Below, in pieces: positions 1 through 64,000 of a stretch of 64,000 nt of DNA (positions within the stretch are counted from its first letter, which is position 1; every line of letters starts with the position of its first letter). The position numbers were made by a program, and so were the translations under genes. Under the pieces are notes generated by a model that was not told where the DNA came from, did no database searches, and worked only from the letters and a program-made list of their open reading frames with translations. This DNA is from Candidatus Parcubacteria bacterium (GTDB lineage: Bacteria > Patescibacteriota > Minisyncoccia > Phycocordibacterales > UBA2100), in contig QZJK01000011.1 of NCBI GenBank assembly GCA_003599295.1, positions 13,372 through 77,371 of the forward strand. The letters are read 5' to 3'.

Positions 1-548
1 TAGAGAAAATTCTCTGCTGCGATCTTCCGGCTTATGCCGCCGACTTTGGTCAAAAGCGGATGGCCTGCACCCATGAGAGCCGCAGCGGGCATGCCGTGGA
101 TGTTCCCCGAAAGAGTCGTCTCGTGCGTATTGGCATCCGGATGCGCGTCTATCCAGATGACGCCGAGCGAACGATGCGCGAGCGCAGCTCCTGCGATAGT
201 GCCTATTGCCATAGAGTGGTCTCCTCCGAGCGCTAAGACGAAATCCCCGTGGCGAGCCGCCTTCTCTACGGCGGCGCAGGAATCGCGGGCGGTCATCGCT
301 ATTTCCTCAAGATATTTCGCCGAACCGGCGCTCGCCGTATACGTCGGCTTCGGACACGCTACCATTTTCGTTTCAGATACGTCGAAATGGAGAGACGTAA
401 TGACTTTCTCGAGCCCCTTATCCAAGAGATAACGCGGTGCTTTCGCGAGCCCGCGTTCATCCGAACCAAGTTCGATGGGAACACCGACGATGCTGACACT
501 ACCGCCCTGGAGTTCGTGCTCGTAGAATGAAAGATTATCTCGTTTCAT
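1..548 (-). CDS. Arginase/agmatinase-family ureohydrolase. It is partial: the ATG is at 548 and the ORF runs off the window start.
   Basis: Manual minus-strand translation gives MKRDNLSFYEHELQGGSVSIVGVPIELGSDERGLAKAPRYL...GGDHSMAIGTI...IWIDAHPDANT. GGDHS and DAHxD are the arginase-family metal-binding motifs. The ORF track omits it because it is truncated at the edge. Confidence 0.65.
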   Translation of the reverse strand, partial: MKRDNLSFYEHELQGGSVSIVGVPIELGSDERGLAKAPRYLLDKGLEKVITSLHFDVSETKMVACPKPTYTASAGSAKYLEEIAMTARDSCAAVEKAARHGDFVLALGGDHSMAIGTIAGAALAHRSLGVIWIDAHPDANTHETTLSGNIHGMPAAALMGAGHPLLTKVGGISRKIAAENFL

Positions 549-668
549 CTCGTTGCCCCAACAATAGCAACTGCGCGCGGGTTGTCCGCTTCCCTGCGGC
601 GAAACTGTGGACAAGGTTCCGCGCCCAAATCTGAATTTCGAGAAAGCGCTTTTGTTATACTCATGTAT

Positions 669-1487
669 ATGAAGACAATCCGTCTGAATGATGCAGCACA
701 TATTCCCGTCATCGGATTGGGTACCTGGAACCTGAACGGAGAAAGCTGCGTTGAAAGTGTCGAGACCGCGCTCACACTCGGATATCGGCACATCGACACG
801 GCTGATGCGTACGGCAATCACCATGAAGTCGCTGAAGGCGTGCGGCGCGCTGGCATCCCGCGCGAGGAACTTTTTATTACAACGAAGCTTCCCTTGAGTA
901 ATGGGTATGCACGAGACACCGTGCTTGCGAGCGGCGAAAGATTTTTAAAAGAACTCGGCATCGAATACATCGACCTTCTTCTCATCCACTGGCCGGATCG
1001 CTCGTATCCTTTCTCTGAAACGCTTGGCGCGATGAACGAACTTAAAACGAAAGGCATGGTGCGTGCCCTCGGCGTATCTAACTTCACGCCGCACCATTTG
1101 GAAGATGCGTTCGCGACGGGAATCGAGATAACGAACAATCAAGTCGAACTGCATCCTTCCTTCAATCAAAAAGTCCTGCGTGAATTCTGTGCGTCGAAAG
1201 GTATCGCAATTACCGCATACTCTCCACTCGGAAGAAAACGGGATCTGGCATTGGCGCTTCTTCTCGAACTCGCAAAAAAATATTCCGCGACACCAGCGCA
1301 AATCGCGCTTAATTGGATTCTTTCGCGCGGTATGATAGCGATACCGAAAAGTTCACATCCGGAGCGTATCAAGGAAAATTTCGAAGCAACATCATTCGTC
1401 ATGGACGAGGCGGATTTGAGGCGCATTGATGAAATGCCCCAAGGCGAACGCATTGTGTGGCCCACATTCGCGGATTTTAAGTACTGA
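669..1487 (+). CDS. Aldo/keto reductase, 2,5-diketo-D-gluconate reductase-like.
   Basis: IPVIGLGTW...HIDTADAYGNH...LIHWP...ALGVSNF...IPKSSHPERIKEN are typical AKR motifs. The start is probably ATG 663 or 669; the upstream part of the 582 ORF has no homology. Confidence 0.85.
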   Translation: MKTIRLNDAAHIPVIGLGTWNLNGESCVESVETALTLGYRHIDTADAYGNHHEVAEGVRRAGIPREELFITTKLPLSNGYARDTVLASGERFLKELGIEYIDLLLIHWPDRSYPFSETLGAMNELKTKGMVRALGVSNFTPHHLEDAFATGIEITNNQVELHPSFNQKVLREFCASKGIAITAYSPLGRKRDLALALLLELAKKYSATPAQIALNWILSRGMIAIPKSSHPERIKENFEATSFVMDEADLRRIDEMPQGERIVWPTFADFKY

Positions 1488-1582
1488 TTGACTTCATTCT
1501 TGTGGGTGCATAAAGTTGAGTGAGAGATTCCACGCCGTGGAATCTTAATGTTCTGATCTCACGTAGAACAGGGAGTGAAAGA

Positions 1583-2446
1583 ATGAACGCAACCTTCAAT
1601 CTTTCCGGGACGTTCGTCGTCATGGGCGTCTTGAACAGCTATTCGCTCGCCTGGCAGATCGCTGAGCGCTTGAGGCGAAGTGGAGCGGATGTCATCGTTA
1701 CGTGCCAGTCATTAGACCTCTTGCCGAACGTCAAGAAGCTCGGTGAGAAGGTCGGGATCCGCTCGATATTCGTCTGCGACATGGAGAAATCGGAAGACAT
1801 GGATGCGTTCTTCGCGGAACTTGCGAATCACGCACCCATCGCCGGTTTCGTGCACGGAGCGGCCTATTCAGATCCCAAGGAACTAACGGGCCGCCTCGTC
1901 GACATGTCGCGCGACAACTTCGTGCGCACAATGGTCGTATCCTGCTACACGTTCCTCGACTGCTGCAGGCGCGTGGAACCGCTCATGGAGAACGGTGGCA
2001 AGATACTGACACTTACCTTCGGAGCGTCGCTTGCGAGTTGCGACAACTACAACGGCATGGGGCTTGCGAAAGCGGCTCTTGAGGCTGCTGTACGTGCCGC
2101 CGCGCGCGATTTCGGCGGACGAGAGATCGCAGTAAACGCGTTGTCACCCACAACGATGCGGACGGCGGCGGCACGTTCCGTCAAGGATCCATATCCGCTT
2201 GCCTACACGTGGATCGCAACCTCTCTTTTCGGACGAATCACCAAGCCGGAGGAAGTCGCGGCATGGGGAGCCTTCCTCCTCAGTCCGTTGAGCGACGGAA
2301 TGACCGGGGAGGTCGTCTATATCGACTGTGGAAAACGCAGTTCGGGCATGCCGCCGAAGCGTCATGCGCATCTTGTCGCCGAGATGAATGGAAAATACAA
2401 TCCAAGTAGTGCCACGACAAGTGCGGCAGCGACAACGGGCGAATAG
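1583..2446 (+). CDS. fabI: Enoyl-[acyl-carrier-protein] reductase (NADH), FabI-like SDR.
   Basis: LSGTFVVMGVLNSYSLAWQIAERL, NALSPTTMRTAAA and GEVVYIDCG align with FabI signature regions. RBS gggagtg lies before ATG 1583. Confidence 0.7.
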   Translation: MNATFNLSGTFVVMGVLNSYSLAWQIAERLRRSGADVIVTCQSLDLLPNVKKLGEKVGIRSIFVCDMEKSEDMDAFFAELANHAPIAGFVHGAAYSDPKELTGRLVDMSRDNFVRTMVVSCYTFLDCCRRVEPLMENGGKILTLTFGASLASCDNYNGMGLAKAALEAAVRAAARDFGGREIAVNALSPTTMRTAAARSVKDPYPLAYTWIATSLFGRITKPEEVAAWGAFLLSPLSDGMTGEVVYIDCGKRSSGMPPKRHAHLVAEMNGKYNPSSATTSAAATTGE

Positions 2447-2457
2447 CGGAGGAAGAC

Positions 2458-2700
2458 ATGTCTACCAGCAACCTTCTCTCGGCGGAGCTGACGAGGACGC
2501 TCAACGAGTTGCTGATCGCAGCCCGGAAGGCCCAACTCTCAGTCACCGAGGCAACAAGGAAGATCTCGGAACAACTCGAGGACTTGGGATTGGACCGAGG
2601 CTTCGTCATCGTCGAAGAACTCGTTATCACTCCAGGTCTTCAGGGAGCAAGGGTGGTTCTTCAGTTCCTCGGCGGAACTGAAGAAACTATCACGGTGTGA
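2458..2700 (+). CDS. Hypothetical small protein, 80 aa.
   Basis: Good RBS ggaggaagac before the ATG and host-like GC. No recognisable motif. Confidence 0.4.
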   Translation: MSTSNLLSAELTRTLNELLIAARKAQLSVTEATRKISEQLEDLGLDRGFVIVEELVITPGLQGARVVLQFLGGTEETITV

Positions 2701-2715
2701 CCGTGACTCGATATC

Positions 2716-2749
2716 GGCCGCGGCAGGGTTCTATCCCCGCCGCGGCGAC
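2716..2749 (+). terminator. GC-rich hairpin cggccgcggc-N14-gccgcggcg followed by acttcttta. Possibly the terminator of the 2458-2700 gene and/or the island boundary.
   Basis: Palindrome read directly from sequence. Its loop, agggttctatcccc, resembles a tRNA T-loop. Confidence 0.3.
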
Positions 2750-2930
2750 TTCTTTATGCCGGGAAGCGCAATAAGAGAAACTGCGAATCTATGACCCAAG
2801 TGGGACAGAATTGGAACCAGCTTATCACAGAGCTAAATCAGTGGCACCAGTTTGGCCGCGATTATGAGAATGCCTGCTTATCAGGCAAAAAACAGGCATT
2901 GGAGTTGGCCAGATGAAGTGCCTTTAGGGA

Positions 2931-3287
2931 TTAGAACAAAAGAGAAAGTAAAGAAAGGGCGGCTGCAACAACGGCAGTAACCAACCCCACAAAACCAATC
3001 GGCTCTTTATAAAAATGCTTGCGAATGAAACCGCCCCAACTATCGCCCAGTGCAAATAAATATTCCGCCTCATCCGTTAAGAAAAGTCGCGATTCATTGG
3101 AAAGTTGTTGTCCAAGCCGGTTATTTGTTCGTATCCAATTCCCATCCGCTTCTCTTAATCGGTCATATATCACTTCTTCCCCAACTTTAAGGCCTCGGGA
3201 GACTTCTTTCTTCGTGGTGTTCAAATCAATACCTCTATGAGACTTAAGATACGTATAAATCTCTTTGTCTATTTCATTGGTTTTCAC
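2931..3287 (-). CDS. Hypothetical tail-anchored membrane protein, island-borne. Possible GTG/TTG start.
   Basis: AT-rich ORF with a C-terminal hydrophobic helix (GFVGLVTAVVAAALSLLSLLF). The longer ORF to 3527 would overlap the opposing 3327 ORF. Confidence 0.3.
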   Translation of the reverse strand: MKTNEIDKEIYTYLKSHRGIDLNTTKKEVSRGLKVGEEVIYDRLREADGNWIRTNNRLGQQLSNESRLFLTDEAEYLFALGDSWGGFIRKHFYKEPIGFVGLVTAVVAAALSLLSLLF

Positions 3288-3326
3288 ATACAACACAGTA
3301 AATGATAAAATGATTCTTATCAAACC

Positions 3327-3701
3327 ATGAGAGGCGGATATAGGGCAGGAGCGGGGCGGAAAAAGGGGTTCGCTGCAAAAAATGCAGAAGAAGCTCGAAA
3401 GTATCTTTCCGAACGAGTGGCGGAGGAAATTGAGCCCATCACCACTAGCCTGATAAACAGGGCAAAAACAGGCGATATACGCGCCATCCATGAGCTTCTT
3501 GATCGCGCATGGGGTCGCCCGACACAAGCAATACAGATTACCTCCGAACGCTTGCCGGTGCCAATAATGGGATTACATTTCGAGAAGATGTCTGACGAAG
3601 ACCTTCATCAATACGCTCTGACGGATGATGAGCGTGCTATGCTCGAAAGGCGGTTACTCCCCTCGAAAACGCGGGAAAAGACGCCGTCCACTGCGGATTG
3701 A
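3327..3701 (+). CDS. Hypothetical basic protein, island-borne.
   Basis: 124-aa ORF (MRGGYRAGAGRKKGF...) with no recognisable catalytic motif. Possibly a DNA-binding or phage-like protein. Confidence 0.35.
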   Translation: MRGGYRAGAGRKKGFAAKNAEEARKYLSERVAEEIEPITTSLINRAKTGDIRAIHELLDRAWGRPTQAIQITSERLPVPIMGLHFEKMSDEDLHQYALTDDERAMLERRLLPSKTREKTPSTAD

Positions 3702-3961
3702 GCATAAACATCACAAAGGTGGCGCAAGAAGAATTCCGGTGCTAGTCTGATAAGCACAGGTTGAATATTGGCTCGTGAGAGCAAGACCTAAACCATCGCT
3801 TCGGCGGTGGCATGGTCGGGTAGACCGGTAAAGGACAGAAAACCCGTTGTGGGAACTGCCTTTACCGGCCATGTCGGGAAACCGGCGTGGATGGGGCTTC
3901 GGCTCCGTCAACCCGCAGCGGGCTTTGTGTTTTATCGGATAAAGTGATAAATAGATTGCGT

Positions 3962-4807
3962 ATGTTCGACTTTTTCCAAGCTATATTCGCAAAAATAACC
4001 TCATTTGTAGTTGGGGTCGTTATGGCCACTGGGTTAGTTCCCCCTCCTACAGCTCAACCATTGGCGACATCTACGGAACAGGTAGCTCTAGAGGTCATTC
4101 AAGAAGAAAGCGCTACAAGCTCACAGTCCGCCTCAGATCCTGAAGGATTTGGAAAAGAAACAAAAGAGGATGAAGAGGATGCCGACCTAAAAGCGGAGGC
4201 TGAGCGACTTAGAGCTGAACGAGACAGAGCAGAGGCGGCTAGAGCTAAGGCGGATGCGGCACGCGCGAAAGCTGAACAGATACAAATTCTTAACGACACG
4301 GCAAATAAGCTACAGAGCGATTTAGAAAAGACCCTTGCTGAAGAGGAGGCCAAAAAAGCTACTCTCGAAAAAGAGAAACGCGAGGAAGAAACGGCAACTC
4401 ATCAAACTGAGTCGGAAACTAATCTTGCAGAGCAGGAGCGGATGAAGAAGATAGATGAGATTCAAAAAGAATATCTCCTCAAAATTAATGCGCTGGAGAA
4501 GCAGTTGCTTGAACTCGGATTCTTCGACGGCAGAGAAAGAGACATCATTGATATCTACGAAAAATACATGTATTCAGTCCCCGAAGAAGTTAAAGCCGGT
4601 CTCGGATACATTCCTAGTAAGTATCAGTTAAGCGCAGTGACAAGGATATACGTGGCCGCCGAGAATAGAGATAAAACACTGGTGCAGGACAAGCATTACT
4701 CGCTACTCAGTGCTATCAAGGAAGCATTGGGTTCGGTAAAAAGAGAGGTGCGAGATGAAATCAACTTCTTGCAGAATGAGAAGGACAGAAAGATTTTAGA
4801 GGCTTAG
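3962..4807 (+). CDS. Membrane-anchored coiled-coil protein.
   Basis: N-terminal TM helix (FAKITSFVVGVVMATGLV) followed by a long Ala/Glu/Lys-rich heptad-like region (AEAERLRAERDRAEAARAKADAARAKAEQ). Confidence 0.5.
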   Translation: MFDFFQAIFAKITSFVVGVVMATGLVPPPTAQPLATSTEQVALEVIQEESATSSQSASDPEGFGKETKEDEEDADLKAEAERLRAERDRAEAARAKADAARAKAEQIQILNDTANKLQSDLEKTLAEEEAKKATLEKEKREEETATHQTESETNLAEQERMKKIDEIQKEYLLKINALEKQLLELGFFDGRERDIIDIYEKYMYSVPEEVKAGLGYIPSKYQLSAVTRIYVAAENRDKTLVQDKHYSLLSAIKEALGSVKREVRDEINFLQNEKDRKILEA

Positions 4808-5219
4808 GAGCTTGTGCACACGGACATACAGCCCCGATAACTTTATTGACTTTACCTGTTTGTGCGATATGCTTTTACATAGTTCTTTTCATTCAAATAT
4901 AACTTGTGATGGCATGATGGGTTAGAGCTGAAAAGACACATCCTGTCGTCGCGAGAGTCCAACGAATGCGGTTCGTCAACAGAGGCAAGCCAGAATTTTT
5001 GGCTGACACACCTATAACTGGTGGTAAAAACGCTGTGAGAAGCAGCTTTAACTTCTCGAGGTTGTTTTGGGGTTATCAGTTCCTCTCAAAAAATGGAGTA
5101 GGCACCTCTGAGGCAGAAATGTGTTGAGTTGGTAATTCGATAGCATGCTTTTTGAGCGTGCCCATATTGAGTTACCAATTCGACACATCGTAAGATTTAG
5201 GTAACACATAAAGGCAGAG

Positions 5220-5244
5220 AAGCGGCTATCGATGCCGCTTTTTT
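5220..5244 (+). terminator. Rho-independent terminator: aagcggc-tatcgat-gccgctt followed by TTTTTT.
   Basis: Perfect 7-bp stem plus a T6 run, read directly. Confidence 0.55.
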
Positions 5245-5349
5245 GTTTGCGGCATCCTTCCACAAGCGAAGCCCTCTTTTGGGTTGGCAGTCTCATGGAA
5301 GGAGCTGCCAAGCCAATAGCGGGCTTTATCAATTATTAGTAGCCACAAT

Positions 5350-5571
5350 ATGCTTGGAAAAGTAAAGTCCATAGTCATTTTTGCTCCCAAGAAGCGGCGG
5401 ATCAACATCGAGGTCAATGGTGTCATTGCGAAGACGTTCATAGTCGATGGTTATGGGAACAGTAAACGGTGGGAAAAGGTAAGCGTGGGAGACCTGTTAG
5501 ATGGGCTCGATTGGGCTGAGGAAGAATCTCGCATCATAGACGCTGATTCCAAAATCACCGTTCTTAAATAG
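5350..5571 (+). CDS. Hypothetical 73-aa protein directly upstream of the recombinase.
   Basis: ORF only. Its position is reminiscent of a directionality factor, but there is no sequence support. Confidence 0.25.
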   Translation: MLGKVKSIVIFAPKKRRINIEVNGVIAKTFIVDGYGNSKRWEKVSVGDLLDGLDWAEEESRIIDADSKITVLK

Positions 5572-5765
5572 TCCCATGATTAGTGTCGAGAAGTGCAGGG
5601 AACTATTGGGCGATGAGAGCCTCACAGACGAGCAAATTGAGGCTCTCAGAACCGATTTATACGAGATGGCGCAACTTGCCTTCGAGACGTGGGTGCACGA
5701 AAAATACGGTTCCAAATATCCCATTGGGTCATTGCCGGATTCACTATGAGCGCTACAGTTTAGCT

Positions 5766-7295
5766 ATGGGGAATGAAGGTCAAAAAACAAGTATCATTTA
5801 CGCAAGAGTCTCTTCATGGGAGCAGGTTTCGAACACCAGCCTTGAACGGCAAGTGCGCGAATGCAGAGAGTATGCGGAGCGGAACGGTATCACTATCATC
5901 GCGGAGCCGTTCATTGAGGAGGGCGAGTCTGCAAAGAGCGCAGACAGAACTCAGTTCCAAAAAGCACTGAGCTTTTGCGCTACCAAGAAAAACAAAGTTG
6001 GATATTTAATCGTGCACAAAGTAGACCGCTTCGCTCGCAATCAAGACGATCATGTTGCCACACGGGCATTTCTCAAACGATACGGAGTGCAACTACGCTC
6101 AGTGATGGAACCGATAGACGAGAGCACAATCGGACGACTTCAAGAGGGTATCCTCTCGGTGTTTGCGGAGTTCGATAACAATGTGCGAGCGGAGAGAAGC
6201 AAAAACGGGATGATAGAGAAAGTGAAGAAAGGCATTTGGGTATGGAGGCCTCCACTTGGCTACAAACGACTCACTAAAGGCGGCAACATCGTGCCTGAGG
6301 AAGAAACAGCCCATTACATCCAGCTGATATTCGAGGAATATAGCAAAGGCACTTATAGTTTTCAGGCGTTGTCCGATTTCATGGAAAAACGTGGATTCAG
6401 GACGAGCACCGGTAAAAAACCGTGCGCACAACTCATGGAAAAGATTCTTCGCAACCCTGCTTACTTCGGAACGATTCGAGCGTGGGGGCATGAGATTCGG
6501 GGTGCATTTCCTGCAATAGTTAGTGAGGAGTTGTATTGGAAGTGTCAGCCGGAGTTGCGCAGCAGGTTTGCCATAGTAAATCGTAGTATCACCAATCCGG
6601 CATTTCCTCTCCGCAAGTTCACAATTTGCCCTGAGTGCGGCCGCCCGCTTACAGGAAGCTTCTCCACCGGCAGAAAAGGAATGAAATACCCTTACTATCA
6701 TCACCAGAAGCAATCATGCTCTGCTGCGTCGTTTATCCCGAAGGAAACGCTGGAACAGCACTTCGTAGAGTTCCTACAAGAAATTAGTCCGCGTGCGCGG
6801 AACGAGAGGCTATTTAAGGCAGTTGTCGTTGATTTATGGCAAAAGAATTACAAGAAGTTGGATGAGGACAACGTGCGTGTCCGTAGGGAGATAGAATGGC
6901 TTGAGGCAGAACGTCAGCGGGTTTTTGATATGCACCGCACTGGCAAATATTCGGATGACGAGTTTTTAGAGCAGAAGCACCTTGTAAACATTCAGATTCA
7001 GCAAAAGAAGAATCTACTCGATGATAAGCGCATTGAGGAGTTCAACATGGACGAAGCACTTACCTATTGCTTCAACTACGTGCGCGAAAGTGGCAAGACA
7101 TGGAAACGGCTTGAGAAGGTTCCGGCGATACGTGTGCGGTTCCAAAAAGCCGCGTTCCCTGAAAAAGTGACTTTTGACGGCAAGAAATTTGGAACCAAGA
7201 AAATGTCGCTCGTTTACGAGCTGAATCAGGGGAAGAACCCCAAAAAATCTCAGATGGTGACCCTATCGGGAATCGAACCCGAGTTAACAGCTTGA
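5766..7295 (+). CDS. Large serine recombinase (resolvase/integrase family).
   Basis: N-terminal resolvase catalytic region IIYARVSS..Q..SLERQ. Then DRFARN, a recombinase domain and a zinc-ribbon (CPECGRP...). The last ~13 codons are antisense of tRNA-Glu, so the true C-terminus may be slightly different. Confidence 0.85.
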   Translation: MGNEGQKTSIIYARVSSWEQVSNTSLERQVRECREYAERNGITIIAEPFIEEGESAKSADRTQFQKALSFCATKKNKVGYLIVHKVDRFARNQDDHVATRAFLKRYGVQLRSVMEPIDESTIGRLQEGILSVFAEFDNNVRAERSKNGMIEKVKKGIWVWRPPLGYKRLTKGGNIVPEEETAHYIQLIFEEYSKGTYSFQALSDFMEKRGFRTSTGKKPCAQLMEKILRNPAYFGTIRAWGHEIRGAFPAIVSEELYWKCQPELRSRFAIVNRSITNPAFPLRKFTICPECGRPLTGSFSTGRKGMKYPYYHHQKQSCSAASFIPKETLEQHFVEFLQEISPRARNERLFKAVVVDLWQKNYKKLDEDNVRVRREIEWLEAERQRVFDMHRTGKYSDDEFLEQKHLVNIQIQQKKNLLDDKRIEEFNMDEALTYCFNYVRESGKTWKRLEKVPAIRVRFQKAAFPEKVTFDGKKFGTKKMSLVYELNQGKNPKKSQMVTLSGIEPELTA

Positions 7296-7329
7296 AAAGC
7301 TGCTGTCCTAACCACTAGACGATAGGGCC
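7255..7329 (-). tRNA. tRNA-Glu, anticodon TTC, CCA encoded.
   Basis: Minus-strand sequence GGCCCTATCGTCTAGTGGTTAGGACAGCAGCTTTTCAAGCTGTTAACTCGGGTTCGATTCCCGATAGGGTCACCA folds as a cloverleaf with anticodon loop TTTTCAA. Confidence 0.8.
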
Positions 7330-7410
7330 GTCTTTTCCATGACGGAAAAGGTGCAAGCATCATACGTTTTTTTGGAGGACTTGGCAAAAAATGCTAGTGT
7401 TTCTGTGTTT

Positions 7411-7497
7411 GGAAGCGTGGCTGAGTGGTCGAAGGCACCGCACTCGAAATGCGGCATGGGGGAAACTCCATCGGAGGTTCGAATCCTCCCGCTTCCG
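7411..7497 (+). tRNA. tRNA-Ser, anticodon CGA, with long variable arm.
   Basis: GGAAGCGTGGCTGAGTGGTCGAAGGCACCGCACTCGAAATGCGG...GGAGGTTCGAATCCTCCCGCTTCCG. Anticodon stem is ccgca/tgcgg with loop ctCGAaa. Confidence 0.8.
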
Positions 7498-7508
7498 CAG
7501 CAATAGTT

Positions 7509-9179
7509 TTATTTCCGTTTAGAAACCCTTTCAATCGCCGCTTTGATGAATGCGGTAAAAAGCGGGTGCGGTGAGAGCGGGCGGGCACGAAGTTCCGGAT
7601 GGAATTGAGTGCCAACCATAAATGGATGCGCGTCTTTCGGAAGCTCTGCTATCTCCATGAGCTTACCGTCCTGCCAGCGTCCTGAAAATACGAGTCCCGC
7701 CTTCTCGAGCTGCTCCACATACTTGGGATTTATCTCATAGCGATGACGGTGGCGTTCGGACACTTCCTTTTCCCCATACGCTTCACGGACGATGCTCCCC
7801 TCTTTGAGGATGCATGGATACGCGCCGAGACGCATCGAGCCGCCGTAGTCTTTCCGCGCAAGCTTCTCTTTCTGATCCGGAAGGATGTCTATGACCGGAT
7901 GCGGTGTTTTCTCGTTTATTTCCGTCGTATTCGCGTCCTTGAGTCCCGCGGCATTCCGCGCATATTCAATGACCAGCATGTGGAGCCCGTAGCAAAGGCC
8001 GAAATACGGGATTTTATTCTCGCGAGCGAACTGTGCCGTTCGTATCTTTCCCTCGATACCCGTCTCGCCGAATCCGCCGGGGACGATGATACCGTCGTAC
8101 TCGGCAAGCGATTCTACGGGAAGTTTTCCGCTCTCGATATCTTTCGCGTTTATCCACGCTATCTCCGGTTTGTATTTCAAACTGTACGCAGAGAACTTGA
8201 TGGCCTCGATGACAGAGAGGTACGCATCGGAAAGAACGAAATCTCCCGTATCAAAATACTTACCGACGATGCCTATCTTCACCGTTCCGTTCCCGTTGTG
8301 CGCGTGCTCCGCGAATTTCTTCCACACCGAAAGATCCGCCGGCGGTGCATCTTCTTTCCCGAGCGCTTCCAAAAGAGTGTCGGAGAGCTTGTCTCGTTCG
8401 AAATTGAGCGGCACGTCATAGATGGATTCCACGTCCGGCGCGGAGATGATGCGGTCTGCGGGTACGTTGCACCAAATCGCCAATTTTTCTTTTCGCTTCC
8501 TATCCAACAGATGCGTGGAGCGAGCGATGATGACATCCGGTTGTACCCCGTACGAATTCAGCATGCGTACCGCGTTCTGCGTCGGCTTCGTTTTCATTTC
8601 GCCGAGCGCCCCTGGTACGGGCAAGTAGGAAACCATGACGAACAGCACGTCTTCGGGGTCAAGCAGGTGCATGACGCGCGCCGCCTCGATGAAAAGTGCG
8701 TTCTGAAAATCGCCGATGGTACCGCCTATCTCAATGACCGACACATCCGACTTCGATGCCGCAGCGGCGCGCTTTAAACGGTCGGTTATCTCATCGCGCA
8801 CGTGCGGTATCGCTTCCACGCACTTTCCTCCGTAATCCAAATTGCGTTCGCGCTCGATAACGGAGCGATACACCATGCCGCTCGTCATGTAGTCGTCGGG
8901 ACCAAGATCGCGGTCGAGAAAGCGTTCGTAGTTCCCCATGTCTTGGTCCGTCTCAAGACCCGAATCCAAGACGAATACTTCCCCGTGCTCAATGGGGTTC
9001 ATGGTGCCCGCATCCACGTTGAGATACGGATCGACTTTCACGAGATTTACCGAGAGTCCGCGCGCGGTCAGAAGTTTTCCTATCGAAGCGGTCGCAATGC
9101 CTTTGCCGACGCCGGACATGACACCGCCGATGACAAAGATGTATTTATGCCCATCTTTTTTGCGCGCACGCACTGCCAT
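7509..9179 (-). CDS. pyrG: CTP synthase.
   Basis: N-terminus KYIFVIGGVMSGVGKGI, a glutamine amidotransferase region and a full-length 556-aa ORF. Confidence 0.95.
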   Translation of the reverse strand: MAVRARKKDGHKYIFVIGGVMSGVGKGIATASIGKLLTARGLSVNLVKVDPYLNVDAGTMNPIEHGEVFVLDSGLETDQDMGNYERFLDRDLGPDDYMTSGMVYRSVIERERNLDYGGKCVEAIPHVRDEITDRLKRAAAASKSDVSVIEIGGTIGDFQNALFIEAARVMHLLDPEDVLFVMVSYLPVPGALGEMKTKPTQNAVRMLNSYGVQPDVIIARSTHLLDRKRKEKLAIWCNVPADRIISAPDVESIYDVPLNFERDKLSDTLLEALGKEDAPPADLSVWKKFAEHAHNGNGTVKIGIVGKYFDTGDFVLSDAYLSVIEAIKFSAYSLKYKPEIAWINAKDIESGKLPVESLAEYDGIIVPGGFGETGIEGKIRTAQFARENKIPYFGLCYGLHMLVIEYARNAAGLKDANTTEINEKTPHPVIDILPDQKEKLARKDYGGSMRLGAYPCILKEGSIVREAYGEKEVSERHRHRYEINPKYVEQLEKAGLVFSGRWQDGKLMEIAELPKDAHPFMVGTQFHPELRARPLSPHPLFTAFIKAAIERVSKRK

Positions 9180-9194
9180 ACGAACTCTACTGTA

Positions 9195-10124
9195 TCACGT
9201 TCGCAGGTACCGCCTAACTGCAAGAAAACTGGATAACGCCCCGAGCGCAACGCCAGTGCCCACGACGATGACAAAAAGGAAGAAGAACGAACCTATATAG
9301 TAGTTATAGACGTTGAACGCCTCCAAAAACCGCTCGGAACCGGGCCCAAGCCAGAGGGTCAGCGGGTAGAGGAGAAGAAGGACTAGAAGGCCGCTTACCA
9401 CCCCATAGAGGACGCCGGCCACCATAAACGGTCCCCGCACGTACCATCTGCCGGCGCCCACGATATTCATGACGCCTATTTCGTCGCGCGCCGTGTATAT
9501 CGCGAGACGGATGGTGTTGAAGGCAATGAGAAGCGTGCAGAGCGCGAGAACGAATGCGATCACATACCCTACCCGCTTCGATGTTTGGATAATACTGGTC
9601 AACCGGTCTATCGCCGCCTTGTTCTGATAGAAATTCACCTTATCAATGACGGCCCCCGCTCCGCTTCCGGCTTCCTGACGCGATTCAAGGAACGCTGCGA
9701 TCGATTCATACTGGCTCGTTTCTTTCGCGCGTATGCCGAGGCTCGCCCCCAATGGGTTCTCTTCAAGTTCATCAAGGGCCTGGATCGTGAGCTGGTCGTT
9801 CTTGTGCCGTTCCCGAAATGCGGTAAGGGCTTCTTCGCGGCTCGTATATGCGACCGATGCGACTTCAGGAAGCGCTTCCAGTGAATTGCGTATTTCGGAT
9901 ATCTGTTCTTCCGTAGCACTCGTCATGAAATACACCGTCACGTCGACTTTTTCCGTGAGCGAAGCGAGCGTTGTCTGGAGGGCTGCTCCGAATATGATGA
10001 CTGCTGCAAGCACGAAGAGCGTTATCGTCATGATGAGAACAGCCGCAAGCGAAACGAACCCGTTCCGCATGAATCCGATGAGTCCGTACCTCGCGACTCT
10101 TTTTATGTTTACCCAAGTGCTCAT
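9195..10124 (-). CDS. ftsX: Cell-division permease-like protein FtsX.
   Basis: N-terminal TM, a periplasmic domain and three C-terminal TM helices. It sits directly downstream of ftsE. Confidence 0.8.
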   Translation of the reverse strand: MSTWVNIKRVARYGLIGFMRNGFVSLAAVLIMTITLFVLAAVIIFGAALQTTLASLTEKVDVTVYFMTSATEEQISEIRNSLEALPEVASVAYTSREEALTAFRERHKNDQLTIQALDELEENPLGASLGIRAKETSQYESIAAFLESRQEAGSGAGAVIDKVNFYQNKAAIDRLTSIIQTSKRVGYVIAFVLALCTLLIAFNTIRLAIYTARDEIGVMNIVGAGRWYVRGPFMVAGVLYGVVSGLLVLLLLYPLTLWLGPGSERFLEAFNVYNYYIGSFFFLFVIVVGTGVALGALSSFLAVRRYLRT

Positions 10125-10179
10125 ACGCGCTCTATTGTAGCATCACGCACTGATGCTCCTAGATATCTGTGGGGGTTTA

Positions 10180-10860
10180 CTATAAAACGTACTTCCCCAT
10201 TTTATCGTCTCTGACAACTCTTCCTTGGTCCATCGTAACAACTCGGCGGCCTACAGAATCGACGACGCTCTTGTTGTGCGTTGCAAGAAGGACGGTCGTA
10301 CCGAGATCGTTTATCTTTTTCAATATTTCGACGACGTCGTGCGTGTTTATAGGGTCAAGGTTTCCGGTCGGCTCATCCGCTATCAAGACGTCCGGCTGGT
10401 TGACGATGGCGCGTGCGATAGCAACACGCTGTTGTTCGCCGCCGGAAAGTTCCGACGGAAAACTCCACATTTTTTCGGGAAGACCGACGAGGTCGAGAAC
10501 GTGCGGCACATCAGCCTCGATATCCTCATCGCTTTTCCCCGCAACCTCAAGAGCGAACGCGATATTCTCATAGACCGTTTTCATAGGAAGCAGGCGGAAA
10601 TCCTGGAATATCGTGCCGATTTTCCGCCTCAATTCCCGAAGTTCGTTCTGCGAAAGCCCCTCTATCTGGCGCGAGCCGAAATAGACAGAGCCCTCGGTGG
10701 GCAAGATCTCCGCGAACAGCATTTTGAGGAGGGTCGTCTTGCCTGCACCGGAGTGCCCGACTAAGGAAACGAACTCTCCGGGCTCGACGCCAAGCGTTAT
10801 ACTCTCGACTGCAGGCGGTCCGCCGTTGTATTTTTTCGTTACTTTGTCGTAGAAGATCAT
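10180..10860 (-). CDS. ftsE: Cell-division ABC ATPase FtsE.
   Basis: Walker A GHSGAGKTT, ABC signature LSGGEQQR and Walker B VLIADE. Confidence 0.9.
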   Translation of the reverse strand: MIFYDKVTKKYNGGPPAVESITLGVEPGEFVSLVGHSGAGKTTLLKMLFAEILPTEGSVYFGSRQIEGLSQNELRELRRKIGTIFQDFRLLPMKTVYENIAFALEVAGKSDEDIEADVPHVLDLVGLPEKMWSFPSELSGGEQQRVAIARAIVNQPDVLIADEPTGNLDPINTHDVVEILKKINDLGTTVLLATHNKSVVDSVGRRVVTMDQGRVVRDDKMGKYVL

Positions 10861-10923
10861 ATAAACGACATTTCTAGCCCTAAAAGCTAGTTTTTGCGAA
10901 ACACCAGCTGCATAATCGCGTCA

Positions 10924-11820
10924 TTATACCGCACCTGCTCCGCTCTCCAAACTCCTTTCCGCATCTATGAACGATTGAATGTCCCCATCGAGCACGTTCT
11001 CGACGTCGCGGCGTTCATGTTCAGTGCGATGGTCTTTCACGAGCTGGTACGGATGAAGGACATAGGAGCGGATCTGGCTTCCCCACTCGATCTTCGTCGA
11101 GGTGCCGGCAGAAAGACCCCGCGCTTCGCGCTCTTGCGCTTCCTGCTTCAATTGAAAGAGCTTTCCCCGCAGCATTTCGAGCGCTTTTTCCCGATTCTGC
11201 AGCTGACTTCTCTCGCTCGTTACATGGACCGACATACCGGTCGGCTTGTGCGTCATCCTGACCGCCGTATCGCGTTTATTCACATTCTGTCCGCCCGGAC
11301 CTCCGGAACGCGCGACGGTCACCTCGAGTTCATTTTCCGGAATGTGCGCTTCACCGACATCGGGAAGCTGCGGCAATACTTCGACGAGTGAAAATGATGT
11401 TTGACGTTTGCCGGCCGAGTTAAACGGCGACATGCGCACCAAGCGATGAACACCCGCTTCACCTTTTAATGTGCCGTACGCTCCCGCACCGTTCACTTCG
11501 AGAGAGATGCTGCGGTACCCGCCCATCGTATTCTGGTTCGATGAGAGGAGTGCCGTCTTCCAGCCGCGTGCGAGCGCGTATTTGCCGTACATTTCGAACA
11601 AGATGCGTGAAAAATCTTCCGCATCGTCGCCTCCCGCGCCCGATACTATGGAAAGTATTGCGTTCCCCTTATCGTAGGCGCCGGCTCCCGCAAGCTTTGC
11701 CTTGAGCTCCTGATACTCTTTCAATGTGTTCTGCGCGCGCTCTTTATCAGCCCAAAAGTCTGCCGCGCCCATCGCGGCCTCTATTCTCTCAATGCGCGTC
11801 TGTATCTCCTCCTTTTGCAT
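10924..11820 (-). CDS. prfB: Peptide chain release factor 2. It is short, with no programmed-frameshift N-terminal segment.
   Basis: SPF motif ([15 protein letters not shown]) and GGQ motif ([11 protein letters not shown]). At 298 aa it aligns to E. coli RF2 from about residue 45 onward. Confidence 0.85.
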
Positions 11821-11832
11821 TGAGGCAGTATA

Positions 11833-11867
11833 CCCCTTACCACTTTTGAGCCAAAAGTGGTAAGGGG
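11833..11867 (-). promoter_or_regulatory. Perfect 15-bp stem-loop ccccttaccactttt-gagcc-aaaagtggtaagggg. It sits between the EamA stop and the prfB start, 12 nt upstream of the prfB ATG.
   Basis: Read directly. There is no U-run after it on either strand. Confidence 0.5.
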
Positions 11868-12764
11868 TTATTCGCGATTAAGCAGGGCGACGCGATACAT
11901 CGCAAACATGAGGACAACAGCGGCAGCATACTGGGTCCACGCAAGTACCGTGCCGTACAAAAAGTAATCGATGAAAATAGCGGTGAGCGGGAACGCGAGC
12001 TCGACGATGGTCGAGACGCTTGCCCGCGTGTGCTTGAGGCCCCGATAGTATATCCAAAGCGCGGCCATCCCCGTCGAGAATGCAATAAGCGCAAGTGTCC
12101 CGTATTGAACGAATGTAATCTCTCCGAGAGTCGGCGCGGCGCCAAGCGCGAATACGAACACGAGTGCGATAGGGACCGTGAGTAGGAATCGAAGGCCTGT
12201 AACGAATGTGTGCGAGTGGTTGAGAAGCACGTAGCGGGAAAATGCGGTTGATGTTCCCCATGCCGCCGCCGCGAGGAGCGCGTAGAGCGCCGCAACGACG
12301 TACGCTCCGCCCTCGGAGAAATTCACGAGACCATTCGGGAACGTGACGAAATAGCCGGCCGTGAGCGCGAGCGCCGCCCACGCAACATACCCTCTCGTGA
12401 TCCGTTCTTTAAGCAGAAGCCAAGCCGCGAAAATCGCGAAAAGCGGTTGAAGCTTTTGGAGAAGGAATACGACGGAAAATTGGATGAAATTCACTTTGAG
12501 GAGAGCCGTCGTGAAGAAAAGCGTCCCCAAGACTCCCGAAAAAAGCGCGACGAGGCCGATGGCCCCCCACTCGTGCTTGTTCAGCTTCTCCCCTTTCCAT
12601 GCGCGGAACAGGAAAGGCGAAATGAGAATGAGCCCTATCAAGTGTTCGAAGAACACTATCGTGACCGGGGGAAGACCGAAAAGCGAGCGGCGAAGGATGC
12701 CATCGAGAGCCCAGAGAATAGCGGCTATGAAAATAAGGAACGGGCCCGACGACATATATTGCAT
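11868..12764 (-). CDS. EamA/DMT-family transporter.
   Basis: About 10 predicted TM helices in two repeated halves. Start trimmed to MQYMSSGPF because an ArsR terminator lies at 12788-12815. Confidence 0.7.
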
Positions 12765-12787
12765 ACGAGAGTACGTGATATGAGTAA

Positions 12788-12815
12788 TAAAAAAACCCCG
12801 CTCGCTCGGGGTTAT
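12788..12815 (-). terminator. Rho-independent terminator for the arsR-family operon. On the minus strand: ccccg-agcgag-cgggg then TTTTTTT.
   Basis: Stem plus a U7 run, read directly. Confidence 0.6.
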
Positions 12816-13002
12816 GACAGACCACTCTAAAAAGAATGGCTTTGTCCTTCTTTCATCCCGACTGTACGGTCGGCACTGGAATCTCACCAGTTCGTGTCTT
12901 TTTACAGACTCGCGGGCTTTACCGCCGATTGGGACTTACACCCAACCCCGAAGGAACATGCTTAGTATACACGATTTTGAGTCTGTACGGTACCGCTCAA
13001 AC

Positions 13003-13371
13003 CTACTTTGCCAAAAATCCTGACTGACTTCGCACGCGATGTTTGTGCGTTCTCTTTTTGTGAGTCGTTTCAAGAATTTCTTTGAGTTTGCTGAGGCGCG
13101 TATCCCACTCTCGCTCCAGATGGGTAATGAATTTTTTGCCCAACTTCAACGAATTGATATCTAACAGTACTTGTACTTCACGCCCATTTGGTTTGAGGTG
13201 CACGATATTTGCAGACACGAGTACCTGTACTTGTTTTCGTGCTCCTTGTCTTGAGATATCAAGATTCTTGGTGAGACTCCCCATTGTATGTATCGCCCCA
13301 TCAGAAAGACGTTTGACGATCTCCAGTCGCACAGGGTCACCGAGTGCTTTAAAAACTTGAGCTTCTGTCAT
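13003..13371 (-). CDS. ArsR/SmtB-family HTH transcriptional regulator.
   Basis: ALGDPVRLEIVKRLSDGAIHTMGSLTKNLDISRQGARKQVQVLVSANIV is a winged-helix ArsR signature. Confidence 0.8.
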   Translation of the reverse strand: MTEAQVFKALGDPVRLEIVKRLSDGAIHTMGSLTKNLDISRQGARKQVQVLVSANIVHLKPNGREVQVLLDINSLKLGKKFITHLEREWDTRLSKLKEILETTHKKRTHKHRVRSQSGFLAK

Positions 13372-13808
13372 TTAGGTTTGCTGAAGAACTTCTCGAGACG
13401 ACCGAGCATAAATTCCCATCCTCCGGAATTCTGTTCGAATGCTTTTTCCGCCATACCTTCAGGTAATGCGGCAAAACCGGATTCTGTCATCGTGACCGTA
13501 CACGTTCCGTCCTCTTCTTTGATACTAAACTCGACCAGAGTGTTCGGTACGGTTGACACATCGCCGACAAAGTCACTGCCTCCAGGAATCCATCGATAGG
13601 CAAAGTACTCATAGGGCTTTGCCTCAACGACAGAAATTTGAGATTTGCCGTGTCCCTTAAAGACAAAAACCGGCTGTTCTCCGACCGCGTACGTGCCTTC
13701 TACGGCATCAGGGAACCATAAAATAACTTTCTTAGGATTTGCTATTGCGTCATATACCGCTTCCTTAGAAGCCTTAATGGCTACTTCGCGCTTAATTATG
13801 TCCTGCAT
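13368..13808 (-). CDS. SRPBCC/AHSA1-domain protein. This family is typically a partner of ArsR regulators.
   Basis: 146-aa ORF that overlaps the arsR start by 4 nt. The composition matches the Aha1/polyketide-cyclase-like fold, but it is not diagnostic. Confidence 0.65.
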   Translation of the reverse strand: MQDIIKREVAIKASKEAVYDAIANPKKVILWFPDAVEGTYAVGEQPVFVFKGHGKSQISVVEAKPYEYFAYRWIPGGSDFVGDVSTVPNTLVEFSIKEEDGTCTVTMTESGFAALPEGMAEKAFEQNSGGWEFMLGRLEKFFSKPK

Positions 13809-13865
13809 ACTTTTATGTACGAATTAATTATTAATGCTAATGGACGCAGTATAACAAGACGTGTA

Positions 13866-13895
13866 TAAATATGCAACCATAAAGTTGCATATTTA
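13866..13895. promoter_or_regulatory. 12-bp perfect inverted repeat TAAATATGCAAC-cataaa-GTTGCATATTTA upstream of the SRPBCC-arsR operon. Candidate ArsR operator.
   Basis: Read directly. It lies in the AT-rich promoter region about 60 bp upstream of the operon start. Confidence 0.5.
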
Positions 13896-13899
13896 TGTG

Positions 13900-14139
13900 G
13901 ATACGCTCCAATGTAGACTCAGGTCGTATCACCTTGGCTCCGCGGAGGCGCTGGGCGGCGCTCAGAGTCGCCGCGCGCGTGGCGAAATCACTTTGAATTT
14001 GATTTTTGAGCCACCAGCCGAGCTTGGAAACCCTCGGTTTTCCAACGCGCGCTTCGCGCGCTGCCTTCCGACACGGGGAACTCCCATTCCCCGACCCCCT
14101 CACACGCGAGGCGGCTCTACATTCACTACGTTCACTCTG
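13900..14139 (-). repeat. tRNA-trailer repeat element A, downstream of tRNA-Thr(CGT).
   Basis: Contains an inverted copy of the tRNA acceptor 3' end (agccgcctc), a GGGGTCGGGgaatgggagttCCCCGTG..GAAGG block, a cgcgcgaagcgcgcg hairpin and a ggaaaccc-tcg-ggtttcc hairpin. These are homologous to the elements at 15145-15318, 16046-16217 and 34774-34951. Confidence 0.45.
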
Positions 14140-14212
14140 AGCCGCCTCCCGGGATTGAACCGGGGACCTTATCTTTACGAAAGATACGCTCTACCAACTG
14201 AGCTAAGGCGGC
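14140..14212 (-). tRNA. tRNA-Thr, anticodon CGT.
   Basis: GCCGCCTTAGCTCAGTTGGTAGAGCGTATCTTTCGTAAAGATAAGGTCCCCGGTTCAATCCCGGGAGGCGGCT. Anticodon loop ttCGTaa with U33 in place. Confidence 0.8.
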
Positions 14213-14253
14213 AGTCCTGCAATCCTAATTCATTGAGACGGTATTTTCAATTG

Positions 14254-14325
14254 AGCCGAGGGCGGGAATCGGACCCGCAGTCTACTCCTTACCATGGAGT
14301 TGTTTTACCACTAAACTACCCCGGC
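14254..14325 (-). tRNA. tRNA-Thr, anticodon GGT.
   Basis: GCCGGGGTAGTTTAGTGGTAAAACAACTCCATGGTAAGGAGTAGACTGCGGGTCCGATTCCCGCCCTCGGCT. Anticodon loop atGGTaa. Confidence 0.8.
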
Positions 14326-14340
14326 ATCTCCGCGATACTA

Positions 14341-15000
14341 TCACGCTACGGAATAATTTTGTAATTCCTCAATACTATTTTGTATAGCCGCATCTGAGAT
14401 GTCGTTCCACGCGAGCGATGTATTCGATAGTACCTGCTCCTCGAGTTTCTTGGCGGATTCCGAAAGTCTTCTGAACGATTCCTCGGATCCATAATGCGGT
14501 CGTATCTTGTTCGTCTCCAGATAGCGTCTTCTCCCCTCAAGAAGTCTCTCGATAAGGGGTAGGACGCCATACGGCCCGACGCGAAGGTCGGCATATTCGC
14601 ATACCTTGCGCTCGACCGAAGGGTCTTTCAGCACTTCCTCCAGCTTCGAAAAGCCGAGGCCATCTATCAACGTGCATACGTTTTCCGGGAGGCCCATGTC
14701 TCGTGCGATAGCGGAGTTTGCCGTGTGATGGTCAGCGCCGTATTTTTTCACGTACTCATCTTTCACTCCTTGCCAGTAGACAAGTCCCTGTGGCTCGAGG
14801 AATTCCGGAAAATACGAGAGTTCCGATTTTATGATATTCCCCATGTCGTGAAAGAGGCATGCGAGCACGACGTCCCGCGTGCGTATCGGCTTCTTGAAGT
14901 TCTCGGATACCAGCTTCCCCACCGCCGCCACACGCAGCTGATGAAGTTGGAGGCTCGGCATCACCCGAAATTCGGCGTACAGCTGACGAGGGGTTACCAT
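14341..15000 (-). CDS. HD-domain metal-dependent phosphohydrolase.
   Basis: LFHDMG is an HD motif. The ORF runs to 15036; a start at MVTPRQ (15000) is plausible. Confidence 0.65.
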   Translation of the reverse strand: MVTPRQLYAEFRVMPSLQLHQLRVAAVGKLVSENFKKPIRTRDVVLACLFHDMGNIIKSELSYFPEFLEPQGLVYWQGVKDEYVKKYGADHHTANSAIARDMGLPENVCTLIDGLGFSKLEEVLKDPSVERKVCEYADLRVGPYGVLPLIERLLEGRRRYLETNKIRPHYGSEESFRRLSESAKKLEEQVLSNTSLAWNDISDAAIQNSIEELQNYSVA

Positions 15001-15144
15001 GCACTCATGTGACCGTGCCGACGATGCTTCTCGCAAAATCGAGTATCAAGCTCAGGATCTGGATGAGAAACCCAACGAACAGTTCCAAAAAACGGAGGAG
15101 GAACGATAAGAGCATTTCGAGAAGTCCCTTGAGTGCTTCCATAT

Positions 15145-15318
15145 GCCTATAAGTTTACCATTTTGCGCGAGCGACCGGATAAGAACTTCTGGAAAACCCA
15201 CGGTTTTCCCATTCCTTCCTCCACGGGAAAACAAATGTTTTCCCGACCCCTTTCCCCTTCAAATCCGGTCTTTCGTTCAGCAAAATGGACCCGCGTACAC
15301 GAGTCCATTTTGTCGATG
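15145..15318 (-). repeat. tRNA-trailer repeat element B, downstream of tRNA-Asp. It ends in a 16-nt direct repeat of the tRNA 3' end.
   Basis: gcgcgagcgaccggat is present at 15145-15160 and again at 15318-15333 within the tRNA. There is an inverted T-loop copy (gaccggatttgaa), a GGGGTCGGGAAAAC block, and hairpins ggaaaacc-cac-ggttttcc and gggaaaac-aaat-gttttccc. Confidence 0.5.
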
Positions 15319-15392
15319 CGCGAGCGACCGGATTTGAACCGGCGACCTTTCCCGTGACAGGGGAACGCTCTAACCAGCTGAGCTACGCCCGC
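15319..15392 (-). tRNA. tRNA-Asp, anticodon GTC.
   Basis: GCGGGCGTAGCTCAGCTGGTTAGAGCGTTCCCCTGTCACGGGAAAGGTCGCCGGTTCAAATCCGGTCGCTCGCG. Anticodon loop ctGTCac. Confidence 0.8.
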
Positions 15393-15469
15393 AAGTGAGG
15401 AGCAAAGAGCATGCTTGCATGCTTTTTCTCCGAATGCCGCGGGCGTATGAGCCATGCGATTACGCCCGC
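15393..15469 (-). repeat. Conserved about 80-bp tRNA upstream leader repeat, copy 1, in front of tRNA-Asp.
   Basis: About 80% identical to 15577-15668. Shared blocks are agtgaggagcaaa, ctttttctccgaa and tatgag..cgattacgcc. It contains a copy of the tRNA 5' end (gcgggcgta) in a 9-bp hairpin, gcgggcgta-N13-tacgcccgc. Confidence 0.5.
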
Positions 15470-15508
15470 AAACGACGGCCATTCTAGCAGAAGTTTCCTT
15501 CCGTGTCG

Positions 15509-15575
15509 TGGTGCCGGCGCCAGGAGTTGAACCTGGGACCTAGCGCTTATGAAACGCTCGCTCTAACCACCTGAG
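15509..15575 (-). tRNA. tRNA-Met, anticodon CAT. Elongator Met or Ile2-type; these cannot be distinguished by eye. CCA is encoded.
   Basis: GCCGGCGTAGCTCAGGTGGTTAGAGCGAGCGTTTCATAAGCGCTAGGTCCCAGGTTCAACTCCTGGCGCCGGCACCA. Anticodon loop ttCATaa. Confidence 0.75.
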
Positions 15576-15576
15576 C

Positions 15577-15668
15577 TACGCCGGCCTAGTGAGGAGCAAA
15601 AAGGATGCTAGCGTCCTTTTTCTCCGAACGCCGCCGGAGTATGAGAAATACTCGATTACGCCGGCGTA
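15577..15668 (-). repeat. Conserved tRNA upstream leader repeat, copy 2, in front of tRNA-Met(CAT).
   Basis: Homologous to 15393-15469. It contains a copy of the tRNA-Met 5' end (gccggcgta) plus an inverted partner. Confidence 0.5.
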
Positions 15669-15727
15669 CAGAAAATCTACTAGACTTCGCCTACTCCAGC
15701 AAGCAAAACATATACTATAATTCTCTC

Positions 15728-15916
15728 ATGGGGCGTTTTTGGAATCTGGTTCTCACTATCAACTCCGCGCTTCTTGTCTGTGCGAGCGTCTTTCTCGTTT
15801 ATTCGTTCGGGACAATGCTCATCTTTTTCGAATGGAAACAGTTCGTACTTGCGCTCACTATTTTTATCGTACTCATAGGAACAGAGATGGTCTTCAATAC
15901 ACTCTGTCACGACTGA
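15728..15916 (+). CDS. Hypothetical small two-TM membrane protein.
   Basis: MGRFWNLVLTINSALLVCASVFLVYSFGTMLIFFEWKQFVLALTIFIVLIGTE. The upstream part of the 15605 ORF overlaps the tRNA leader repeat. Confidence 0.3.
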   Translation: MGRFWNLVLTINSALLVCASVFLVYSFGTMLIFFEWKQFVLALTIFIVLIGTEMVFNTLCHD

Positions 15917-15973
15917 GGTTGTTCCTTGCGATTTTTTCTTGCGGTGCAAGAAAAAATCAACTATTATTGACTT

Positions 15974-16045
15974 AGCGGGGTGGAGCAGTAGTAGCTCGCA
16001 AGGCTCATAACCTTGAGGTCGCAGGTGCAAGTCCTGCCCCCGCAA
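15974..16045 (+). tRNA. tRNA-Met, anticodon CAT, initiator-like (fMet).
   Basis: aGCGGGGTGGAGCAGTAGTAGCTCGCAAGGCTCATAACCTTGAGGTCGCAGGTGCAAGTCCTGCCCCCGCAA is near-identical in blocks to E. coli tRNA-fMet (GGGGTGGAGCAG, GGCTCATAACC). The 1:72 pair is unpaired (A:A) and A11:U24 is present. There are only 2 G:C pairs at 30-31 rather than 3. Confidence 0.7.
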
Positions 16046-16217
16046 CAAAAATGTAGAGATAGAAAACTTCCGCAAGTTTATTTTTGATGCGGGGACAGGA
16101 CTGGGAGAGGGTCGGAGAACGGGAGTTTTCTGTGAAGGAGAGCAGTGAGCGGAGCGAGCGTTGAGAACCGTGGGTTCTCAAAGAGGAGCGGAGCGACGAG
16201 TCTAGCCCCCCGCAACA
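16046..16217 (+). repeat. tRNA-trailer repeat element C, downstream of tRNA-fMet. It ends in an 11-nt direct repeat of the tRNA 3' end (cccccgcaaca).
   Basis: Inverted copy of the tRNA 3' end tgcggggacaggact at 16088-16102. Then a GGGAGAGGGTCGGAGAAC block, gagcggagcgagcg and the perfect hairpin ttgagaacc-gtg-ggttctcaa (16161-16181). Direct repeat at 16207-16217. Confidence 0.5.
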
Positions 16218-16221
16218 AGCA

Positions 16222-16938
16222 TCATTGAATGTAGCCGAACTCGCGGAACACTTTTTCGTAGAGGCCGATAACACGCCGAGCTTCGCGCTGATTCAGCGCA
16301 TGTTCGGTGCCATCGTGTGCGATGCGATTCCGTATTTTGTGCGCCTCCCACGCGGCATCGATGGAGTTAAAACTTGCACGGTTTGCTTGCTTCATTTTCT
16401 CCGCCATTGTCTCGCCTTTCAGACCCTGCATATCGAGAAGCTCATTCAGCATGATATCCGCCTCAAGAATGGCGAGGCGCCACCCATGCTCCGCGCCGCC
16501 GCGTGCCTGCTCCAATACCCTCGCCCAGCGAAGCTGGGTTCTCGGAATATCTTTCGAGGCGACCGGTCGTTGTGCGGCCGCAAGCATTTTTCTCTCATGA
16601 CGGCGGAGGAAATATACGCGCGCTCCGCAGTAGGCGGCAACGGCGATGAACGGAAGGCTTACCGCAACGGAAAGGAGCACGAATACGTACCATCCTTGCG
16701 CTATCGCACTATACGTTTCTGGCCCCGACACGCTTTCTAAAAACACGGGAAAATTCGAGGCGCTTAACGGCCACGCGAGCGGACGGACTGCTTCTACGGC
16801 CGGCTCCGCCGCAGGACCTGCGTTATTTATGGAATTGAATATGGTCGCGATGACACTCGGCACCCAATTGAACACGACGTCGCCGAAAAATCCGAACGTA
16901 TCCGACAGCGATTCACCGAGCGTTGGTTCCCCACCCAT
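16222..16938 (-). CDS. Hypothetical membrane protein.
   Basis: 238-aa ORF with hydrophobic segments (WYVFVLLSVAVSLPFIAVAAY) and no recognisable motif. Confidence 0.5.
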   Translation of the reverse strand: MGGEPTLGESLSDTFGFFGDVVFNWVPSVIATIFNSINNAGPAAEPAVEAVRPLAWPLSASNFPVFLESVSGPETYSAIAQGWYVFVLLSVAVSLPFIAVAAYCGARVYFLRRHERKMLAAAQRPVASKDIPRTQLRWARVLEQARGGAEHGWRLAILEADIMLNELLDMQGLKGETMAEKMKQANRASFNSIDAAWEAHKIRNRIAHDGTEHALNQREARRVIGLYEKVFREFGYIQ

Positions 16939-16956
16939 GGCACTAGTATACCGCTA

Positions 16957-18369
16957 CTACGACTTACTTTCGGCGTCCTCCCCTATTGCAAAGAGTGTTT
17001 CTTCCCTGCCGTGCGGAGCGATTATTTGGAACCCGACGGGGAGCGCGACGCCGTCGCGCATAACAGTTCCAGAAGGAACGGAAATAGCGGGCACGCCGGC
17101 GAGATTTGCAGGCGTCGCAAAAATATCTTCCGCATACATTGCAAGCGGATCCGACTTTGCACCAAACGTGAACGCGGGTGAAGGAGTTGTAGGCATAACG
17201 ACCGCGTCTACGCTCTCAAACTCCCGTTCAAAATCAGTGCGGATAAGCTCGCGCACCGCGCGCGCCTTCCGATAATACGCATCCGCGTAGCCTGATGAAA
17301 GCACGAACGTGCCGATAAGGATGCGGCGGCGCACTTCCCGACCGAAACCGAGAGCGCGAGTCTTCGAGTACACTTCTCCTATCGAATCCGCACGCACGGA
17401 GAGCCCGTAGCGAATACCGTCGTAGCGAGCAAGATTCGTCGACGCTTCAGCAGGCTGAATGATGTAGTACACGGCAAGCGAGAAGGCAAGATTCGGGAGT
17501 AGAACATCGCGTATTTTGTAGCCCTTGTCTTTCAGATGCTGGAGCGTTGTTTCGAAACGTTGAAGTACATCAGGCTCGGAACCCTCCGCAAGAAATGCCC
17601 ACGGCACCCCGAGCGTACGCGACTTCGTATCGTTTGCGGTAACGTCAGGAAGCGACGTGCTGTCCTTTGGGTCGTGTCCGCGTATCGCTTCAAATACTAT
17701 GCGCGCATCTTCGACCGTTTTCGTTAATGGACCGATCTGATCGAGCGACGACGCGAGCGCCATCAATCCGAAGCGCGACACCGCGCCATAGGTGGGCTTC
17801 ATGCCGACGATGCCAGTCAAAGACGCTGGCTGGCGGATGGAGCCGCCAGTGTCACTTCCAAGCGCCGCAAGTGCCATTGTGCCGGACACCGCGGCCGCAG
17901 AGCCGCCGGAGGAGCCGCCGGGAACACGCCTCGTATCGTGAGGGTTTTTGGTAACTCCGTACGCTGAAGTCTCGGTGGAGCTGCCCATCGCGAATTCATC
18001 CATGTTCGTGCGGCCCAAGAAGACAACTTTTTGCGCCTTAAGTTTTGTCGTTACTGTCGCATCGTACGATGCACGGTAGTTCTCAAGTATCTTCGAAGCG
18101 GCGGATGCAGTGCGCCCTTCGATAAGAATGTTGTCTTTCATCGCGAGCGGAATGCCGGTCAACGGTTGGATGTCATTCCGTGCTATCGCTTCATCGGCGG
18201 CTTTCGCCTCAGTGCGAGCTTCTTTTTCCCAGACTTCGAGGTATGCGTGGATATCGCCGTCTTTTTTCGCGATCGCATCAAGGTACGCGTTCGTCAGTTC
18301 AAGCGCCGAATATTCCTTAGAATCGAGCGCGCGGCGCGCCTCTGCAATGGTTAAAGATTCAAGATTCAT
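16957..18369 (-). CDS. gatA: Glutamyl-tRNA(Gln) amidotransferase subunit A.
   Basis: Amidase signature GGSSGGSAAAV...GSDTGGSIRQPA. Full length, 470 aa. Confidence 0.95.
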   Translation of the reverse strand: MNLESLTIAEARRALDSKEYSALELTNAYLDAIAKKDGDIHAYLEVWEKEARTEAKAADEAIARNDIQPLTGIPLAMKDNILIEGRTASAASKILENYRASYDATVTTKLKAQKVVFLGRTNMDEFAMGSSTETSAYGVTKNPHDTRRVPGGSSGGSAAAVSGTMALAALGSDTGGSIRQPASLTGIVGMKPTYGAVSRFGLMALASSLDQIGPLTKTVEDARIVFEAIRGHDPKDSTSLPDVTANDTKSRTLGVPWAFLAEGSEPDVLQRFETTLQHLKDKGYKIRDVLLPNLAFSLAVYYIIQPAEASTNLARYDGIRYGLSVRADSIGEVYSKTRALGFGREVRRRILIGTFVLSSGYADAYYRKARAVRELIRTDFEREFESVDAVVMPTTPSPAFTFGAKSDPLAMYAEDIFATPANLAGVPAISVPSGTVMRDGVALPVGFQIIAPHGREETLFAIGEDAESKS

Positions 18370-18372
18370 GAT

Positions 18373-20726
<2,354 letters not shown>

Positions 20727-20744
20727 TTATTCCGCTCTATGCGA

Positions 20745-22175
20745 TTAGTACCGAAGTTCAACTGACCGCTGCAGTGTGCGCGGATTCGTCGAGATAGTGG
20801 CGCAATTCGTACTGAATCCATCCGCGCGAACGGTCGTCCGAACGGCTTGGCTCGCGCCGCTTCGAGTCTTCTCGACAGAGACGTCGACGCAGTACCCGTT
20901 CGGTTCGAACTGGAACGTCTGCGGATTGCCGTAGCTTGTAAACGGGGAGATATTCAAAGCTTCACCGTCGCATGTGGCTGACACTGGTCCTGTGCCCCCA
21001 CTACCTCCACCACCGTCCGCTCCAGCGGGCGTATATGTAATAACGATTATTCCTCCAGCTCCCGCACCTGCGCTCGATGCATCACCTCCTTTGCCGCCTC
21101 CACCTGCTCCATATGACCCACCGGCTCCGCCGCGGCCCTCGTCGCCGCCTCCTGCGCCGCCACCACCTGCACCTTGCGCGCCCCATTCAATACCACTGCC
21201 ACCATTTCCTCCGGTGCCCGGATTTCCGAATCCGCCGCCACCGCCGCCACCGCCGTTGGTACCGCTTTGGCCGGGATCTCCAGAAGAACCTCCCGCGCCA
21301 CCACCTGAACCGGATGAGTTATTTCCTCCTCTGCCACCTGTTTTTCCTGAAGCATTTGCTCCTGCCGTTCCGCCGCCACTGCCACCGCCGCCACCACCCG
21401 CTTCATTTCCTGTACCAGCGCTCCCATTGCCACCGTTCCTTCCGGCGCCATTCGGCCCGGCAGCGCCACCGCCTCCGCCACCGCCGGATACATCGCCGCT
21501 GCCTGAACTTCCCCCACTCCCACCCGCAAATTTCGTCGTGCCAACGCCAGATGTCGGCCCTCCTGCTCCACCAACGTTTCCGTTCCCCGCGCTTCCCCCA
21601 TTCGCACACACTGTTGAATCGGCACAACTTGTGCCATTGAAATACGTATCGCCGCCGCTTCCTCCTTGCCCGCCGCCAGAACCGACGGAATAACCAATGG
21701 AACTCCCGGGCGTGAGATTGACATTCGTTACTTTAGAATACGCGCCGCCACCGCCACCGCCCGTTGGAGAATTGCCGCCGCCGCTATCACCGCCTCCTCC
21801 GCCACCGATGACCTCTATCGAATTGTTGGAATCATTCCAATCGGCGGGGACTGTCCACGAACTGCCCGACGTGCGTACGATGGTGATCTCCGCTCCTCCG
21901 CCACCGCCGCCACCGCCTGCTGCTGCCGGTCCGAATGCTTGATGTCGAAAATCCCAATAGAGAGCGCATTCGGCACCGGTATCTGCCGCATAGAATGCAA
22001 ATTGCGAATCGCGTCCTATTGAAGAGAGCGTGAGCTCCTTTTGCGCGACACCGAAAATCGAGGCGCCCAGCGCAAGCACGATTGACGCAACGAGGGCCGC
22101 CAAAAGAAGCGTAAAGCCGCGCTCTCCGCTTCGCTTCTCTGTCATCTTGTTTATGTATTGAAACATACTCGTCAT
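20745..22175 (-). CDS. Giant glycine-rich type IV pilin-like protein. It has the prepilin N-terminal cleavage/methylation motif.
   Basis: Leader plus G|FTLLLAALVASIVLALG. About 60% of the residues are Gly or Ser (poly-G tracts GGGGGGGG). The C-terminal motif is GIIVITYTP. The start overlaps the upstream stop (ATGA). Confidence 0.7.
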   Translation of the reverse strand: MTSMFQYINKMTEKRSGERGFTLLLAALVASIVLALGASIFGVAQKELTLSSIGRDSQFAFYAADTGAECALYWDFRHQAFGPAAAGGGGGGGGAEITIVRTSGSSWTVPADWNDSNNSIEVIGGGGGGDSGGGNSPTGGGGGGAYSKVTNVNLTPGSSIGYSVGSGGGQGGSGGDTYFNGTSCADSTVCANGGSAGNGNVGGAGGPTSGVGTTKFAGGSGGSSGSGDVSGGGGGGGAAGPNGAGRNGGNGSAGTGNEAGGGGGGSGGGTAGANASGKTGGRGGNNSSGSGGGAGGSSGDPGQSGTNGGGGGGGGFGNPGTGGNGGSGIEWGAQGAGGGGAGGGDEGRGGAGGSYGAGGGGKGGDASSAGAGAGGIIVITYTPAGADGGGGSGGTGPVSATCDGEALNISPFTSYGNPQTFQFEPNGYCVDVSVEKTRSGASQAVRTTVRADGFSTNCATISTNPRTLQRSVELRY

Positions 22176-23338
22176 TCCCAGGTTATTTCTACACGGCCAG
22201 GTGCACCCGCGCCTCCAGGACCGCCCCCTGTGCCTCCGAGGCCTCCGCCTCCGACAACGACCGTCATTTGAGAACCGGCGCTTAGGCTTCCGGCAGAGTA
22301 CGTTCTGCTCACGTATCCTCCGCTTCCACCGCCTCCGCCGTGGATCGTTCCTGAACCTTCGTCGCCGCCACCGCCGCCGGCACCGGGTGCGCTCCCAGTC
22401 GAGCCGGCTGTATTGTTGCCCCCCACGCCACCAGCGCCTCCGTCTCCGGGTGCACTTCCGCCTGCGCCGCCAGCGGCTGACGTCGTGTTTATGCCGGAAT
22501 TTCCGGGAGTGTTAACCGTCCCGCCTGTAGCAGTCCCGCCAGCACCTCCTTGGCCGCCGCCGGAGTATCCGCCTCTGCCGCCTTGACCACCGCCCGCTGT
22601 CCGCGTAGCGCCAGCGACTGTTATCGATGTGGCGCCACCAGGGTCTCCATCTCCCGCGGAGCCGCTTGCTTCCGAGCCACCGCCCGCGCCGCCGCCCCAA
22701 AGCTTCACGACGAGGCTCGTCGCATACTCGGGCACCAAGAACGTGTATTGGCCGGGAACGGAGAACGTAATCGCGTTTCCAGATGCTGTATCGTCGCCTC
22801 CACCACCGGACACGGAAGAGTCCGCTATCCAACGGTAGAGATTCTCCGATATCGTGAATGTGCGTGTCTGGAATGAACCGGAGCGCCAAGAAACGGTGAC
22901 CGACACCCGCACTTCATCGTCATTGCCCGACACGGGTTCCGCGCGCACCGTGCGCGTGAAGCGTGTAGCGACCCACGGCGACCCGTTCTCGTATCCATAG
23001 AGTTCCCCGTCCGTTTTAAGAGGCGGACACGTCACCGGACACTGCGTCATGCTGCCATTCCGGGTATCAACGGTGAATGGCTGGCCGGTGATGGAGGGAA
23101 TGCCGGTCAGAAGGTCCACTGAAGCACCCAGTGCATTCTGAAGAATATTCCCATCGCGCACATTGCGAACGGTTTCAACAGCTTCCTGCGCAAGATGGAA
23201 TGCCGTTATCTGGTCTCTCGCATAGTACGCGGCCGAAAGACTGCGCGCCGTAAGCGTCATCGGCGCGACGACTGCGACCGTAAGGAGCGAGACCGCCACC
23301 AATGTTTCTATGAGTGTGAAGCCTTTTTTCATGGTCAT
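22172..23338 (-). CDS. Giant glycine-rich type IV pilin-like protein.
   Basis: MTMKKG|FTLIETLVAVSLL prepilin motif. C-terminal region SLVVKLWGGGAGGG...GAPGRVEITWE. ATGA overlap with the upstream pilin gene. Confidence 0.7.
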   Translation of the reverse strand: MTMKKGFTLIETLVAVSLLTVAVVAPMTLTARSLSAAYYARDQITAFHLAQEAVETVRNVRDGNILQNALGASVDLLTGIPSITGQPFTVDTRNGSMTQCPVTCPPLKTDGELYGYENGSPWVATRFTRTVRAEPVSGNDDEVRVSVTVSWRSGSFQTRTFTISENLYRWIADSSVSGGGGDDTASGNAITFSVPGQYTFLVPEYATSLVVKLWGGGAGGGSEASGSAGDGDPGGATSITVAGATRTAGGGQGGRGGYSGGGQGGAGGTATGGTVNTPGNSGINTTSAAGGAGGSAPGDGGAGGVGGNNTAGSTGSAPGAGGGGGDEGSGTIHGGGGGSGGYVSRTYSAGSLSAGSQMTVVVGGGGLGGTGGGPGGAGAPGRVEITWE

Positions 23339-23901
23339 AGGTCAAGGGCGCGCTGGACGGCGGTCGCTTGGATGTGGAACGTGGTGCGCGTTTTTACCTT
23401 GTCCGCGCCCGCGGTCCCTTTGATGGAAATGACCACTTTCGGCTGGCTCGTGTCGCCCGGCGTCGTGCCGATGACGTAGAATTTCATGCTGTCGATAGTG
23501 ACGGACGGTGAAGTAATGGCGATCGAATTTTGACCGGAATTCTCCGATTTATAAATGCGTTTGGTCGACGCATCGTAGAGGTATACCCATTGGTCGCCTG
23601 CATCACCTCTGTCTCCCCCGAATGCCTCGAATGCGAGCACGGTGTCGCCGTTCCCGCAATCGCGCGCCAGAGAATACTCTCCTCCACCGCAATGGTAGAC
23701 GCTCCCCATGCGAAGTGCGCGCACCATGCTGTCGAGTGCAATATTCAAATTGTTCATGACGGAATGAAGCGCCTGAGTTTTCCGATTCGCATCAACGAGC
23801 GAAAGAAGGGCCGTGACGGAAACGAGCATGACGACAGCGAAGAGCGCCGTCGAAACTATCATTTCAATGAGCGTAAATCCTTTATCTCCTTTCATGCTCA
23901 T
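23335..23901 (-). CDS. Type IV pilin/pseudopilin-like protein.
   Basis: MSMKGDKG|FTLIEMIVSTALFAVV prepilin motif. Confidence 0.75.
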   Translation of the reverse strand: MSMKGDKGFTLIEMIVSTALFAVVMLVSVTALLSLVDANRKTQALHSVMNNLNIALDSMVRALRMGSVYHCGGGEYSLARDCGNGDTVLAFEAFGGDRGDAGDQWVYLYDASTKRIYKSENSGQNSIAITSPSVTIDSMKFYVIGTTPGDTSQPKVVISIKGTAGADKVKTRTTFHIQATAVQRALDL

Positions 23902-23904
23902 ACA

Positions 23905-24558
23905 TTATTGAACGGATATCTGTCCCGTGGACTCGACAATGACGCTTGCCTGGTCGCCCCGCGGCGATTCGAGGAGGACGCGTCCGCGTTCGTAGAGGGC
24001 TGCCGGATTCGCGACACCAGAGATGCCGTTCGCGCTGATGAAGGCATCTGGCTCCGGCCGTCGGAACATCAGGTCAAGCCTATTTAATCCGCATGTTTCC
24101 GTGGTGCTTCCCGGCGCAGTTACGCAAATATCGGCGGTATGAAATCCTCTCTGCATCGTTATCGACTCGACGAGTTCGTTCTGATTCGATTGGTATATGC
24201 CGTCTCCCGTCGCGGAAGGAAATGTGTCCGCGAACAAGACGTACACCGTGGGAGAATTGATGCTGAAATGCATGCCATATCCTGCGCTGAACTCGCTCTC
24301 GCCAAAACGGCGCACTGCTATCCCGTACACTTGCGCCTTCCGTACGGACAACGCGACATCATAGGCAAGGTTCTCAAGTAAAATCGCGCCTCCGAATCGG
24401 GCGTTATTCGCGAGCATGATACCGGTAATGAGGACAAGTATCCCGGTGACCACGATAAGCTCCGCCAAGGTGAAGCCCCGTTCTTTCCGCCGGCTTGGTT
24501 TCGTTCCATGCGAAAAACCATTAGCGGTCTCTGGATTCGCGGAATGTACTCGGCTCAT
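23905..24558 (-). CDS. Type IV pilin/pseudopilin-like protein.
   Basis: RKERG|FTLAELIVVTGILVLITGI prepilin motif. ATG 24558 overlaps the pilD stop (ATGA coupling); the ORF track start at 24606 would give an implausibly long leader. Confidence 0.7.
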   Translation of the reverse strand: MSRVHSANPETANGFSHGTKPSRRKERGFTLAELIVVTGILVLITGIMLANNARFGGAILLENLAYDVALSVRKAQVYGIAVRRFGESEFSAGYGMHFSINSPTVYVLFADTFPSATGDGIYQSNQNELVESITMQRGFHTADICVTAPGSTTETCGLNRLDLMFRRPEPDAFISANGISGVANPAALYERGRVLLESPRGDQASVIVESTGQISVQ

Positions 24559-25364
24559 AGGGGCAGGGGAAGCGCGTATAGGTGCGCGAACCACACGATT
24601 AGGCAACTCGCGACGAGAAATGGCCCGAACGGCACCTCGCTTTTCATTGTAAATCGCATTCGCCCATCACGGAATGCGGGTATGGGAATAAGTGTCCGCA
24701 CGAATCCCTGCACTGCATCGCTAGACATCGCAAGAAGCGGCAAGGAGACGGCTGCGCCCAGAATGAATGCGAAGAGGACCGCTATGAGGCCGCCCTCAAT
24801 GCCGAGGAGCCATCCTATCGAGAGCGCCAGCTTCGAATCGCCGAGGCCCATCCATTTCCCGTCCGATACGAGCCACAGAAGAAAAAGTGGGAGCGCAGTC
24901 AAAGGCCCCGCGAGTACCGCAAAAGCGTATGAAGCGCCTGTGCCGACGACCCCAAAGAGAGCCGCGGAGAGCGTAAGTATGCCGCACATAAGCACCCATC
25001 GGTCGGGAATGATGGTCGTGCGGAGGTCATGCACGGCGATAGCGAGGAGAAGTGCCGCGATGGGGAGTGCCACGAGTTTGAACGGTAGCTCTATGGGAGC
25101 GGCACCGATGAGCGCGAACAATACCGCAGTAGAGAGTTCAACAAGCGGATACTGGAGGGAAATACGCGCTTTGCAATCTCGACAGCGGCCGCCGAGGAGC
25201 ACCCATGAAAGAACGGGTACGAGATCATGTGACCGAATGCGCGCCCTGCATGAGGGACAGACGCTTCGACCGGAGATAGTTTCTTTCCCTTCTCGCAGAA
25301 CGAGAACGTTCAAGAAACTCCCGACGATGAGGCCGAACGAACCGAATACAAGGACGAGTGTCAT
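24555..25364 (-). CDS. pilD: Prepilin peptidase (A24 family).
   Basis: N-terminal Cys-rich zinc motif CPSC...CRDC. Multiple TM helices and a conserved Asp-containing region (LGDSKLALSIG). Confidence 0.85.
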   Translation of the reverse strand: MTLVLVFGSFGLIVGSFLNVLVLREGKETISGRSVCPSCRARIRSHDLVPVLSWVLLGGRCRDCKARISLQYPLVELSTAVLFALIGAAPIELPFKLVALPIAALLLAIAVHDLRTTIIPDRWVLMCGILTLSAALFGVVGTGASYAFAVLAGPLTALPLFLLWLVSDGKWMGLGDSKLALSIGWLLGIEGGLIAVLFAFILGAAVSLPLLAMSSDAVQGFVRTLIPIPAFRDGRMRFTMKSEVPFGPFLVASCLIVWFAHLYALPLPL

Positions 25365-25382
25365 TAGGAAGGATTATCGCAC

Positions 25383-25407
25383 AAAACCCCGCACGAGGCG
25401 GGGTTTT
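25383..25407 (-). terminator. Rho-independent terminator after pilA: aaaaccccgc-acgag-gcggggtttt. It is bidirectionally symmetric.
   Basis: Stem plus U-run, read directly. Confidence 0.6.
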
Positions 25408-25431
25408 GATGCCGATTGTTTTGCTCTACGA

Positions 25432-25929
25432 TTATGGCTTCACGTCGTAGACAGGATCGGTGCCGGCAAAGTCAGCACCGCTTCCCGTACAGATACCGGT
25501 GCTTGCCGCGGCATCCGCGTCCGAATCAAGCGCCGCGTTGTTGGTGATCTCGAGCGTCGCTCCGAGGTGATACGAGGAGCAGGTCGTTCCGGAGCCGAGT
25601 GCCGCGTACGAGTAGGGGCTTCCTGTCGACGGATCCTCGGGGATAGCCGAGATGAACCCGCCCGTTACGAGAGGACTGCTTGCCGTCGTTCCGATGGTTG
25701 TGGGGTATCCCGTCGTCGGGTTCGAGTCGTAATACAGTTCAAGCGCAAGCTGGAGCTGCTTGACATCGGAGACGCGTCGCGCGTCGCGGCCCTTCTGGCG
25801 AGCGCTATTGAGGGACGCCAACACGATAGACGAGAGAATACCGATTATCGCGATCACGACGAGAAGTTCGATCAGGGTGAATCCTTTCGATCCCCGTATA
25901 CCGTAACCGCGCATTGAAATAAGTGGCAT
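25432..25929 (-). CDS. pilA: Type IV major pilin.
   Basis: Leader...GSKG|FTLIELLVVIAIIGILSSIVLASLNSAR is the classic type IVa pilin N-terminus. A start at M25914 is also possible. It is followed by a strong terminator, as expected for a highly expressed pilin. Confidence 0.85.
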   Translation of the reverse strand: MPLISMRGYGIRGSKGFTLIELLVVIAIIGILSSIVLASLNSARQKGRDARRVSDVKQLQLALELYYDSNPTTGYPTTIGTTASSPLVTGGFISAIPEDPSTGSPYSYAALGSGTTCSSYHLGATLEITNNAALDSDADAAASTGICTGSGADFAGTDPVYDVKP

Positions 25930-26060
25930 GAGTCTTATATGCTATTAGTTGATAATTAAGGTGTACCCGTATTGTACCCCCTCTCTTCTTCGAGGGGAGA
26001 CGACCTGTGGATAGTTCATTTTTCTTGAAAAAGCCCCAGATTTCAGGGATTTTTAATCCA

Positions 26061-27272
26061 TTAGAATCCAGAGGCGATATTATAAATAGGGATGAGGACC
26101 GAGGCGAGAAGGACGGCAACGCCGAGCGCAAGCGCGACTATCATGATGGGCTCGATGAGGGAGACCAGCGTGTCAACCGAGTGATTCACCTCACGGCGGT
26201 AGAATTTGCCCATGGTGTCGAGCACGTGGCTCGTATTACCCGTCTCCTCACCTATCTTCAACATTGCGACGACGATACCCGGAACCTCGGGGTGTTTCCG
26301 CAAGGCCTCGGAGACCGGAAGTCCCGATTTTACGTCAGTCGCAGCCGCCTTAAGTATTTTTTCATAGGTGACGTCACCGACGACATTCGCGGTTATCTCG
26401 AGGCTGTTCAGCATTTGGATGCCGCTTCGGAGCATGGTGGAAAGGTTGTCCGCGATGCGGGAAAGGTAGAGCTTTTTGTAAATGCCTCCGATGACAGGGA
26501 CTTGCATGCGCGCTCGCGAATACGTCTCCTTCCCCGCCGGTGTCGTCCCGAAGCGTACGAGAAAGATGCCGCTCCCGACCAAGAGGATGCTTAAGAGAAG
26601 AATGTGCGTAGAGAGGAACTCGCTGATGCCTATCACGATGCGCGTATATATCGGTATGTCCTGGCCCACTTCGTTCAAAATGTCCGCGAGATTCGGGATG
26701 ACGACCGTCAGCATGATGCCCATGACGACGACGAACGTAAGCATGATAAAAGCCGGGTAGATAAGAGCATTCCGCGCTTTCTGTGTTATTTCATAGTTCC
26801 TGTCGAGATAATCCGAGAGGAACGTAAAGGTCTCGTCCAGTTTTCCGGACTCTTCGCCGACGCGCACCATGTTGACATAGAATGGAGAGAACACGTCCGG
26901 ATGCCTCGAGAGTGCGTTCGATATCGTGCTGCCGTTCTGGATGTCATTCGCTATCTCGAGCAGTTTTGCCCCTAGTTTCGGCGTTCGCGCTTCGGCAGCA
27001 AGAAGACGGAACGCGCGAAGCGCGGATACTTGTGCTTCGAAAAGCGTCGTCATTTGCCGCGAAATAATGACGATGTCAGCGTTCGTGACGCGGTCGAACA
27101 AGCTGATGCGACTCAAAAGCGCCGAGGATTTCTCTTCGACCGGATTAATAGCCGATATCACCAGACTGCGCCGCTGGAGCGCCGCTATCGCCACGTCGAT
27201 ATTAATGGCATCAATGGTCCCCTGACGCTCGGCGCCTTCGGCATCGATGGCTGTATAGGAGAACAAACTCAT
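26061..27272 (-). CDS. pilC: Type IV pilus platform protein (GspF family).
   Basis: Two repeated GspF domains with three TM segments, 403 aa. Confidence 0.9.
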   Translation of the reverse strand: MSLFSYTAIDAEGAERQGTIDAINIDVAIAALQRRSLVISAINPVEEKSSALLSRISLFDRVTNADIVIISRQMTTLFEAQVSALRAFRLLAAEARTPKLGAKLLEIANDIQNGSTISNALSRHPDVFSPFYVNMVRVGEESGKLDETFTFLSDYLDRNYEITQKARNALIYPAFIMLTFVVVMGIMLTVVIPNLADILNEVGQDIPIYTRIVIGISEFLSTHILLLSILLVGSGIFLVRFGTTPAGKETYSRARMQVPVIGGIYKKLYLSRIADNLSTMLRSGIQMLNSLEITANVVGDVTYEKILKAAATDVKSGLPVSEALRKHPEVPGIVVAMLKIGEETGNTSHVLDTMGKFYRREVNHSVDTLVSLIEPIMIVALALGVAVLLASVLIPIYNIASGF

Positions 27273-27281
27273 AGCCAGTCC

Positions 27282-28346
27282 CTAGAGAAGCCGCTGAAGC
27301 ACATTTGGATTCAGCGAGTATTGGTACGCGCTCTCGACGGTAATCTCGCCGCGCGCGACCAATTCCGCGAGCGAGCGGTTCATGTCTATCATGCCCTCCC
27401 CGGAACCGGTCTCGATGACCGTGTTTATTTCGTGCGTCCGCTTCTCGCGGATGAGATTCGCGACCGCCTTGTTGTTGACGAGGAGCTCATATGTCGGAAT
27501 GAGGCCGCCGGAGACGCGCGGAATAAGGCGCTGACTGAAGATGCCGGCCATGGAAGCCGCGAGCTGGAGCCGTATCTGGTCCTGCTGCGATGCGGGGAAG
27601 GTGTCGATGATGCGGTCGATGGTCTGTGCGGCATTGTTCGTATGAAGCGTCGAGAAGACGAGGTGTCCGGTCTCCGCAGCTGTGACTGCGGCGGCCATCG
27701 TCTCCGGTCCACGCATCTCGCCAACGAGAATGACGTCTACGTCTTGGCGAAAAGCCGATTGGAGCGCAGTCGCGAAATCTTTCGTGTCAATGCGCACTTC
27801 GCGCTGGTCTATGAGCGACTGCTTCGGCTGATAGACGTATTCCACCGGGTCCTCGATGGTCACGATATGTTCCATTCTCTCGACATTGATGAGTTCTATG
27901 AGGGCGGCGAGGGTCGTGGTCTTTCCTTGCCCCACCGGCCCGACCACCAAGAAGAATCCTTGGGATTTGCGGGCGAAGCTGGTCAGGACGTCCGGCAAAT
28001 TCAATTCCTGTACCGTACGGATGGTTTTTGGTATCAGACGAAGCGCGATACCGACGCTTCCTCTCTGAAAGAACGCATTGCCTCGGAATCGGGCGTTTTC
28101 ATCGCTTTCATAGGCAAAGTCCACTTCCTGCTCGACAAGAAAATGCTCCATTTGCTTATCCGTGAGGAGAGCTTTCAAGAAACCCATCGTGTCATCGGGC
28201 GTCAGAGGCGGCTCCTTCAGCATGGGCGTGAGGGCGCCGGCGACGCGGATGGTCGGATGCGCGTCTGTTGAGAAGTGGAGGTCGCTTCCGCCCTCGTGCT
28301 CAAGGACGTTTATGTATTTTTTGAGCGTTGCCGCGTAGTCTGTCAT
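27282..28346 (-). CDS. pilT: Twitching-motility retraction ATPase.
   Basis: Walker A GPVGQGKTTT, Asp box, Walker B VILVGEMR, His box TLHTN. 354 aa, with no N-terminal extension; this is PilT/PilU-like rather than PilB. Confidence 0.9.
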   Translation of the reverse strand: MTDYAATLKKYINVLEHEGGSDLHFSTDAHPTIRVAGALTPMLKEPPLTPDDTMGFLKALLTDKQMEHFLVEQEVDFAYESDENARFRGNAFFQRGSVGIALRLIPKTIRTVQELNLPDVLTSFARKSQGFFLVVGPVGQGKTTTLAALIELINVERMEHIVTIEDPVEYVYQPKQSLIDQREVRIDTKDFATALQSAFRQDVDVILVGEMRGPETMAAAVTAAETGHLVFSTLHTNNAAQTIDRIIDTFPASQQDQIRLQLAASMAGIFSQRLIPRVSGGLIPTYELLVNNKAVANLIREKRTHEINTVIETGSGEGMIDMNRSLAELVARGEITVESAYQYSLNPNVLQRLL

Positions 28347-28463
28347 GATATGTTCAATGAACGCCCGAGTGAAGCGTACACCTGTGATTTTAACACCTTT
28401 CTTTTCAATGCCGGCTTGAAACTGTGAGTATCCGGCAAGAGTCGGCGGTCGTCCGAAGGCGCG

Positions 28464-28892
28464 TTACTTTTTCTTCCCGTGCTTCTTTACCTCTTCCTTC
28501 ACCGCTTCCACGACCTCCGAAGGTATCATGCTGGCTTTCACCACATAGCGATCGACGCCTAAGCCCTCTGCTTTTGCTTTCTCGGCGTCATTCCCCTGAT
28601 TCGTGAGCGCGATCTTTACCGCGTCTGGAGCGAGGTGTTCCGCGTCAAGCGTCTGGAGGAACGAGAACCCGTCATGCTCCGGCATCACGATGTCGAACAC
28701 GATAGCTTCCGCCGCAAACCCGTCGCGCAAGAATCGAAGGGCGTCCGCTACCGATAGACACGCCTGTACATTGAAGCCTGCGCCGGCGAATTTCATGCTG
28801 TACATATCCACGAGGAATTTGTCGTCGTCGATCAGCAGTATGTTCCCCGACGCTCCTTTGCCTTTCTCGCCTTCCGTTTGGTCATTCATCAT
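28464..28892 (-). CDS. Stand-alone CheY-like response-regulator receiver domain, embedded between pilB and pilT.
   Basis: ILLIDDD..., phospho-acceptor context FDIVMPEHDG, and the conserved T/K positions (KIALTNQG). Confidence 0.8.
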   Translation of the reverse strand: MMNDQTEGEKGKGASGNILLIDDDKFLVDMYSMKFAGAGFNVQACLSVADALRFLRDGFAAEAIVFDIVMPEHDGFSFLQTLDAEHLAPDAVKIALTNQGNDAEKAKAEGLGVDRYVVKASMIPSEVVEAVKEEVKKHGKKK

Positions 28893-28981
28893 AGGTAATC
28901 TGCTTATTGATACAATTATTCTACTCTACTACATATCTGTGCGAGCCCCCGGGGACTGCCAGGGAAGATGTTTATACGTCC

Positions 28982-30736
28982 CTACGAAGCCGGTTTTTCT
29001 TTCTTTTCCGGCGCAGATTCGGCAACTACAGGCATTTCCTCTTCCTGAAACAGGAGTTTCGATGAAAGAGCGTTCAATTCGGAAAAAGGAATGGCTTTTG
29101 AGAACGCTTTCTGCATCGCATCTTCCTGCATCGTAAGCATGCCTTGCCCGCGAGCAGTCTCCCATAGCTTGGATTCAACTGGGTTCTCAAGGATGATGCG
29201 CTCGATCTCCGGAGACATTTCAAGCACTTCGAATACGGCCATGCGGCCGCGAAGCCCTGTGGGCGATGCCGAGGTGCGCATGGGTTCCCACGCACTCTTC
29301 GGTATCTTGAAGCGGTGCTCGGCGGGGAGCGTTGAAAGCTGCTCCTCGATATTCTTTCTATCGCTCGCGGATATCTCTATTTCCTGTGTGCTTCCTTCGA
29401 CAAGCGTGCGCACGAGGCGCTGTGCCATCGAAATGACGAGGACAGGCGGAATGAGATACGGCTCGACGCCCATGTCGATGAGGCGCGGAATGGTACCGAT
29501 TGCGTCGTTCGTGTGGATGGTCGAAAGTACGAGGTGGCCAGTCAGTGCCGCTTGTATCGCGAGCTTTGCGGTTTCGCCGTCACGGATCTCTCCCACCATG
29601 ATGACATCCGGGTCCTGGCGAAGCGTTGTTCGGAGTCCCGTTGCGAACGAGTACCCGATCTCGGGATGCACCTGCGATTGCGTGACGCCTTCGACGAAAT
29701 ACTCGACCGGGTCTTCAAGCGAGAGCACGTTCTTTTTTTCGCGGTCGACTTCCGAAAGCATCGAGTACAAGGTCGTCGATTTTCCCGAACCTGTAGGACC
29801 GGAAATGAGAACCAGCCCGTGCGGACGGTTGATCGCTTTCCGCACCAAATCGAGATTGCGCGGCGTCAACCCGATCTGATCGAGCGGGATGAATCCTTGG
29901 TCACGATCGAGAATACGAATAACGACTTTTTCCCCGTAGTACGAGGGAAAGGTCGAGACACGGAAGTCTATCTGCCGATTTTCGATGGACGCCGAGAAAC
30001 GGCCGTCCTGCGGTTTTCTTTGCTCATCGAGGCGGATGGAGGCGAGCACTTTTATACGCGCGACGAGCGAGCGGTGCGTCGCGAGCGGGAGGATAACACT
30101 CGTGTGAAGGTCGCCGTCCACGCGGTAGCGCACGCGCACTCCTGCGAATTGCGGCTCGATGTGGATGTCGGAAGCTTTTCCATCGATGGCGTACCGAAGT
30201 ATCGTCGACACTATCTTGATGGTCGGTGCATCTTCCTGTACGTTCCTCGTCCGCTGGCCGATCTCCGACGGACGCTCAATGGTTGGGTCATCGAGATCGA
30301 GCGGCGCCATTTCGGATTCGACAGGCCGCTCTTTCTGCTCGGTCGCGAGGTCGACGATGGCGCGGTCCACTTCCCCGCCGAGGCCGCGGTACATTCCGAG
30401 TATTCTTTCAAAATCCTCTTTTGATATTCGAAATACTTTAAACGGCATGCCTGTCGAGCGCGCGATAAAATTCAGCGCGTCGAAGCCCTGTATATCTTCA
30501 GGGTCAACCATGCCGATCTCGAGGACGCCGTCCCCGACCGCGAGCGGTGCGAGCTGATAATGCTTTGCGGATTCCTCGGGAATGTAGCGGAGGACATCGT
30601 ACGGCACCTTGGTTTCCCCTAGCTCTCTCATCGGCACTTCAAGGCCTCCACTCCCCTGGCCCGCTGCCTGCGAACTCGTAGAGAGATTTATTTGAGGACT
30701 TCCTGTTTGATTTGTTTGCGGCATACGAAGTATCAA
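28982..30736 (-). CDS. pilB: Type IV pilus assembly ATPase (GspE family).
   Basis: N1/N2 domains, Walker A GPTGSGKSTT, Asp box and His box TIHTN. The C-terminal tetra-Cys is not obvious. There is an unusual about 40-aa acidic/Lys-rich C-terminal tail. Confidence 0.9.
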   Translation of the reverse strand: MILRMPQTNQTGSPQINLSTSSQAAGQGSGGLEVPMRELGETKVPYDVLRYIPEESAKHYQLAPLAVGDGVLEIGMVDPEDIQGFDALNFIARSTGMPFKVFRISKEDFERILGMYRGLGGEVDRAIVDLATEQKERPVESEMAPLDLDDPTIERPSEIGQRTRNVQEDAPTIKIVSTILRYAIDGKASDIHIEPQFAGVRVRYRVDGDLHTSVILPLATHRSLVARIKVLASIRLDEQRKPQDGRFSASIENRQIDFRVSTFPSYYGEKVVIRILDRDQGFIPLDQIGLTPRNLDLVRKAINRPHGLVLISGPTGSGKSTTLYSMLSEVDREKKNVLSLEDPVEYFVEGVTQSQVHPEIGYSFATGLRTTLRQDPDVIMVGEIRDGETAKLAIQAALTGHLVLSTIHTNDAIGTIPRLIDMGVEPYLIPPVLVISMAQRLVRTLVEGSTQEIEISASDRKNIEEQLSTLPAEHRFKIPKSAWEPMRTSASPTGLRGRMAVFEVLEMSPEIERIILENPVESKLWETARGQGMLTMQEDAMQKAFSKAIPFSELNALSSKLLFQEEEMPVVAESAPEKKEKPAS

Positions 30737-30811
30737 TGGTCTACGCTACGCTCGAAAGGACGAAGGCCATTTTCCACGTCCTCCGAAGCACGGCGTTCTT
30801 CATTCACGGTC

Positions 30812-31141
30812 TCAAATCTCGCCCCCTTCTCCTGCGTCAAAACCCCGAGGGGCGAACGGGTTCCGCCGTCCGACTGGTTCCGGGACTATCTGTGTTCCAA
30901 AATCCCGGAGCGTGCCAAAGGTCGGATCGGAGAATATCGTTCCGGAAAGTGAGACTGCCCGCAGGGTCAAAAGCGTATTGACGATGCCTGCCTCGGCAGT
31001 CCCCACTTCGCCCACTACTTCTGTCGTGAGGAGGGCGTCATCGGGAGTGCTGTCTCCGGAGAACGCATACCACGCACCGCCGAGCGCGACCGCGCCGATG
31101 ATGACGATTGCGAGTGCGTTGCGCGAGAGGAATGACATCAT
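30812..31141 (-). CDS. Small TM-anchored protein at the PilP position in the pilMNO(P) gene order. This is an inference.
   Basis: N-terminal TM (ALAIVIIGAVALGGAWYAF). The start overlaps the pilO stop. Confidence 0.4.
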   Translation of the reverse strand: MMSFLSRNALAIVIIGAVALGGAWYAFSGDSTPDDALLTTEVVGEVGTAEAGIVNTLLTLRAVSLSGTIFSDPTFGTLRDFGTQIVPEPVGRRNPFAPRGFDAGEGGEI

Positions 31142-31143
31142 AC

Positions 31144-31713
31144 TTACTTCAACCAATACGTTCTAATAGTAATGTCGAAACTGTAGAGGGGCTCTCCTGT
31201 GTCGTCCGCATCCTCGGGCTGAAGCGAGAGGGAGACGAGATCGACGATGCGAAGGCTCGATTCGAGATTTTCCAAGAATTGCACGAAGACCGGATAGGTC
31301 GCGACGGTCGAAAACTGGAGCGTCAGTGAATCGAACTTTTGCCGCGCGGCACCGATGGCCCCCACGACGGAATTATCGCCGGTCTCGCTCGCGGGATTCG
31401 AGATGAGCACGTTCTGGAGCGCCATGCCATGAGCCCCGGCAAGATTATCAAGATCAAGAACAAGCCGCACGTTATCCACGTGGTCCGGAAGGAGTTTCTG
31501 GAGGCGCGCGAGGTCGGCCGGATTAAATGCGTTGTAGCGCGACAAAAGCGATTGCTTCAATTGCTGCAGCTCCGCGGCCCTATCGAGAGCCTCGTCGTAT
31601 TGTGCTATCTCCGCCTTTTTCGCTTGCACGGTCTGATACGTGGGCTGCGTGTACATGAAGAAGACCCCGAATGCGACCGCGAGACCAAGTGCCGAAAAAA
31701 TTAGTTTGAACAT
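31144..31713 (-). CDS. pilO: Type IV pilus assembly protein PilO-like.
   Basis: N-terminal TM followed by a coiled-coil (AEIAQYDEALDRAAELQQLKQ), then the core domain. Gene order is pilM-N-O. Confidence 0.7.
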   Translation of the reverse strand: MFKLIFSALGLAVAFGVFFMYTQPTYQTVQAKKAEIAQYDEALDRAAELQQLKQSLLSRYNAFNPADLARLQKLLPDHVDNVRLVLDLDNLAGAHGMALQNVLISNPASETGDNSVVGAIGAARQKFDSLTLQFSTVATYPVFVQFLENLESSLRIVDLVSLSLQPEDADDTGEPLYSFDITIRTYWLK

Positions 31714-31716
31714 AGA

Positions 31717-32427
31717 TTATTCCGTGGGCTGGCTTCCTTCCGAGGCGGTATTCTCCTCAGGGACTCCGTTGAACGGCGAGAGCGAGGATTGCACCTCCGA
31801 GGTCGGATTCGTGAGTTCCTGCGGAAGGCTCTGTGTCGCCCCGCGCACGATGGCGAGGTAATTGATGGCCGAAGGATTCAAAAGCGCCGAAAGGCTGAAG
31901 TGGACGCCGTCCGTTTGGCGATTGATGTTCGAAAAGATGGGACTCGTCACCATGCCGACCTTACTGAAAAGATCCGCCTGGAGCGCTATCGAGTTGACGC
32001 TATCGGCAATGCCGTCCATCTGTATCGTCATGTGCTGCGGATCCGAGCCATCGAAATCCAATGATATGAATGAAATGTTGCTTATCGTTGTCTGCTCAAG
32101 CATGCGGAAAAATGCGGAGGGCGCGATGTGCTTTCCCAAGACCTCGTTCGCGACCAACATGCGGTCATCGAGCCGCGTCAGCTCTTGGATGAGCGCGGGC
32201 TCGAATGCGGCGCTCGCGCGCCCGAGCTGTTCTATTTTCGAAGCAGCGCTTGCATGCAGATACTGATCATAGAGGAGCACTCCGACTCCGAGGACTCCGG
32301 ACACGACGAAAAGAACGACCGAGGCAAGCGCGGCGAGGTCCAAGAGACCGTTCTTCGCCGCTTTGCGGACGGAGCCGGCTTGTACCGTGTCTTTCGGGAT
32401 GAATGAGGGCGGTGTTGTTGTTTCCAT
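31717..32427 (-). CDS. pilN: Type IV pilus assembly protein PilN-like.
   Basis: Single N-terminal TM (LAALASVVLFVVSGVLGVGVLLY) and a periplasmic domain. Position is between pilM and pilO. Confidence 0.65.
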   Translation of the reverse strand: METTTPPSFIPKDTVQAGSVRKAAKNGLLDLAALASVVLFVVSGVLGVGVLLYDQYLHASAASKIEQLGRASAAFEPALIQELTRLDDRMLVANEVLGKHIAPSAFFRMLEQTTISNISFISLDFDGSDPQHMTIQMDGIADSVNSIALQADLFSKVGMVTSPIFSNINRQTDGVHFSLSALLNPSAINYLAIVRGATQSLPQELTNPTSEVQSSLSPFNGVPEENTASEGSQPTE

Positions 32428-32459
32428 AGTTCTTCTTCTGCCGCTCCCCGGTCGCGCGT

Positions 32460-33608
32460 TTACGATTCTTTGAGTTTCCGCAGAACAAGCCCGACCGCTA
32501 CCGCAAATCCTGGGCCTATCTCGCGAAGCACGTCTCCGAGGAACGCAGGCGCTTCCGTTCTTGCGAACGGGTTCGCTATTTCAACGTCCGCCTGCAGGGA
32601 GGTCTTTGCTTCTTCAAAAAGTCCTGGCAAAGACGCACCGCCGCCCGTGAAGACGACGCGCGATACATTCTTATTGTATCGCTGCCCGTAGCTCAATAGT
32701 ACCCGATTCACCTCGCTAAAAATACGCGTGAGTGTTGATAACAGCGCGGTCTTGATGCGTTCGTTCTCATCGGTAGAGTACGCTGTCGTGTCTTTAAGGC
32801 CGCGTTCACGCTTGACGCGCTCCGCCTTGTCGAATTCCCAGTTCAAGGAACGGCCGAGGACCTCCGTCATGTGCTGGCCGCCGACCGTGAGGAGATGTGT
32901 GAGGCGCACGACGCCGCGCTCGACGACATAGAGCTTGGTCGTCGCGGCCCCGAGATCAACCACCAAGACCGGCGCGATGCCGTGTCCGAGCGATGAACGG
33001 ACGACGCTGAATATCTCGATCTCATAGAATTCGACAGTGATACCCGCTTCCGCCGCAAGCGCTTGATAGTTCTCTATCGTAGCGTTATGAATGGCGACAA
33101 GGAGCACTTCTTGCCCGCGCGGTTTGCTTGACTCCTTTTCCATCCTGTCGAACGCGCTTTGCTCCCCCTCCTCCTCTGGTATCAAGAACCAGTCAAGAGC
33201 GACTTCGGTGATTGGCACCGGAATGTATTTCCGAGCCTCGATAGGAACGATGCGCTTTAAAGATTCCTTATCGACTTTCGGCAGCTCAACGACTGAGACT
33301 AAACTCGATGCGAACGGGATGGAAATACCGCCCTTTCGCGCCGTCACGTTCGCTTCTTTCATGAGGTCGGTCAACGCTTCGGCCGTTTTCTCCGACGAAA
33401 GCTTCACGGCTTTTCCGATGGGCTGCCCCCCGTAAGGACCGAGTGCTATTTCGCCATACGTCTCAAGCACCGCTGCGCCGCGCGACGCGCGAAGCTGCAC
33501 GACTTTTATGGAACTTGCGCCGATGTCGACGCCGAGAATGCTTCCCTCGGCGCCTTTGCCGAGAACTCCCGAGAGTGCTTTCCCAATACCCCCAAAAGAA
33601 AAAGCCAT
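32460..33608 (-). CDS. pilM: Type IV pilus assembly protein PilM (actin-like ATPase fold).
   Basis: ILGVDIGASSIKVVQL and VVDLGAATTKL are actin/FtsA-like phosphate motifs. Confidence 0.85.
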   Translation of the reverse strand: MAFSFGGIGKALSGVLGKGAEGSILGVDIGASSIKVVQLRASRGAAVLETYGEIALGPYGGQPIGKAVKLSSEKTAEALTDLMKEANVTARKGGISIPFASSLVSVVELPKVDKESLKRIVPIEARKYIPVPITEVALDWFLIPEEEGEQSAFDRMEKESSKPRGQEVLLVAIHNATIENYQALAAEAGITVEFYEIEIFSVVRSSLGHGIAPVLVVDLGAATTKLYVVERGVVRLTHLLTVGGQHMTEVLGRSLNWEFDKAERVKRERGLKDTTAYSTDENERIKTALLSTLTRIFSEVNRVLLSYGQRYNKNVSRVVFTGGGASLPGLFEEAKTSLQADVEIANPFARTEAPAFLGDVLREIGPGFAVAVGLVLRKLKES

Positions 33609-33653
33609 TCGGTACAGTATAGCGTACTTTATGAGTCTAGCGCGCGGTATTTC

Positions 33654-33977
33654 TCAGAGTTCGTCTATCTTAGCGGCGAGAATGAAGTCATTCTCGGAAA
33701 GCCCGCCTATCGCGTGCGTCGTGAGTGTTATGCCTACCTTCCCCCACCCGACAAGCATATCCGGATGATGTCCCTCCGCCTCGGCGACGCCGCCTACCCT
33801 GTTCGCGAATGCGAGTGCCTCCTTGAAATTCTTGAACTTGAATGTCTTGGTAATTCTTTTTGCATCGGGCGAGAGCGACCAGCCGGGAACCTCCTTCAAA
33901 TACTCTTCCGCTTTGGTGCGGAAGAGGGGCATGACTCCCCCTTCGCACGGCACGCAATGTTTTTTGGCAAAGCTCAT
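33654..33977 (-). CDS. Pterin-4a-carbinolamine dehydratase (PCD/DCoH family).
   Basis: 107 aa with EGHHPD, the hallmark PCD motif. Confidence 0.8.
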   Translation of the reverse strand: MSFAKKHCVPCEGGVMPLFRTKAEEYLKEVPGWSLSPDAKRITKTFKFKNFKEALAFANRVGGVAEAEGHHPDMLVGWGKVGITLTTHAIGGLSENDFILAAKIDEL

Positions 33978-33994
33978 GCGAGAATTGTAGCATC

Positions 33995-34642
33995 ATGAAT
34001 GTCCGCGCGTTCCTGAACACCATTCTCGATAGCGTCCTCCCGCGGCGCGAGCGGGATATGCGCACAAAACGGCGTTCACTCCAGGATATTCCGCTCGCTC
34101 CAACGACGCACGAACTGCTCGGCACGCGCATACTGACCATCATGGATTATCGGGAACGGGCGGTCGAAGAACTCTTGCAGAGTTTGAAATACGATGCGTC
34201 GGGACACGCCGCAACATTGTGTGCAGAGGCCCTTGAGGATTTCTTGCGGGAAGAGGTGTCTTCCGTTCGTGCATTCTCGACGAAGCGTATTCTCCTTGTG
34301 CCTGTGCCGCTTCATAAGGTGCGGGAGCGAGAGCGTGGATTCAATCAGATAGAAGTCATTCTTAAGCACCTGCCCAAAGAATTTCACGACGGCCGTGCCG
34401 CGGCTGTCGTTCCCGCGCTTTTACGCACCCGCCCGACGAAACAGCAAACGCATCTATCGCGCAATGAGCGCTTAAAGAACGTCGCGGGCGCATTCGAACT
34501 TTCCGACGCAAGCGTGCTTCACGATGCACACGTTGTTTTAATAGACGACGTCGTGACGACGGGTGCAACTCTGACCGAAGCGGCGAAGCCGCTCATGAAG
34601 CGCGGGATTTCTGTGAACCTGCTTGCACTCGCGCGGGCGTGA
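33995..34642 (+). CDS. comFC: ComF-family phosphoribosyltransferase-domain competence protein.
   Basis: LVPVPLHKVRERERGFNQ and the PRTase motif VVLIDDVVTTGATL. Confidence 0.8.
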   Translation: MNVRAFLNTILDSVLPRRERDMRTKRRSLQDIPLAPTTHELLGTRILTIMDYRERAVEELLQSLKYDASGHAATLCAEALEDFLREEVSSVRAFSTKRILLVPVPLHKVRERERGFNQIEVILKHLPKEFHDGRAAAVVPALLRTRPTKQQTHLSRNERLKNVAGAFELSDASVLHDAHVVLIDDVVTTGATLTEAAKPLMKRGISVNLLALARA

Positions 34643-34684
34643 AAAGAGCGCCTCGATGTGGTACGTTAAGCACGCAAGTGCGTA

Positions 34685-34773
34685 GGAGAGGTGGCCGAGT
34701 GGTCGAAGGCGGCACGGTGCTAACGTGTTAGGCGGGTAAAACTGTCTCGAGGGTTCGAATCCCTCCCTCTCCG
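34685..34773 (+). tRNA. tRNA-Ser, anticodon GCT, with long variable arm.
   Basis: GGAGAGGTGGCCGAGTGGTCGAAGGCGGCACGGTGCTAACGTGTTAGGCGGGTAAAACTGTCTCGAGGGTTCGAATCCCTCCCTCTCCG. Confidence 0.8.
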
Positions 34774-34951
34774 CAGATTTGAACGCAGTGAGAATACTGC
34801 GGAGAGGAGCAAGCGCTTCGCGCTTGCGTGGAGGGATTCGAAAGTGAGCGCGGGGTGCCTGTTCAGTAGGACGGGTCGCGCGAGCAGGCCCGAGCGGAGC
34901 GAGGAGCGACGGCGACGAGCGAGCTCTTGGGAGCATCCCTCCCTCTCCGCA
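34774..34951 (+). repeat. tRNA-trailer repeat element D, downstream of tRNA-Ser(GCT). It ends in a 17-nt direct repeat of the tRNA 3' end (atccctccctctccgca).
   Basis: Direct repeat at 34759-34775 and 34935-34951. Inverted copies tgcggagaggag and cgtggagggattcgaa, the hairpin caagcgcttcgcgcttg, and the gagcggagcgaggagcgacg block shared with element C. Confidence 0.5.
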
Positions 34952-34972
34952 AAAATCTATATAATAGAAGGT

Positions 34973-35305
34973 ATGACAAGAAAAGCTGGGGTTGTTCTTT
35001 TTTATGCACTTCCCATCGTTCTGATGATAAGCCTCATCCCGCTGATTCAGAATGATTATGTCCTTGCGGGCGTATACGGTGCCTGCATCGTTGCCCTGCT
35101 TTTCATAAAACGCGAGAAAAATGATCTCATCGCGCTCGCATTCGGCATTATCGGTATCACTATCGCCGAGTCCTTTTTCATCAGCACAGGGGTGGAAACG
35201 TTCGCGCGGCAGAGCTTTCTCGGCATGATGCCGCTCTGGCTCCCCTTCCTGTGGGGCTATGCGTTCGTGACCATAAAGCGCACGCTCCGCGTATTAGACC
35301 ATTGA
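34973..35305 (+). CDS. Hypothetical three-TM membrane protein.
   Basis: RBS gaagg before ATG 34973. The longer ORF from 34844 would run through the repeat element. Confidence 0.45.
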   Translation: MTRKAGVVLFYALPIVLMISLIPLIQNDYVLAGVYGACIVALLFIKREKNDLIALAFGIIGITIAESFFISTGVETFARQSFLGMMPLWLPFLWGYAFVTIKRTLRVLDH

Positions 35306-35362
35306 CCATTCACGCTGTCGCCATACGGCCATGGTATCTTTATCGATACCAACCGAAAGGAG

Positions 35363-35617
35363 GTGAGTTCTTTGCCAACCCTCATCATCAATCTCTTCTC
35401 GAACAGGGATGATTTCCTATTCGAGGCGTTCCGACTCGAATCTCGGCTTTCCATGCACGGGCAAATCAGCTCAACCAAGGGAAGCGGGGTGGCGCAGATA
35501 ACGCTTCGTACTCGGAAATCTCTGGAAGAGATCCGGGAAGAGATCAACCACTTGTCGCTCAAGGGCGACGTCAGATGCAACGAGGAAGAAAATGACAAGG
35601 AAATGTCACCGGCATAG
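35363..35617 (+). CDS. Hypothetical 84-aa protein with a GTG start.
   Basis: Perfect RBS aaaggagg 5-8 nt before GTG 35363. Confidence 0.45.
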   Translation: MSSLPTLIINLFSNRDDFLFEAFRLESRLSMHGQISSTKGSGVAQITLRTRKSLEEIREEINHLSLKGDVRCNEEENDKEMSPA

Positions 35618-35764
35618 CCGGCATTTCACGAGCCCGGAAACGACGTATGCATTGCATACGCACGTCCGGGCTCACTCAATACTTCAAGACGACATGGGGA
35701 TTGTGCGTACGAATGAAAAACAACACGCTATAGTGTATGCATTATCGAATAACGAAAACCTCGT

Positions 35765-36673
35765 ATGGGAAATCTGGGTTTGCGTCCCTTATCAATATTT
35801 CTGCTTGTATGCGCGCTTGCGCTCCCAACTTCTGCCGGTGCTTTTGAATTCGAGTTGCCTCAAGCACACCCCGGTGAGATACATGAGCGCATTACCGCAC
35901 GACTCAATTCGGCACTTCAAGGTTTGTGCGACCGTTTGCAGGACGGCAGACTTCCATTCCTCCTTCCAGATTTCTGCACTCCTCCCGAACCTCCTCCACC
36001 ACCTCCCCCGATTGACGTATGCCCGAACGTCCCAGGCAACCAGGAGAGCGGCCCGTGCGCTGACGAAGAATGCGTCGCGGATGGCGGGACGTGGAATGGC
36101 GAATCATGCGACGTGCCTCCGCCCGAAGAGACTATCGGGCATGTCGTTATAAGCGAAGTGCACTACAACATAGATGTCGCGCATGGTGTGAACGGAACTA
36201 ACGACAACAACGAATGGGTCGAGCTGTATAACGGAACGAATGAAACTGTTGACCTCTCCGGTTGGACGCTCGCTGACAATAGCTCGAGTGACGCGCTTCC
36301 CGCGGGAACAGTTCTTCCATCGGGGGCATTTCTTATCGTGACCGCAACGACAAGTACGGCTGATTTCTGGCCCGACATTCCGGATGATGTTGAGGTCGTA
36401 GTTCTTGGCAGTCAGATAGGCAACGGCCTTGCCGCGGACGGTGATGTCGTACTCTTGCGGGATGACGAAGACACTCTGATAGACGCAGTTTCCTGGGGCG
36501 ATGACACGACTGCCTTTGACCCTTCGGTGCCTGGCGTAGCACAAGGAGAATCTATCGCGCGCACCTTACTTACTGTTGATACGGACACGGCGGCAGATTG
36601 GGAGGGGCGCGGAATCCCTTCACCGGGGCTCGCGGACGTCCCGCTTCCTTCTGGTGTACCGGAGACTTTCTAA
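35765..36673 (+). CDS. Secreted lamin-tail-domain (LTD) protein.
   Basis: Signal peptide MGNLGLRPLSIFLLVCALALPTSAGA and a poly-Pro linker. LTD signature VVISEVHYN...NEWVELYNGTNETVDLSGWTL...LPAGTVLPSGAFLIV. Confidence 0.7.
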   Translation: MGNLGLRPLSIFLLVCALALPTSAGAFEFELPQAHPGEIHERITARLNSALQGLCDRLQDGRLPFLLPDFCTPPEPPPPPPPIDVCPNVPGNQESGPCADEECVADGGTWNGESCDVPPPEETIGHVVISEVHYNIDVAHGVNGTNDNNEWVELYNGTNETVDLSGWTLADNSSSDALPAGTVLPSGAFLIVTATTSTADFWPDIPDDVEVVVLGSQIGNGLAADGDVVLLRDDEDTLIDAVSWGDDTTAFDPSVPGVAQGESIARTLLTVDTDTAADWEGRGIPSPGLADVPLPSGVPETF

Positions 36674-36765
36674 ATCTTTAGAAACGTCGAATTATTGGCT
36701 CGGTTTCCACATTTCGCGCACCGAAACGCGTTGCGTGAGTGCCCTTTGGGGCGCAAAATTGCGCT

Positions 36766-39700
36766 ATGCATGAGCCTTTTATGAAGGCGGGTTCTCGCGG
36801 TTCTTCAATTCTCGGAAGTATTCTCTTGCTCGCGCTCGCAGGAAGTGCGGCTGTGTCGTTTGAACCGTTTTTTTCGACTCCTTCCGACCAAGAACAATTT
36901 GCGGCAAGCAGTCTCGCGCTCGTCGAGGACGCTTCAACCCCAACGCAAACCTCCGCCGGACAAGAAACGGCAACGCAATCAGATTCGCTAGCTCCAGGAA
37001 CCGTCGTAGATTTTAGAGATCAGGTGTATAGCGTGTACTATTCGTGCCGGCAAGAAACGAAAGAAAAAAGCAAGGTGGATGAGCTCACGCAAACCTGCCA
37101 ACCGGGTTTTCTCTACACCATCTATGAAAGCGACGGGGTCATCTCCGTGTCTCCAAGCCCCGGCCCGCAAGGCAATGTCGCCTGTCCCAGTAATACGCCA
37201 ACGCGCGCGGGATCATGCAGCAACCCGGCATCTCCGAATCCGGTCTTAAGTTGCTGGAGCGGACAACCTTCATCCGGCGTCGTCTACTACGCTATCGGAA
37301 ACGAGAAGCCTCAATTCGCCGGAAATTGCGCATCCGGGCAGAAACTCGACGTCGCCGGAAATCGCCTCACCGGACTCAGTAAAACGCTCGATGCGGCAGA
37401 CCCGGAAAAACAGTCCGCCATCATGGCAACGGCGGACATATCTCCCACGCAACAAGCCACGCTGATGAATGCGTTTAACAACATACAATCCGGAGAACAA
37501 AAAGTGGAGGAGATAAGTGCCGAGCGGAACGATATCGAACAGCAGATAACAGCGTATGCGAACTGTACGAATCCCGCGAATCCGTGCACAACGGAACTGC
37601 AAGCGCTCCAAACACGCAGAGACGAAATACTGCGGGAACAGCGGATAGCTGAGAGCGAGCTTGACTCGCTTCAAAATAATGCCCAACGTCTGTTGGCCGG
37701 CGAACCGCCGGTGAGCACGTCCGGTACAACGAATTTTCCCGGCTATGATCTCCCTTCTCGCCTTGATTTTGCCCGAAATACAACGGGCTTCAACGGTAGC
37801 GGTTTTATTGGGAGCCCGGAGGCGCAACCATCTTCCCGTCCTATCGTAGCCTCGCCGCCGCAAACGCCGAATCCGACGGGGGAAATTGATTGGGGGAAAT
37901 TCTATAACCAAGGGTCGAGTTACCGACCGACACCCCAGCCGACCGGATCCGAAAGTACGGCAGGAACGGGGGCTCAGCCTTTTCAAGGTCCTCAATTCAC
38001 ACCGAGCTCCTATACGCCGCCCGGCATATCCGGTCCGAACAGGTTGACCGATGAAGAGCTCGCACAATTCCCTCCCGAGATCCAGCAGGCGGCTCAAAAA
38101 CAATGCGAGCTGGGGCGCTGTGCTCTCATGCATCGAATAGCTGGAAGTGATGCAACTTCCGCACAAGAAAAAGCGGGGCAAGTGACGCAGGTCGCGCTCA
38201 TAGGTTCGCCCAGTTGCTCACAAGTATCGATATCCGACTGTTTCAAGGCGGCCGATCTTCCTTACACGCTCGAGGGCCGCAAGCAAGTATGCGGAGCGCT
38301 GGGACTCGACTACTGCGACAGCGTGGGGAGCGCAAAAACGAACGTGCGAATGGCGGAGGACGTGAAAAGATTCTCCCAAACGGGTACGGTCACTGAAGTT
38401 ACGCAAACACGGACTGTTACCATTGACTCGCGCGGCTCCATTCTCGGAGAAGAAATTACGGAGAAAAGTACGGAATCACAAGTTATCGCTCCATCATACC
38501 AAGAGGGCGCGACGTTGCGTGATCTCGAAGCTTTCTACGATAGGGCTCAAGAAACCCAGAACGGGGTGGAGACCGTATATAAAGTGACGGGAGACGTGTG
38601 CGGGGTCGTCGGCACGAGCAGTAGCGACCAAACCTGCAGCTACTATCGGCGATTGGCTGACGCGCAAGGCGGCGTGTTGTCGAAAGACCAGTTGCCTTCT
38701 TATACCCGACAACAGCTCACCGCGGTCGAGACGGCCGGAAAAGCTATCCAAACACCGTTCCCGACCGCAGGAACTGTTTCCGATGTTGCGCCGAGAACGG
38801 CGGGCGGAACACTCGAAGCAGAGAATCTCGCGCCGCTTTTTGACGCAGAGAGGGTGCGGAACGCGGAAACAGCGCGCCTGGAAGGACTGGCTACGTATTA
38901 CAAAGAACAACAGCAAGAGCGAATCATCGAGACCACGTCAAGTCGCCTTCAGGGCCTTGCTGATTTTACGGAAGCGCAACAAGTGGCTCGGGCAAATGAG
39001 GCTTCGATACAACGCTGGGAAGGCATGGCTGCTTATGCAGAAGCGCAACGGGAAGCCCGCGCTCGTTCGAATGATGCTGCTTCCGCGCGGCTTCAAGGCC
39101 AAGCAGATTTCATAGCGCGTACCAATTATTTGGAGAACCATCCGACAACGCAAAATATGTATGACGCGTTGATAGCGGCGGGCCAAACGCCCGCAGAGAC
39201 CCAGCAGTATATAGACAAAGTGGTTTCAACCGGTGCTTGGAATACCGGGACGGAGGCGCAAGTGGATTCATACCTCGCGCACAACTACGACCGCATCGTC
39301 GAGTACGGTAAAGAGCGTACGGCGCTCGGAGAAGCTCTTCTCGGGAAAATAGTAGCGTCAGGGCCGCCACCGCCCGTAAGTGATATCCAAGTCACTTCCG
39401 CACCGCTTGTCCCGATACCGGGCTCCACAGAAAGCCTATCTACGAGAGATCTCATCAATCAAATCGTGACAGGAGGTTCACAGGCCCCTTCCGCGGCAAA
39501 CGAACTTTGGGATAGAGCGACCACGCGCCCTGCATGGCTTGACCCCGCGATAAAGCCTGCCGCGGATCTCGTCTCAGATCTGACCGGAAAAGATCAGGTA
39601 CTTTTCGGTGTGCAAGGACAACAATCGCAGGCTACGGATGAAGGAGTCCTTACGATAGATACGGGCATCAGGAGAGACTTTTCAATCGCCGATCCTGATC

Positions 39701-40455
39701 TTACGACAAGCGAACTCTCGCGAATTCTCCAAGAACGCGAGTTTGTCCAAACAGTGCCTTCCGGCTCGTCGATTTTCCAAACGTCGCTTCCGGTGACCCC
39801 CTCGGCCGCAAAACTCATTCCTTCGACATTGCCGAGCCCGACACTAACGGACATCGATTATGACGCGACCTTCTCGCGTGCAGTGCAAACGTACGGCGCA
39901 GACAGTATAGAAGTTCTCGGCGTTCAAAGCCTACTTTCGAATCCGGATCTCCGCGATGTGAATGAACTTGAGGCGCGTCTCCAGGTGTATGACTTGGCAC
40001 CCGTCCCTTCGCAAGAATTTCTCGGGACTGATCGGAGCATTCCCATCCCCTCTTCAGGTTACGTGCCTGTCGAAAGTAGTATCGGCTGTTGGTCCCCGAA
40101 CGTTGATTGCGGACTCATGAACAGAATGCCGGCGGAAGGGCAAACGGTCGTATTCACTCCGTCAGATGGGGGAGGGACCGAATATTCCTACTACACGCCA
40201 CCTACAGGTGTTATGTCGGCTCTGAACCCGTCCTCTTGGTTTACCCAGACCGGAACGGTTTCTCAAACTCTTCTTCCTGCAGGCGCTTCAACCGTTACCG
40301 TTACGAACGACGGCGGCGTCTTGTCTGTAAGAGTCGGCGGTTCGTCGAGCGTACGTGGTGTATACTCTTCTCAATCCGCCACATCGGCTACGTACGGACA
40401 GATACTCTCGGGACTTTCCGGACAACCCTTAAGAATTACAGCACCCGGTCAATAA
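36766..40455 (+). CDS. Very large secreted/surface protein, about 1230 aa, low complexity (Ser/Thr/Gln/Ala/Pro-rich).
   Basis: Signal peptide MKAGSRGSSILGSILLLALAGSAAVS. A long uninterrupted ORF with coiled-coil-like stretches and no catalytic motif. Confidence 0.65.
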   Translation: MHEPFMKAGSRGSSILGSILLLALAGSAAVSFEPFFSTPSDQEQFAASSLALVEDASTPTQTSAGQETATQSDSLAPGTVVDFRDQVYSVYYSCRQETKEKSKVDELTQTCQPGFLYTIYESDGVISVSPSPGPQGNVACPSNTPTRAGSCSNPASPNPVLSCWSGQPSSGVVYYAIGNEKPQFAGNCASGQKLDVAGNRLTGLSKTLDAADPEKQSAIMATADISPTQQATLMNAFNNIQSGEQKVEEISAERNDIEQQITAYANCTNPANPCTTELQALQTRRDEILREQRIAESELDSLQNNAQRLLAGEPPVSTSGTTNFPGYDLPSRLDFARNTTGFNGSGFIGSPEAQPSSRPIVASPPQTPNPTGEIDWGKFYNQGSSYRPTPQPTGSESTAGTGAQPFQGPQFTPSSYTPPGISGPNRLTDEELAQFPPEIQQAAQKQCELGRCALMHRIAGSDATSAQEKAGQVTQVALIGSPSCSQVSISDCFKAADLPYTLEGRKQVCGALGLDYCDSVGSAKTNVRMAEDVKRFSQTGTVTEVTQTRTVTIDSRGSILGEEITEKSTESQVIAPSYQEGATLRDLEAFYDRAQETQNGVETVYKVTGDVCGVVGTSSSDQTCSYYRRLADAQGGVLSKDQLPSYTRQQLTAVETAGKAIQTPFPTAGTVSDVAPRTAGGTLEAENLAPLFDAERVRNAETARLEGLATYYKEQQQERIIETTSSRLQGLADFTEAQQVARANEASIQRWEGMAAYAEAQREARARSNDAASARLQGQADFIARTNYLENHPTTQNMYDALIAAGQTPAETQQYIDKVVSTGAWNTGTEAQVDSYLAHNYDRIVEYGKERTALGEALLGKIVASGPPPPVSDIQVTSAPLVPIPGSTESLSTRDLINQIVTGGSQAPSAANELWDRATTRPAWLDPAIKPAADLVSDLTGKDQVLFGVQGQQSQATDEGVLTIDTGIRRDFSIADPDLTTSELSRILQEREFVQTVPSGSSIFQTSLPVTPSAAKLIPSTLPSPTLTDIDYDATFSRAVQTYGADSIEVLGVQSLLSNPDLRDVNELEARLQVYDLAPVPSQEFLGTDRSIPIPSSGYVPVESSIGCWSPNVDCGLMNRMPAEGQTVVFTPSDGGGTEYSYYTPPTGVMSALNPSSWFTQTGTVSQTLLPAGASTVTVTNDGGVLSVRVGGSSSVRGVYSSQSATSATYGQILSGLSGQPLRITAPGQ

Positions 40456-40777
40456 GCCAATTAAGTATCGAAAGAACGATGGCTCCTAGAAGCGCAGAGA
40501 AAAATCCCGCGACGGTGAATCCAGGCACTATCCATTGCATCGCGTAAAAAAGAAATGCATTGAGAACGAATGAAAAGAGTCCGAACGTGATGAGCGTTAT
40601 CGGGAGTGTGAGAACGTGAAGCACTGGCCGCACCACCATCACGATGACAGACCACACGAGCGCGACGAATAAAATCGTCGTCCATCCACCGGCGACAGTG
40701 ATACCGGGAACAAGATTGACAGTGAGATACACTGCCGCGACGGTTCCTAAATATTTTAAGACTATATGCACCCACAC
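40436..40777 (-). CDS. Phage-holin-4-like (DUF360-type) four-TM membrane protein.
   Basis: VPGITVAGGW...VRPVLHVLTLPITLITFGLFSFVLNAFLFYA...VPGFTVAGFFSALLGAIVLSILNWL matches the conserved VPG.-V-G/RP-L-LTLP pattern of this family. Confidence 0.65.
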   Translation of the reverse strand: MWVHIVLKYLGTVAAVYLTVNLVPGITVAGGWTTILFVALVWSVIVMVVRPVLHVLTLPITLITFGLFSFVLNAFLFYAMQWIVPGFTVAGFFSALLGAIVLSILNWLIDRVL

Positions 40778-40895
40778 ATACTAACACCTCTTCCGCATTT
40801 TCTTTCAATCTTCAGCGAGCCGGCGTGTTTTTGCGGAACCTCTGGAGACGCCTCGGCTTGGTCGACGCGTAGCGGCGCGAGGCGTTGAAGCATAA

Positions 40896-40922
40896 GGACG
40901 CGCACCGCAGGAGTGCGCGTCC
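40896..40922 (-). terminator. 10-bp perfect hairpin ggacgcgcac-N7-gtgcgcgtcc downstream of the small acidic ORF. It is terminator-like with a weak U-tract.
   Basis: Read directly. Confidence 0.3.
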
Positions 40923-40951
40923 GGGTTCCACGAAAATATGCCGGCGAGCGA

Positions 40952-41098
40952 CTACTCCCACGCCTTCTCATCCTCATCCACCCCAGTCCCAAGCATCGGA
41001 TCCTCCTCTTCTTCGTCCAAGCCGAGACTTCCTTCCGGCGACCCTTCCATCAAATCTCCGCCTTCCTTTTCCTTGTCGTCATCATCACGAAACGCCAT
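40952..41098 (-). CDS. Hypothetical small acidic protein, 48 aa (MAFRDDDDKEKEGGDLMEGSPEGSLGLDEEEEDPMLGTGVDEDEKAWE).
   Basis: Found by manual translation. It is below the ORF-track length cutoff and is followed by a hairpin. Confidence 0.25.
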   Translation of the reverse strand: MAFRDDDDKEKEGGDLMEGSPEGSLGLDEEEEDPMLGTGVDEDEKAWE

Positions 41099-41230
41099 AT
41101 GATGTTATGTGCATTTACATTTTTAATCCGACTATCTGATTGCCGAACACGACCATCGTACCGAGACCAATACTGCGCGCAAGAACGTTCAAGGGTGCAT
41201 CTGTGTATAACCCAGTAGTACTATGTAGCC

Positions 41231-43387
41231 ATGCAGCCAAACGATGATATATCGAAGCATTTTCGTCTTACTCCAGTACAGTCGGCCGCTCTAAAACGGC
41301 TCGGTTTGGGGACGATAGGCGCTCTCCTCCGGCATTTCCCCGCGCGCTATGAGACAGCGGGTGCTTCGGGAAGAGCCGGAGGGCTCGTACCGGGTACGAA
41401 AGTGACCCTTATCGGAACTCTTTCAAAACTCAAGGCCAGAAAACTTTGGAAAAGCCGCAGGAACGTCACCGAAGGATGGTTCGAGGATTCTTCAGGTCGC
41501 GTAAAAGTCATGTGGTTCAACCAGCCCTACATGGCTTCATACGTCCCGCAAACCGCGCTCGTGAAAGTAAGCGGGACGGTCGGAGGAAAAGAAGACCGCC
41601 CGTACATCGCGAATCCGGAGGTTGAGGCCATTCCAGCCGGAGCCGCGCTAGAAGGAATGTTCACGGGAGATACAGAGCCCGAGAGAGCATCTGTGTTCCC
41701 CGTGTATCCCGAGACGCGCGGCATCACGACAAAATGGTTCTACCACGCGCTCGAGCGGGTCTTCGCGAGCGATATTTTAACGCATGTTGCCGACCCTATC
41801 CCCTCCGATGTGCGCGACCGGTATCATCTCCCCGATCTCGCGCGTTCGCTTCTCGCGATGCATCGTCCATCGAATCCCCGCGAGGCGGAAGCTGCGCGAA
41901 AGCGCTTCGCGTTCGAGGAGATCTTTTCCATTTCGCTCACCCGCTCGCGCGAGCGGAGCGAAAACGACGCACAAGCTTCGTTCCCGATACAGAATGCCGA
42001 GGCTCTTGCCGAACGATTCCTCAAAACGATCCCCTTTCCGCCGACCGAGGCACAAAAGCGCGCGATCTCGGATATTTTGAAAGATTTCGGGGAACGACAC
42101 CCGATGGCGCGGCTACTCGAGGGTGATGTCGGGAGCGGCAAGACTCTCGTCGCGGCGGCGAGTGCCTACGCGGTCGTGAATTCTCGGCCGCCGAATCGCG
42201 AATCAGGTACGCTCCAAGCCGCCTACATGGCTCCGACGGAAATACTCGCGACCCAGCATTTCCAATCGTTCATCGAATATTTCTCGCACCTTCCCATCAA
42301 TATCGCGCTCATGACCGGAAGCGGCTGCAAGAAATTCCCCTCCAAAGTGAAACGCGGCGCCGCAACGGAGATATCTCGCGCGCAATTATTGAAATGGGTC
42401 GCGAACGGAGAGATAGCAATGGTCGTCGGCACGCACGCTCTCATCCAAAAATCCGTAAAATTCCAGCACCTGGCCTACGCAATAGTGGATGAACAGCATC
42501 GCTTCGGCACTCGCCAAAGGCGAGCGCTCGCGAGAAAGGGTGATGCGGCGCCGCATTTTCTCTCTATGACCGCAACACCCATTCCCCGAACGCTCGCGCT
42601 CACACTTTATGGCGACCTGGATCTCTCACTCCTCGACGAATTGCCGCCCGGGCGTGCGAAAGTGACGACCTCTATCGTGAAGCCAGAAGATCGCGAACGT
42701 GCCTACGCAGCAGTTCGAAGCGCGCTCTCGCGCGGAGAGCAGGCATACGTTATCTGTCCGCGCATCGAGGAACCCGATCCGGAAAAGTGGAACGCGCTCC
42801 AAGCGAAATCGGCAAAAGCCGAGGCAATCCGACTGAAAAAAGAAGTGTTCCCGAAACATGAGGTGGGGCTTCTCCACGGCGCGATGAAGAAAACGGAAAA
42901 AGAGAGTGCGATGCGCCGTTTTGCATCGAATGAAATACAGATACTCGTCGCGACATCGGTCGTCGAAGTTGGCATCAACGTGCCGAACGCGACGGTGATG
43001 CTCATTGAGGGGGCAGAGCGGTTCGGATTAGCCCAGCTCCATCAATTGCGCGGCCGCATCCAAAGGAGCTCGCGCCCACCGCATTGTTTTCTCCTCCCTG
43101 AAACGTCCGGGGAAATGGCGACGAAGCGCTTGCGCGCGCTCGAAAAATCGGACGACGGATTCAAGCTCGCGGAGGCGGACCTGGAAAGCCGTGGCGCGGG
43201 TGATCTCCTCGGGAGAAAACAATGGGGCATATCGGACCTCGGCATGGAAGCGCTGAAAAATCTGAAGCTCATTCGCGCCGCGCGCGAAGAAGCCGGGCTG
43301 CTTATTAAGCAAGACCCATCGCTCTCAAAGTATCCGGAGCTTCGCAAGCGCATCGAAGCGACCGCGATTGAACTGCACAGCGAGTAG
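41231..43387 (+). CDS. recG: ATP-dependent DNA helicase RecG.
   Basis: Wedge domain, Walker A GDVGSGKT, DEQH box and helicase C motifs. 718 aa. Confidence 0.95.
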   Translation: MQPNDDISKHFRLTPVQSAALKRLGLGTIGALLRHFPARYETAGASGRAGGLVPGTKVTLIGTLSKLKARKLWKSRRNVTEGWFEDSSGRVKVMWFNQPYMASYVPQTALVKVSGTVGGKEDRPYIANPEVEAIPAGAALEGMFTGDTEPERASVFPVYPETRGITTKWFYHALERVFASDILTHVADPIPSDVRDRYHLPDLARSLLAMHRPSNPREAEAARKRFAFEEIFSISLTRSRERSENDAQASFPIQNAEALAERFLKTIPFPPTEAQKRAISDILKDFGERHPMARLLEGDVGSGKTLVAAASAYAVVNSRPPNRESGTLQAAYMAPTEILATQHFQSFIEYFSHLPINIALMTGSGCKKFPSKVKRGAATEISRAQLLKWVANGEIAMVVGTHALIQKSVKFQHLAYAIVDEQHRFGTRQRRALARKGDAAPHFLSMTATPIPRTLALTLYGDLDLSLLDELPPGRAKVTTSIVKPEDRERAYAAVRSALSRGEQAYVICPRIEEPDPEKWNALQAKSAKAEAIRLKKEVFPKHEVGLLHGAMKKTEKESAMRRFASNEIQILVATSVVEVGINVPNATVMLIEGAERFGLAQLHQLRGRIQRSSRPPHCFLLPETSGEMATKRLRALEKSDDGFKLAEADLESRGAGDLLGRKQWGISDLGMEALKNLKLIRAAREEAGLLIKQDPSLSKYPELRKRIEATAIELHSE

Positions 43388-43407
43388 GTATCGGGACAAC
43401 TCGAGTA

Positions 43408-45051
43408 CTAGAAGGATGAAATGCTTATTGAAGCAGTATCGGTGCGAGTGCCGCGCACAAGGCGTATCGTGTACGAGCCCGTCTGCGAGTACGTGTGTGT
43501 GAATGTTTTGTCCGTGACGACTTGTGCGCATGAGCCCGTCCCTTGCGTTTGCACCACATGAGCGCTCCCGTCACCCCAATCAAGGTCATACGCGCTGCAC
43601 GGCGTCGCGATATTAAACTCTATCTCGACGGTGCGCGGATTTCCTCCGATGCCGGGCGTCACAACAAATGGGCCGATCTCGGCGGGAGGAGCAGTAACCG
43701 TAATGACCCTACTTGCCGCAAGCGTACCGGACAAAGAGCCGCGGTACAGTTTCGCGGTGTATGTCCCGCTTTGGCTGTACTGATGGCTTGCGCTGTACGA
43801 CTGTGCTTGGCAGGAATCCGGATACGATAACGATGTATTTTGGCCGTCCCCGAAATCGACGGTGTATGTGCCGCTGCCGCATGAACGATTGCCGTTAATG
43901 GTCCCGCTGAAGGAGACCGAGAGCGGTGCTTCCCCTGTCGTGGGATTCGCGCTTATCGAGTCGGGAATGGGCGTGGGGGTTGTTGGGGTTGGCTGCGCGG
44001 TTCCCGTAACAATGACTGTCGCGACCGTGCGGTGTGGACCAGATGAAAGCCCGACATTGTAGGTACCCGGAACTTGGTAGATATGAGAGAGCGTTTGCAC
44101 CAATTGCGTGCATCTTCCCGGGGGCACGGTTATCTGCGTCGTTCCGGTGCCATCACCGTAATCAACGGTGTACACCGCGCCGGCACAGGAATTGACCGTG
44201 TTTACGGTGGCCTCGACAGAGACCGTGAGCGGCGCATTCCCCGATATCGGCGTCACGCGGATAAAGCCGCCAACATTGGGCGCTCCCCCACCGCTCATTG
44301 TTGAGCATTGAAGGGACATTGCGGCAGCGGTGCGCGGCCCGACTTGTCCGTAGCCGGTGGTGGCCGCAGTGCCCGAAGAAACGATATTGTATTTCACCTG
44401 CCAGCGTTTGACCGCCGCTTCCGTAAGCGGTCCGTAATAACCGGTCACCAATCGCTCCGGATATATGCTTGCGTCACGAGCGAGGAATGATTGAAGCCTT
44501 GAGACATCGTCTCCCGTCGAACCAATGTAGAGAATGCGGCCTATCAGGGGGCACGCACTCGAATCGATGACGGGCGCTCCCGGGACGGGCGCAGGCACGA
44601 CCCCGCCGGTTTGCTGCTGGAGCTGCTGAACTTTCAGAAGCAGCGCTTGCACTTGCGCCTGTAAATCAGCAATAGTCGAGGAAGAAGGCGCTGGCGATGA
44701 TGCGGGCGGCGGCTGTGTCGCTCCCGCAAGTACGGTGATGGTGCCGACCATCCCGGAATGGAACGCGCAGTAGTACTGATAGGTGCCGGGAGTGTTGAAC
44801 GTCTGCGAATATGTGGCACTCGGCTGCATCGTGCCGCTGTTGAATGCATTCGTGTTCGAGGTGACCGTGTGCGGCATTGTGTCGGTGTTCGTCCACACGA
44901 CAGAATCGCCTGCAGTTATGGTGATGTTCGATGGCGCGAAATAGTTTGGGCCCATCGTCACGTTCGTCTGCGCCGCGAGGCTCACATTCGGCGAAAACCC
45001 GATAAGGAGCGCCAATAGACCCAAACTGAGCGAGAGACGCGCAAGAGTCAT
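43408..45051 (-). CDS. Secreted multidomain protein: cupredoxin (type-1 copper), peptidoglycan-binding and PKD-like repeat domains.
   Basis: Signal peptide MTLARLSLSLGLLALLIGF. Plastocyanin-like ligand motif YYCAFHSGMVGTITV. PG-binding-1-like GDDVSRLQSFLA...GYYGPLTEAAVKRWQ. Repeated ...YTVDYGDGTG/YTVDFGDGQ/DLDWGDGS blocks are PKD-like. Confidence 0.65.
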   Translation of the reverse strand: MTLARLSLSLGLLALLIGFSPNVSLAAQTNVTMGPNYFAPSNITITAGDSVVWTNTDTMPHTVTSNTNAFNSGTMQPSATYSQTFNTPGTYQYYCAFHSGMVGTITVLAGATQPPPASSPAPSSSTIADLQAQVQALLLKVQQLQQQTGGVVPAPVPGAPVIDSSACPLIGRILYIGSTGDDVSRLQSFLARDASIYPERLVTGYYGPLTEAAVKRWQVKYNIVSSGTAATTGYGQVGPRTAAAMSLQCSTMSGGGAPNVGGFIRVTPISGNAPLTVSVEATVNTVNSCAGAVYTVDYGDGTGTTQITVPPGRCTQLVQTLSHIYQVPGTYNVGLSSGPHRTVATVIVTGTAQPTPTTPTPIPDSISANPTTGEAPLSVSFSGTINGNRSCGSGTYTVDFGDGQNTSLSYPDSCQAQSYSASHQYSQSGTYTAKLYRGSLSGTLAASRVITVTAPPAEIGPFVVTPGIGGNPRTVEIEFNIATPCSAYDLDWGDGSAHVVQTQGTGSCAQVVTDKTFTHTYSQTGSYTIRLVRGTRTDTASISISSF

Positions 45052-45120
45052 GCCCGTATTCTCGCACGCCCCCGGAAGTGCACAATCACCGGAATCCACA
45101 CGTGCTTCATGTACCTTCAG

Positions 45121-45193
45121 TCCGCCTGCCTGGACTCGAACCAGGAACCCCAGAGGTATAAGCTCTGTGCTCTAACCATTGAGCTACAGGCGG
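45121..45193 (-). tRNA. tRNA-Ile, anticodon TAT, which reads AUA.
   Basis: CCGCCTGTAGCTCAATGGTTAGAGCACAGAGCTTATACCTCTGGGGTTCCTGGTTCGAGTCCAGGCAGGCGGA. Anticodon stem cagag/ctctg with loop ctTATac. Confidence 0.7.
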
Positions 45194-45228
45194 ATTTGAA
45201 GATTATAGACCTCGAAGCTCTACTTGCG

Positions 45229-46380
45229 CTAGCGAATTACTTTAGCGACTGCTTTAGCGACGCGCTTGTCAAACATGTCGGGCACTATTTTGTTTGCGGT
45301 CGGTTTGGGGACGAGCGCGGCTATGGCGCGCGCGGCCTGAAGCTTCATATCGTCGGTTATCTTTCGCACCCGATTATCGAGTGCTCCGCGGAAGACTCCC
45401 GGGAACGCGAGTGAATTATTTATCTGATTCGGAAAATCCGAACGGCCGGTGGCGATGATAGTAGCACCTCCCTTCTTCGCCTCATCCGGCATAATTTCCG
45501 GAGTAGGGTTCGCCATCGCAAAAATGATTGGATTCGATGCCATTTTTTTGACCATTTCCGCAGAAACGAGATTCGGTTTGGATACTCCGATGAATACATC
45601 CGCGTCGGTAAGCGCCTTCTTCAAATCCCCTCCCTCTTCGGCAAAGATAATCCCCTCCTCAATGAGCTGCTTCTTCGTAGTATTCAGGTCATTCCTTCCT
45701 TTCCATACTACTCCGACGCTATCAACGACGATGATATTTACTTTCGGCGCGAATTTCTTGAGAAGCCGCACTGTCGCGACACCGGCGGCCCCGACGCCGC
45801 TTACGGCCACCCAAGAATTGTTCAGGTCCTTCCGGATGACTTTCATCGCATTGATGAGGCCGGCCAAAACGACGATTGCAGTTCCGTGCTGATCGTCGTG
45901 CATCACCGGTATGTCGAGTGCTTCGACAAGCCGCCGTTCGACATCAAAGCATTTCGGCGCCGCGATATCTTCCAAGTTGATTCCGCCGAACGCCGGCGCA
46001 ATGCGAATGACCGTTTCAACGATTTCACCGGCATCTTGCGTGTCTAATACTATCGGCACTGCATCCACTCCCGCAAACGTTTTGAAAAGCGCGCACTTCC
46101 CTTCCATGACGGGAAGTGCGCCGAGAGCGCCGATGTTTCCGAGTCCGAGAACAGCGGAGCCGTCCGAAACGACTGCGACAGTTCTTCCCTTCATTGTGTA
46201 CTCCCGAGCCTCCTTCGGATGCTTACCAACGTAATCCGCAACAAAACCGACTCCGGGCGTATACACAAGCGACAGGTCCGCGCGATTTTTGACCGGCGTA
46301 GCCGATTCTATACGAAGTTTCCCGCGGAGCTTCTTGTGGAGCGCGAGCGCCTTCTTCGTAATGTCTTGCTTTTTAGCCAT
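45229..46380 (-). CDS. NAD(P)-dependent malic enzyme.
   Basis: LSLVYTPGV...AVVSDGSAVLGLGNIG...VSGVGAAG are malic-enzyme NAD-binding motifs. Start trimmed to MAKKQDI. Confidence 0.85.
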   Translation of the reverse strand: MAKKQDITKKALALHKKLRGKLRIESATPVKNRADLSLVYTPGVGFVADYVGKHPKEAREYTMKGRTVAVVSDGSAVLGLGNIGALGALPVMEGKCALFKTFAGVDAVPIVLDTQDAGEIVETVIRIAPAFGGINLEDIAAPKCFDVERRLVEALDIPVMHDDQHGTAIVVLAGLINAMKVIRKDLNNSWVAVSGVGAAGVATVRLLKKFAPKVNIIVVDSVGVVWKGRNDLNTTKKQLIEEGIIFAEEGGDLKKALTDADVFIGVSKPNLVSAEMVKKMASNPIIFAMANPTPEIMPDEAKKGGATIIATGRSDFPNQINNSLAFPGVFRGALDNRVRKITDDMKLQAARAIAALVPKPTANKIVPDMFDKRVAKAVAKVIR

Positions 46381-46444
46381 AGCGCGCAGTATACATATTC
46401 TCTCAAAACAAGGAACCTCCGGCCGCGCGTATCGCGGACGGAGG

Positions 46445-46822
46445 TTAGGCGGAAAAAAGCCGCCTGAAGAACAAAAATCGCAACAGGCCGACGATAAGGA
46501 ATGCCATTCCGAACGCAGTCCATTCCGTGAGTCCGAATAGCGCCATGCCGCTGAATTGAATGCCGAGGAACATACCATATGCCGCGCCCACAATGACAAT
46601 ATAAAGCGCCGGCTGCTGAAGCCACCTCGGCAGCGTGTCTTTGAATACCCAAGACTTGTAGAGCGCGAATTTTGCGATGGCGATGGGGACTATAAGAACA
46701 TTCGCCGTCATTGGAATGCTCATGCCGCTTTCAACCAGGATAGATCCCGGGAGAATACTTCCGGCATGAACGATACCCGCCGTCGCAAGATACCGTGTTG
46801 CTTGTCCGGTGATGTCGTGCAT
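46445..46822 (-). CDS. GtrA-family small membrane protein.
   Basis: 125 aa, four TM helices, GtrA-like layout. Confidence 0.55.
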   Translation of the reverse strand: MHDITGQATRYLATAGIVHAGSILPGSILVESGMSIPMTANVLIVPIAIAKFALYKSWVFKDTLPRWLQQPALYIVIVGAAYGMFLGIQFSGMALFGLTEWTAFGMAFLIVGLLRFLFFRRLFSA

Positions 46823-46884
46823 CGCACGTTCCTTCCGCTGCTGGAGTCAATGAACCTTAAAAATGCTATGCTAATTCAAACACA

Positions 46885-48003
46885 ATGGCAAACGATAAAA
46901 CGTTAACCATAAAAAAACCGTTCGATTCGCACCTGCATCTGCGACGGGGCGCGGTCTTGCGCGCGGTGACGCCCTATTCAACAAAACGGTTCGGGCGCGC
47001 CATCATAATGCCGAACACGGAACCGCCGATAGAAACTGTTGAGCAGGCTACAGAATACAAAAAAGAAATTCTCGCTGCTGTAAATCATCCTAGTGTTTTG
47101 CAAAACACTAGAATAGATGAGGCTGCGTTCGAGCCATTGATGACCTTCTACCTCACGAAAAATCTGACGCCTGCGGAAATAGAGAGAGGATTTTCGAGCA
47201 GTGAATGTAAAATATTCGCGGTGAAATCCTATCCCTATGGCGCAACGACGAACTCACAGTGGGGCTACCGGAATATTTTGGAAGCGAAGGATGTACTGAA
47301 AAAGATGGAAGAGGTCGGCATGCCGCTCCTTCTCCACGGCGAAGTGCATTTGAACGAGCGCGACGAGGAGGAAGACCCGTACGACGGCGAGGCGATGTTC
47401 GTGAAAGACACGTTGCCGCGACTTCTCGACATGTATCCGAAACTAAAGATATCGCTTGAACATATGAGCTCGCACGAGGCAATCGATTTTATGGAAAAGA
47501 ACGGTAAAGACGGCAAACTCATGACGACGGTCACGCCGCATCACCTGATGTATGACCGGAGACACGCGTTTTCCGGCGGCTACCGCGCGCTCCTGCATTG
47601 CAAGCCGCTCGTCAAAAAGCGCGAGGACCGTGAAAGACTTCGCGATATGGTGAAAAAAGGACTTCCGTTCGTGTCTGCCGGGACAGACAGCGCGCCGCAT
47701 CCGGAGAACAAGAAATTCTCCTCGTGCTGTGCGTTTGGGGTCTTCAATTCCCCCGTCGCCCTAGAGATGTACGTACAAGTTTTCGACGAACTCGGAAGCC
47801 TCGACAAGCTCGAAGGGTTTCTTTCGGTGAACGGCCCGCGCTTTTTCGGCTTTGAGCCGGACGCAAATACGCTCACACTCGTGAAAAAAGACTGGCAGGT
47901 GACCGAGCCAGTCGTGACGGACGAAGGGGTGAATCTGTGGCCCGTTGGGCACGTAAAACACGGCCTTGGGAACGAGACTTTCCACTGGCAGATTTCGAAC
48001 TAG
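46885..48003 (+). CDS. pyrC: Dihydroorotase.
   Basis: DSHLHLR metal-binding motif and a 372-aa amidohydrolase fold. Confidence 0.8.
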   Translation: MANDKTLTIKKPFDSHLHLRRGAVLRAVTPYSTKRFGRAIIMPNTEPPIETVEQATEYKKEILAAVNHPSVLQNTRIDEAAFEPLMTFYLTKNLTPAEIERGFSSSECKIFAVKSYPYGATTNSQWGYRNILEAKDVLKKMEEVGMPLLLHGEVHLNERDEEEDPYDGEAMFVKDTLPRLLDMYPKLKISLEHMSSHEAIDFMEKNGKDGKLMTTVTPHHLMYDRRHAFSGGYRALLHCKPLVKKREDRERLRDMVKKGLPFVSAGTDSAPHPENKKFSSCCAFGVFNSPVALEMYVQVFDELGSLDKLEGFLSVNGPRFFGFEPDANTLTLVKKDWQVTEPVVTDEGVNLWPVGHVKHGLGNETFHWQISN

Positions 48004-49970
48004 GCGAGCGGCTGGTGCTCGATGTCTTCTTTCTTTTTCGGCGTAATGCCGTTCGCGATAAGTACTTTCTCGAAATCCTCACGCTCGATAGTCTCCACTT
48101 CGACGAGCTTCGCCGCGATGGCATCCAACACTTTTCGGTGCTTCTTTAACACGTTCTCGGCCTTTTTAAGCGCACCGTCGACTATTTTCTTCACTTCCGT
48201 GTCTATCTGCGCGGAAAGTTCTTCGGACTGTTCGGAGGCCTCTATGCCGGCTCCGAATATCGTGCGGCCTTGGGAAGGCTCGAGCGCGATGGGACCGAAT
48301 TTCTCCGACATGCCGTAGCGCGTCACCATGTCGCGCGCAAGTGCGGTCAACACTTGAAGATCGTTCGAAGCACCCGTTGTGATGTCGCCGTATACCATCT
48401 TTTCCGCAACGTAGCCGCCAAGACTTACCGCGATATCATCCAAGAATTCGTTCTTTGACTGCATCTTCCTGTCTTCGAACGGAAGCTTCAGCGTGTAGCC
48501 TGCGGCACGCCCGCGGCTGATGATGGAAATCTTGTGGACCGGGTCCGCATACGGCAAGACCGATGAGATAAGTGCGTGCCCGGCCTCATGGTACGCGGTT
48601 ATCTCTTTTTCTTTTTTATTAAGTATGTGGCTTCTACGTTCGGGTCCGAGCATGACCTTTTCAATGGAGCGAATAAGGTCGTATTGCGTCAGCTCCTTCC
48701 TGTCCTCGCGTGCGGCGAGAATGGCGGCCTCGTTCATGAGGTTCGCGAGGTCGGCGCCGGAGAATCCTGGTGTGCGCTCGGCGATGACGGTAAGCGCCAC
48801 ATCGGGGCCAAGCGGCTTCTTGCGCGCGTGTATTTTCAAAATATCTTCGCGGTCTTTTCTATCGGGAAGGTCAATCACGACGCGTCGGTCGAAGCGGCCT
48901 GGGCGTACCAGCGCGGGATCAAGAACGTCGGGGCGGTTCGTGGCCGCCATGATGACGACTTTCTCGTTCGGCTCGAAGCCGTCCATTTCGACGAGTATTT
49001 GGTTCAACGTCTGTTCGCGTTCATCGTTGCCACCGCCGACCCCCGAACCGCGAACGCGCCCGATGGCGTCTATCTCATCTATGAAAAGAATGGCGGGTGC
49101 GGCTTTCTTTGCGACTTGGAACGTATCGCGCACGCGCGAAGCGCCGACGCCGACAAACATTTCGACGAATTCAGAACCGGAAATCGAGAAGAATGGCACG
49201 TTGCTCTCGCCAGCGACCGCTCGCGCAAGAAGCGTTTTCCCTGTTCCCGCAGCACCCATGAGGAGAACGCCTTTTGGTATGCGTGCACCGATTTGGATGA
49301 ATTTTTTCGGATTTTTCAAAAAGTCCACGATCTCCGTGAGTTCCATTTTCGCTTCCTTCGCACCCGCGACATCCGCGAATGTCACTTTCTGCACTTCATC
49401 CTCCGGATTTACGAGACGCGCCATCGAACGGCCGAAGGTGAACGCCTGCATGCCCGCGCCGCGCACTTGGCGTGAGAGGTACCAGATGATGCCGAGAATG
49501 AGGATGACGGGGATAAGAAGAGGTGCGAGCGTAAGGAACCAGTATCGGGCGCCGCCTTCGTCTTTCACTGTTATTTCAACAGTCGCGAGACTTTCCGGCG
49601 TTAATCCGTAATTAAAGAAGGTTTCTGTAAGCGACGCCTCGGATTCTTTGCGCGTTATTTTTTCGGAACCGTCCGCGTACGTTGCGGTCACCGATGTCCC
49701 TTCGACGAGAATGGATTCGACGAGACCCGCTTCGATATCGCCAACGAGCTGGGACAGAGATACCTCATTATTCTCGGCAACGACATACTGCCGCACGATG
49801 GAATAGCCGGCTGACAAGACGAGGAAAATCGCAAACGCGATGAGCATCTGCGTCCACATCGAAGGACCCTCCGGCGGCTTACCGAGGGGTGCCCTCCCTT
49901 TCCGCGGCTTTTGTTCTCCTTCCCGAAGATTGGCCATATACCGGCGAGTTATATCACAAATAGCTTCCAT
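48000..49970 (-). CDS. ftsH: ATP-dependent zinc metalloprotease FtsH.
   Basis: Two N-terminal TM helices, AAA Walker [12 protein letters not shown] region and zinc motif HEAGHAL. Confidence 0.95.
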
Positions 49971-50005
49971 CTTCTAGCTTCGATTCGTGCAGAACAATCG
50001 AACAT

Positions 50006-50040
50006 CTTGCTACTTGCTACTTGATACTTGATACTTACTT
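50006..50040. repeat. Heptamer tandem repeat (tacttgc x2, tacttga x2, tactt) in the ftsH/smpB divergent intergenic region.
   Basis: Read directly: cttgctacttgctacttgatacttgatacttactt. Confidence 0.5.
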
Positions 50041-50045
50041 CCTGT

Positions 50046-50492
50046 ATGGCACTCATAGAGAACACACGTGTCGGATTCGATTACAACATCCTCGAAACCT
50101 TGGAGGCGGGGATGGAGTTGTTCGGATACGAAGTGAAATCGCTCCGAGCCGGCCAAGGCTCTTTGAAAGGCGCGCGCGTCGTCGCGCGCGGCGGAGAAGC
50201 ATACCTCGTCGGCGCATCCATTCCGCCATGGCAAATTGCGAACGCACCGAAGTCGTACGATGCGGAGCGCACCCGAAGATTGCTTCTATCGAAGAAAGAA
50301 ATAGCCCGGATATCCTCCGCGGAGGGAGAAAATGGCTTGACAATTGTGCCAATTAAGGTATATAATTCTCGCCGGAGGTTGAAATTGGCCATCGCGATAG
50401 TCCGCGGTAAGAAAAAAGCGGACAAACGTCAAACGATACGGAAACGCGAGGAGAAACGCCGGATAGAAAGAACATTGAAAACCAAAAAGTGA
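50046..50492 (+). CDS. smpB: SsrA-binding protein.
   Basis: MALIENTRVGFDYNILETLEAGMELFGYEVKS...; the basic C-terminal tail is typical of SmpB. Confidence 0.9.
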   Translation: MALIENTRVGFDYNILETLEAGMELFGYEVKSLRAGQGSLKGARVVARGGEAYLVGASIPPWQIANAPKSYDAERTRRLLLSKKEIARISSAEGENGLTIVPIKVYNSRRRLKLAIAIVRGKKKADKRQTIRKREEKRRIERTLKTKK

Positions 50493-50532
50493 AGTTAGCC
50501 GTTCGCGAAAAAGGAAGTGAAGTGCTTTTTTC

Positions 50533-50920
50533 GGGGGTGACTGGCTTCGACAAGGAAATCGACATATGTGTGCGCGGGCAACGCTGTAGCTGCGTTTCAA
50601 ACCGCTACACAAATTCAAGTGCGAACAAAGTAGCACGTGCAGTTTTGTCGCCCATTCAGTTGGGTGACCTGCAGTTCGCTTACGCGAAAGCCTAAGCGAC
50701 CGTCCACTAGGCTGATACTTGATTAAGCCTTCTTGGGCGTCACTTCATTCAAGCACTGAGTGTCGAATAGTCCGATCGACCTCTAAGACTAGGACTCGGC
50801 TTTGCGCGATTCTGTTCGTCCCTTACGCGCATCGCTTAAATCTTGAGACGATCTACGCCTCGTAGATACATACATACTGTTTTTCCTTGGACTCGGGTCC
50901 GATACCCGACACCTCCACCA
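50533..50920 (+). ncRNA. ssrA: tmRNA (transfer-messenger RNA).
   Basis: 5' GGGGGTGACTGGCTTCGACAAGGAAATCGAC is the canonical tmRNA start. The 3' tRNA-like end is GGACTCGGGTCCGATACCCGACACCTCCACCA. The internal tag ORF ends in ...LQFAYAKA-stop. It sits directly after smpB and is followed by a terminator. Confidence 0.85.
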
Positions 50921-50928
50921 TATGCAAA

Positions 50929-50953
50929 AGCCGCCCTATTGGGGCGGCTTTTT
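50929..50953 (+). terminator. Rho-independent terminator after ssrA: agccgccc-tatt-ggggcggct then TTTT.
   Basis: Read directly. Confidence 0.65.
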
Positions 50954-50969
50954 GCGTAATGAATAGAAT

Positions 50970-51650
50970 CTATTTTCTTGGAAAGCTGACCTCATGTACT
51001 CCGGCCGCATATGCTGCGACTTGGTATTGCTGGAAAATGAACGTTACCTCGTTCTCCGAGATGACGAATGAGCTGAAATTCTCTGGATTGGCATTCGCCC
51101 CTTCCTCGAACATTGCGTCGCCGAGTTCCGCTTTCAATTCCGAGGTCGCCGCGGCAGAAACTTGTTCCACGCTCATGCCAAGCATTGCGAACGCGTCGCT
51201 CTGAAGAAGCTGGCGGCCTGTCTCGCGATCGTAATTAAGTCCGGAAACAAGCGTAAGCGGATGCGCACCGCCGGTGTACTGCGAAAGTATCAGTTTTACG
51301 GAAACAACGTCCGGTCCGATGTAGACAGAGTCGTATGAACCATCAAATGAATTCTGCGGCGTCGCTGATCCAGCCGGGTTCGTGGGAAGCGACTTGAACT
51401 CCGTAACGGCATTCGAAACTACTTCTTTTATTTGCGCATCAATGCTCGCGATGCCGAACTGCGGATACCTGACGTCTATTACGTATGCCGCATCGCTTTC
51501 CTGTATGCGTTCCGTCTTTATCTCGACTCCCGCTTCTTCGGTGCCTTCCTCAACCATGGCCGGTTCCGCAGTCTTAAGATATGGAGCCACGAAGTATAGG
51601 ACCCCGCCCAAGACCGCGAGCGCGACGACGACGGAAAGAACCATTTTCAT
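50970..51650 (-). CDS. DUF3298/DUF4163-like secreted protein (RsiV-like fold).
   Basis: N-terminal TM/signal. YTGGAHP is characteristic of DUF3298. Confidence 0.5.
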   Translation of the reverse strand: MKMVLSVVVALAVLGGVLYFVAPYLKTAEPAMVEEGTEEAGVEIKTERIQESDAAYVIDVRYPQFGIASIDAQIKEVVSNAVTEFKSLPTNPAGSATPQNSFDGSYDSVYIGPDVVSVKLILSQYTGGAHPLTLVSGLNYDRETGRQLLQSDAFAMLGMSVEQVSAAATSELKAELGDAMFEEGANANPENFSSFVISENEVTFIFQQYQVAAYAAGVHEVSFPRK

Positions 51651-51668
51651 ACAGCGACTATAGCAGAA

Positions 51669-53075
51669 CTACACCTTTTTAGCGATGTACTTTTGAATCA
51701 GTTCGGCATTCGCGTCGAACGTCTCGAACCGCTCAGGAAGACCGCCGAGCTTCGCGAAACTCTCGGGTATCACCGGCTCACGGCCTATTGCTTCACGGAT
51801 GGTCGCAGAAAATTTCGCCGGCTGTGCGGTCTCCAAACAAACCAGCGGCACATCTTTCTCGCAGAGTTGCTGTCCTACCTTCACGCCGTCAGCGGTATGC
51901 GGATCAATGAGCATGTTGTATTTTTCATGCAGCGCGCGGATAGTCGCGATACGATCTGCATGCGTAGACGAACCTGCGAGAAAAACATCTCGTTTCAGTC
52001 GCGTTAATTCCGGCGCACCGGAAATATCGAACGCACCCTTCGTTTTTAACTCTCCCCACAACTCTTTCATGCGTGTGGCGTCGCGCTCTACGAGGTCGAA
52101 GATATAGCGTTCGAAATTCGAAGCTTTTGATATGTCCATTGAAGGACTCGATGTTGTCGCAACTTCGGTTCCCTTTCGCGGACGATACTTACCTGTCGTA
52201 AAGAATTCTTCGAGGACGTTATTTTCGTTCGTCGCGAGGATAAGGTGTTGTATCGGCACACCCATCCGTACTGCAATGTATCCCCCGAGAATATTGCCGA
52301 AATTCCCTGTTGGAACGGCGAACGAGACCGTTTCGTTCCCCGTGTTCGTCGCATGAAGGTATCCCCACACGTAGTAGACCGTTTGGGCGACTATGCGCGC
52401 CCAATTGATGGAATTGACCGCGCCGAGCTTGTAGCGTTCTTTGAAATCGGCGTCTTCGTTGATCGCTTTTACGATATCCTGGCAATCATCGAACGTTCCC
52501 CGCACCGCAATATTGAAAATATTCTCATCCTGGAGCGTGTACATCTGTTTTCTTTGAAAATCGCTCATGCGGCCGAGGGGCGAGAGCATGAAGACGCGGA
52601 TTCCTTTTCGCCCGCGCATCGCGTATTCCGCAGCGCTTCCTGTGTCTCCCGATGTTGCTCCGAGGATGTTCAGCGTTCCTCCGCGCTTTTCGAGCACGTA
52701 TTCGAACAAGCGGCCGAGTAATTGCAGGGCGATATCCTTGAACGCGAGCGTCGGGCCTTCGGAGAGTCCGAGGATATAGAAATTCTCTTCGAGTTTTTTG
52801 AACGGCACTATTTCATCGCTTCCGAATGTGTCCTTTGTGTACGTTGCATCAATGAGTGTTCGCAAGTCTTCCGGAGGAATATCGTCTGCGAACCTGGAAA
52901 GGATGGCGAATGCAAGCTCCGGATAGCTCATTCCGCGCATGTTTTCCAACTCGTCCGGAGAAATGCGCGGATATTCTTCCGGAACGTAGAGGCCTCCATC
53001 CGATGCGAGCCCTTCCAGAAGAATGTCCGTGAACGATTGCGGCTTTGCTCCCCCGCGCGTTGAGACGTAGCGCAT
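51669..53075 (-). CDS. thrC: Threonine synthase, long form.
   Basis: PLP-lysine motif PTLAFKD, about 468 aa. Confidence 0.85.
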   Translation of the reverse strand: MRYVSTRGGAKPQSFTDILLEGLASDGGLYVPEEYPRISPDELENMRGMSYPELAFAILSRFADDIPPEDLRTLIDATYTKDTFGSDEIVPFKKLEENFYILGLSEGPTLAFKDIALQLLGRLFEYVLEKRGGTLNILGATSGDTGSAAEYAMRGRKGIRVFMLSPLGRMSDFQRKQMYTLQDENIFNIAVRGTFDDCQDIVKAINEDADFKERYKLGAVNSINWARIVAQTVYYVWGYLHATNTGNETVSFAVPTGNFGNILGGYIAVRMGVPIQHLILATNENNVLEEFFTTGKYRPRKGTEVATTSSPSMDISKASNFERYIFDLVERDATRMKELWGELKTKGAFDISGAPELTRLKRDVFLAGSSTHADRIATIRALHEKYNMLIDPHTADGVKVGQQLCEKDVPLVCLETAQPAKFSATIREAIGREPVIPESFAKLGGLPERFETFDANAELIQKYIAKKV

Positions 53076-53080
53076 GGGAT

Positions 53081-53506
53081 CTAGAGCTTCAGGCGATAGA
53101 CGTTCGTTTCCTTTTTCTCAAATCCGAGTTTCTGGTAGAGCTTATTCGCAGCAACACGGGCAGGGCGACTAGTGAGATGTATCGAGTGCGCTCCCCGAGA
53201 TTTCGCCCGCTCTATCGCTTTTTCACAAAGCTGCCTTCCTAATCCTTTGCCGCGCGCCGCCTCATCAACAACAACGTCCTCAAGCTGTGCCGTGATACCG
53301 CCCGGCTTCACTATGAGCGCTAAGGTCGCCATACCGATGATCTTGTTGTTCTCCGTAGCAACCCATAGTTCGGAGCTTGCATATTGCACAACCTTTTGTA
53401 GATGCTCGAGAGAGCACTCCCCATCTTTTCCAAGCTGTGCGAGAAGCGCGTTAACATCCGCGCATGCATTCTCATCAGCCGAAGTCAATTGAACGATGTC
53501 TGCCAT
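53081..53506 (-). CDS. GNAT-family N-acetyltransferase.
   Basis: Acetyl-CoA-binding motif ARGKGLGRQL, 141 aa. Confidence 0.75.
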   Translation of the reverse strand: MADIVQLTSADENACADVNALLAQLGKDGECSLEHLQKVVQYASSELWVATENNKIIGMATLALIVKPGGITAQLEDVVVDEAARGKGLGRQLCEKAIERAKSRGAHSIHLTSRPARVAANKLYQKLGFEKKETNVYRLKL

Positions 53507-53607
53507 GTGCCCATACTACCGCCGAACAAAAGACCAAACAACTTGTCTTCGATCCCGTATCCACTTGCCGTTCTCTGTGAGCGGGAAATGACGGATATAC
53601 TTCTGAT

Positions 53608-54858
53608 ATGAGATACGAACGTTCCGCTATTTTTATCGCCTTCCTTGTCTTTGCGATGCTCAGCGTAAGTTCCCCAGCTACCCTCGACGCGGCAGAGAAT
53701 CCTGAACTCTGTAATCAGCTCTTCGGTCTTCCCGAAGGGACCATCCAGATGGATGCTGATAAAAGAATAATGAATCCGGAAGTATGCGAGGCATATGCGT
53801 TCCTTATTAGCCGCTACAATCCGGGACCTCGCAGCTCCGTTGGACTCTCGAATCCGAAGGTTGAGGGTATAACTAAGTTGAATCCCGACTTCGCACTAGC
53901 TCTCGCAAAAATGTTGCGGGCCGCTCCCCCAATGGGGATTAACTCGGCATATAGAACACCGGCGGGACAAGGCTCTAAGAATCCCCAGTCGAATCACATT
54001 TACGGATGTGCGGCTGACCTCGGATATTCACAAGGCGGTTGCGGTTCAGCTCACTGTCAATGGGTGTTAAGGAATGCTCCAAGCTATGGCATACACATTA
54101 GGATGAAATACAGTCCGGAGTGGAATCATGTCGAGCCAATAGCAAAAGATGCTTGCAGGAATAACGGCCCTGGCGTGGGCGCTCCTGTTGCGAACGCTCC
54201 GTCTTCCGGCCTCGCGGATAGCATCCGACAGTCTGTCGGATTAGGAGGTTCTCAAAACTGCACTCTCCCGGACGGACTGGTAGTGCCTTGCAGCGCTATC
54301 GCGAATCAAGGGGCAGCCCCAGCCGGCTCCCAGAGTCCGACAGGGGCGGCCATACCTCGGCAAACATTGCCTGCTTCGCAGCAACCGTTTCAATATCTGC
54401 CTTCCCCCACACCAGTATCGAACATCGTACAGCCTCCGGTCCCGCAAATCCCCGTGTCGACAACCTCGAGTACAACTACGCTCACGACATTTGAGCGGAT
54501 CATGCGTTTTGCCGAAGCAACAAGAGTTTCTAGTCCTGCTGCGACATCCGCCCCCCTGGTTCTCACGGCGAGTATCCGCGATATCGCAACCATCCAGCCA
54601 GACACTTCGTCGATTACCCCGCTTCAGGAAAATGGCACGCATCAATATTTACCTGTACCGTCCGCTCGTTTGGACACCTTCACTTCGCCTGACTTAGGCG
54701 GAGGTATTTCTCCAAATGTTTCGCAAGAAGTCACGGGGTATCAGAAAGTACTCGCAGATATGCAGACGACTCTCTTGCGAGCACTTGAATACTTGCGGCC
54801 ATTCGGTAGGCCATTGGAACCCGCTGAAGACTACGCACACGATGACTGGTCAGAATGA
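53608..54858 (+). CDS. Secreted M15-family (VanY/DD-carboxypeptidase-like) peptidase with a long Pro/Ser/Thr/Gln-rich C-terminal region.
   Basis: Signal peptide. SAYRTPAGQ...SNHIYGCAADL...EWNHVEP matches the H/D/H zinc triad context of M15 peptidases. Confidence 0.55.
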   Translation: MRYERSAIFIAFLVFAMLSVSSPATLDAAENPELCNQLFGLPEGTIQMDADKRIMNPEVCEAYAFLISRYNPGPRSSVGLSNPKVEGITKLNPDFALALAKMLRAAPPMGINSAYRTPAGQGSKNPQSNHIYGCAADLGYSQGGCGSAHCQWVLRNAPSYGIHIRMKYSPEWNHVEPIAKDACRNNGPGVGAPVANAPSSGLADSIRQSVGLGGSQNCTLPDGLVVPCSAIANQGAAPAGSQSPTGAAIPRQTLPASQQPFQYLPSPTPVSNIVQPPVPQIPVSTTSSTTTLTTFERIMRFAEATRVSSPAATSAPLVLTASIRDIATIQPDTSSITPLQENGTHQYLPVPSARLDTFTSPDLGGGISPNVSQEVTGYQKVLADMQTTLLRALEYLRPFGRPLEPAEDYAHDDWSE

Positions 54859-54896
54859 TCTCTCCATAGGACTCCTCTCCATCTCGTGCTATAGTT

Positions 54897-55523
54897 TTGC
54901 GGAAAATGGGATTCACTAAATACACCTCGCAAGCCGAGAAAGAGCGGGTTCGAATGAACGAAGGCATACGCGCGCGAGAAGTGCGCGTCATCGGCCCGGA
55001 GGGACAGAACGTCGGCGTACTTCCCCTTGCCGAAGCGATACAAAAAGCGCGGGAAGCGGGACTCGACCTTATCGAAATATCACCGAACGCCGTGCCGCCC
55101 GTGTGCAAAATCACCGACTACGGGAAATTCAAGTACGAACAAAAGAAGAAAGAGAAAGACGTGAAGTCGAAGGCACACGTAACAGAGACGAAGGTGACGC
55201 AGGTGAAAATAGGAACATCCGAACGCGACATGCACATCAAGGCTTCGAAGGCGGCCGCGTGGCTTCGCGAGGGGCATCGCGTGAAAGTGGACCTCTTTTT
55301 GTGGGGACGATACAAGTACATGGAGTTCAACTTCCTTAAGGAGCGCCTTGAGCGCTTTCTTGCCCTCATCCCTGAGAGCTATCGCACGGCGGAAGATATA
55401 CAAAAGAGCCCTAAGGGGCTGTCTGTCGTCATAGAACGCGACCCTGCGAAGAAGGTCGCGGCGCCAAAAACCCCTAAACCCGCCGGAGTGCTCGAGAAAA
55501 CCGGCGAAAACCCCGAGACATAG
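54897..55523 (+). CDS. infC: Translation initiation factor IF-3.
   Basis: NEGIRAREVRVIGPEGQNVGVLPLAEAIQKAREAGLDLIEISPNAVPPVCKITDYGKFKYE aligns to the IF-3 N-domain. The ORF opens with TTG at 54897 (non-AUG starts are typical for infC). ATG 54906 or 54953 are alternatives. Confidence 0.85.
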   Translation: MRKMGFTKYTSQAEKERVRMNEGIRAREVRVIGPEGQNVGVLPLAEAIQKAREAGLDLIEISPNAVPPVCKITDYGKFKYEQKKKEKDVKSKAHVTETKVTQVKIGTSERDMHIKASKAAAWLREGHRVKVDLFLWGRYKYMEFNFLKERLERFLALIPESYRTAEDIQKSPKGLSVVIERDPAKKVAAPKTPKPAGVLEKTGENPET

Positions 55524-55587
55524 GTGGGTTTGCATTCTGCCGTTTTTTTGGCATACTGTACCCACTGCGGCCACGCCGCAGTTTCTC

Positions 55588-55776
55588 ATGAAGACGAACA
55601 AATCATACATGAAGCGCCTGCGGGTCACGCGAAAAGGCAAGATCGTCGCGCGCACGCCGGGGCACAATCATTTCAACGCGAAGGAGTCCGGAAGCGGCCG
55701 CCAACGCCGCCGCCGCAGCGTCTCTTTCCATGCCGCGCTTTCGAACGCCGCGAAGAGCCGCTTTCTTCCCAACTAA
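55588..55776 (+). CDS. rpmI: 50S ribosomal protein L35.
   Basis: MKTNKSYMKRLRVTRKGKIVARTPGHNHF, in the infC-rpmI-rplT order. Confidence 0.85.
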   Translation: MKTNKSYMKRLRVTRKGKIVARTPGHNHFNAKESGSGRQRRRRSVSFHAALSNAAKSRFLPN

Positions 55777-55779
55777 CAT

Positions 55780-56124
55780 ATGGCAAGGGTAAAACGAGGA
55801 GTCGCGAAGAATAAACGACGCAAATACCTTTTGGCGCAGACAAAGGGGTATCGTTTCGGACGCAAAAATAAGGAGCGCGTCGCGCGCGAGGCAATACGCC
55901 ACGCCGGCGTTTACGCATTCCGCCACCGCCGTGCGAAGAAACGCGAGTTCCGGAATCTTTGGACGCTTCGCATTAATGCCGCCGCCCGCCCTCTCGGTCT
56001 CTCATATTCAAAGCTCATCGGCTCGCTCAAGAAAAACGGCATTGCACTCGACCGAAAATCGCTTTCTACGCTTGCAAAAGACTACCCTGAGTCGTTCTCC
56101 CGCCTTGTAGGACAGTTAAAATAG
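55780..56124 (+). CDS. rplT: 50S ribosomal protein L20.
   Basis: MARVKRGVAKNKRRKYLLAQTKGYRFGRKN is the typical L20 N-terminus. Confidence 0.9.
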   Translation: MARVKRGVAKNKRRKYLLAQTKGYRFGRKNKERVAREAIRHAGVYAFRHRRAKKREFRNLWTLRINAAARPLGLSYSKLIGSLKKNGIALDRKSLSTLAKDYPESFSRLVGQLK

Positions 56125-56153
56125 GGGGCTTTCTAATCTGAACGAAGCCAGCG

Positions 56154-56822
56154 CTAGAGAATGTACTCGGCGTTTTTTGCAGTTGCATCCCACGTGTCGT
56201 GATTATTGTAGACGAGTCCGGTCGCCTTCTTGTCTTCCAGAACCATTTCCACCAAGCGCTCGACGATGGCCTTCGGGTCTGAGTCATAGATGACTTTCTC
56301 GTTCGGGCGGTGCGCAGCGTCAATAATTTGCCGCAAAATCTCGTCCGTTTTCCATGACCCCTCGAGAATGCCGATCGGACGGCGATCTTCGAACGCAACG
56401 GAAAACTCGTTCAGAGTCCCTATACGGCCGCAACCGATAACGACTGCATCCGATGAACGTACGAGGAGCATATCGCGTCCCGAGTAGCCGAATCCGGTAT
56501 ATACGATGACGTCCATGTAATCCAAAGGGAGTTTGTATGTTTCGACGTGCTCGCGCTCCGTTGCTGCCGGCGAGAACCCTATCGAGAAACCGCACTCGTC
56601 TTTCGCGCCCATCGCGGAGTACATGGGAAACCCGGTCGTCGCGCCGGTCGTTATGATGGCGCCTTTGCGCGCTACCTCTCGCCCGACTTCTTTCGCCTTT
56701 TCGAATGCGTCTAATCCGCAATAGCCGGTCTCCGCCGCGCCGGAAACGCAAATCTTCACGACGCCGTATCCCTCGGGAAGGCGGCAGAAATTGCGCGGCA
56801 CTGCAGCGTGATTCGGGTTCAT
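56154..56822 (-). CDS. LOG/TIGR00725-like Rossmann-fold nucleotide-binding protein.
   Basis: VKICVSGAAETGYCG...GAIITTGATTG...MDVIVYTGFGYSGRDMLLVRSSDAVVIGCGRIGTLNE matches the pattern of this family. Confidence 0.45.
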   Translation of the reverse strand: MNPNHAAVPRNFCRLPEGYGVVKICVSGAAETGYCGLDAFEKAKEVGREVARKGAIITTGATTGFPMYSAMGAKDECGFSIGFSPAATEREHVETYKLPLDYMDVIVYTGFGYSGRDMLLVRSSDAVVIGCGRIGTLNEFSVAFEDRRPIGILEGSWKTDEILRQIIDAAHRPNEKVIYDSDPKAIVERLVEMVLEDKKATGLVYNNHDTWDATAKNAEYIL

Positions 56823-56872
56823 TATCTTCCTCGAGGACATTGGCCGTGATTATACCACGGCACGAGCCCCAA

Positions 56873-57250
56873 TTATTTGCTTCGCGCGAACGAGTGAGCT
56901 ATCCAGGCCGCCAAGGCGCCTCCAAGAGCATCCATGAGAAGATCAATGCTTGTATCAAGCGCATAATTCGCTTCCGGCACCAAACCGGCGAGAAGTTCGA
57001 ATGCTTCCCATATGACTCCGAGGATGAGTGCGCCGGCTATACCCCACGCAACCGTAGGTATGTATCCGGCATACGCGCGTATCCAAAGGAGAAAGAATGC
57101 CGCCCACATGCCGCCCAGCGCATGCGATACCGTATCAAGCCAGAGGAAGCGCCAATAGAAATGGTACTCGAGTCCTACGAGGTGAAGTGTCGCGAGGAAG
57201 ACCAGTGTCACCAACTGGGCGTATAGAAAGATGCGCGGCAGCATTTGCAT
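56873..57250 (-). CDS. Hypothetical four-TM membrane protein.
   Basis: Start trimmed to MQMLPRIF because the upstream part is non-hydrophobic and Arg-rich. Confidence 0.4.
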   Translation of the reverse strand: MQMLPRIFLYAQLVTLVFLATLHLVGLEYHFYWRFLWLDTVSHALGGMWAAFFLLWIRAYAGYIPTVAWGIAGALILGVIWEAFELLAGLVPEANYALDTSIDLLMDALGGALAAWIAHSFARSK

Positions 57251-57277
57251 AAATATTCGAAAGCGTCGCTCTCTTCG

Positions 57278-57309
57278 CCAAAAAATTCCGCACAGGCGGA
57301 ATTCTTTGG
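57278..57309 (-). terminator. Terminator-like hairpin (about 14-bp stem) with a U6 run on the minus strand, about 160 nt downstream of ndk.
   Basis: ccaaagaattccgc-ctgt-gcggaattttttgg, read on the minus strand. Confidence 0.35.
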
Positions 57310-57470
57310 CGCGGCTGGTACGGCAAGCCTGGGTTGATACCAGGTGGGTTTCCGCAACACCAACGCGCATTGCGCCGGGCTATATAGGAATCCCTTTGCG
57401 TTACCAAGCAGGTTTATGTACCGGCCGCTATTGCCAGTATACCACTTTGCCTTTTTCTACAAGCGAGATC

Positions 57471-58079
57471 TTACTCCAGGATGCCATCAAGGTTCACGTC
57501 GTAGAGTATCTCTTCGTGGATGATGCGATAGTCGGTGAGCTCTTCCTGCTTGAACCAGTGCGGTATCTCGGCTTCCGCCTCGGGAACAGAACCTGATGCG
57601 TGAACGAGGTTCCGGACCGCCCGGGTGTCGGTGTCAGCCATCGTGTACGAATCGAGAACGAAATCGCCGCGAATTGTTCCAACGTCGGAACTTAAGGGTT
57701 CCGTGCCGCCGGTGATCTTTCGAACGATGCCGACCGCATGCGCACCTTCCCATACCATCGCAACCACGGGGCCAGAGGAAAGATATTTCTTGAGGTTGGC
57801 GAGAATCTTCGCGGTTATTTCGAGCGGGTCTTCCGACGGCGGGGTCATGCCTTTCTCTCGATAGCTTTTTATCGTTTTCTCGCCGGTCACTCGCCGCCAG
57901 TTCGGGTCAAGCGTGTAATGCGCCTCCACATGGCGCTCGCTCGGCACGAGCATTTTCATGCCGACAAGCTTTAACCCGACATTCTCATAGCGCCTGATTA
58001 TCTCCCCCATGAGCCCGCGCTGGACCCCGTCGGGTTTTATAACGACAAGCGTTCGTTCGTCTTTCGGGTGTTGCTTCAT
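57471..58079 (-). CDS. ndk: Nucleoside diphosphate kinase, with internal insertions.
   Basis: VVIKPDGVQRGL...active-site His context NLVHASGS. Confidence 0.8.
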   Translation of the reverse strand: MKQHPKDERTLVVIKPDGVQRGLMGEIIRRYENVGLKLVGMKMLVPSERHVEAHYTLDPNWRRVTGEKTIKSYREKGMTPPSEDPLEITAKILANLKKYLSSGPVVAMVWEGAHAVGIVRKITGGTEPLSSDVGTIRGDFVLDSYTMADTDTRAVRNLVHASGSVPEAEAEIPHWFKQEELTDYRIIHEEILYDVNLDGILE

Positions 58080-58115
58080 TCCGGATACTCTAGCATGTTT
58101 CTGGCCACGATTAAA

Positions 58116-60956
58116 CTACTGGTAGAGAGATGCGGGATCGGGTAATCCGGCCGCGGAAAATGCGGAAGGTTCCGGAATCGCTTTCCCATAGCTCGCATCG
58201 AATTTCCTCCGAATCTCCGCCTCGACTTCCTCTCTGTCTTTGCCATACGTGCGATACGACAATTCTTTCAGCGCTCCGACCCCGCTGTAATCCATGTGCG
58301 GAAGGTCTGCGGTCTGTATAGAGAAGGGACGCGCTGGCACACCGTTGACGAGAAGCGAGAGCACGGCGTGTCGGTTCGGCAGGTTTTCCAAATCAGGCGC
58401 CGTGAAAACAGGTTCGAACTGCTTCGCAAGGAATTCCGCGTCCGTTGTTCCCACGCGGAACGCCGCTTTCGTGCCGACGTTCCCCACAACCGCATCGCGT
58501 ATTTTTTCATCAAGCTGCGCGATGAATTGGTGCGCGATGGTGAGCGCTAGCTTATATTTGCGAGCTTCCGAAAGGATGGTGCCGATAGAAGGCGTCGCGA
58601 AGTTCTGGAATTCATCGATATAGAGGTAAAACGTGGGAAGATCGCCGCGCGTATCCACGCGCGAGAACGCGGCCTGCAAGAATTTTGAGACAAGAATAAG
58701 CCCAAGAAGCGACGTGTTTCTGTCGCCGAGGCGCCCTTTTGAGAGGTTCGCAATAAATATCTTCTTATCGTCCATTATCTTGCGGAAATCAAAGGATGAC
58801 TGCTCCTGCGACACGATGGGGCGCATGATGTCATTCGTCAGAAAGACGTCGAATTTCGACGTGATGTAGGGTGCCACGTTCTCGAGAGACGGATCTCCCT
58901 GCGCCTGTTCCGCGATCTTCTTCCAGAACTGCACGATGATGGGATTCTTGCAGTGAGAAAGCTTGAGGTTCCTGAATACCGGGTCGGCGAAGACGCGCGG
59001 TATCTCGACGAACGTGCTGCCGGTATCCGGATCTTCTACAACAAGTTGCACCGCGTTCCTGTAGTACTGCTCGAACATCGGGCCGAACGCTTCCGGGACA
59101 TCAGCGTAGAGTTTTCGGAAGATGCCGTACACTTCATCAACGACGAACGTCTTCATTTCGGGACGCGCCCTGTCATATTCGAGCATGTTGAGTCCCATCG
59201 GCCGCGCAGTATACGCAGGGTCGAAATAGACGACATCGCCCGCGCGTTCAGGTGGAATAGAGGCTAATATATCTTCGATATCGTTCCCGTGCGGGTCAAT
59301 GAACGCGACTCCTTCGCCGTTCTTAATGTCCTGAATTATCATATTCTTGATGAGGCCGGTTTTACCTGTGCCGGTCTGTCCGATGACGTAGCAGTGCCGC
59401 AAGCGATCGCTCGCGCCAAAGTGCACCGTGCGCTCTTCCGCGCCGTAGCGATTGATGCCGACGGTAATGCCCTCTTTCGGCATTTCGACGGGCGCAGGAG
59501 TTTGTTTCGCGAACGAGCGTTTGAGTTCGCGGGAGGTCGTTACGCGCTCCGCCGTGAAGTGGAATATCGAGGTTATCTCGGCAAGCGAGATGGGAATGGC
59601 ATATGCATGGTCGAAAATGCGGAAACTGTAATCGCGGAGGAACGCGGGAATATTCCACTTTGATACTCTCTTGAATACGAGGCTGTTCCCTTTCGGATCA
59701 TCGTACTGGCTAAAAGGGGCGATGAGGTTGTCGAGAAGATCGTCTGCGCGTTTCTTGTCCGGCGCGGACGCGACGAGGCGAATTAAGACCGGTACGACGC
59801 GGCTTTTTACTTTGCGGCCTATCTCTTCGGTCGCGACCTGATCGGGCTGCCGCCTGAACGTACGGTCTTTCTCATCCTGCTTTTGCTTCTCCGACCTGAA
59901 CATCGAATCTGCCATGTCGTAGAACATCTCGCCTATCGCACTTTCCGGGACGTTCAGGGATTTGTGCAGTATCTTTCCCTTCTCAAGACGCCGCAGCATT
60001 TTCTTGTAGTGCTGGTTATATCGCTCCCCTTCGCTCGAGACTGTTAGCTGGAGCGCCGCTCCCTCGCCGTGCTTCGCGATCTTCGCGAACGCCGCGAGAA
60101 GCACGTTCATCGGGTCGTGCTCGAACATTTCAGGCGTCTTCAACGGATAGGCCGGGTGTTCCGAAAGTGTTGCGTACGCAGCCGCATGTTCTCCCTCGGC
60201 GTTAAAGATATTGTAGTCGCCGCGCTCTTCGGATATGCGCGCGTTCGGGAAGACCGACGAGATGAGGCGCTCTGCGAGGTCTTTCTTTTTTCGCGGGACA
60301 GCGAGGTACAAAATCGCCGATTCCGTGCCTTCGGGAACAGCTATTTCAAGAGAGAACCCCTCGTGTGCAGTGATGAGTGATGTGAGCCCCGCATAGAGCT
60401 GTTCGGAAGAAGAGAGGATCTCCTGCAGTTTCATCTGACGCGACTCTTCCTTGCCTCGCTCGCCGTGCGCCTGCGGGTCGATGGTGAAAAGCGTCAGATC
60501 AAGCGCAAGGCGCATCTTCTCCGAGGGCGGGGTGCCGCCTTGCGGGAGGCCTTCCGCGATGTAGCGGACTAAGCAGCGATGAAGGTCGTCCTCTAAATGA
60601 GGATTTTTCATCCGCGCGACCACCGAGAGCGCATTTCGGATACCCTGATTCGCAACGATCTTCAGGAGTTCGTCCATCTGCACGTCGTGAATTTCGGGCT
60701 CGAGCTTCAACACGTTCCGGAGAACGTCGTGTTCCGGCATGACAACGGCCTCATGAAGCACAATCGTGGGATGCGTTTCGGCATAAGCCGCGACTTCCCG
60801 CTTCGCGATGCGGTCCCGCTCGAGCTGGTTCGGCGCTATTTCGAGTTCCTGCTCTTTTTCACGCACGCGCTCGCGCAAGTATGCAAGTTCCTCTTCAGGG
60901 CTCCTGAATTTTTCTTGGGTCGCGGCCTTCGGCCGCTCCATCGCCGATGGAGGCAT
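58116..60956 (-). CDS. Orphan VirD4/TraD/TraG-like type IV coupling-protein-family ATPase with an about 470-aa N-terminal domain of unknown function and no TM helices.
   Basis: Walker A HCYVIGQTGTGKTG, Walker B YLYIDEFQNF, and EARKYKLALTIAHQFIAQL (the Q-S/H-Q-L motif of TrwB/VirD4). Confidence 0.5.
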   Translation of the reverse strand: MPPSAMERPKAATQEKFRSPEEELAYLRERVREKEQELEIAPNQLERDRIAKREVAAYAETHPTIVLHEAVVMPEHDVLRNVLKLEPEIHDVQMDELLKIVANQGIRNALSVVARMKNPHLEDDLHRCLVRYIAEGLPQGGTPPSEKMRLALDLTLFTIDPQAHGERGKEESRQMKLQEILSSSEQLYAGLTSLITAHEGFSLEIAVPEGTESAILYLAVPRKKKDLAERLISSVFPNARISEERGDYNIFNAEGEHAAAYATLSEHPAYPLKTPEMFEHDPMNVLLAAFAKIAKHGEGAALQLTVSSEGERYNQHYKKMLRRLEKGKILHKSLNVPESAIGEMFYDMADSMFRSEKQKQDEKDRTFRRQPDQVATEEIGRKVKSRVVPVLIRLVASAPDKKRADDLLDNLIAPFSQYDDPKGNSLVFKRVSKWNIPAFLRDYSFRIFDHAYAIPISLAEITSIFHFTAERVTTSRELKRSFAKQTPAPVEMPKEGITVGINRYGAEERTVHFGASDRLRHCYVIGQTGTGKTGLIKNMIIQDIKNGEGVAFIDPHGNDIEDILASIPPERAGDVVYFDPAYTARPMGLNMLEYDRARPEMKTFVVDEVYGIFRKLYADVPEAFGPMFEQYYRNAVQLVVEDPDTGSTFVEIPRVFADPVFRNLKLSHCKNPIIVQFWKKIAEQAQGDPSLENVAPYITSKFDVFLTNDIMRPIVSQEQSSFDFRKIMDDKKIFIANLSKGRLGDRNTSLLGLILVSKFLQAAFSRVDTRGDLPTFYLYIDEFQNFATPSIGTILSEARKYKLALTIAHQFIAQLDEKIRDAVVGNVGTKAAFRVGTTDAEFLAKQFEPVFTAPDLENLPNRHAVLSLLVNGVPARPFSIQTADLPHMDYSGVGALKELSYRTYGKDREEVEAEIRRKFDASYGKAIPEPSAFSAAGLPDPASLYQ

Positions 60957-60968
60957 GGGAAAAGTATA

Positions 60969-62246
60969 TCACTTGCCGGAAAGTGCTTTCGCGCCGATGT
61001 CGCGGCGATAGTACATATTCTCGAAATGGATTTTGCCAACCGCCTCGTATGCTCGCTCAATTGCCTCTTTCAGCGTCGAGCCAGTTGCGGAAACGCTCAA
61101 GACGCGGCCACCGTCGGTCACAAGCTGGCCGTTTACAAGCTTCGTGCCCGCGTGGAACACGATGACATTAGGCACTTTTTCCGCCTCTTCAATGCCCGTA
61201 ATCGGAAGTCCCTTCTTGTATCCATCCGGGTAGCCACCCGATGCGATGATAATGGTCGCCGCAAACTCCTGATCCCACTCCAGATCGAAATCAGCGAGTG
61301 TGCCGTCAATACATGCATTGAAAAGTCCGAACACATCCGATTTCATGAGACGCATGTAAACTTCCGCCTCGGGACATCCGAACCGAGCGTTGAACTCAAG
61401 GACTCTCGGACCTTTCGGCGTCATCATAAGACCTGGATACAGCATACCGACAAGCGGGCTCCCTTTGTCGGCAAGAGTGCGGAGCGCGGGCCGCACCACG
61501 CGCGCTTCAATATCCGCAAGCTGATTCTTAGAGACCCACGAGATGGGGGCGGCAACGCCCATGCCGCCCGTCATTTTTCCGGTGTCGTTCTCGCCTATCG
61601 TTTTATGGTCTTGGGCCGTCGGAAATACGATCGACGTCTTTCCATCCGAAATCGCGTGGATGGAAATTTCTTGCCCGTCCAGAAATTCTTCGATGACTAC
61701 CTTGCTCGCCGTGTTGAGGACATTATCAAGCATGGTCTCCTTGAGAGCTGTTTCCGCTTCCTCCATTGTCATGCATACGTATGCACCTTTGCCGAACACC
61801 ATCCCATCAACCTTAATGACGATTGGCGCGCCTTTTTCGCGAACATAGGCGAGTGCTTCTGCGTGCTCGGTGAATATCTTGAATTCGGCGGTCGGGATGC
61901 CCGCGTCTGCCATCAGTTGTTTTGAGAATGCTTTGGAACTTTCAATTTGCGCTGCGGCTTTCGTCGGACCCCAAATGCGAAGCCCTCTGGCCTGAAAAAC
62001 ATCCACGATGCCTTCACCGAGCGGATTCTCCGGACCCACCACCGTGAGGGATATTTTTTTTTCGATAGCAAACTCGGCAAGTTTCTCGAATTCCATCACG
62101 CCGATGGGGACGTTCTCGGCGACATTCCCGGTGCCGCCGTTCCCCGGCGCAATGTAGACTTTCCCGACGCGCGGTGATTGTTTCAACTTCCATGCTATCG
62201 CATGCTCTCGAGGATAGGTGCCAATTACTAAAACATCCTCCGCCAT
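60969..62246 (-). CDS. purD: Phosphoribosylamine--glycine ligase.
   Basis: ATP-grasp. VLVIG.GPREHA-like start, 425 aa. Confidence 0.9.
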   Translation of the reverse strand: MAEDVLVIGTYPREHAIAWKLKQSPRVGKVYIAPGNGGTGNVAENVPIGVMEFEKLAEFAIEKKISLTVVGPENPLGEGIVDVFQARGLRIWGPTKAAAQIESSKAFSKQLMADAGIPTAEFKIFTEHAEALAYVREKGAPIVIKVDGMVFGKGAYVCMTMEEAETALKETMLDNVLNTASKVVIEEFLDGQEISIHAISDGKTSIVFPTAQDHKTIGENDTGKMTGGMGVAAPISWVSKNQLADIEARVVRPALRTLADKGSPLVGMLYPGLMMTPKGPRVLEFNARFGCPEAEVYMRLMKSDVFGLFNACIDGTLADFDLEWDQEFAATIIIASGGYPDGYKKGLPITGIEEAEKVPNVIVFHAGTKLVNGQLVTDGGRVLSVSATGSTLKEAIERAYEAVGKIHFENMYYRRDIGAKALSGK

Positions 62247-62258
62247 TCGCGCATTGTA

Positions 62259-63026
62259 TTACACTTTCGTCAGGATTTCCGGGCCGTTCTTTGTTATCAA
62301 AACCGTATGCTCCGCATGCGCAGTGCGCGAACCGTCTTTCGTGCGATACGAATGGCCGTCTTCATCTATGAAAAGTTCTCCTCCGCCGAGCGTCATCATT
62401 GGCTCGATTGCGATTACCATGCCTTCAACGAGTTTCTCTCCTTTCCCCGGCTCGCCGAAGTTCGGCACATGAGGCTCTTCGTGGACCGCTTTCCCCACCC
62501 CGTGTCCGGAAAGGTTACGGGGAAATCCGAAGTTATATTTTTCAGCGACTTTTTCAACCGCGTAGCCGATGTCACCGGTCGTATTCCCTATCCTCGCTTC
62601 AGCGATACCTGCCTCGAGCGCTTCAAATGTGCCGCGGACAAGTTCTTCGTCTTCGGGAGAACCTTTCCCCGCGATAACAGTGACCGCATGGTCGGTAAAA
62701 AGACCCTTATGTTTTATGCCAAAATCAACGCAGACAACGTCTCCCTCTTGTATGACGGCACCATTTTGGCCGGCCGGCGAATGCACGATAACGTCGTTCA
62801 CCGAGACACAGAGACCAGAAGGAAATCCGTGTTTGTCGCGTTTCGTTCTGTATCCGAAAAAAGCCATTTCGTCGCCGTCGGCCGCAACCATCTCGCGTGC
62901 TTTCTTTTCAAGCTCCGCCGAGTTGATGCCCGGTTTTACCATGCCTGCGAGTGTCCGCACATGACGCGCAAGCCGCCTACCACCTTCACGCAATATGTCT
63001 ATGTCTTTTTGTGTACGGGCTATCAT
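62259..63026 (-). CDS. map: Methionine aminopeptidase type I.
   Basis: Metal ligands in the DVVCVDFG...HGVG..HE...IEPM context, 255 aa. Confidence 0.9.
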   Translation of the reverse strand: MIARTQKDIDILREGGRRLARHVRTLAGMVKPGINSAELEKKAREMVAADGDEMAFFGYRTKRDKHGFPSGLCVSVNDVIVHSPAGQNGAVIQEGDVVCVDFGIKHKGLFTDHAVTVIAGKGSPEDEELVRGTFEALEAGIAEARIGNTTGDIGYAVEKVAEKYNFGFPRNLSGHGVGKAVHEEPHVPNFGEPGKGEKLVEGMVIAIEPMMTLGGGELFIDEDGHSYRTKDGSRTAHAEHTVLITKNGPEILTKV

Positions 63027-63619
63027 TTCGTGATATTGAGTGCCGCCAGGATCTTCGTGTGCACCGTCTCTACATCCCCTTCTCCGTCTATTTCGTTGAT
63101 GGCCCAGCCGAGCGTGCGCAACTCTTCAATTGAAGGAACGACGTGCTCTTCGTACCACTTGAATCTGCTAAGAAGCGCTTCGTCCGTTGCGTCATCGGCA
63201 CGTCCGCGCGCGATGAGGCGCTTTTTCGCCGTTTCTTTTGAGAGCGTCAAGACGATGGCCCGCAGATCTTCACGCTTCCAAAGCCGCATCATGTCGTCTA
63301 CTGCGCGTGATTGGTCGGGCCTGCGGCACGTGCCGTCAAGAATAATATGCTGCGTTCCGTCAAATGAATCGTTTAACACGGTCGTTAACATCCATATCGG
63401 AATGAATGAGGGTACGAGCCCACCTGAATTAACGATCTCTGCTATACGTTTCGCTAAAGAGGTGTCCTTCTGCATGAATTTCCGCAACATATCGCCCATC
63501 TCGGGACGAACGACATCCCGAGCCGGGTCTTTCTCCTTGAGATAATCCTCAAGCAATACGCACTGTGTTCCCTTTCCTGCCCCAGATATACCGAAGAACG
63601 CGACGGTGACGGGATTCAT
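63023..63619 (-). CDS. adk: Adenylate-kinase-like P-loop kinase, divergent.
   Basis: P-loop FFGISGAGKGTQC. Position is next to map, as in many ribosomal-protein/secY/adk/map clusters. Confidence 0.6.
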   Translation of the reverse strand: MNPVTVAFFGISGAGKGTQCVLLEDYLKEKDPARDVVRPEMGDMLRKFMQKDTSLAKRIAEIVNSGGLVPSFIPIWMLTTVLNDSFDGTQHIILDGTCRRPDQSRAVDDMMRLWKREDLRAIVLTLSKETAKKRLIARGRADDATDEALLSRFKWYEEHVVPSIEELRTLGWAINEIDGEGDVETVHTKILAALNITK

Positions 63620-63624
63620 ACGAT

Positions 63625-64000
63625 TTATTCGAGATTGTAGCCTTCTTTCTTAAGAATTGCCACGACTTCGGCGACGGCCGCATCTAATTTTCCATCCGCA
63701 TTCGTCACCGAATAATCATAGAAAGATCTCTCATCCCTGACTTCAGCTTCGGCATTCGCGCGGCGTTTCGCTATTTCAGCATCGGGAAGCTCTGGATTCC
63801 TCTCACGCACCCGGCGCTCCAGCGCGTCTATGTTCTCCGGAACTATGAAGACTGTCGTCGCACCGTACTCTTTTTTATAGTACCGCGCTCCGACGATGTC
63901 GGGATTGACGATGACGATGCGTCCCGCTTTCAGTTTCTGTTCCAGATCTGGCTTGTACGAGCCGTAGTAGGTATCGCGGTTCGCGATATACGTTGACTCG
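63625..64000 (-). CDS. gmk: Guanylate kinase, C-terminal part. The N-terminus lies beyond the window.
   Basis: Manual translation gives ...IVIVNPDIVGARYYKKEYGATTVFIVPENIDALERRVRERNPELPDAEIAKRRANAEAEVRDERSFYDYSVTNADGKLDAAVAEVVAIL, which aligns to the Gmk C-terminus. Confidence 0.7.
   Translation of the reverse strand, partial: ESTYIANRDTYYGSYKPDLEQKLKAGRIVIVNPDIVGARYYKKEYGATTVFIVPENIDALERRVRERNPELPDAEIAKRRANAEAEVRDERSFYDYSVTNADGKLDAAVAEVVAILKKEGYNLE

Follow-up and report, generated by a model that had tools for sequence, protein, structure and literature searches.

The gene described here raises the question of how the isoleucine codon AUA is read in the organism that carries it. The lysidine enzyme TilS is regarded as essential and present in nearly all bacteria, and tRNA-Ile with a UAU anticodon as a rare exception. 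A gene of the latter kind is found in the stretch of DNA that was analysed (64,000 nucleotides, called the window below). Comparison with its relatives indicates that it is probably a functional, chromosomally fixed tRNA-Ile(UAU), or tRNA-Ile3 in the nomenclature of tRNAscan-SE, which would read AUA with no need for a tRNA-Ile2(CAU) that carries lysidine.

Of the ten tRNA or tmRNA genes that ARAGORN calls in the window, one is a tRNA-Ile with anticodon tat on the minus strand at 45120-45193. The anticodon is the one given in the initial annotation, whose coordinates prove exact and to which the strand can now be added. The Rfam model RF00005 is matched over its full length at 45121-45193(-) with 70.8 bits (E = 1.9e-13; gathering score 29), which is the top Rfam tRNA score in the window. 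Read on the minus strand, the 5' part of the molecule is CCGCCUG UA GCUC AAUGGUUA GAGC A CAGAG CUUAUAC CUCUG, and after this last segment the 3' part continues as GGGUU CCUGG UUCGAGU CCAGG CAGGCGG A. The acceptor stem is a perfect helix of 7 bp (CCGCCUG/CAGGCGG), which opens with C1-G72 and includes the pairs G3-C70, C4-G69 and C5-G68. The D, anticodon and T stems consist of 4, 5 and 5 bp, respectively. In the anticodon loop, CUUAUAC, the anticodon U34-A35-U36 is preceded by U33 and followed by A37 and C38. The coordinates of this gene and of the other features of the window are collected in Table 1.

In an alignment of seven orthologues, 98.6% of the cloverleaf cells are paired, and seven pairs are altered on both sides; none of 500 shuffles attains this. 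When the pairing partners are slid by 1-3 columns as a control, only 28-46% of the cells are paired. The minimum free energy fold of the single sequence contains the acceptor and T arms only (z = -2.6). An incomplete cloverleaf is common for tRNAs folded from one sequence, and the covariance model and the covariation carry more weight than this partial fold. The clean cloverleaf with a UAU anticodon claimed in the initial annotation is thus borne out by ARAGORN, Rfam and covariation, and the feature is confirmed as a genuine, conserved tRNA-Ile(UAU) gene. A scan around the gene for promoters and terminators found none. The gene starts 35 nt past the stop codon of the malic-enzyme gene, so that co-transcription of the two is possible as a prediction.

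Table 1. Features of the window, in order of position
Feature	Coordinates	Strand	Evidence and remarks
LOOT RNA (RF03000)	3785-3909	+	70.9 bits (gathering score 46.4); overlaps the starts of two unannotated ORFs
Large serine recombinase ORF	5583-7295	+	Resolvase, Recombinase and Zn-ribbon domains; ends in or beside tRNA-Glu
tRNA-Glu	7255-7329	-	
tRNA-Ser	7411-7498	+	
EamA-family transporter gene	11868-12887	-	
FMN riboswitch	12841-12959	-	106.5 bits; directly upstream of the EamA-family transporter gene
Putative elongator tRNA-Met(CAU)	15509-15585	-	ARAGORN and Rfam; Silva 2006 rules; CCA encoded
Putative initiator tRNA-fMet(CAU)	15974-16046	+	ARAGORN and Rfam; Silva 2006 rules
Lamin-tail-domain ORF	35765-36673		Precedes the 1238-aa ORF
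1238-aa ORF	36739-40455	+	No NCBIfam or Pfam match
recG	41231-43387	+	RecG equivalog NF008168, 722.1 bits (cut-off 718 bits); anchor across the tRNA from ftsH
tRNA-Ile(UAU)	45121-45193	-	73 nt; C1-G72, A73; no encoded CCA; ARAGORN, Rfam and covariation
Malic-enzyme ORF	45229-46599	-	
ftsH	48000-49970	-	TIGR01241, 773.7 bits; synteny anchor
smpB	50028-50492	+	Pfam SmpB
tmRNA	50533-50920	+	ARAGORN and Rfam

The codon that this tRNA would serve is used heavily. In a heuristic gene set spanning 92% of the window, ATA occurs 17.6 times per 1000 codons and makes up 31.6% of the isoleucine codons; it is present in 65 of 68 ORFs, at a G+C content of 54% for the window. The meaning of the codon was assessed in five conserved genes of the window, where homologue residues were counted only if their codons were other than ATA, which avoids circularity. 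At the positions of ATA the homologues have Ile in 62%, Val in 17%, Leu in 11% and Met in 2% of cases. The corresponding values are 51% Ile, 19% Val and 10% Leu for ATT, and 52% Ile, 24% Val and 10% Leu for ATC, while ATG positions align with Met in 57%. The profile of ATA is like those of ATT and ATC and unlike that of ATG. AUA is therefore isoleucine here, as the initial annotation had assumed, and since it is also heavily used, a dedicated decoder is needed. In FtsH and RecG of relatives that bear the TAT tRNA, the ATA share of isoleucine codons ranges from 0 to 80% (median 16.5%), and even relatives in which ATA is scarce retain the tRNA.

Position 34 is T, not the C that is the substrate of TilS, in the tRNA of the window and in every orthologue called by ARAGORN independently of any search pattern. 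Metagenomes were also scanned with a pattern modelled on the TAT orthologues that permitted C or T at position 34. It matched at least 120 contigs, with at least 94 TAT tRNAs and at least 29 CAT tRNAs; the latter number should be read with the fact that the pattern would miss typical tRNA-Ile2(CAT) genes, which have A38. The pattern demanded C32 and a pyrimidine at position 38, so that the constancy of these positions among the metagenome matches is imposed. The matches listed include 89 distinct TAT sequences, that of the window among them, and in all 89 the acceptor stem is paired throughout and the discriminator is A73. At 3-70 there is a G-C pair in 74, an A-U pair in 15 and a C-G pair in none, while the Met-type pair C3-G70 is present in 21 of the 22 distinct CAT sequences among the matches listed.

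These pairs can be compared with the discriminators of Silva et al. 2006 (PMC1635315), which were derived from 234 genomes with no CPR genome among them. In that work C3-G70 marks tRNA-Met and tRNA-fMet, a purine at position 3 or a pyrimidine at position 70 marks tRNA-Ile(CAT), and C4-G69 and C5-G68 are also frequent in tRNA-Ile(CAT). Judged by these rules, the TAT family bears the acceptor signature of tRNA-Ile2(CAT). Such an acceptor fits an origin by a C-to-T change at the wobble position, in accordance with the model of Taniguchi et al. 2013 (PMC3575796). Taken with A73, A37 and the reading of AUA as isoleucine, the Ile-type acceptor supports isoleucine identity of the tRNA.

Two further features vary among the distinct TAT tRNAs listed. 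C1-G72 opens the acceptor stem in 37 of the 89 and G1-U72 in 18; to our knowledge, it is unusual for bacterial tRNA-Ile to start with C1-G72. CCA is encoded by 30 of the 89 and is absent from 59, including that of the window. A separate group of tRNA-Ile(TAT) genes has the acceptor GGGGGAG/CUCCCCU (contigs L087, L089, L108, L113, L147, L149 and L170, also L171 and L114). The contigs of this group have a G+C content of 64-73% and neither ftsH nor recG nearby. For one of them, L170, an origin in Actinobacteria is suggested by its genes for a mycosin-like protease and an ATP-dependent DNA ligase. TAT tRNAs may be under-counted outside CPR as well.

The position of the gene on the chromosome is also conserved. 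In the window the tRNA gene is on the 3' side of ftsH, with pyrC and the malic-enzyme gene intervening, and recG is found across the tRNA. The first syntenic TAT tRNAs were found by a search of genome contigs with the neighbouring malic enzyme. A tRNA-Ile(tat) in the same neighbourhood of malic enzyme, cupredoxin-domain protein and recG is present in L001, in L081 (a 613-kb contig) and in L084 (the complete 859-kb Ca. Kaiserbacteria genome CP066682.1), whose FtsH proteins are 78%, 86% and 78% identical to that of the window. The 5' side of ftsH is occupied by smpB and the tmRNA in the window, L081 and L084. The tRNA-Ile(tat) was further found in L002, in L012 (the complete genome CP060229.1) and in L042. 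In total, ftsH is present in at least 46 TAT loci, and recG usually flanks the other side of the tRNA. Among the 46 TAT loci listed, ftsH is directly upstream on the same strand in 33 and convergent in 12, and the gap between ftsH and the tRNA is below 900 nt in 36. The insertion of pyrC and the malic-enzyme gene into this gap belongs to Kaiserbacteria-like genomes, the window included. Across the TAT loci listed, the identity of FtsH to that of the window is 47-86%, apart from two short weaker matches. On this synteny the ftsH-tRNA-recG arrangement appears both old and widespread within Parcubacteria. The initial annotation had called a UAU tRNA-Ile rare; this is correct for the literature and does not hold within the lineage, in which the gene is found widely and in conserved synteny.

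The FtsH protein also places the host. Its identity is 100% to RJQ34600.1, a protein annotated 'Candidatus Parcubacteria bacterium' from an 85.9-kb contig, and 82% to a protein of Candidatus Kaiserbacteria. The remaining genes of the window are typical of CPR: they include a type IV pilus cluster, biosynthetic genes are few, and many ORFs fall into no family. By these similarities the host is a Kaiserbacteria-like member of Parcubacteria/Paceibacteria (CPR). An affiliation with Saccharibacteria, taken from the labels of the nearest malic-enzyme matches, was considered and rejected, as FtsH groups the host with Kaiserbacteria/Parcubacteria. The Saccharibacteria label of L001 is itself doubtful in view of its Kaiserbacteria-like synteny and its 78%-identical FtsH. 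Two gene starts deserve comment. The window FtsH is 100% identical to the 619-aa protein RJQ34600.1 (P0002), whose length suggests that the true start of ftsH is near 49859. About 80 N-terminal residues of the malic-enzyme ORF are unmatched by any homologue, so that its true start is probably further downstream.

The explanation preferred here can be outlined as follows. U34 of the tRNA-Ile(UAU) would pair directly with the A of AUA and deliver isoleucine without lysidine. The tRNA would have descended from a tRNA-Ile2(CAT) by the change of C34 to T, and the gene, placed between ftsH and recG, would be ancient in the Kaiserbacteria-like lineage. The genes for TilS and tRNA-Ile2(CAU) would then have been lost, and the IleRS of the host would accept the UAU anticodon. 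Misreading of AUG by U34 may be limited by competition from tRNA-Met, by the ribosome, or by both, as in Mycoplasma mobile.

It is possible to consider another chemistry at the same position. A modification of U34, known or new, could restrict its pairing to A, so that decoding would still be free of lysidine and would differ from the mechanism of M. mobile. Such a possibility is suggested for M. suis by Taniguchi et al. (PMC3575796), and eukaryotes use a pseudouridine-A-pseudouridine anticodon (PMC3575796). With AUA used so heavily, fidelity against AUG should also matter. However, no U34-modifying enzyme is encoded in the window, which says little about the whole genome; the scan of 50 window ORFs gave no member of the U34-modification families, nor of the TilS or IleRS families. 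We regard a modified U34 as a tentative and somewhat unlikely explanation. As to the synthetase, lysidine-independent decoding of the M. mobile or Bifidobacterium type calls for an IleRS that recognises UAU, either with Arg or Lys at the position of E. coli Trp905 or of the eukaryote type (IleRS2). No window ORF longer than 800 aa matched an IleRS family, and an ORF screen for KMSKS gave no IleRS candidate in the window or in any of the TAT loci.

A second alternative is redundancy, in which the TilS and tRNA-Ile2(CAU) pair is encoded outside the window beside the tRNA-Ile(UAU), and AUA is decoded twice over. The co-occurrence of tilS with a TAT tRNA is documented (PMC3575796), and TilS exists in another CPR lineage. 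In the window itself, the SGGxDS PP-loop is found in no reading frame. A profile of the TilS N-domain, made from six TilS genes on CAT-type contigs, was combined with the PP-loop motif, and neither matched in the window or in the TAT loci (96 TAT-bearing sequences, 728 kb, with the ftsH flanks included). These 728 kb are part of the genomic content, mostly one syntenic region against genomes of about 1 Mb, and they have little power to exclude tilS elsewhere. The same screens recover TilS in six CAT loci, and for one of these TIGR02432 gives confirmation. In L081 and L084 no tilS is found within 10 kb of ftsH. All six TilS genes are on contigs that are not of the TAT type, and the FtsH of one of these, L155, is equidistant (57-60%) from all CPR FtsH proteins.

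The two CAT tRNAs of the window also bear on redundancy. Both are of the Met or fMet type, and their features fit an elongator tRNA-Met and an initiator, as had been proposed in the initial annotation, by the discriminators of Silva et al. 2006, which include no CPR genomes. The elongator candidate has G1-C72, C3-G70, G4-C69 and G5-C68, and its D stem has C11-G24 and U12-A23, unlike fMet. In the initiator candidate A1xA72 is unpaired, and the D stem has A11-U24 and G12-C23. They are the sole CAT tRNAs in the 728 kb of TAT-bearing DNA, a sample that gives no power on the absence of a tRNA-Ile2(CAT). Against redundancy there is also the fixation of the TAT gene in one syntenic position over a deep clade, as opposed to a sporadic presence, and the small size of CPR genomes, in which keeping both systems across such divergence would be unexpected. 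Redundancy is therefore judged to be improbable, and the loss of tilS in the host lineage, which the initial annotation had predicted for the genome and which goes with the reading of AUA by tRNA-Ile(UAU) without lysidine, to be likely.

Some details of the CAT tRNAs are of separate interest. The body of the initiator candidate is presumably close to E. coli tRNA-fMet. It has A1xA72 where C1xA72 is the usual bacterial initiator form; its anticodon stem has no more than two G-C pairs at the base (A29-U41), and its T loop, UGCAAGU, has G at the position of U55, a residue that is near-universal in tRNA T loops. Its Rfam score, 59.4 bits, is the lowest among the standard-length tRNAs of the window. 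In the six metagenome contigs with TilS (L093, L111, L129, L137, L144 and L155), a Met-type tRNA(CAT) is directly upstream of tilS; in L155 the tRNA begins at 2007, tilS follows at 2203-3210, and ftsH is next. We take this tilS-adjacent tRNA(CAT) of the six contigs to resemble the elongator tRNA-Met of B. subtilis. The order tRNA(CAT)-tilS-ftsH recurs, as opposed to ftsH followed by tRNA-Ile(TAT) in Parcubacteria.

The remaining two alternatives are very weak. A recent, decaying or mobile-element-borne gene without a core function, of phage or island origin for example, could be imagined from the serine recombinase gene beside other tRNA genes about 38 kb away, but the TAT gene is embedded among the core genes ftsH, recG and smpB, its surroundings are unremarkable in G+C, compensatory changes maintain all of its stems, and its retention in place across the wide divergence of FtsH rules out a recent or mobile origin for practical purposes. 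Reassignment of AUA (to Met, for example, as in many mitochondria) or charging of the tRNA with another amino acid is hardly credible: altered genetic codes do occur in some CPR lineages, but the residues opposite AUA are Ile, Val and Leu, just as for AUU and AUC, and very seldom Met, and the tRNA has A73 and Ile-type acceptor pairs.

With a lysidine-free tRNA-Ile(UAU) as the preferred reading, a broader proposal can be made, namely that a whole major branch of CPR, Parcubacteria/Paceibacteria, swapped the lysidine system (tilS and tRNA-Ile2(CAU)) for the ftsH-anchored tRNA-Ile(UAU). We give this proposal an even chance. If true, Parcubacteria/Paceibacteria would be by far the largest known bacterial clade without TilS, and changes of the IleRS, the ribosome or both, shared by the whole lineage, would stop AUG from being read as isoleucine. 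Should the lineage use UAU throughout, a rare exception would become a common solution, and pipelines for annotation in which three CAT tRNAs are expected would report tRNA-Ile2 as missing from its genomes. How AUA decoding arose would become testable across sister CPR lineages, since Saccharibacteria have TilS, and the IleRS and ribosomal decoding centre of the lineage would provide cases for the separation of AUA from AUG without a modified cytidine.

The kind of tRNA is already known, and the present one is a further case, from a phylum for which no earlier report was found in the literature searched. The tRNAscan-SE 2.0 survey gives 17 genomes in which tRNA-Ile(UAU) replaces tRNA-Ile2(CAU), and in a 2026 preprint the bacterial UAU tRNAs are still 'rare cases'. 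The literature search found no paper that links lysidine or tilS with Patescibacteria, CPR or candidate phyla, and the Minisyncoccus supplement mentions neither lysidine nor tilS. What appears to be unreported is the breadth of the trait in Parcubacteria and the fixed position between ftsH and recG, as against TilS in Saccharibacteria.

Other features of the window may be noted briefly (Table 1). The large serine recombinase at tRNA-Glu may mark an element integrated at the tRNA site. The EamA-family transporter behind the FMN riboswitch is perhaps a riboflavin importer of a host unable to make riboflavin. The LOOT RNA and the long ORF that follows the lamin-tail-domain ORF are recorded in the table.

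It is important to compare the present tRNA with the systems known from other organisms. In the archaea Nanoarchaeum equitans and Korarchaeum cryptofilum, which are small-genome and partly episymbiotic organisms, tRNA-Ile3(UAU) likewise replaces a tRNA with a modified C. These belong to another domain, however, and the replaced system is that of agmatidine and TiaS, not lysidine and TilS. Among bacteria, Lactobacillus casei and plantarum, Cyanothece PCC 7424 and Ferrimonas have a TAT tRNA together with tilS, and double decoding of AUA has been proposed for the two Lactobacillus species (PMC3575796). The TAT gene is found there in individual species or strains, while here it is syntenic over a deep lineage.

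Within the same superphylum, the cultivated CPR bacterium Southlakia epibionticum ML1 likewise reads AUA as isoleucine, through the canonical TilS and tRNA-Ile2(LAU), and there too ftsH is the neighbour (PMC10633639 supplement). In that genome tilS is directly upstream of ftsH and is marked 'ES' in two of the three essentiality calls listed; three tRNA-Met(CAT) genes are found within about 6 kb of tilS, and there is one tRNA-Ile and no TAT tRNA. In the window the place 5' of ftsH is taken instead by smpB and the tmRNA, the TAT tRNA is downstream, and the CAT tRNAs are two rather than three.

In Bifidobacterium and Neorickettsia, as here, a TAT tRNA is fixed in the clade, in place of tRNA-Ile2(CAU). 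These bacteria, which are from phyla other than that of the host, combine tRNA-Ile(UAU) with an IleRS of the eukaryote type and have no tilS. Haemoplasmas are also among the bacteria with tRNA-Ile(UAU). Another case is the tRNA-Ile2(UAU) of Mycoplasma mobile (Taniguchi et al. 2013, PMC3575796), in which a genome-encoded UAU anticodon likewise reads AUA and for which an origin from tRNA-Ile(CAT) by a wobble C-to-T change has been proposed. Experiments on M. mobile have shown that tilS is lost, that U34 is unmodified, that the IleRS has Arg865 and that the ribosome discriminates against AUG, while the present tRNA is known from its sequence, and its acceptor signature fits the same proposed origin. 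M. mobile is an AT-rich mollicute, whereas the present host is a CPR bacterium with 54% G+C, and the trait spans a deep lineage here rather than a few species.

Follow-up and report, generated by a model that had tools for sequence, protein, structure and literature searches.

The 64,000-nucleotide stretch of DNA analysed here (the window) carries a complete open reading frame of 946 residues, hereafter X, and a translation check confirmed the three sequence motifs given by a first-pass annotation of the same DNA (Table 1). X is a real gene, with more than 120 full-length homologues of 74-94% identity in Kaiserbacteria/Parcubacteria and matches in 171 GTDB species. Beyond purD lie map and adk, on the same strand as X, and the GC content of X is that of its surroundings. 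The first-pass annotation had named ndk and purD as neighbours and seen no T4SS genes nearby, and both observations hold. In a Pfam scan of 30 ORFs, comprising all window ORFs of at least 550 aa and the neighbours of X, neither a VirB4 nor a relaxase nor any further T4SS protein was identified. In the window, secretion-type genes are confined to a cluster for type IV pili (about 26-34 kb), and the sole recombinase is about 50 kb away from X. T4SS genes just outside the window, which the annotation had considered, are also absent in syntenic genomes, where gmk, secY and ribosomal-protein genes lie past the right edge. No NurA-like, nuclease or helicase partner gene adjoins X.

Table 1. Features of X and its two flanking genes, in positions of the window.
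Feature	Positions	Strand	Remarks
ORF X, complete	58116..60956	-	ATG start, 946 aa; DUF8128 (VirB4 N-terminal-domain-like) domain and T4CP-type ATPase
N-terminal extension, aa 1-140	60537..60956	-	Charged, helical, clade-specific
DUF8128 domain, aa 140-495	59472..60539	-	VirB4 N-terminal-domain fold
P-loop ATPase domain, aa 496-900	58257..59471	-	FtsK/HerA superfamily, T4CP (VirD4/TraD) lineage; Pfam, NCBIfam, Foldseek
Walker A GQTGTGKT, aa 526-533	59358..59381	-	Translation check
Walker B region YLYIDEFQNF, aa 777-786	58599..58628	-	D781, E782; translation check
Third motif ARKYKLALTIAHQFIAQL / ARKYKLALTIAHQ, aa 798-815	58512..58565	-	Post-Walker B strand and sensor-like Q; translation check
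C-terminal tail, aa 901-946 and stop	58116..58256	-	Variable, low confidence
ndk	57471-58079	-	Neighbour of X
purD	60969-62246	-	Neighbour immediately upstream of X

The C-terminal half of X had been described as being of the TrwB/VirD4 type, and profile searches bear this out. Among the Pfam models that had been proposed as a check, TraG-D_C is matched above its cutoff (26.8 bits vs 22), and TrwB_AAD_bind (20.0 vs 20.5) and DUF87 (22.1 vs 23.2) stay just under theirs, as does T4SS-DNA_transf (18.1 vs 20.1). In P0013, a protein 82% identical to X, TrwB_AAD_bind passes its cutoff with 26.7 bits. The best NCBIfam matches are TraD/VirD4 models, led by SXT_TraD (E 1.3e-15), at scores that do not reach the curated T4CP cutoffs (56.9 bits vs 366 for SXT_TraD, the rest far below). 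Using phmmer, X matched the proteins that occupy the T4CP position in plasmid and phage T4SS clusters with E-values of 1e-55 (Embleya), 1e-33 and 3e-24, and did not match the VirB4-like ATPases of those clusters (Embleya, phage G). The CagE_TrbE_VirB, AAA_10 and P-loop_TraG models gave no Pfam match on X, nor did FtsK_SpoIIIE match, and the VirB4 model TIGR00929 reached 22.1 bits for a cutoff of 643. PDB sequence searches with the single sequence and with a 92-sequence profile returned TrwB and DotL alone, with weak similarity at Walker A; these matches were too weak to classify X and were dropped for that purpose. A reassignment to AAA_10 or KAP, the other P-loop families named by the first-pass annotation, was looked for and not found, and the original placement therefore stands. 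Altogether, the sequence matches place the ATPase half of X in the VirD4/TraD lineage, and not with VirB4, HerA, FtsK, KAP or AAA_10.

The Walker A and B motifs of X are intact. In a diverse alignment of the family (A3), the G, G, G and K residues of Walker A, the D-E-F-Q-N of Walker B, which aligns to the Walker B stretch of TrwB, and the E-A-R-K-Y and Q of the third motif are almost invariant. X shares with the VirD4/TrwB/TraD coupling proteins both the lineage of its motor and matching Walker motifs; helices predicted between these motifs at aa 606-729, at a pLDDT of just 40-68, may correspond to the all-alpha insertion of coupling proteins. Among close homologues, mean identity amounts to 89% in the ATPase domain and falls to 65% in the C-terminal tail, where pLDDT is below 50 for aa 919-946.

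The first ~470 residues of X had been reported as a large novel domain with no recognisable motif. Pfam, NCBIfam and PDB sequence searches did not detect any motif there either, but the region is already catalogued on homologues: PF26449 (DUF8128) is precomputed on nearly all of those with 74-88% identity and also on distant ones, so that X is, by homology, a probable PF26449 member. Moreover, the domain is not novel in its fold. All of the top 14 Foldseek matches of the N-terminal domain are to TrwK, the VirB4 of R388 (PDB 7o42, 8rtd), and the full-length model is collinear with full-length TrwK (E 7.5e-12), ahead of HerA (4d2i, E 5e-8) and TrwB; defence HerA complexes are matched as well. 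The first full-length AF2 model, built on a shallow alignment (74-94% identity), had a pLDDT of 64.5 and a poor ATPase domain, and was taken as a lead only. We conclude that DUF8128, at the N-terminus of X, adopts a VirB4 N-terminal-domain fold and stands in place of the usual transmembrane anchor. As the first-pass annotation had stated, no such anchor is present: no transmembrane helix was detected in X, the top 19-residue Kyte-Doolittle hydropathy being 1.39 with its peak within the ATPase domain. We hold this two-domain architecture and the family placement of X with high confidence.

X therefore differs from known coupling proteins in carrying, where these have an N-terminal transmembrane anchor, a ~350-aa VirB4-like domain preceded by an extension of ~140 aa. 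In R388, the VirB4 N-terminal domain links protomers to one another and, at the membrane, touches VirB3 and VirB8. Of the named systems, pIP501 TraJ is comparable in that a distinct small membrane protein, TraI, is proposed to tether this T4CP to the cytoplasmic membrane (review PMC12857230); unlike X, TraJ is plasmid-borne and encoded inside its T4SS operon. X falls in one family with other DUF8128 proteins and matches phrog_5156, a PHROG that includes Bacillus phage G gp156 and SPO1 gp27.4, at E 9e-67 over aa 190-918. A literature search for "DUF8128" found no papers. The N-terminal extension sets X apart from these proteins. In alignments of representative clusters, only the closest (41-49% identity) align from aa ~13-21, and the family mostly begins at aa ~150-200 of X. 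The extension has low pLDDT in the full-length model and 67-68% mean identity among close homologues. Other CPR DUF8128 proteins bear C-terminal extensions, for totals of 1,800-2,000 aa. Small ORFs found upstream in other lineages were considered as the source of the extension and as a VirB3-like partner; they were rejected on both counts, having no similarity to aa 1-200 of X and being soluble, partly low-complexity and devoid of a transmembrane helix.

X is single-copy and syntenic, in the order adk-map-purD-X-ndk, in all 80 of the 80 Kaiserbacteria-clade species sampled, and the order adk-map-(purD)-X-ndk persists at 47% identity. The gene is positioned after the ribosomal-protein/secY operon. 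Among close homologues, its mean identity (74%) equals that of ribosomal protein L20 (74%) and compares with 72% for Map, 62% for Ndk, 60% for PurD and 51% for Adk. The family as a whole comprises 5,070 clusters at 50% identity (E <= 1e-30). X is thus a vertically inherited core gene of the chromosome of Candidatus Kaiserbacteria (Paceibacteria, CPR/Patescibacteria), strongly constrained and widespread across CPR.

In Saccharibacteria, a family member is found directly upstream of gyrB-gyrA or within ~3 kb. In S. epibionticum, the genes flanking SEML1_0142 are ordered as in two of the DUF8128 loci (L092 and L093), and SEML1_0142 and the orthologues of X are both annotated as "TraM recognition domain-containing protein". 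On the basis of synteny, length and annotation, we regard SEML1_0142 as the positional orthologue of X. It was called essential (ES/ES/ES), core and Patescibacteria-enriched by Tn-seq (PMC10633639 Table S1), the only available dataset of its kind. A second paralogue, SEML1_0293, is dispensable. The T4SS of S. epibionticum is also essential, its cluster contains no recognisable coupling protein, and the genome encodes a separate VirB4, SEML1_0008 (PMC10633639 Table S1). X is thus a motor ATPase of the ultra-small Patescibacteria that is strongly conserved and probably essential.

Outside CPR, all relatives of X with a readable gene context are in T4SS clusters. In Embleya, the cluster is composed of PrgI, a VirB4-like protein, the X relative, a replication-relaxation gene and NlpC/P60; in Streptomyces, the X relative is followed by a replication-relaxation gene. 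In phage G, gp155 (VirB4-like, P-loop_TraG/AAA_10) precedes gp156, the X relative, and in pCLK a VirB2-like gene precedes it. Within these monoderm T4SS clusters, the plasmid and phage G relatives of X stand where a coupling protein is expected, beside a true VirB4, and those on mobile elements hold this position next to relaxase-like genes as T4CP genes do. X itself, unlike a T4CP gene, is unlinked to relaxase or T4SS genes and is not cargo of a mobile element. In none of the CPR loci inspected was virB4 near the X-family gene. The term orphan used in the first-pass annotation is consequently apt for gene linkage only: VirB4 is listed as present in 10 of the 12 draft assemblies with X and as absent from two, where assembly incompleteness may be the reason, and T4CP homologues lacking such linkage have been reported throughout the phylum Patescibacteria (PMC12102498). 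In that study, whose set does not necessarily include the orthologues of X, 148 of 5,713 T4CP homologues were near virB4, T4CP-like genes occurred in 96% of assemblies versus ~80% for VirB4, and relaxases were nearly absent (109 in 3,026 assemblies).

A coupling-protein-type engine joined to a VirB4-like N-terminal domain, conserved and probably essential, identifies X as a domesticated secretion-system ATPase, and neither as a stray conjugation gene nor as a defence gene. As to its task, the reading that we tentatively favour, at slightly less than even confidence, is that X serves the chromosomal T4SS of Patescibacteria as a second motor, encoded away from it and docked via its VirB4-like domain. 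X would assemble as a ring, or as a VirB4-like oligomer, on the cytoplasmic face of the membrane, where the VirB4-like domain could dock on small T4SS membrane subunits (VirB3/VirB8-like) or on VirB4 itself. ATP hydrolysis would then feed or pull a substrate, protein or nucleic acid, through the T4SS, and X would be the "missing" second motor of this essential system, encoded at a distance from its other genes. Given the near absence of relaxases in CPR, a conjugative relaxase-DNA complex is an unlikely substrate. What counts against this T4SS-coupled reading is that virB4 lies away from the X-family gene in all CPR loci inspected and from most Patescibacteria T4CP homologues, that T4CP-like genes occur in more assemblies than VirB4 does, that two assemblies with X are listed as VirB4-negative, and that the family adjoins gyrBA in Saccharibacteria. 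The synteny-based orthology to SEML1_0142, the low confidence of the ATPase part of the full-length model and the sub-cutoff scores of X for TrwB_AAD_bind and T4SS-DNA_transf also weaken it.

The distance from virB4, the wider spread of T4CP-like genes, the adjacency to gyrBA and the two VirB4-negative assemblies speak for a less likely but still live rival, namely that X is a cytoplasmic nucleic-acid translocase or helicase working independently of any T4SS in housekeeping DNA metabolism (repair, resolution, topology). This would be a ring ATPase exapted from a T4CP/VirB4 ancestor to act on the cell's own DNA, close to the soluble DNA translocase suggested by the first-pass annotation; exaptation was also raised by the authors of PMC12102498. 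HerA translocases are among the structural relatives of X, with which they share an ATPase superfamily and a similar motor fold, and the proximity of gyrBA may hint at a function in DNA metabolism. However, where genomes are as compact as in CPR, gene order says little about function, and X possesses neither the HAS barrel nor the NurA partner of HerA, with DUF87 remaining under cutoff. It is also devoid of the 4TM, alpha and gamma domains of FtsK. Since S. epibionticum, the one CPR genome checked in this respect, has a separate, canonical and essential FtsK, X is not an FtsK replacement, and we ruled out this role. The absence of nuclease or helicase partners beside X, the T4SS context of every readable non-CPR relative, and an N-terminal domain of the type that docks VirB4 to the membrane complex, rather than one that binds DNA or forms a HAS barrel, likewise weigh against a translocase acting on its own.

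It is improbable that X is a divergent VirB4, i.e. a second paralogue serving as an assembly or energising ATPase and forming VirB4-style dimers via its N-terminal domain. X does show the full two-domain layout of VirB4, has TrwK/VirB4 as its best full-length structural matches, and lacks a transmembrane segment, as is typical of VirB4. However, its ATPase sequence is of another lineage: VirB4 sequence models go unmatched, and phmmer strongly retrieves the T4CP-position partners and not the VirB4-like ATPases. Besides, no virB3 is adjacent, X coexists with a true VirB4, as in S. epibionticum, and family members on mobile elements are always accompanied by a separate one.

The remaining two explanations are largely refuted and, in our view, very improbable. 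An anti-phage ATPase, either HerA-like or resembling mad8 of the MADS system, would account for the PADLOC mad8 match (E 7.7e-15), the weak HerA matches and the fold likeness to defence HerA complexes, and the first-pass annotation had indeed proposed a defence-type ATPase. The mad8 match is nevertheless limited to the shared P-loop core in the ATPase domain, the nature of mad8 not being stated in the MADS preprint, and the neighbours of X are housekeeping genes and not a mad1-mad8 operon: mad1-7 and nuclease, methylase or Sir2/DUF4297 partners are absent nearby. Defence genes tend to be variable and dispensable, with a patchy distribution; X has a fixed syntenic position, is conserved at the level of L20 and has an essential positional orthologue. 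A coupling protein left by an integrated or decaying mobile element would fit the T4CP-type motifs and the relatives on conjugative plasmids, but is contradicted by the absence of relaxase, integrase and T4SS genes nearby, the distant recombinase, the matching GC content, the rarity of relaxases in the phylum, and strict synteny, with strong purifying selection on the gene, in at least 80 species.

A large part of bacterial diversity falls within the Patescibacteria, which rely on a T4SS that is essential but functionally unexplained and whose cluster has no recognisable coupling protein. Thousands of unlinked T4CP-like genes have been described in the literature with no resolved role, and the paralogue cited there is a dispensable one. 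X, which represents one of the two paralogue types, provides a concrete candidate for the missing motor, being headed by a VirB4-like domain, driven by a T4CP-type engine, as conserved as L20 and represented by an essential positional orthologue; this combination yields a structural hypothesis for how such a motor could dock with no membrane anchor of its own. The hybrid architecture of X also bears on the divergence of the VirB4 and VirD4 ATPases. More speculatively, DUF8128 ATPases might represent an unrecognised third class of motor in T4SSs, coupling proteins with a VirB4-type head, domesticated as the essential, unlinked engine of the host-contact T4SS of Patescibacteria, and possibly recording a passage from VirB4 to coupling protein through loss of the N-terminal domain.

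The C-terminal half of ORF X, a 946-aa protein, contains the motifs GQTGTGKT (aa 526-533), YLYIDEFQNF (aa 777-786) and ARKYKLALTIAHQFIAQL (aa 798-815), which the first-pass annotation had read as those of a VirD4/TraD-type motor. Our searches support this assignment. Indeed, the ATPase domain matches TraG-D_C above the Pfam cutoff, with TrwB_AAD_bind, T4SS-DNA_transf and DUF87 slightly under theirs, and Pfam gave no match in X to AAA_10, KAP, P-loop_TraG or CagE_TrbE_VirB, contrary to the reassignment to AAA_10 or KAP that had been envisaged. The top NCBIfam matches are TraD/VirD4-type models, all far under curated cutoffs; PADLOC matched mad8 and HerA over the P-loop core only, and PDB sequence searches yielded no more than weak similarity to TrwB and DotL at Walker A. 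The PHROG family phrog_5156 matches aa 190-918 (E 9e-67). With phmmer, the ATPase domain matched proteins in the type IV coupling protein (T4CP) position of mobile-element clusters (E 1e-55, 1e-33 and 3e-24) and gave no match to the VirB4-like ATPases of those same clusters. From its sequence, the motor of X is assigned to the T4CP lineage.

The N-terminal domain, initially described as novel, is annotated as DUF8128 (Pfam PF26449) in precomputed annotations of X homologues; a literature search gave no publication mentioning this domain. The full-length AlphaFold model of X is mediocre (pLDDT 64.5), with aa 180-465 confidently folded. Its first Foldseek match was full-length TrwK, the VirB4 of R388 (E 7.5e-12, alignments of ~900 columns), ahead of HerA and TrwB, which both matched the motor half only. 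We also modelled aa 140-495 separately, from a diverse alignment of 81 sequences reaching down to ~20% identity (pLDDT 91.4, pTM 0.89). The top 14 Foldseek matches were all TrwK chains (E 8e-8 to 1e-5), including a 457-residue partial chain, and the first unrelated fold followed at E 6e-3. Since no P-loop ATPase was found among these matches, the resemblance is to the N-terminal domain (NTD) of VirB4 and not to its motor. The N-domain thus has a VirB4-NTD-like fold, which aa 140-495 have in common with R388 TrwK. In R388, VirB4 protomers are joined by this domain, which is embedded at the membrane and touches VirB3 and VirB8 (review PMC12857230). The proposed absence of a membrane anchor is borne out: X has no transmembrane helix, as its most hydrophobic 19-residue window, inside the ATPase domain, reaches only 1.39.

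X lies in a same-strand run of adk, map, purD, X, ndk, a gene for a small membrane protein and a LOG/SLOG-family gene, with purD and ndk flanking it as first noted and rplT-rpmI-infC opposite the run. The window also holds the housekeeping genes ligA, recG, ftsH, pyrG, gatA-like and thrC and ten tRNA/tmRNA genes, and GC content at the X locus is that of its surroundings. VirB4, relaxases and other T4SS proteins were found in 0/30 window ORFs scanned against Pfam (all those of at least 550 aa and the neighbours of X). The initial observation of a motor gene with no T4SS genes nearby is confirmed, and the concern that such genes lie just outside the window is countered by syntenic genomes, which show gmk, secY and ribosomal-protein genes past adk.

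X has over 120 full-length homologues (74-94% identity) in MAGs of Candidatus Kaiserbacteria and Parcubacteria. When each GTDB species was represented by a single genome, relatives were detected in 171 species. The best 80 of these all belong to the Kaiserbacteria/Parcubacteria clade; 80/80 loci keep the order adk-map-(purD)-X-ndk, with the ribosomal-protein/secY cluster upstream of X and infC-rpmI-rplT a few genes away. Across the same genomes, mean identity is 74% for X and L20, 72% for Map, 62% for Ndk, 60% for PurD and 51% for Adk. As X equals L20 and its ATPase domain alone reaches 89%, its sequence conservation is that of a strongly constrained core gene and not of mobile or defence cargo.

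Searched exhaustively, 1.84 billion cluster representatives gave 20,676 matches with E <= 1e-3, of which 5,070 had E <= 1e-30. The conserved unit is aa ~150/190-920 of X, the first ~140 residues being a clade-specific extension, and some lineages of Patescibacteria (CPR) have 1,800-2,000-aa versions with C-terminal extensions. Other lineages have a paralogue that begins with the ATPase itself. The one at L095, the locus of representative homologue P0133, is 42% identical to X aa 511-926, with its Walker A already at residue 40, a ~520-aa C-terminal extension and no DUF8128 domain; CPR genomes thus reuse the X-type motor with different accessory domains. Housekeeping genes also surround distant CPR members: the order secY-adk-map-X-ndk is kept in one at 47% identity, another at 42% adjoins ftsH, and in Saccharibacteria-type loci the DUF8128 gene lies just upstream of gyrB-gyrA, near infC-rpmI-rplT. 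The family is core, syntenic, highly constrained and phylum-wide. The small ORF preceding the gene in Saccharibacteria-type loci (140-210 aa; disordered N-terminus, conserved helical C-terminal ~60 aa) may encode a partner protein; its S. epibionticum equivalent, SEML1_0141, has the Tn-seq calls GD/ES/ES. A VirB3-like identity was ruled out, as it has no transmembrane helix.

Features of the window and of distant CPR loci (L numbers)
Feature	Coordinates	Strand	Remarks
ORF X, 946 aa	58116..60956	-	ORF list
1,842-2,006-aa DUF8128 ATPases	L090:8001-14021, L094:9001-14529		C-terminal extensions of at least 1,000 aa; between pheST/YkuD and gyrBA
ATPase-first paralogue, 958 aa	L095:1505-4381		P0133 locus; 4.6 kb from X homologue
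Small soluble ORF	L092:9529-10008, L093:9364-9996, L094:8542-8976, L090:7473-7919		directly upstream of DUF8128 gene; Saccharibacteria-type loci
Type IV pilus cluster	20745-33608	-/+	Pfam scan; pil genes ~26-34 kb
pilM	32460-33608		in pilus cluster
pilB	28982-30736		in pilus cluster
pilT	27282-28346		in pilus cluster
pilC	26061-27272		in pilus cluster
Large serine recombinase	5583-7295	+	Resolvase + Recombinase + zinc ribbon
LOOT RNA	3785-3909	+	Rfam RF03000, 70.9 bits
FMN riboswitch	12841-12959	-	106.5 bits
tRNA-Ile	45120-45193	-	anticodon TAT (UAU)
1,238-aa ORF	36739-40455	+	upstream of recG; 0 Pfam matches

Elsewhere in the window, three large ORFs without Pfam matches (20745-22175, 22172-23338 and 24508-25917) flank the pilus cluster and may be pilins or adhesins. 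The serine recombinase abuts tRNA-Glu (7255-7329) and tRNA-Ser (7411-7498), beside a GC dip at 4001-6000 (0.46 vs ~0.54), a site that may mark the boundary of an integrated element. The LOOT RNA is directly upstream of a 306-aa ORF without Pfam match (3887-4807), overlapping its start, and the FMN riboswitch overlaps the predicted start of a 339-aa ORF (11868-12887). tRNA-Ile(UAU) is uncommon in bacteria, where AUA is usually decoded by a lysidine-modified CAU tRNA.

Beyond CPR, tblastn detected remote relatives (20-30% identity, usually over aa ~190-918) in Bacillus phages (G gp156, SPO1 gp27.4), on Clostridium botulinum, Streptomyces and Embleya plasmids and on Sulfolobus pNOB8; most have no convincing transmembrane helices. 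In Embleya, a PrgI-family gene and a 643-aa VirB4-like ATPase precede the relative, followed by a replication-relaxation protein and NlpC/P60; in Streptomyces the replication-relaxation gene also follows. In phage G, gp156 comes after the VirB4-like gp155 (P-loop_TraG/AAA_10), and in pCLK the relative comes after a VirB2-like gene. From these contexts, with which the phmmer comparison agrees, the family on mobile elements provides monoderm-type T4SS clusters with their second ATPase and occupies the T4CP slot.

In Patescibacteria, 5,713 VirD4-type T4CP homologues were reported in 2,918 of 3,026 assemblies, only 148 of them near virB4, with VirB4 in ~2,400 assemblies and relaxases numbering just 109 across the dataset; the authors kept exaptation possible, pointing to a t4cp that is non-essential in S. 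epibionticum (Quinonero-Coronel et al. 2025, PMC12102498). Ten of the 12 X-carrying Kaiserbacteria/Parcubacteria assemblies findable in their Table S1 are listed as VirB4-positive. In S. epibionticum, the T4SS cluster is essential and without recognisable coupling and relaxase proteins, and Tables S1 and S2 of the same study contain two T4CP-like genes (Wang et al. 2023, PMC10633639). One of them, SEML1_0293, clearly matches TrwB/TraG Pfam models and is called NE/NE/NE. SEML1_0142, a 1,019-aa "TraM recognition domain-containing protein" then without Pfam match (P-loop domain aa 381-800), is flagged core and Patescibacteria-enriched and is ES/ES/ES, with insertions going from 114 in input DNA to 11, 11 and 9. 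It lies in the order L28, M50 protease, L20, L35, IF3, YifB, small ORFs, 0142, gyrB, gyrA, PAP2. Since the Saccharibacteria DUF8128 loci L092 and L093 have the same gene order, we infer that the X family has SEML1_0142 as its positional orthologue and is essential in S. epibionticum. That genome separately encodes a canonical FtsK (SEML1_0096), also essential, and a VirB4 of its own (SEML1_0008).

Altogether, X combines a T4CP-lineage motor with a VirB4-NTD-fold head and no membrane anchor. We tentatively favour a role in which X would use its VirB4-like domain to dock on membrane subunits of the chromosomal T4SS of Patescibacteria, serving as the unlinked second motor of that system. A conjugative relaxase-DNA complex is an unlikely substrate, as relaxases are nearly absent from CPR. 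In the main, less likely alternative, X would be a T4SS-independent nucleic-acid translocase, in line with its lack of linkage to T4SS genes, its position near gyrBA in Saccharibacteria and the wider spread of T4CP-like genes than of VirB4. That X is a divergent VirB4 would fit the fold but is improbable, given the contrary sequence evidence and the coexistence of the family with true VirB4 genes. Synteny, conservation and essentiality all speak against the defence role suggested at first and against a mobile-element role, each of which we consider highly improbable.

Databases already contain the X family (DUF8128, PGAP names), and unlinked Patescibacteria T4CP homologues are published, so X does not represent a new kind of system. 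What appears unreported in the literature consulted is the VirB4-NTD fold of the DUF8128 N-domain, a region to which the structure-based annotation of SEML1_0142 assigned nothing (Wang et al., PMC10633639), as well as the two paralogue types in CPR genomes and the identification, by synteny, of the DUF8128 type with the essential and not the dispensable gene. The function of the X family now has a clear experimental path.
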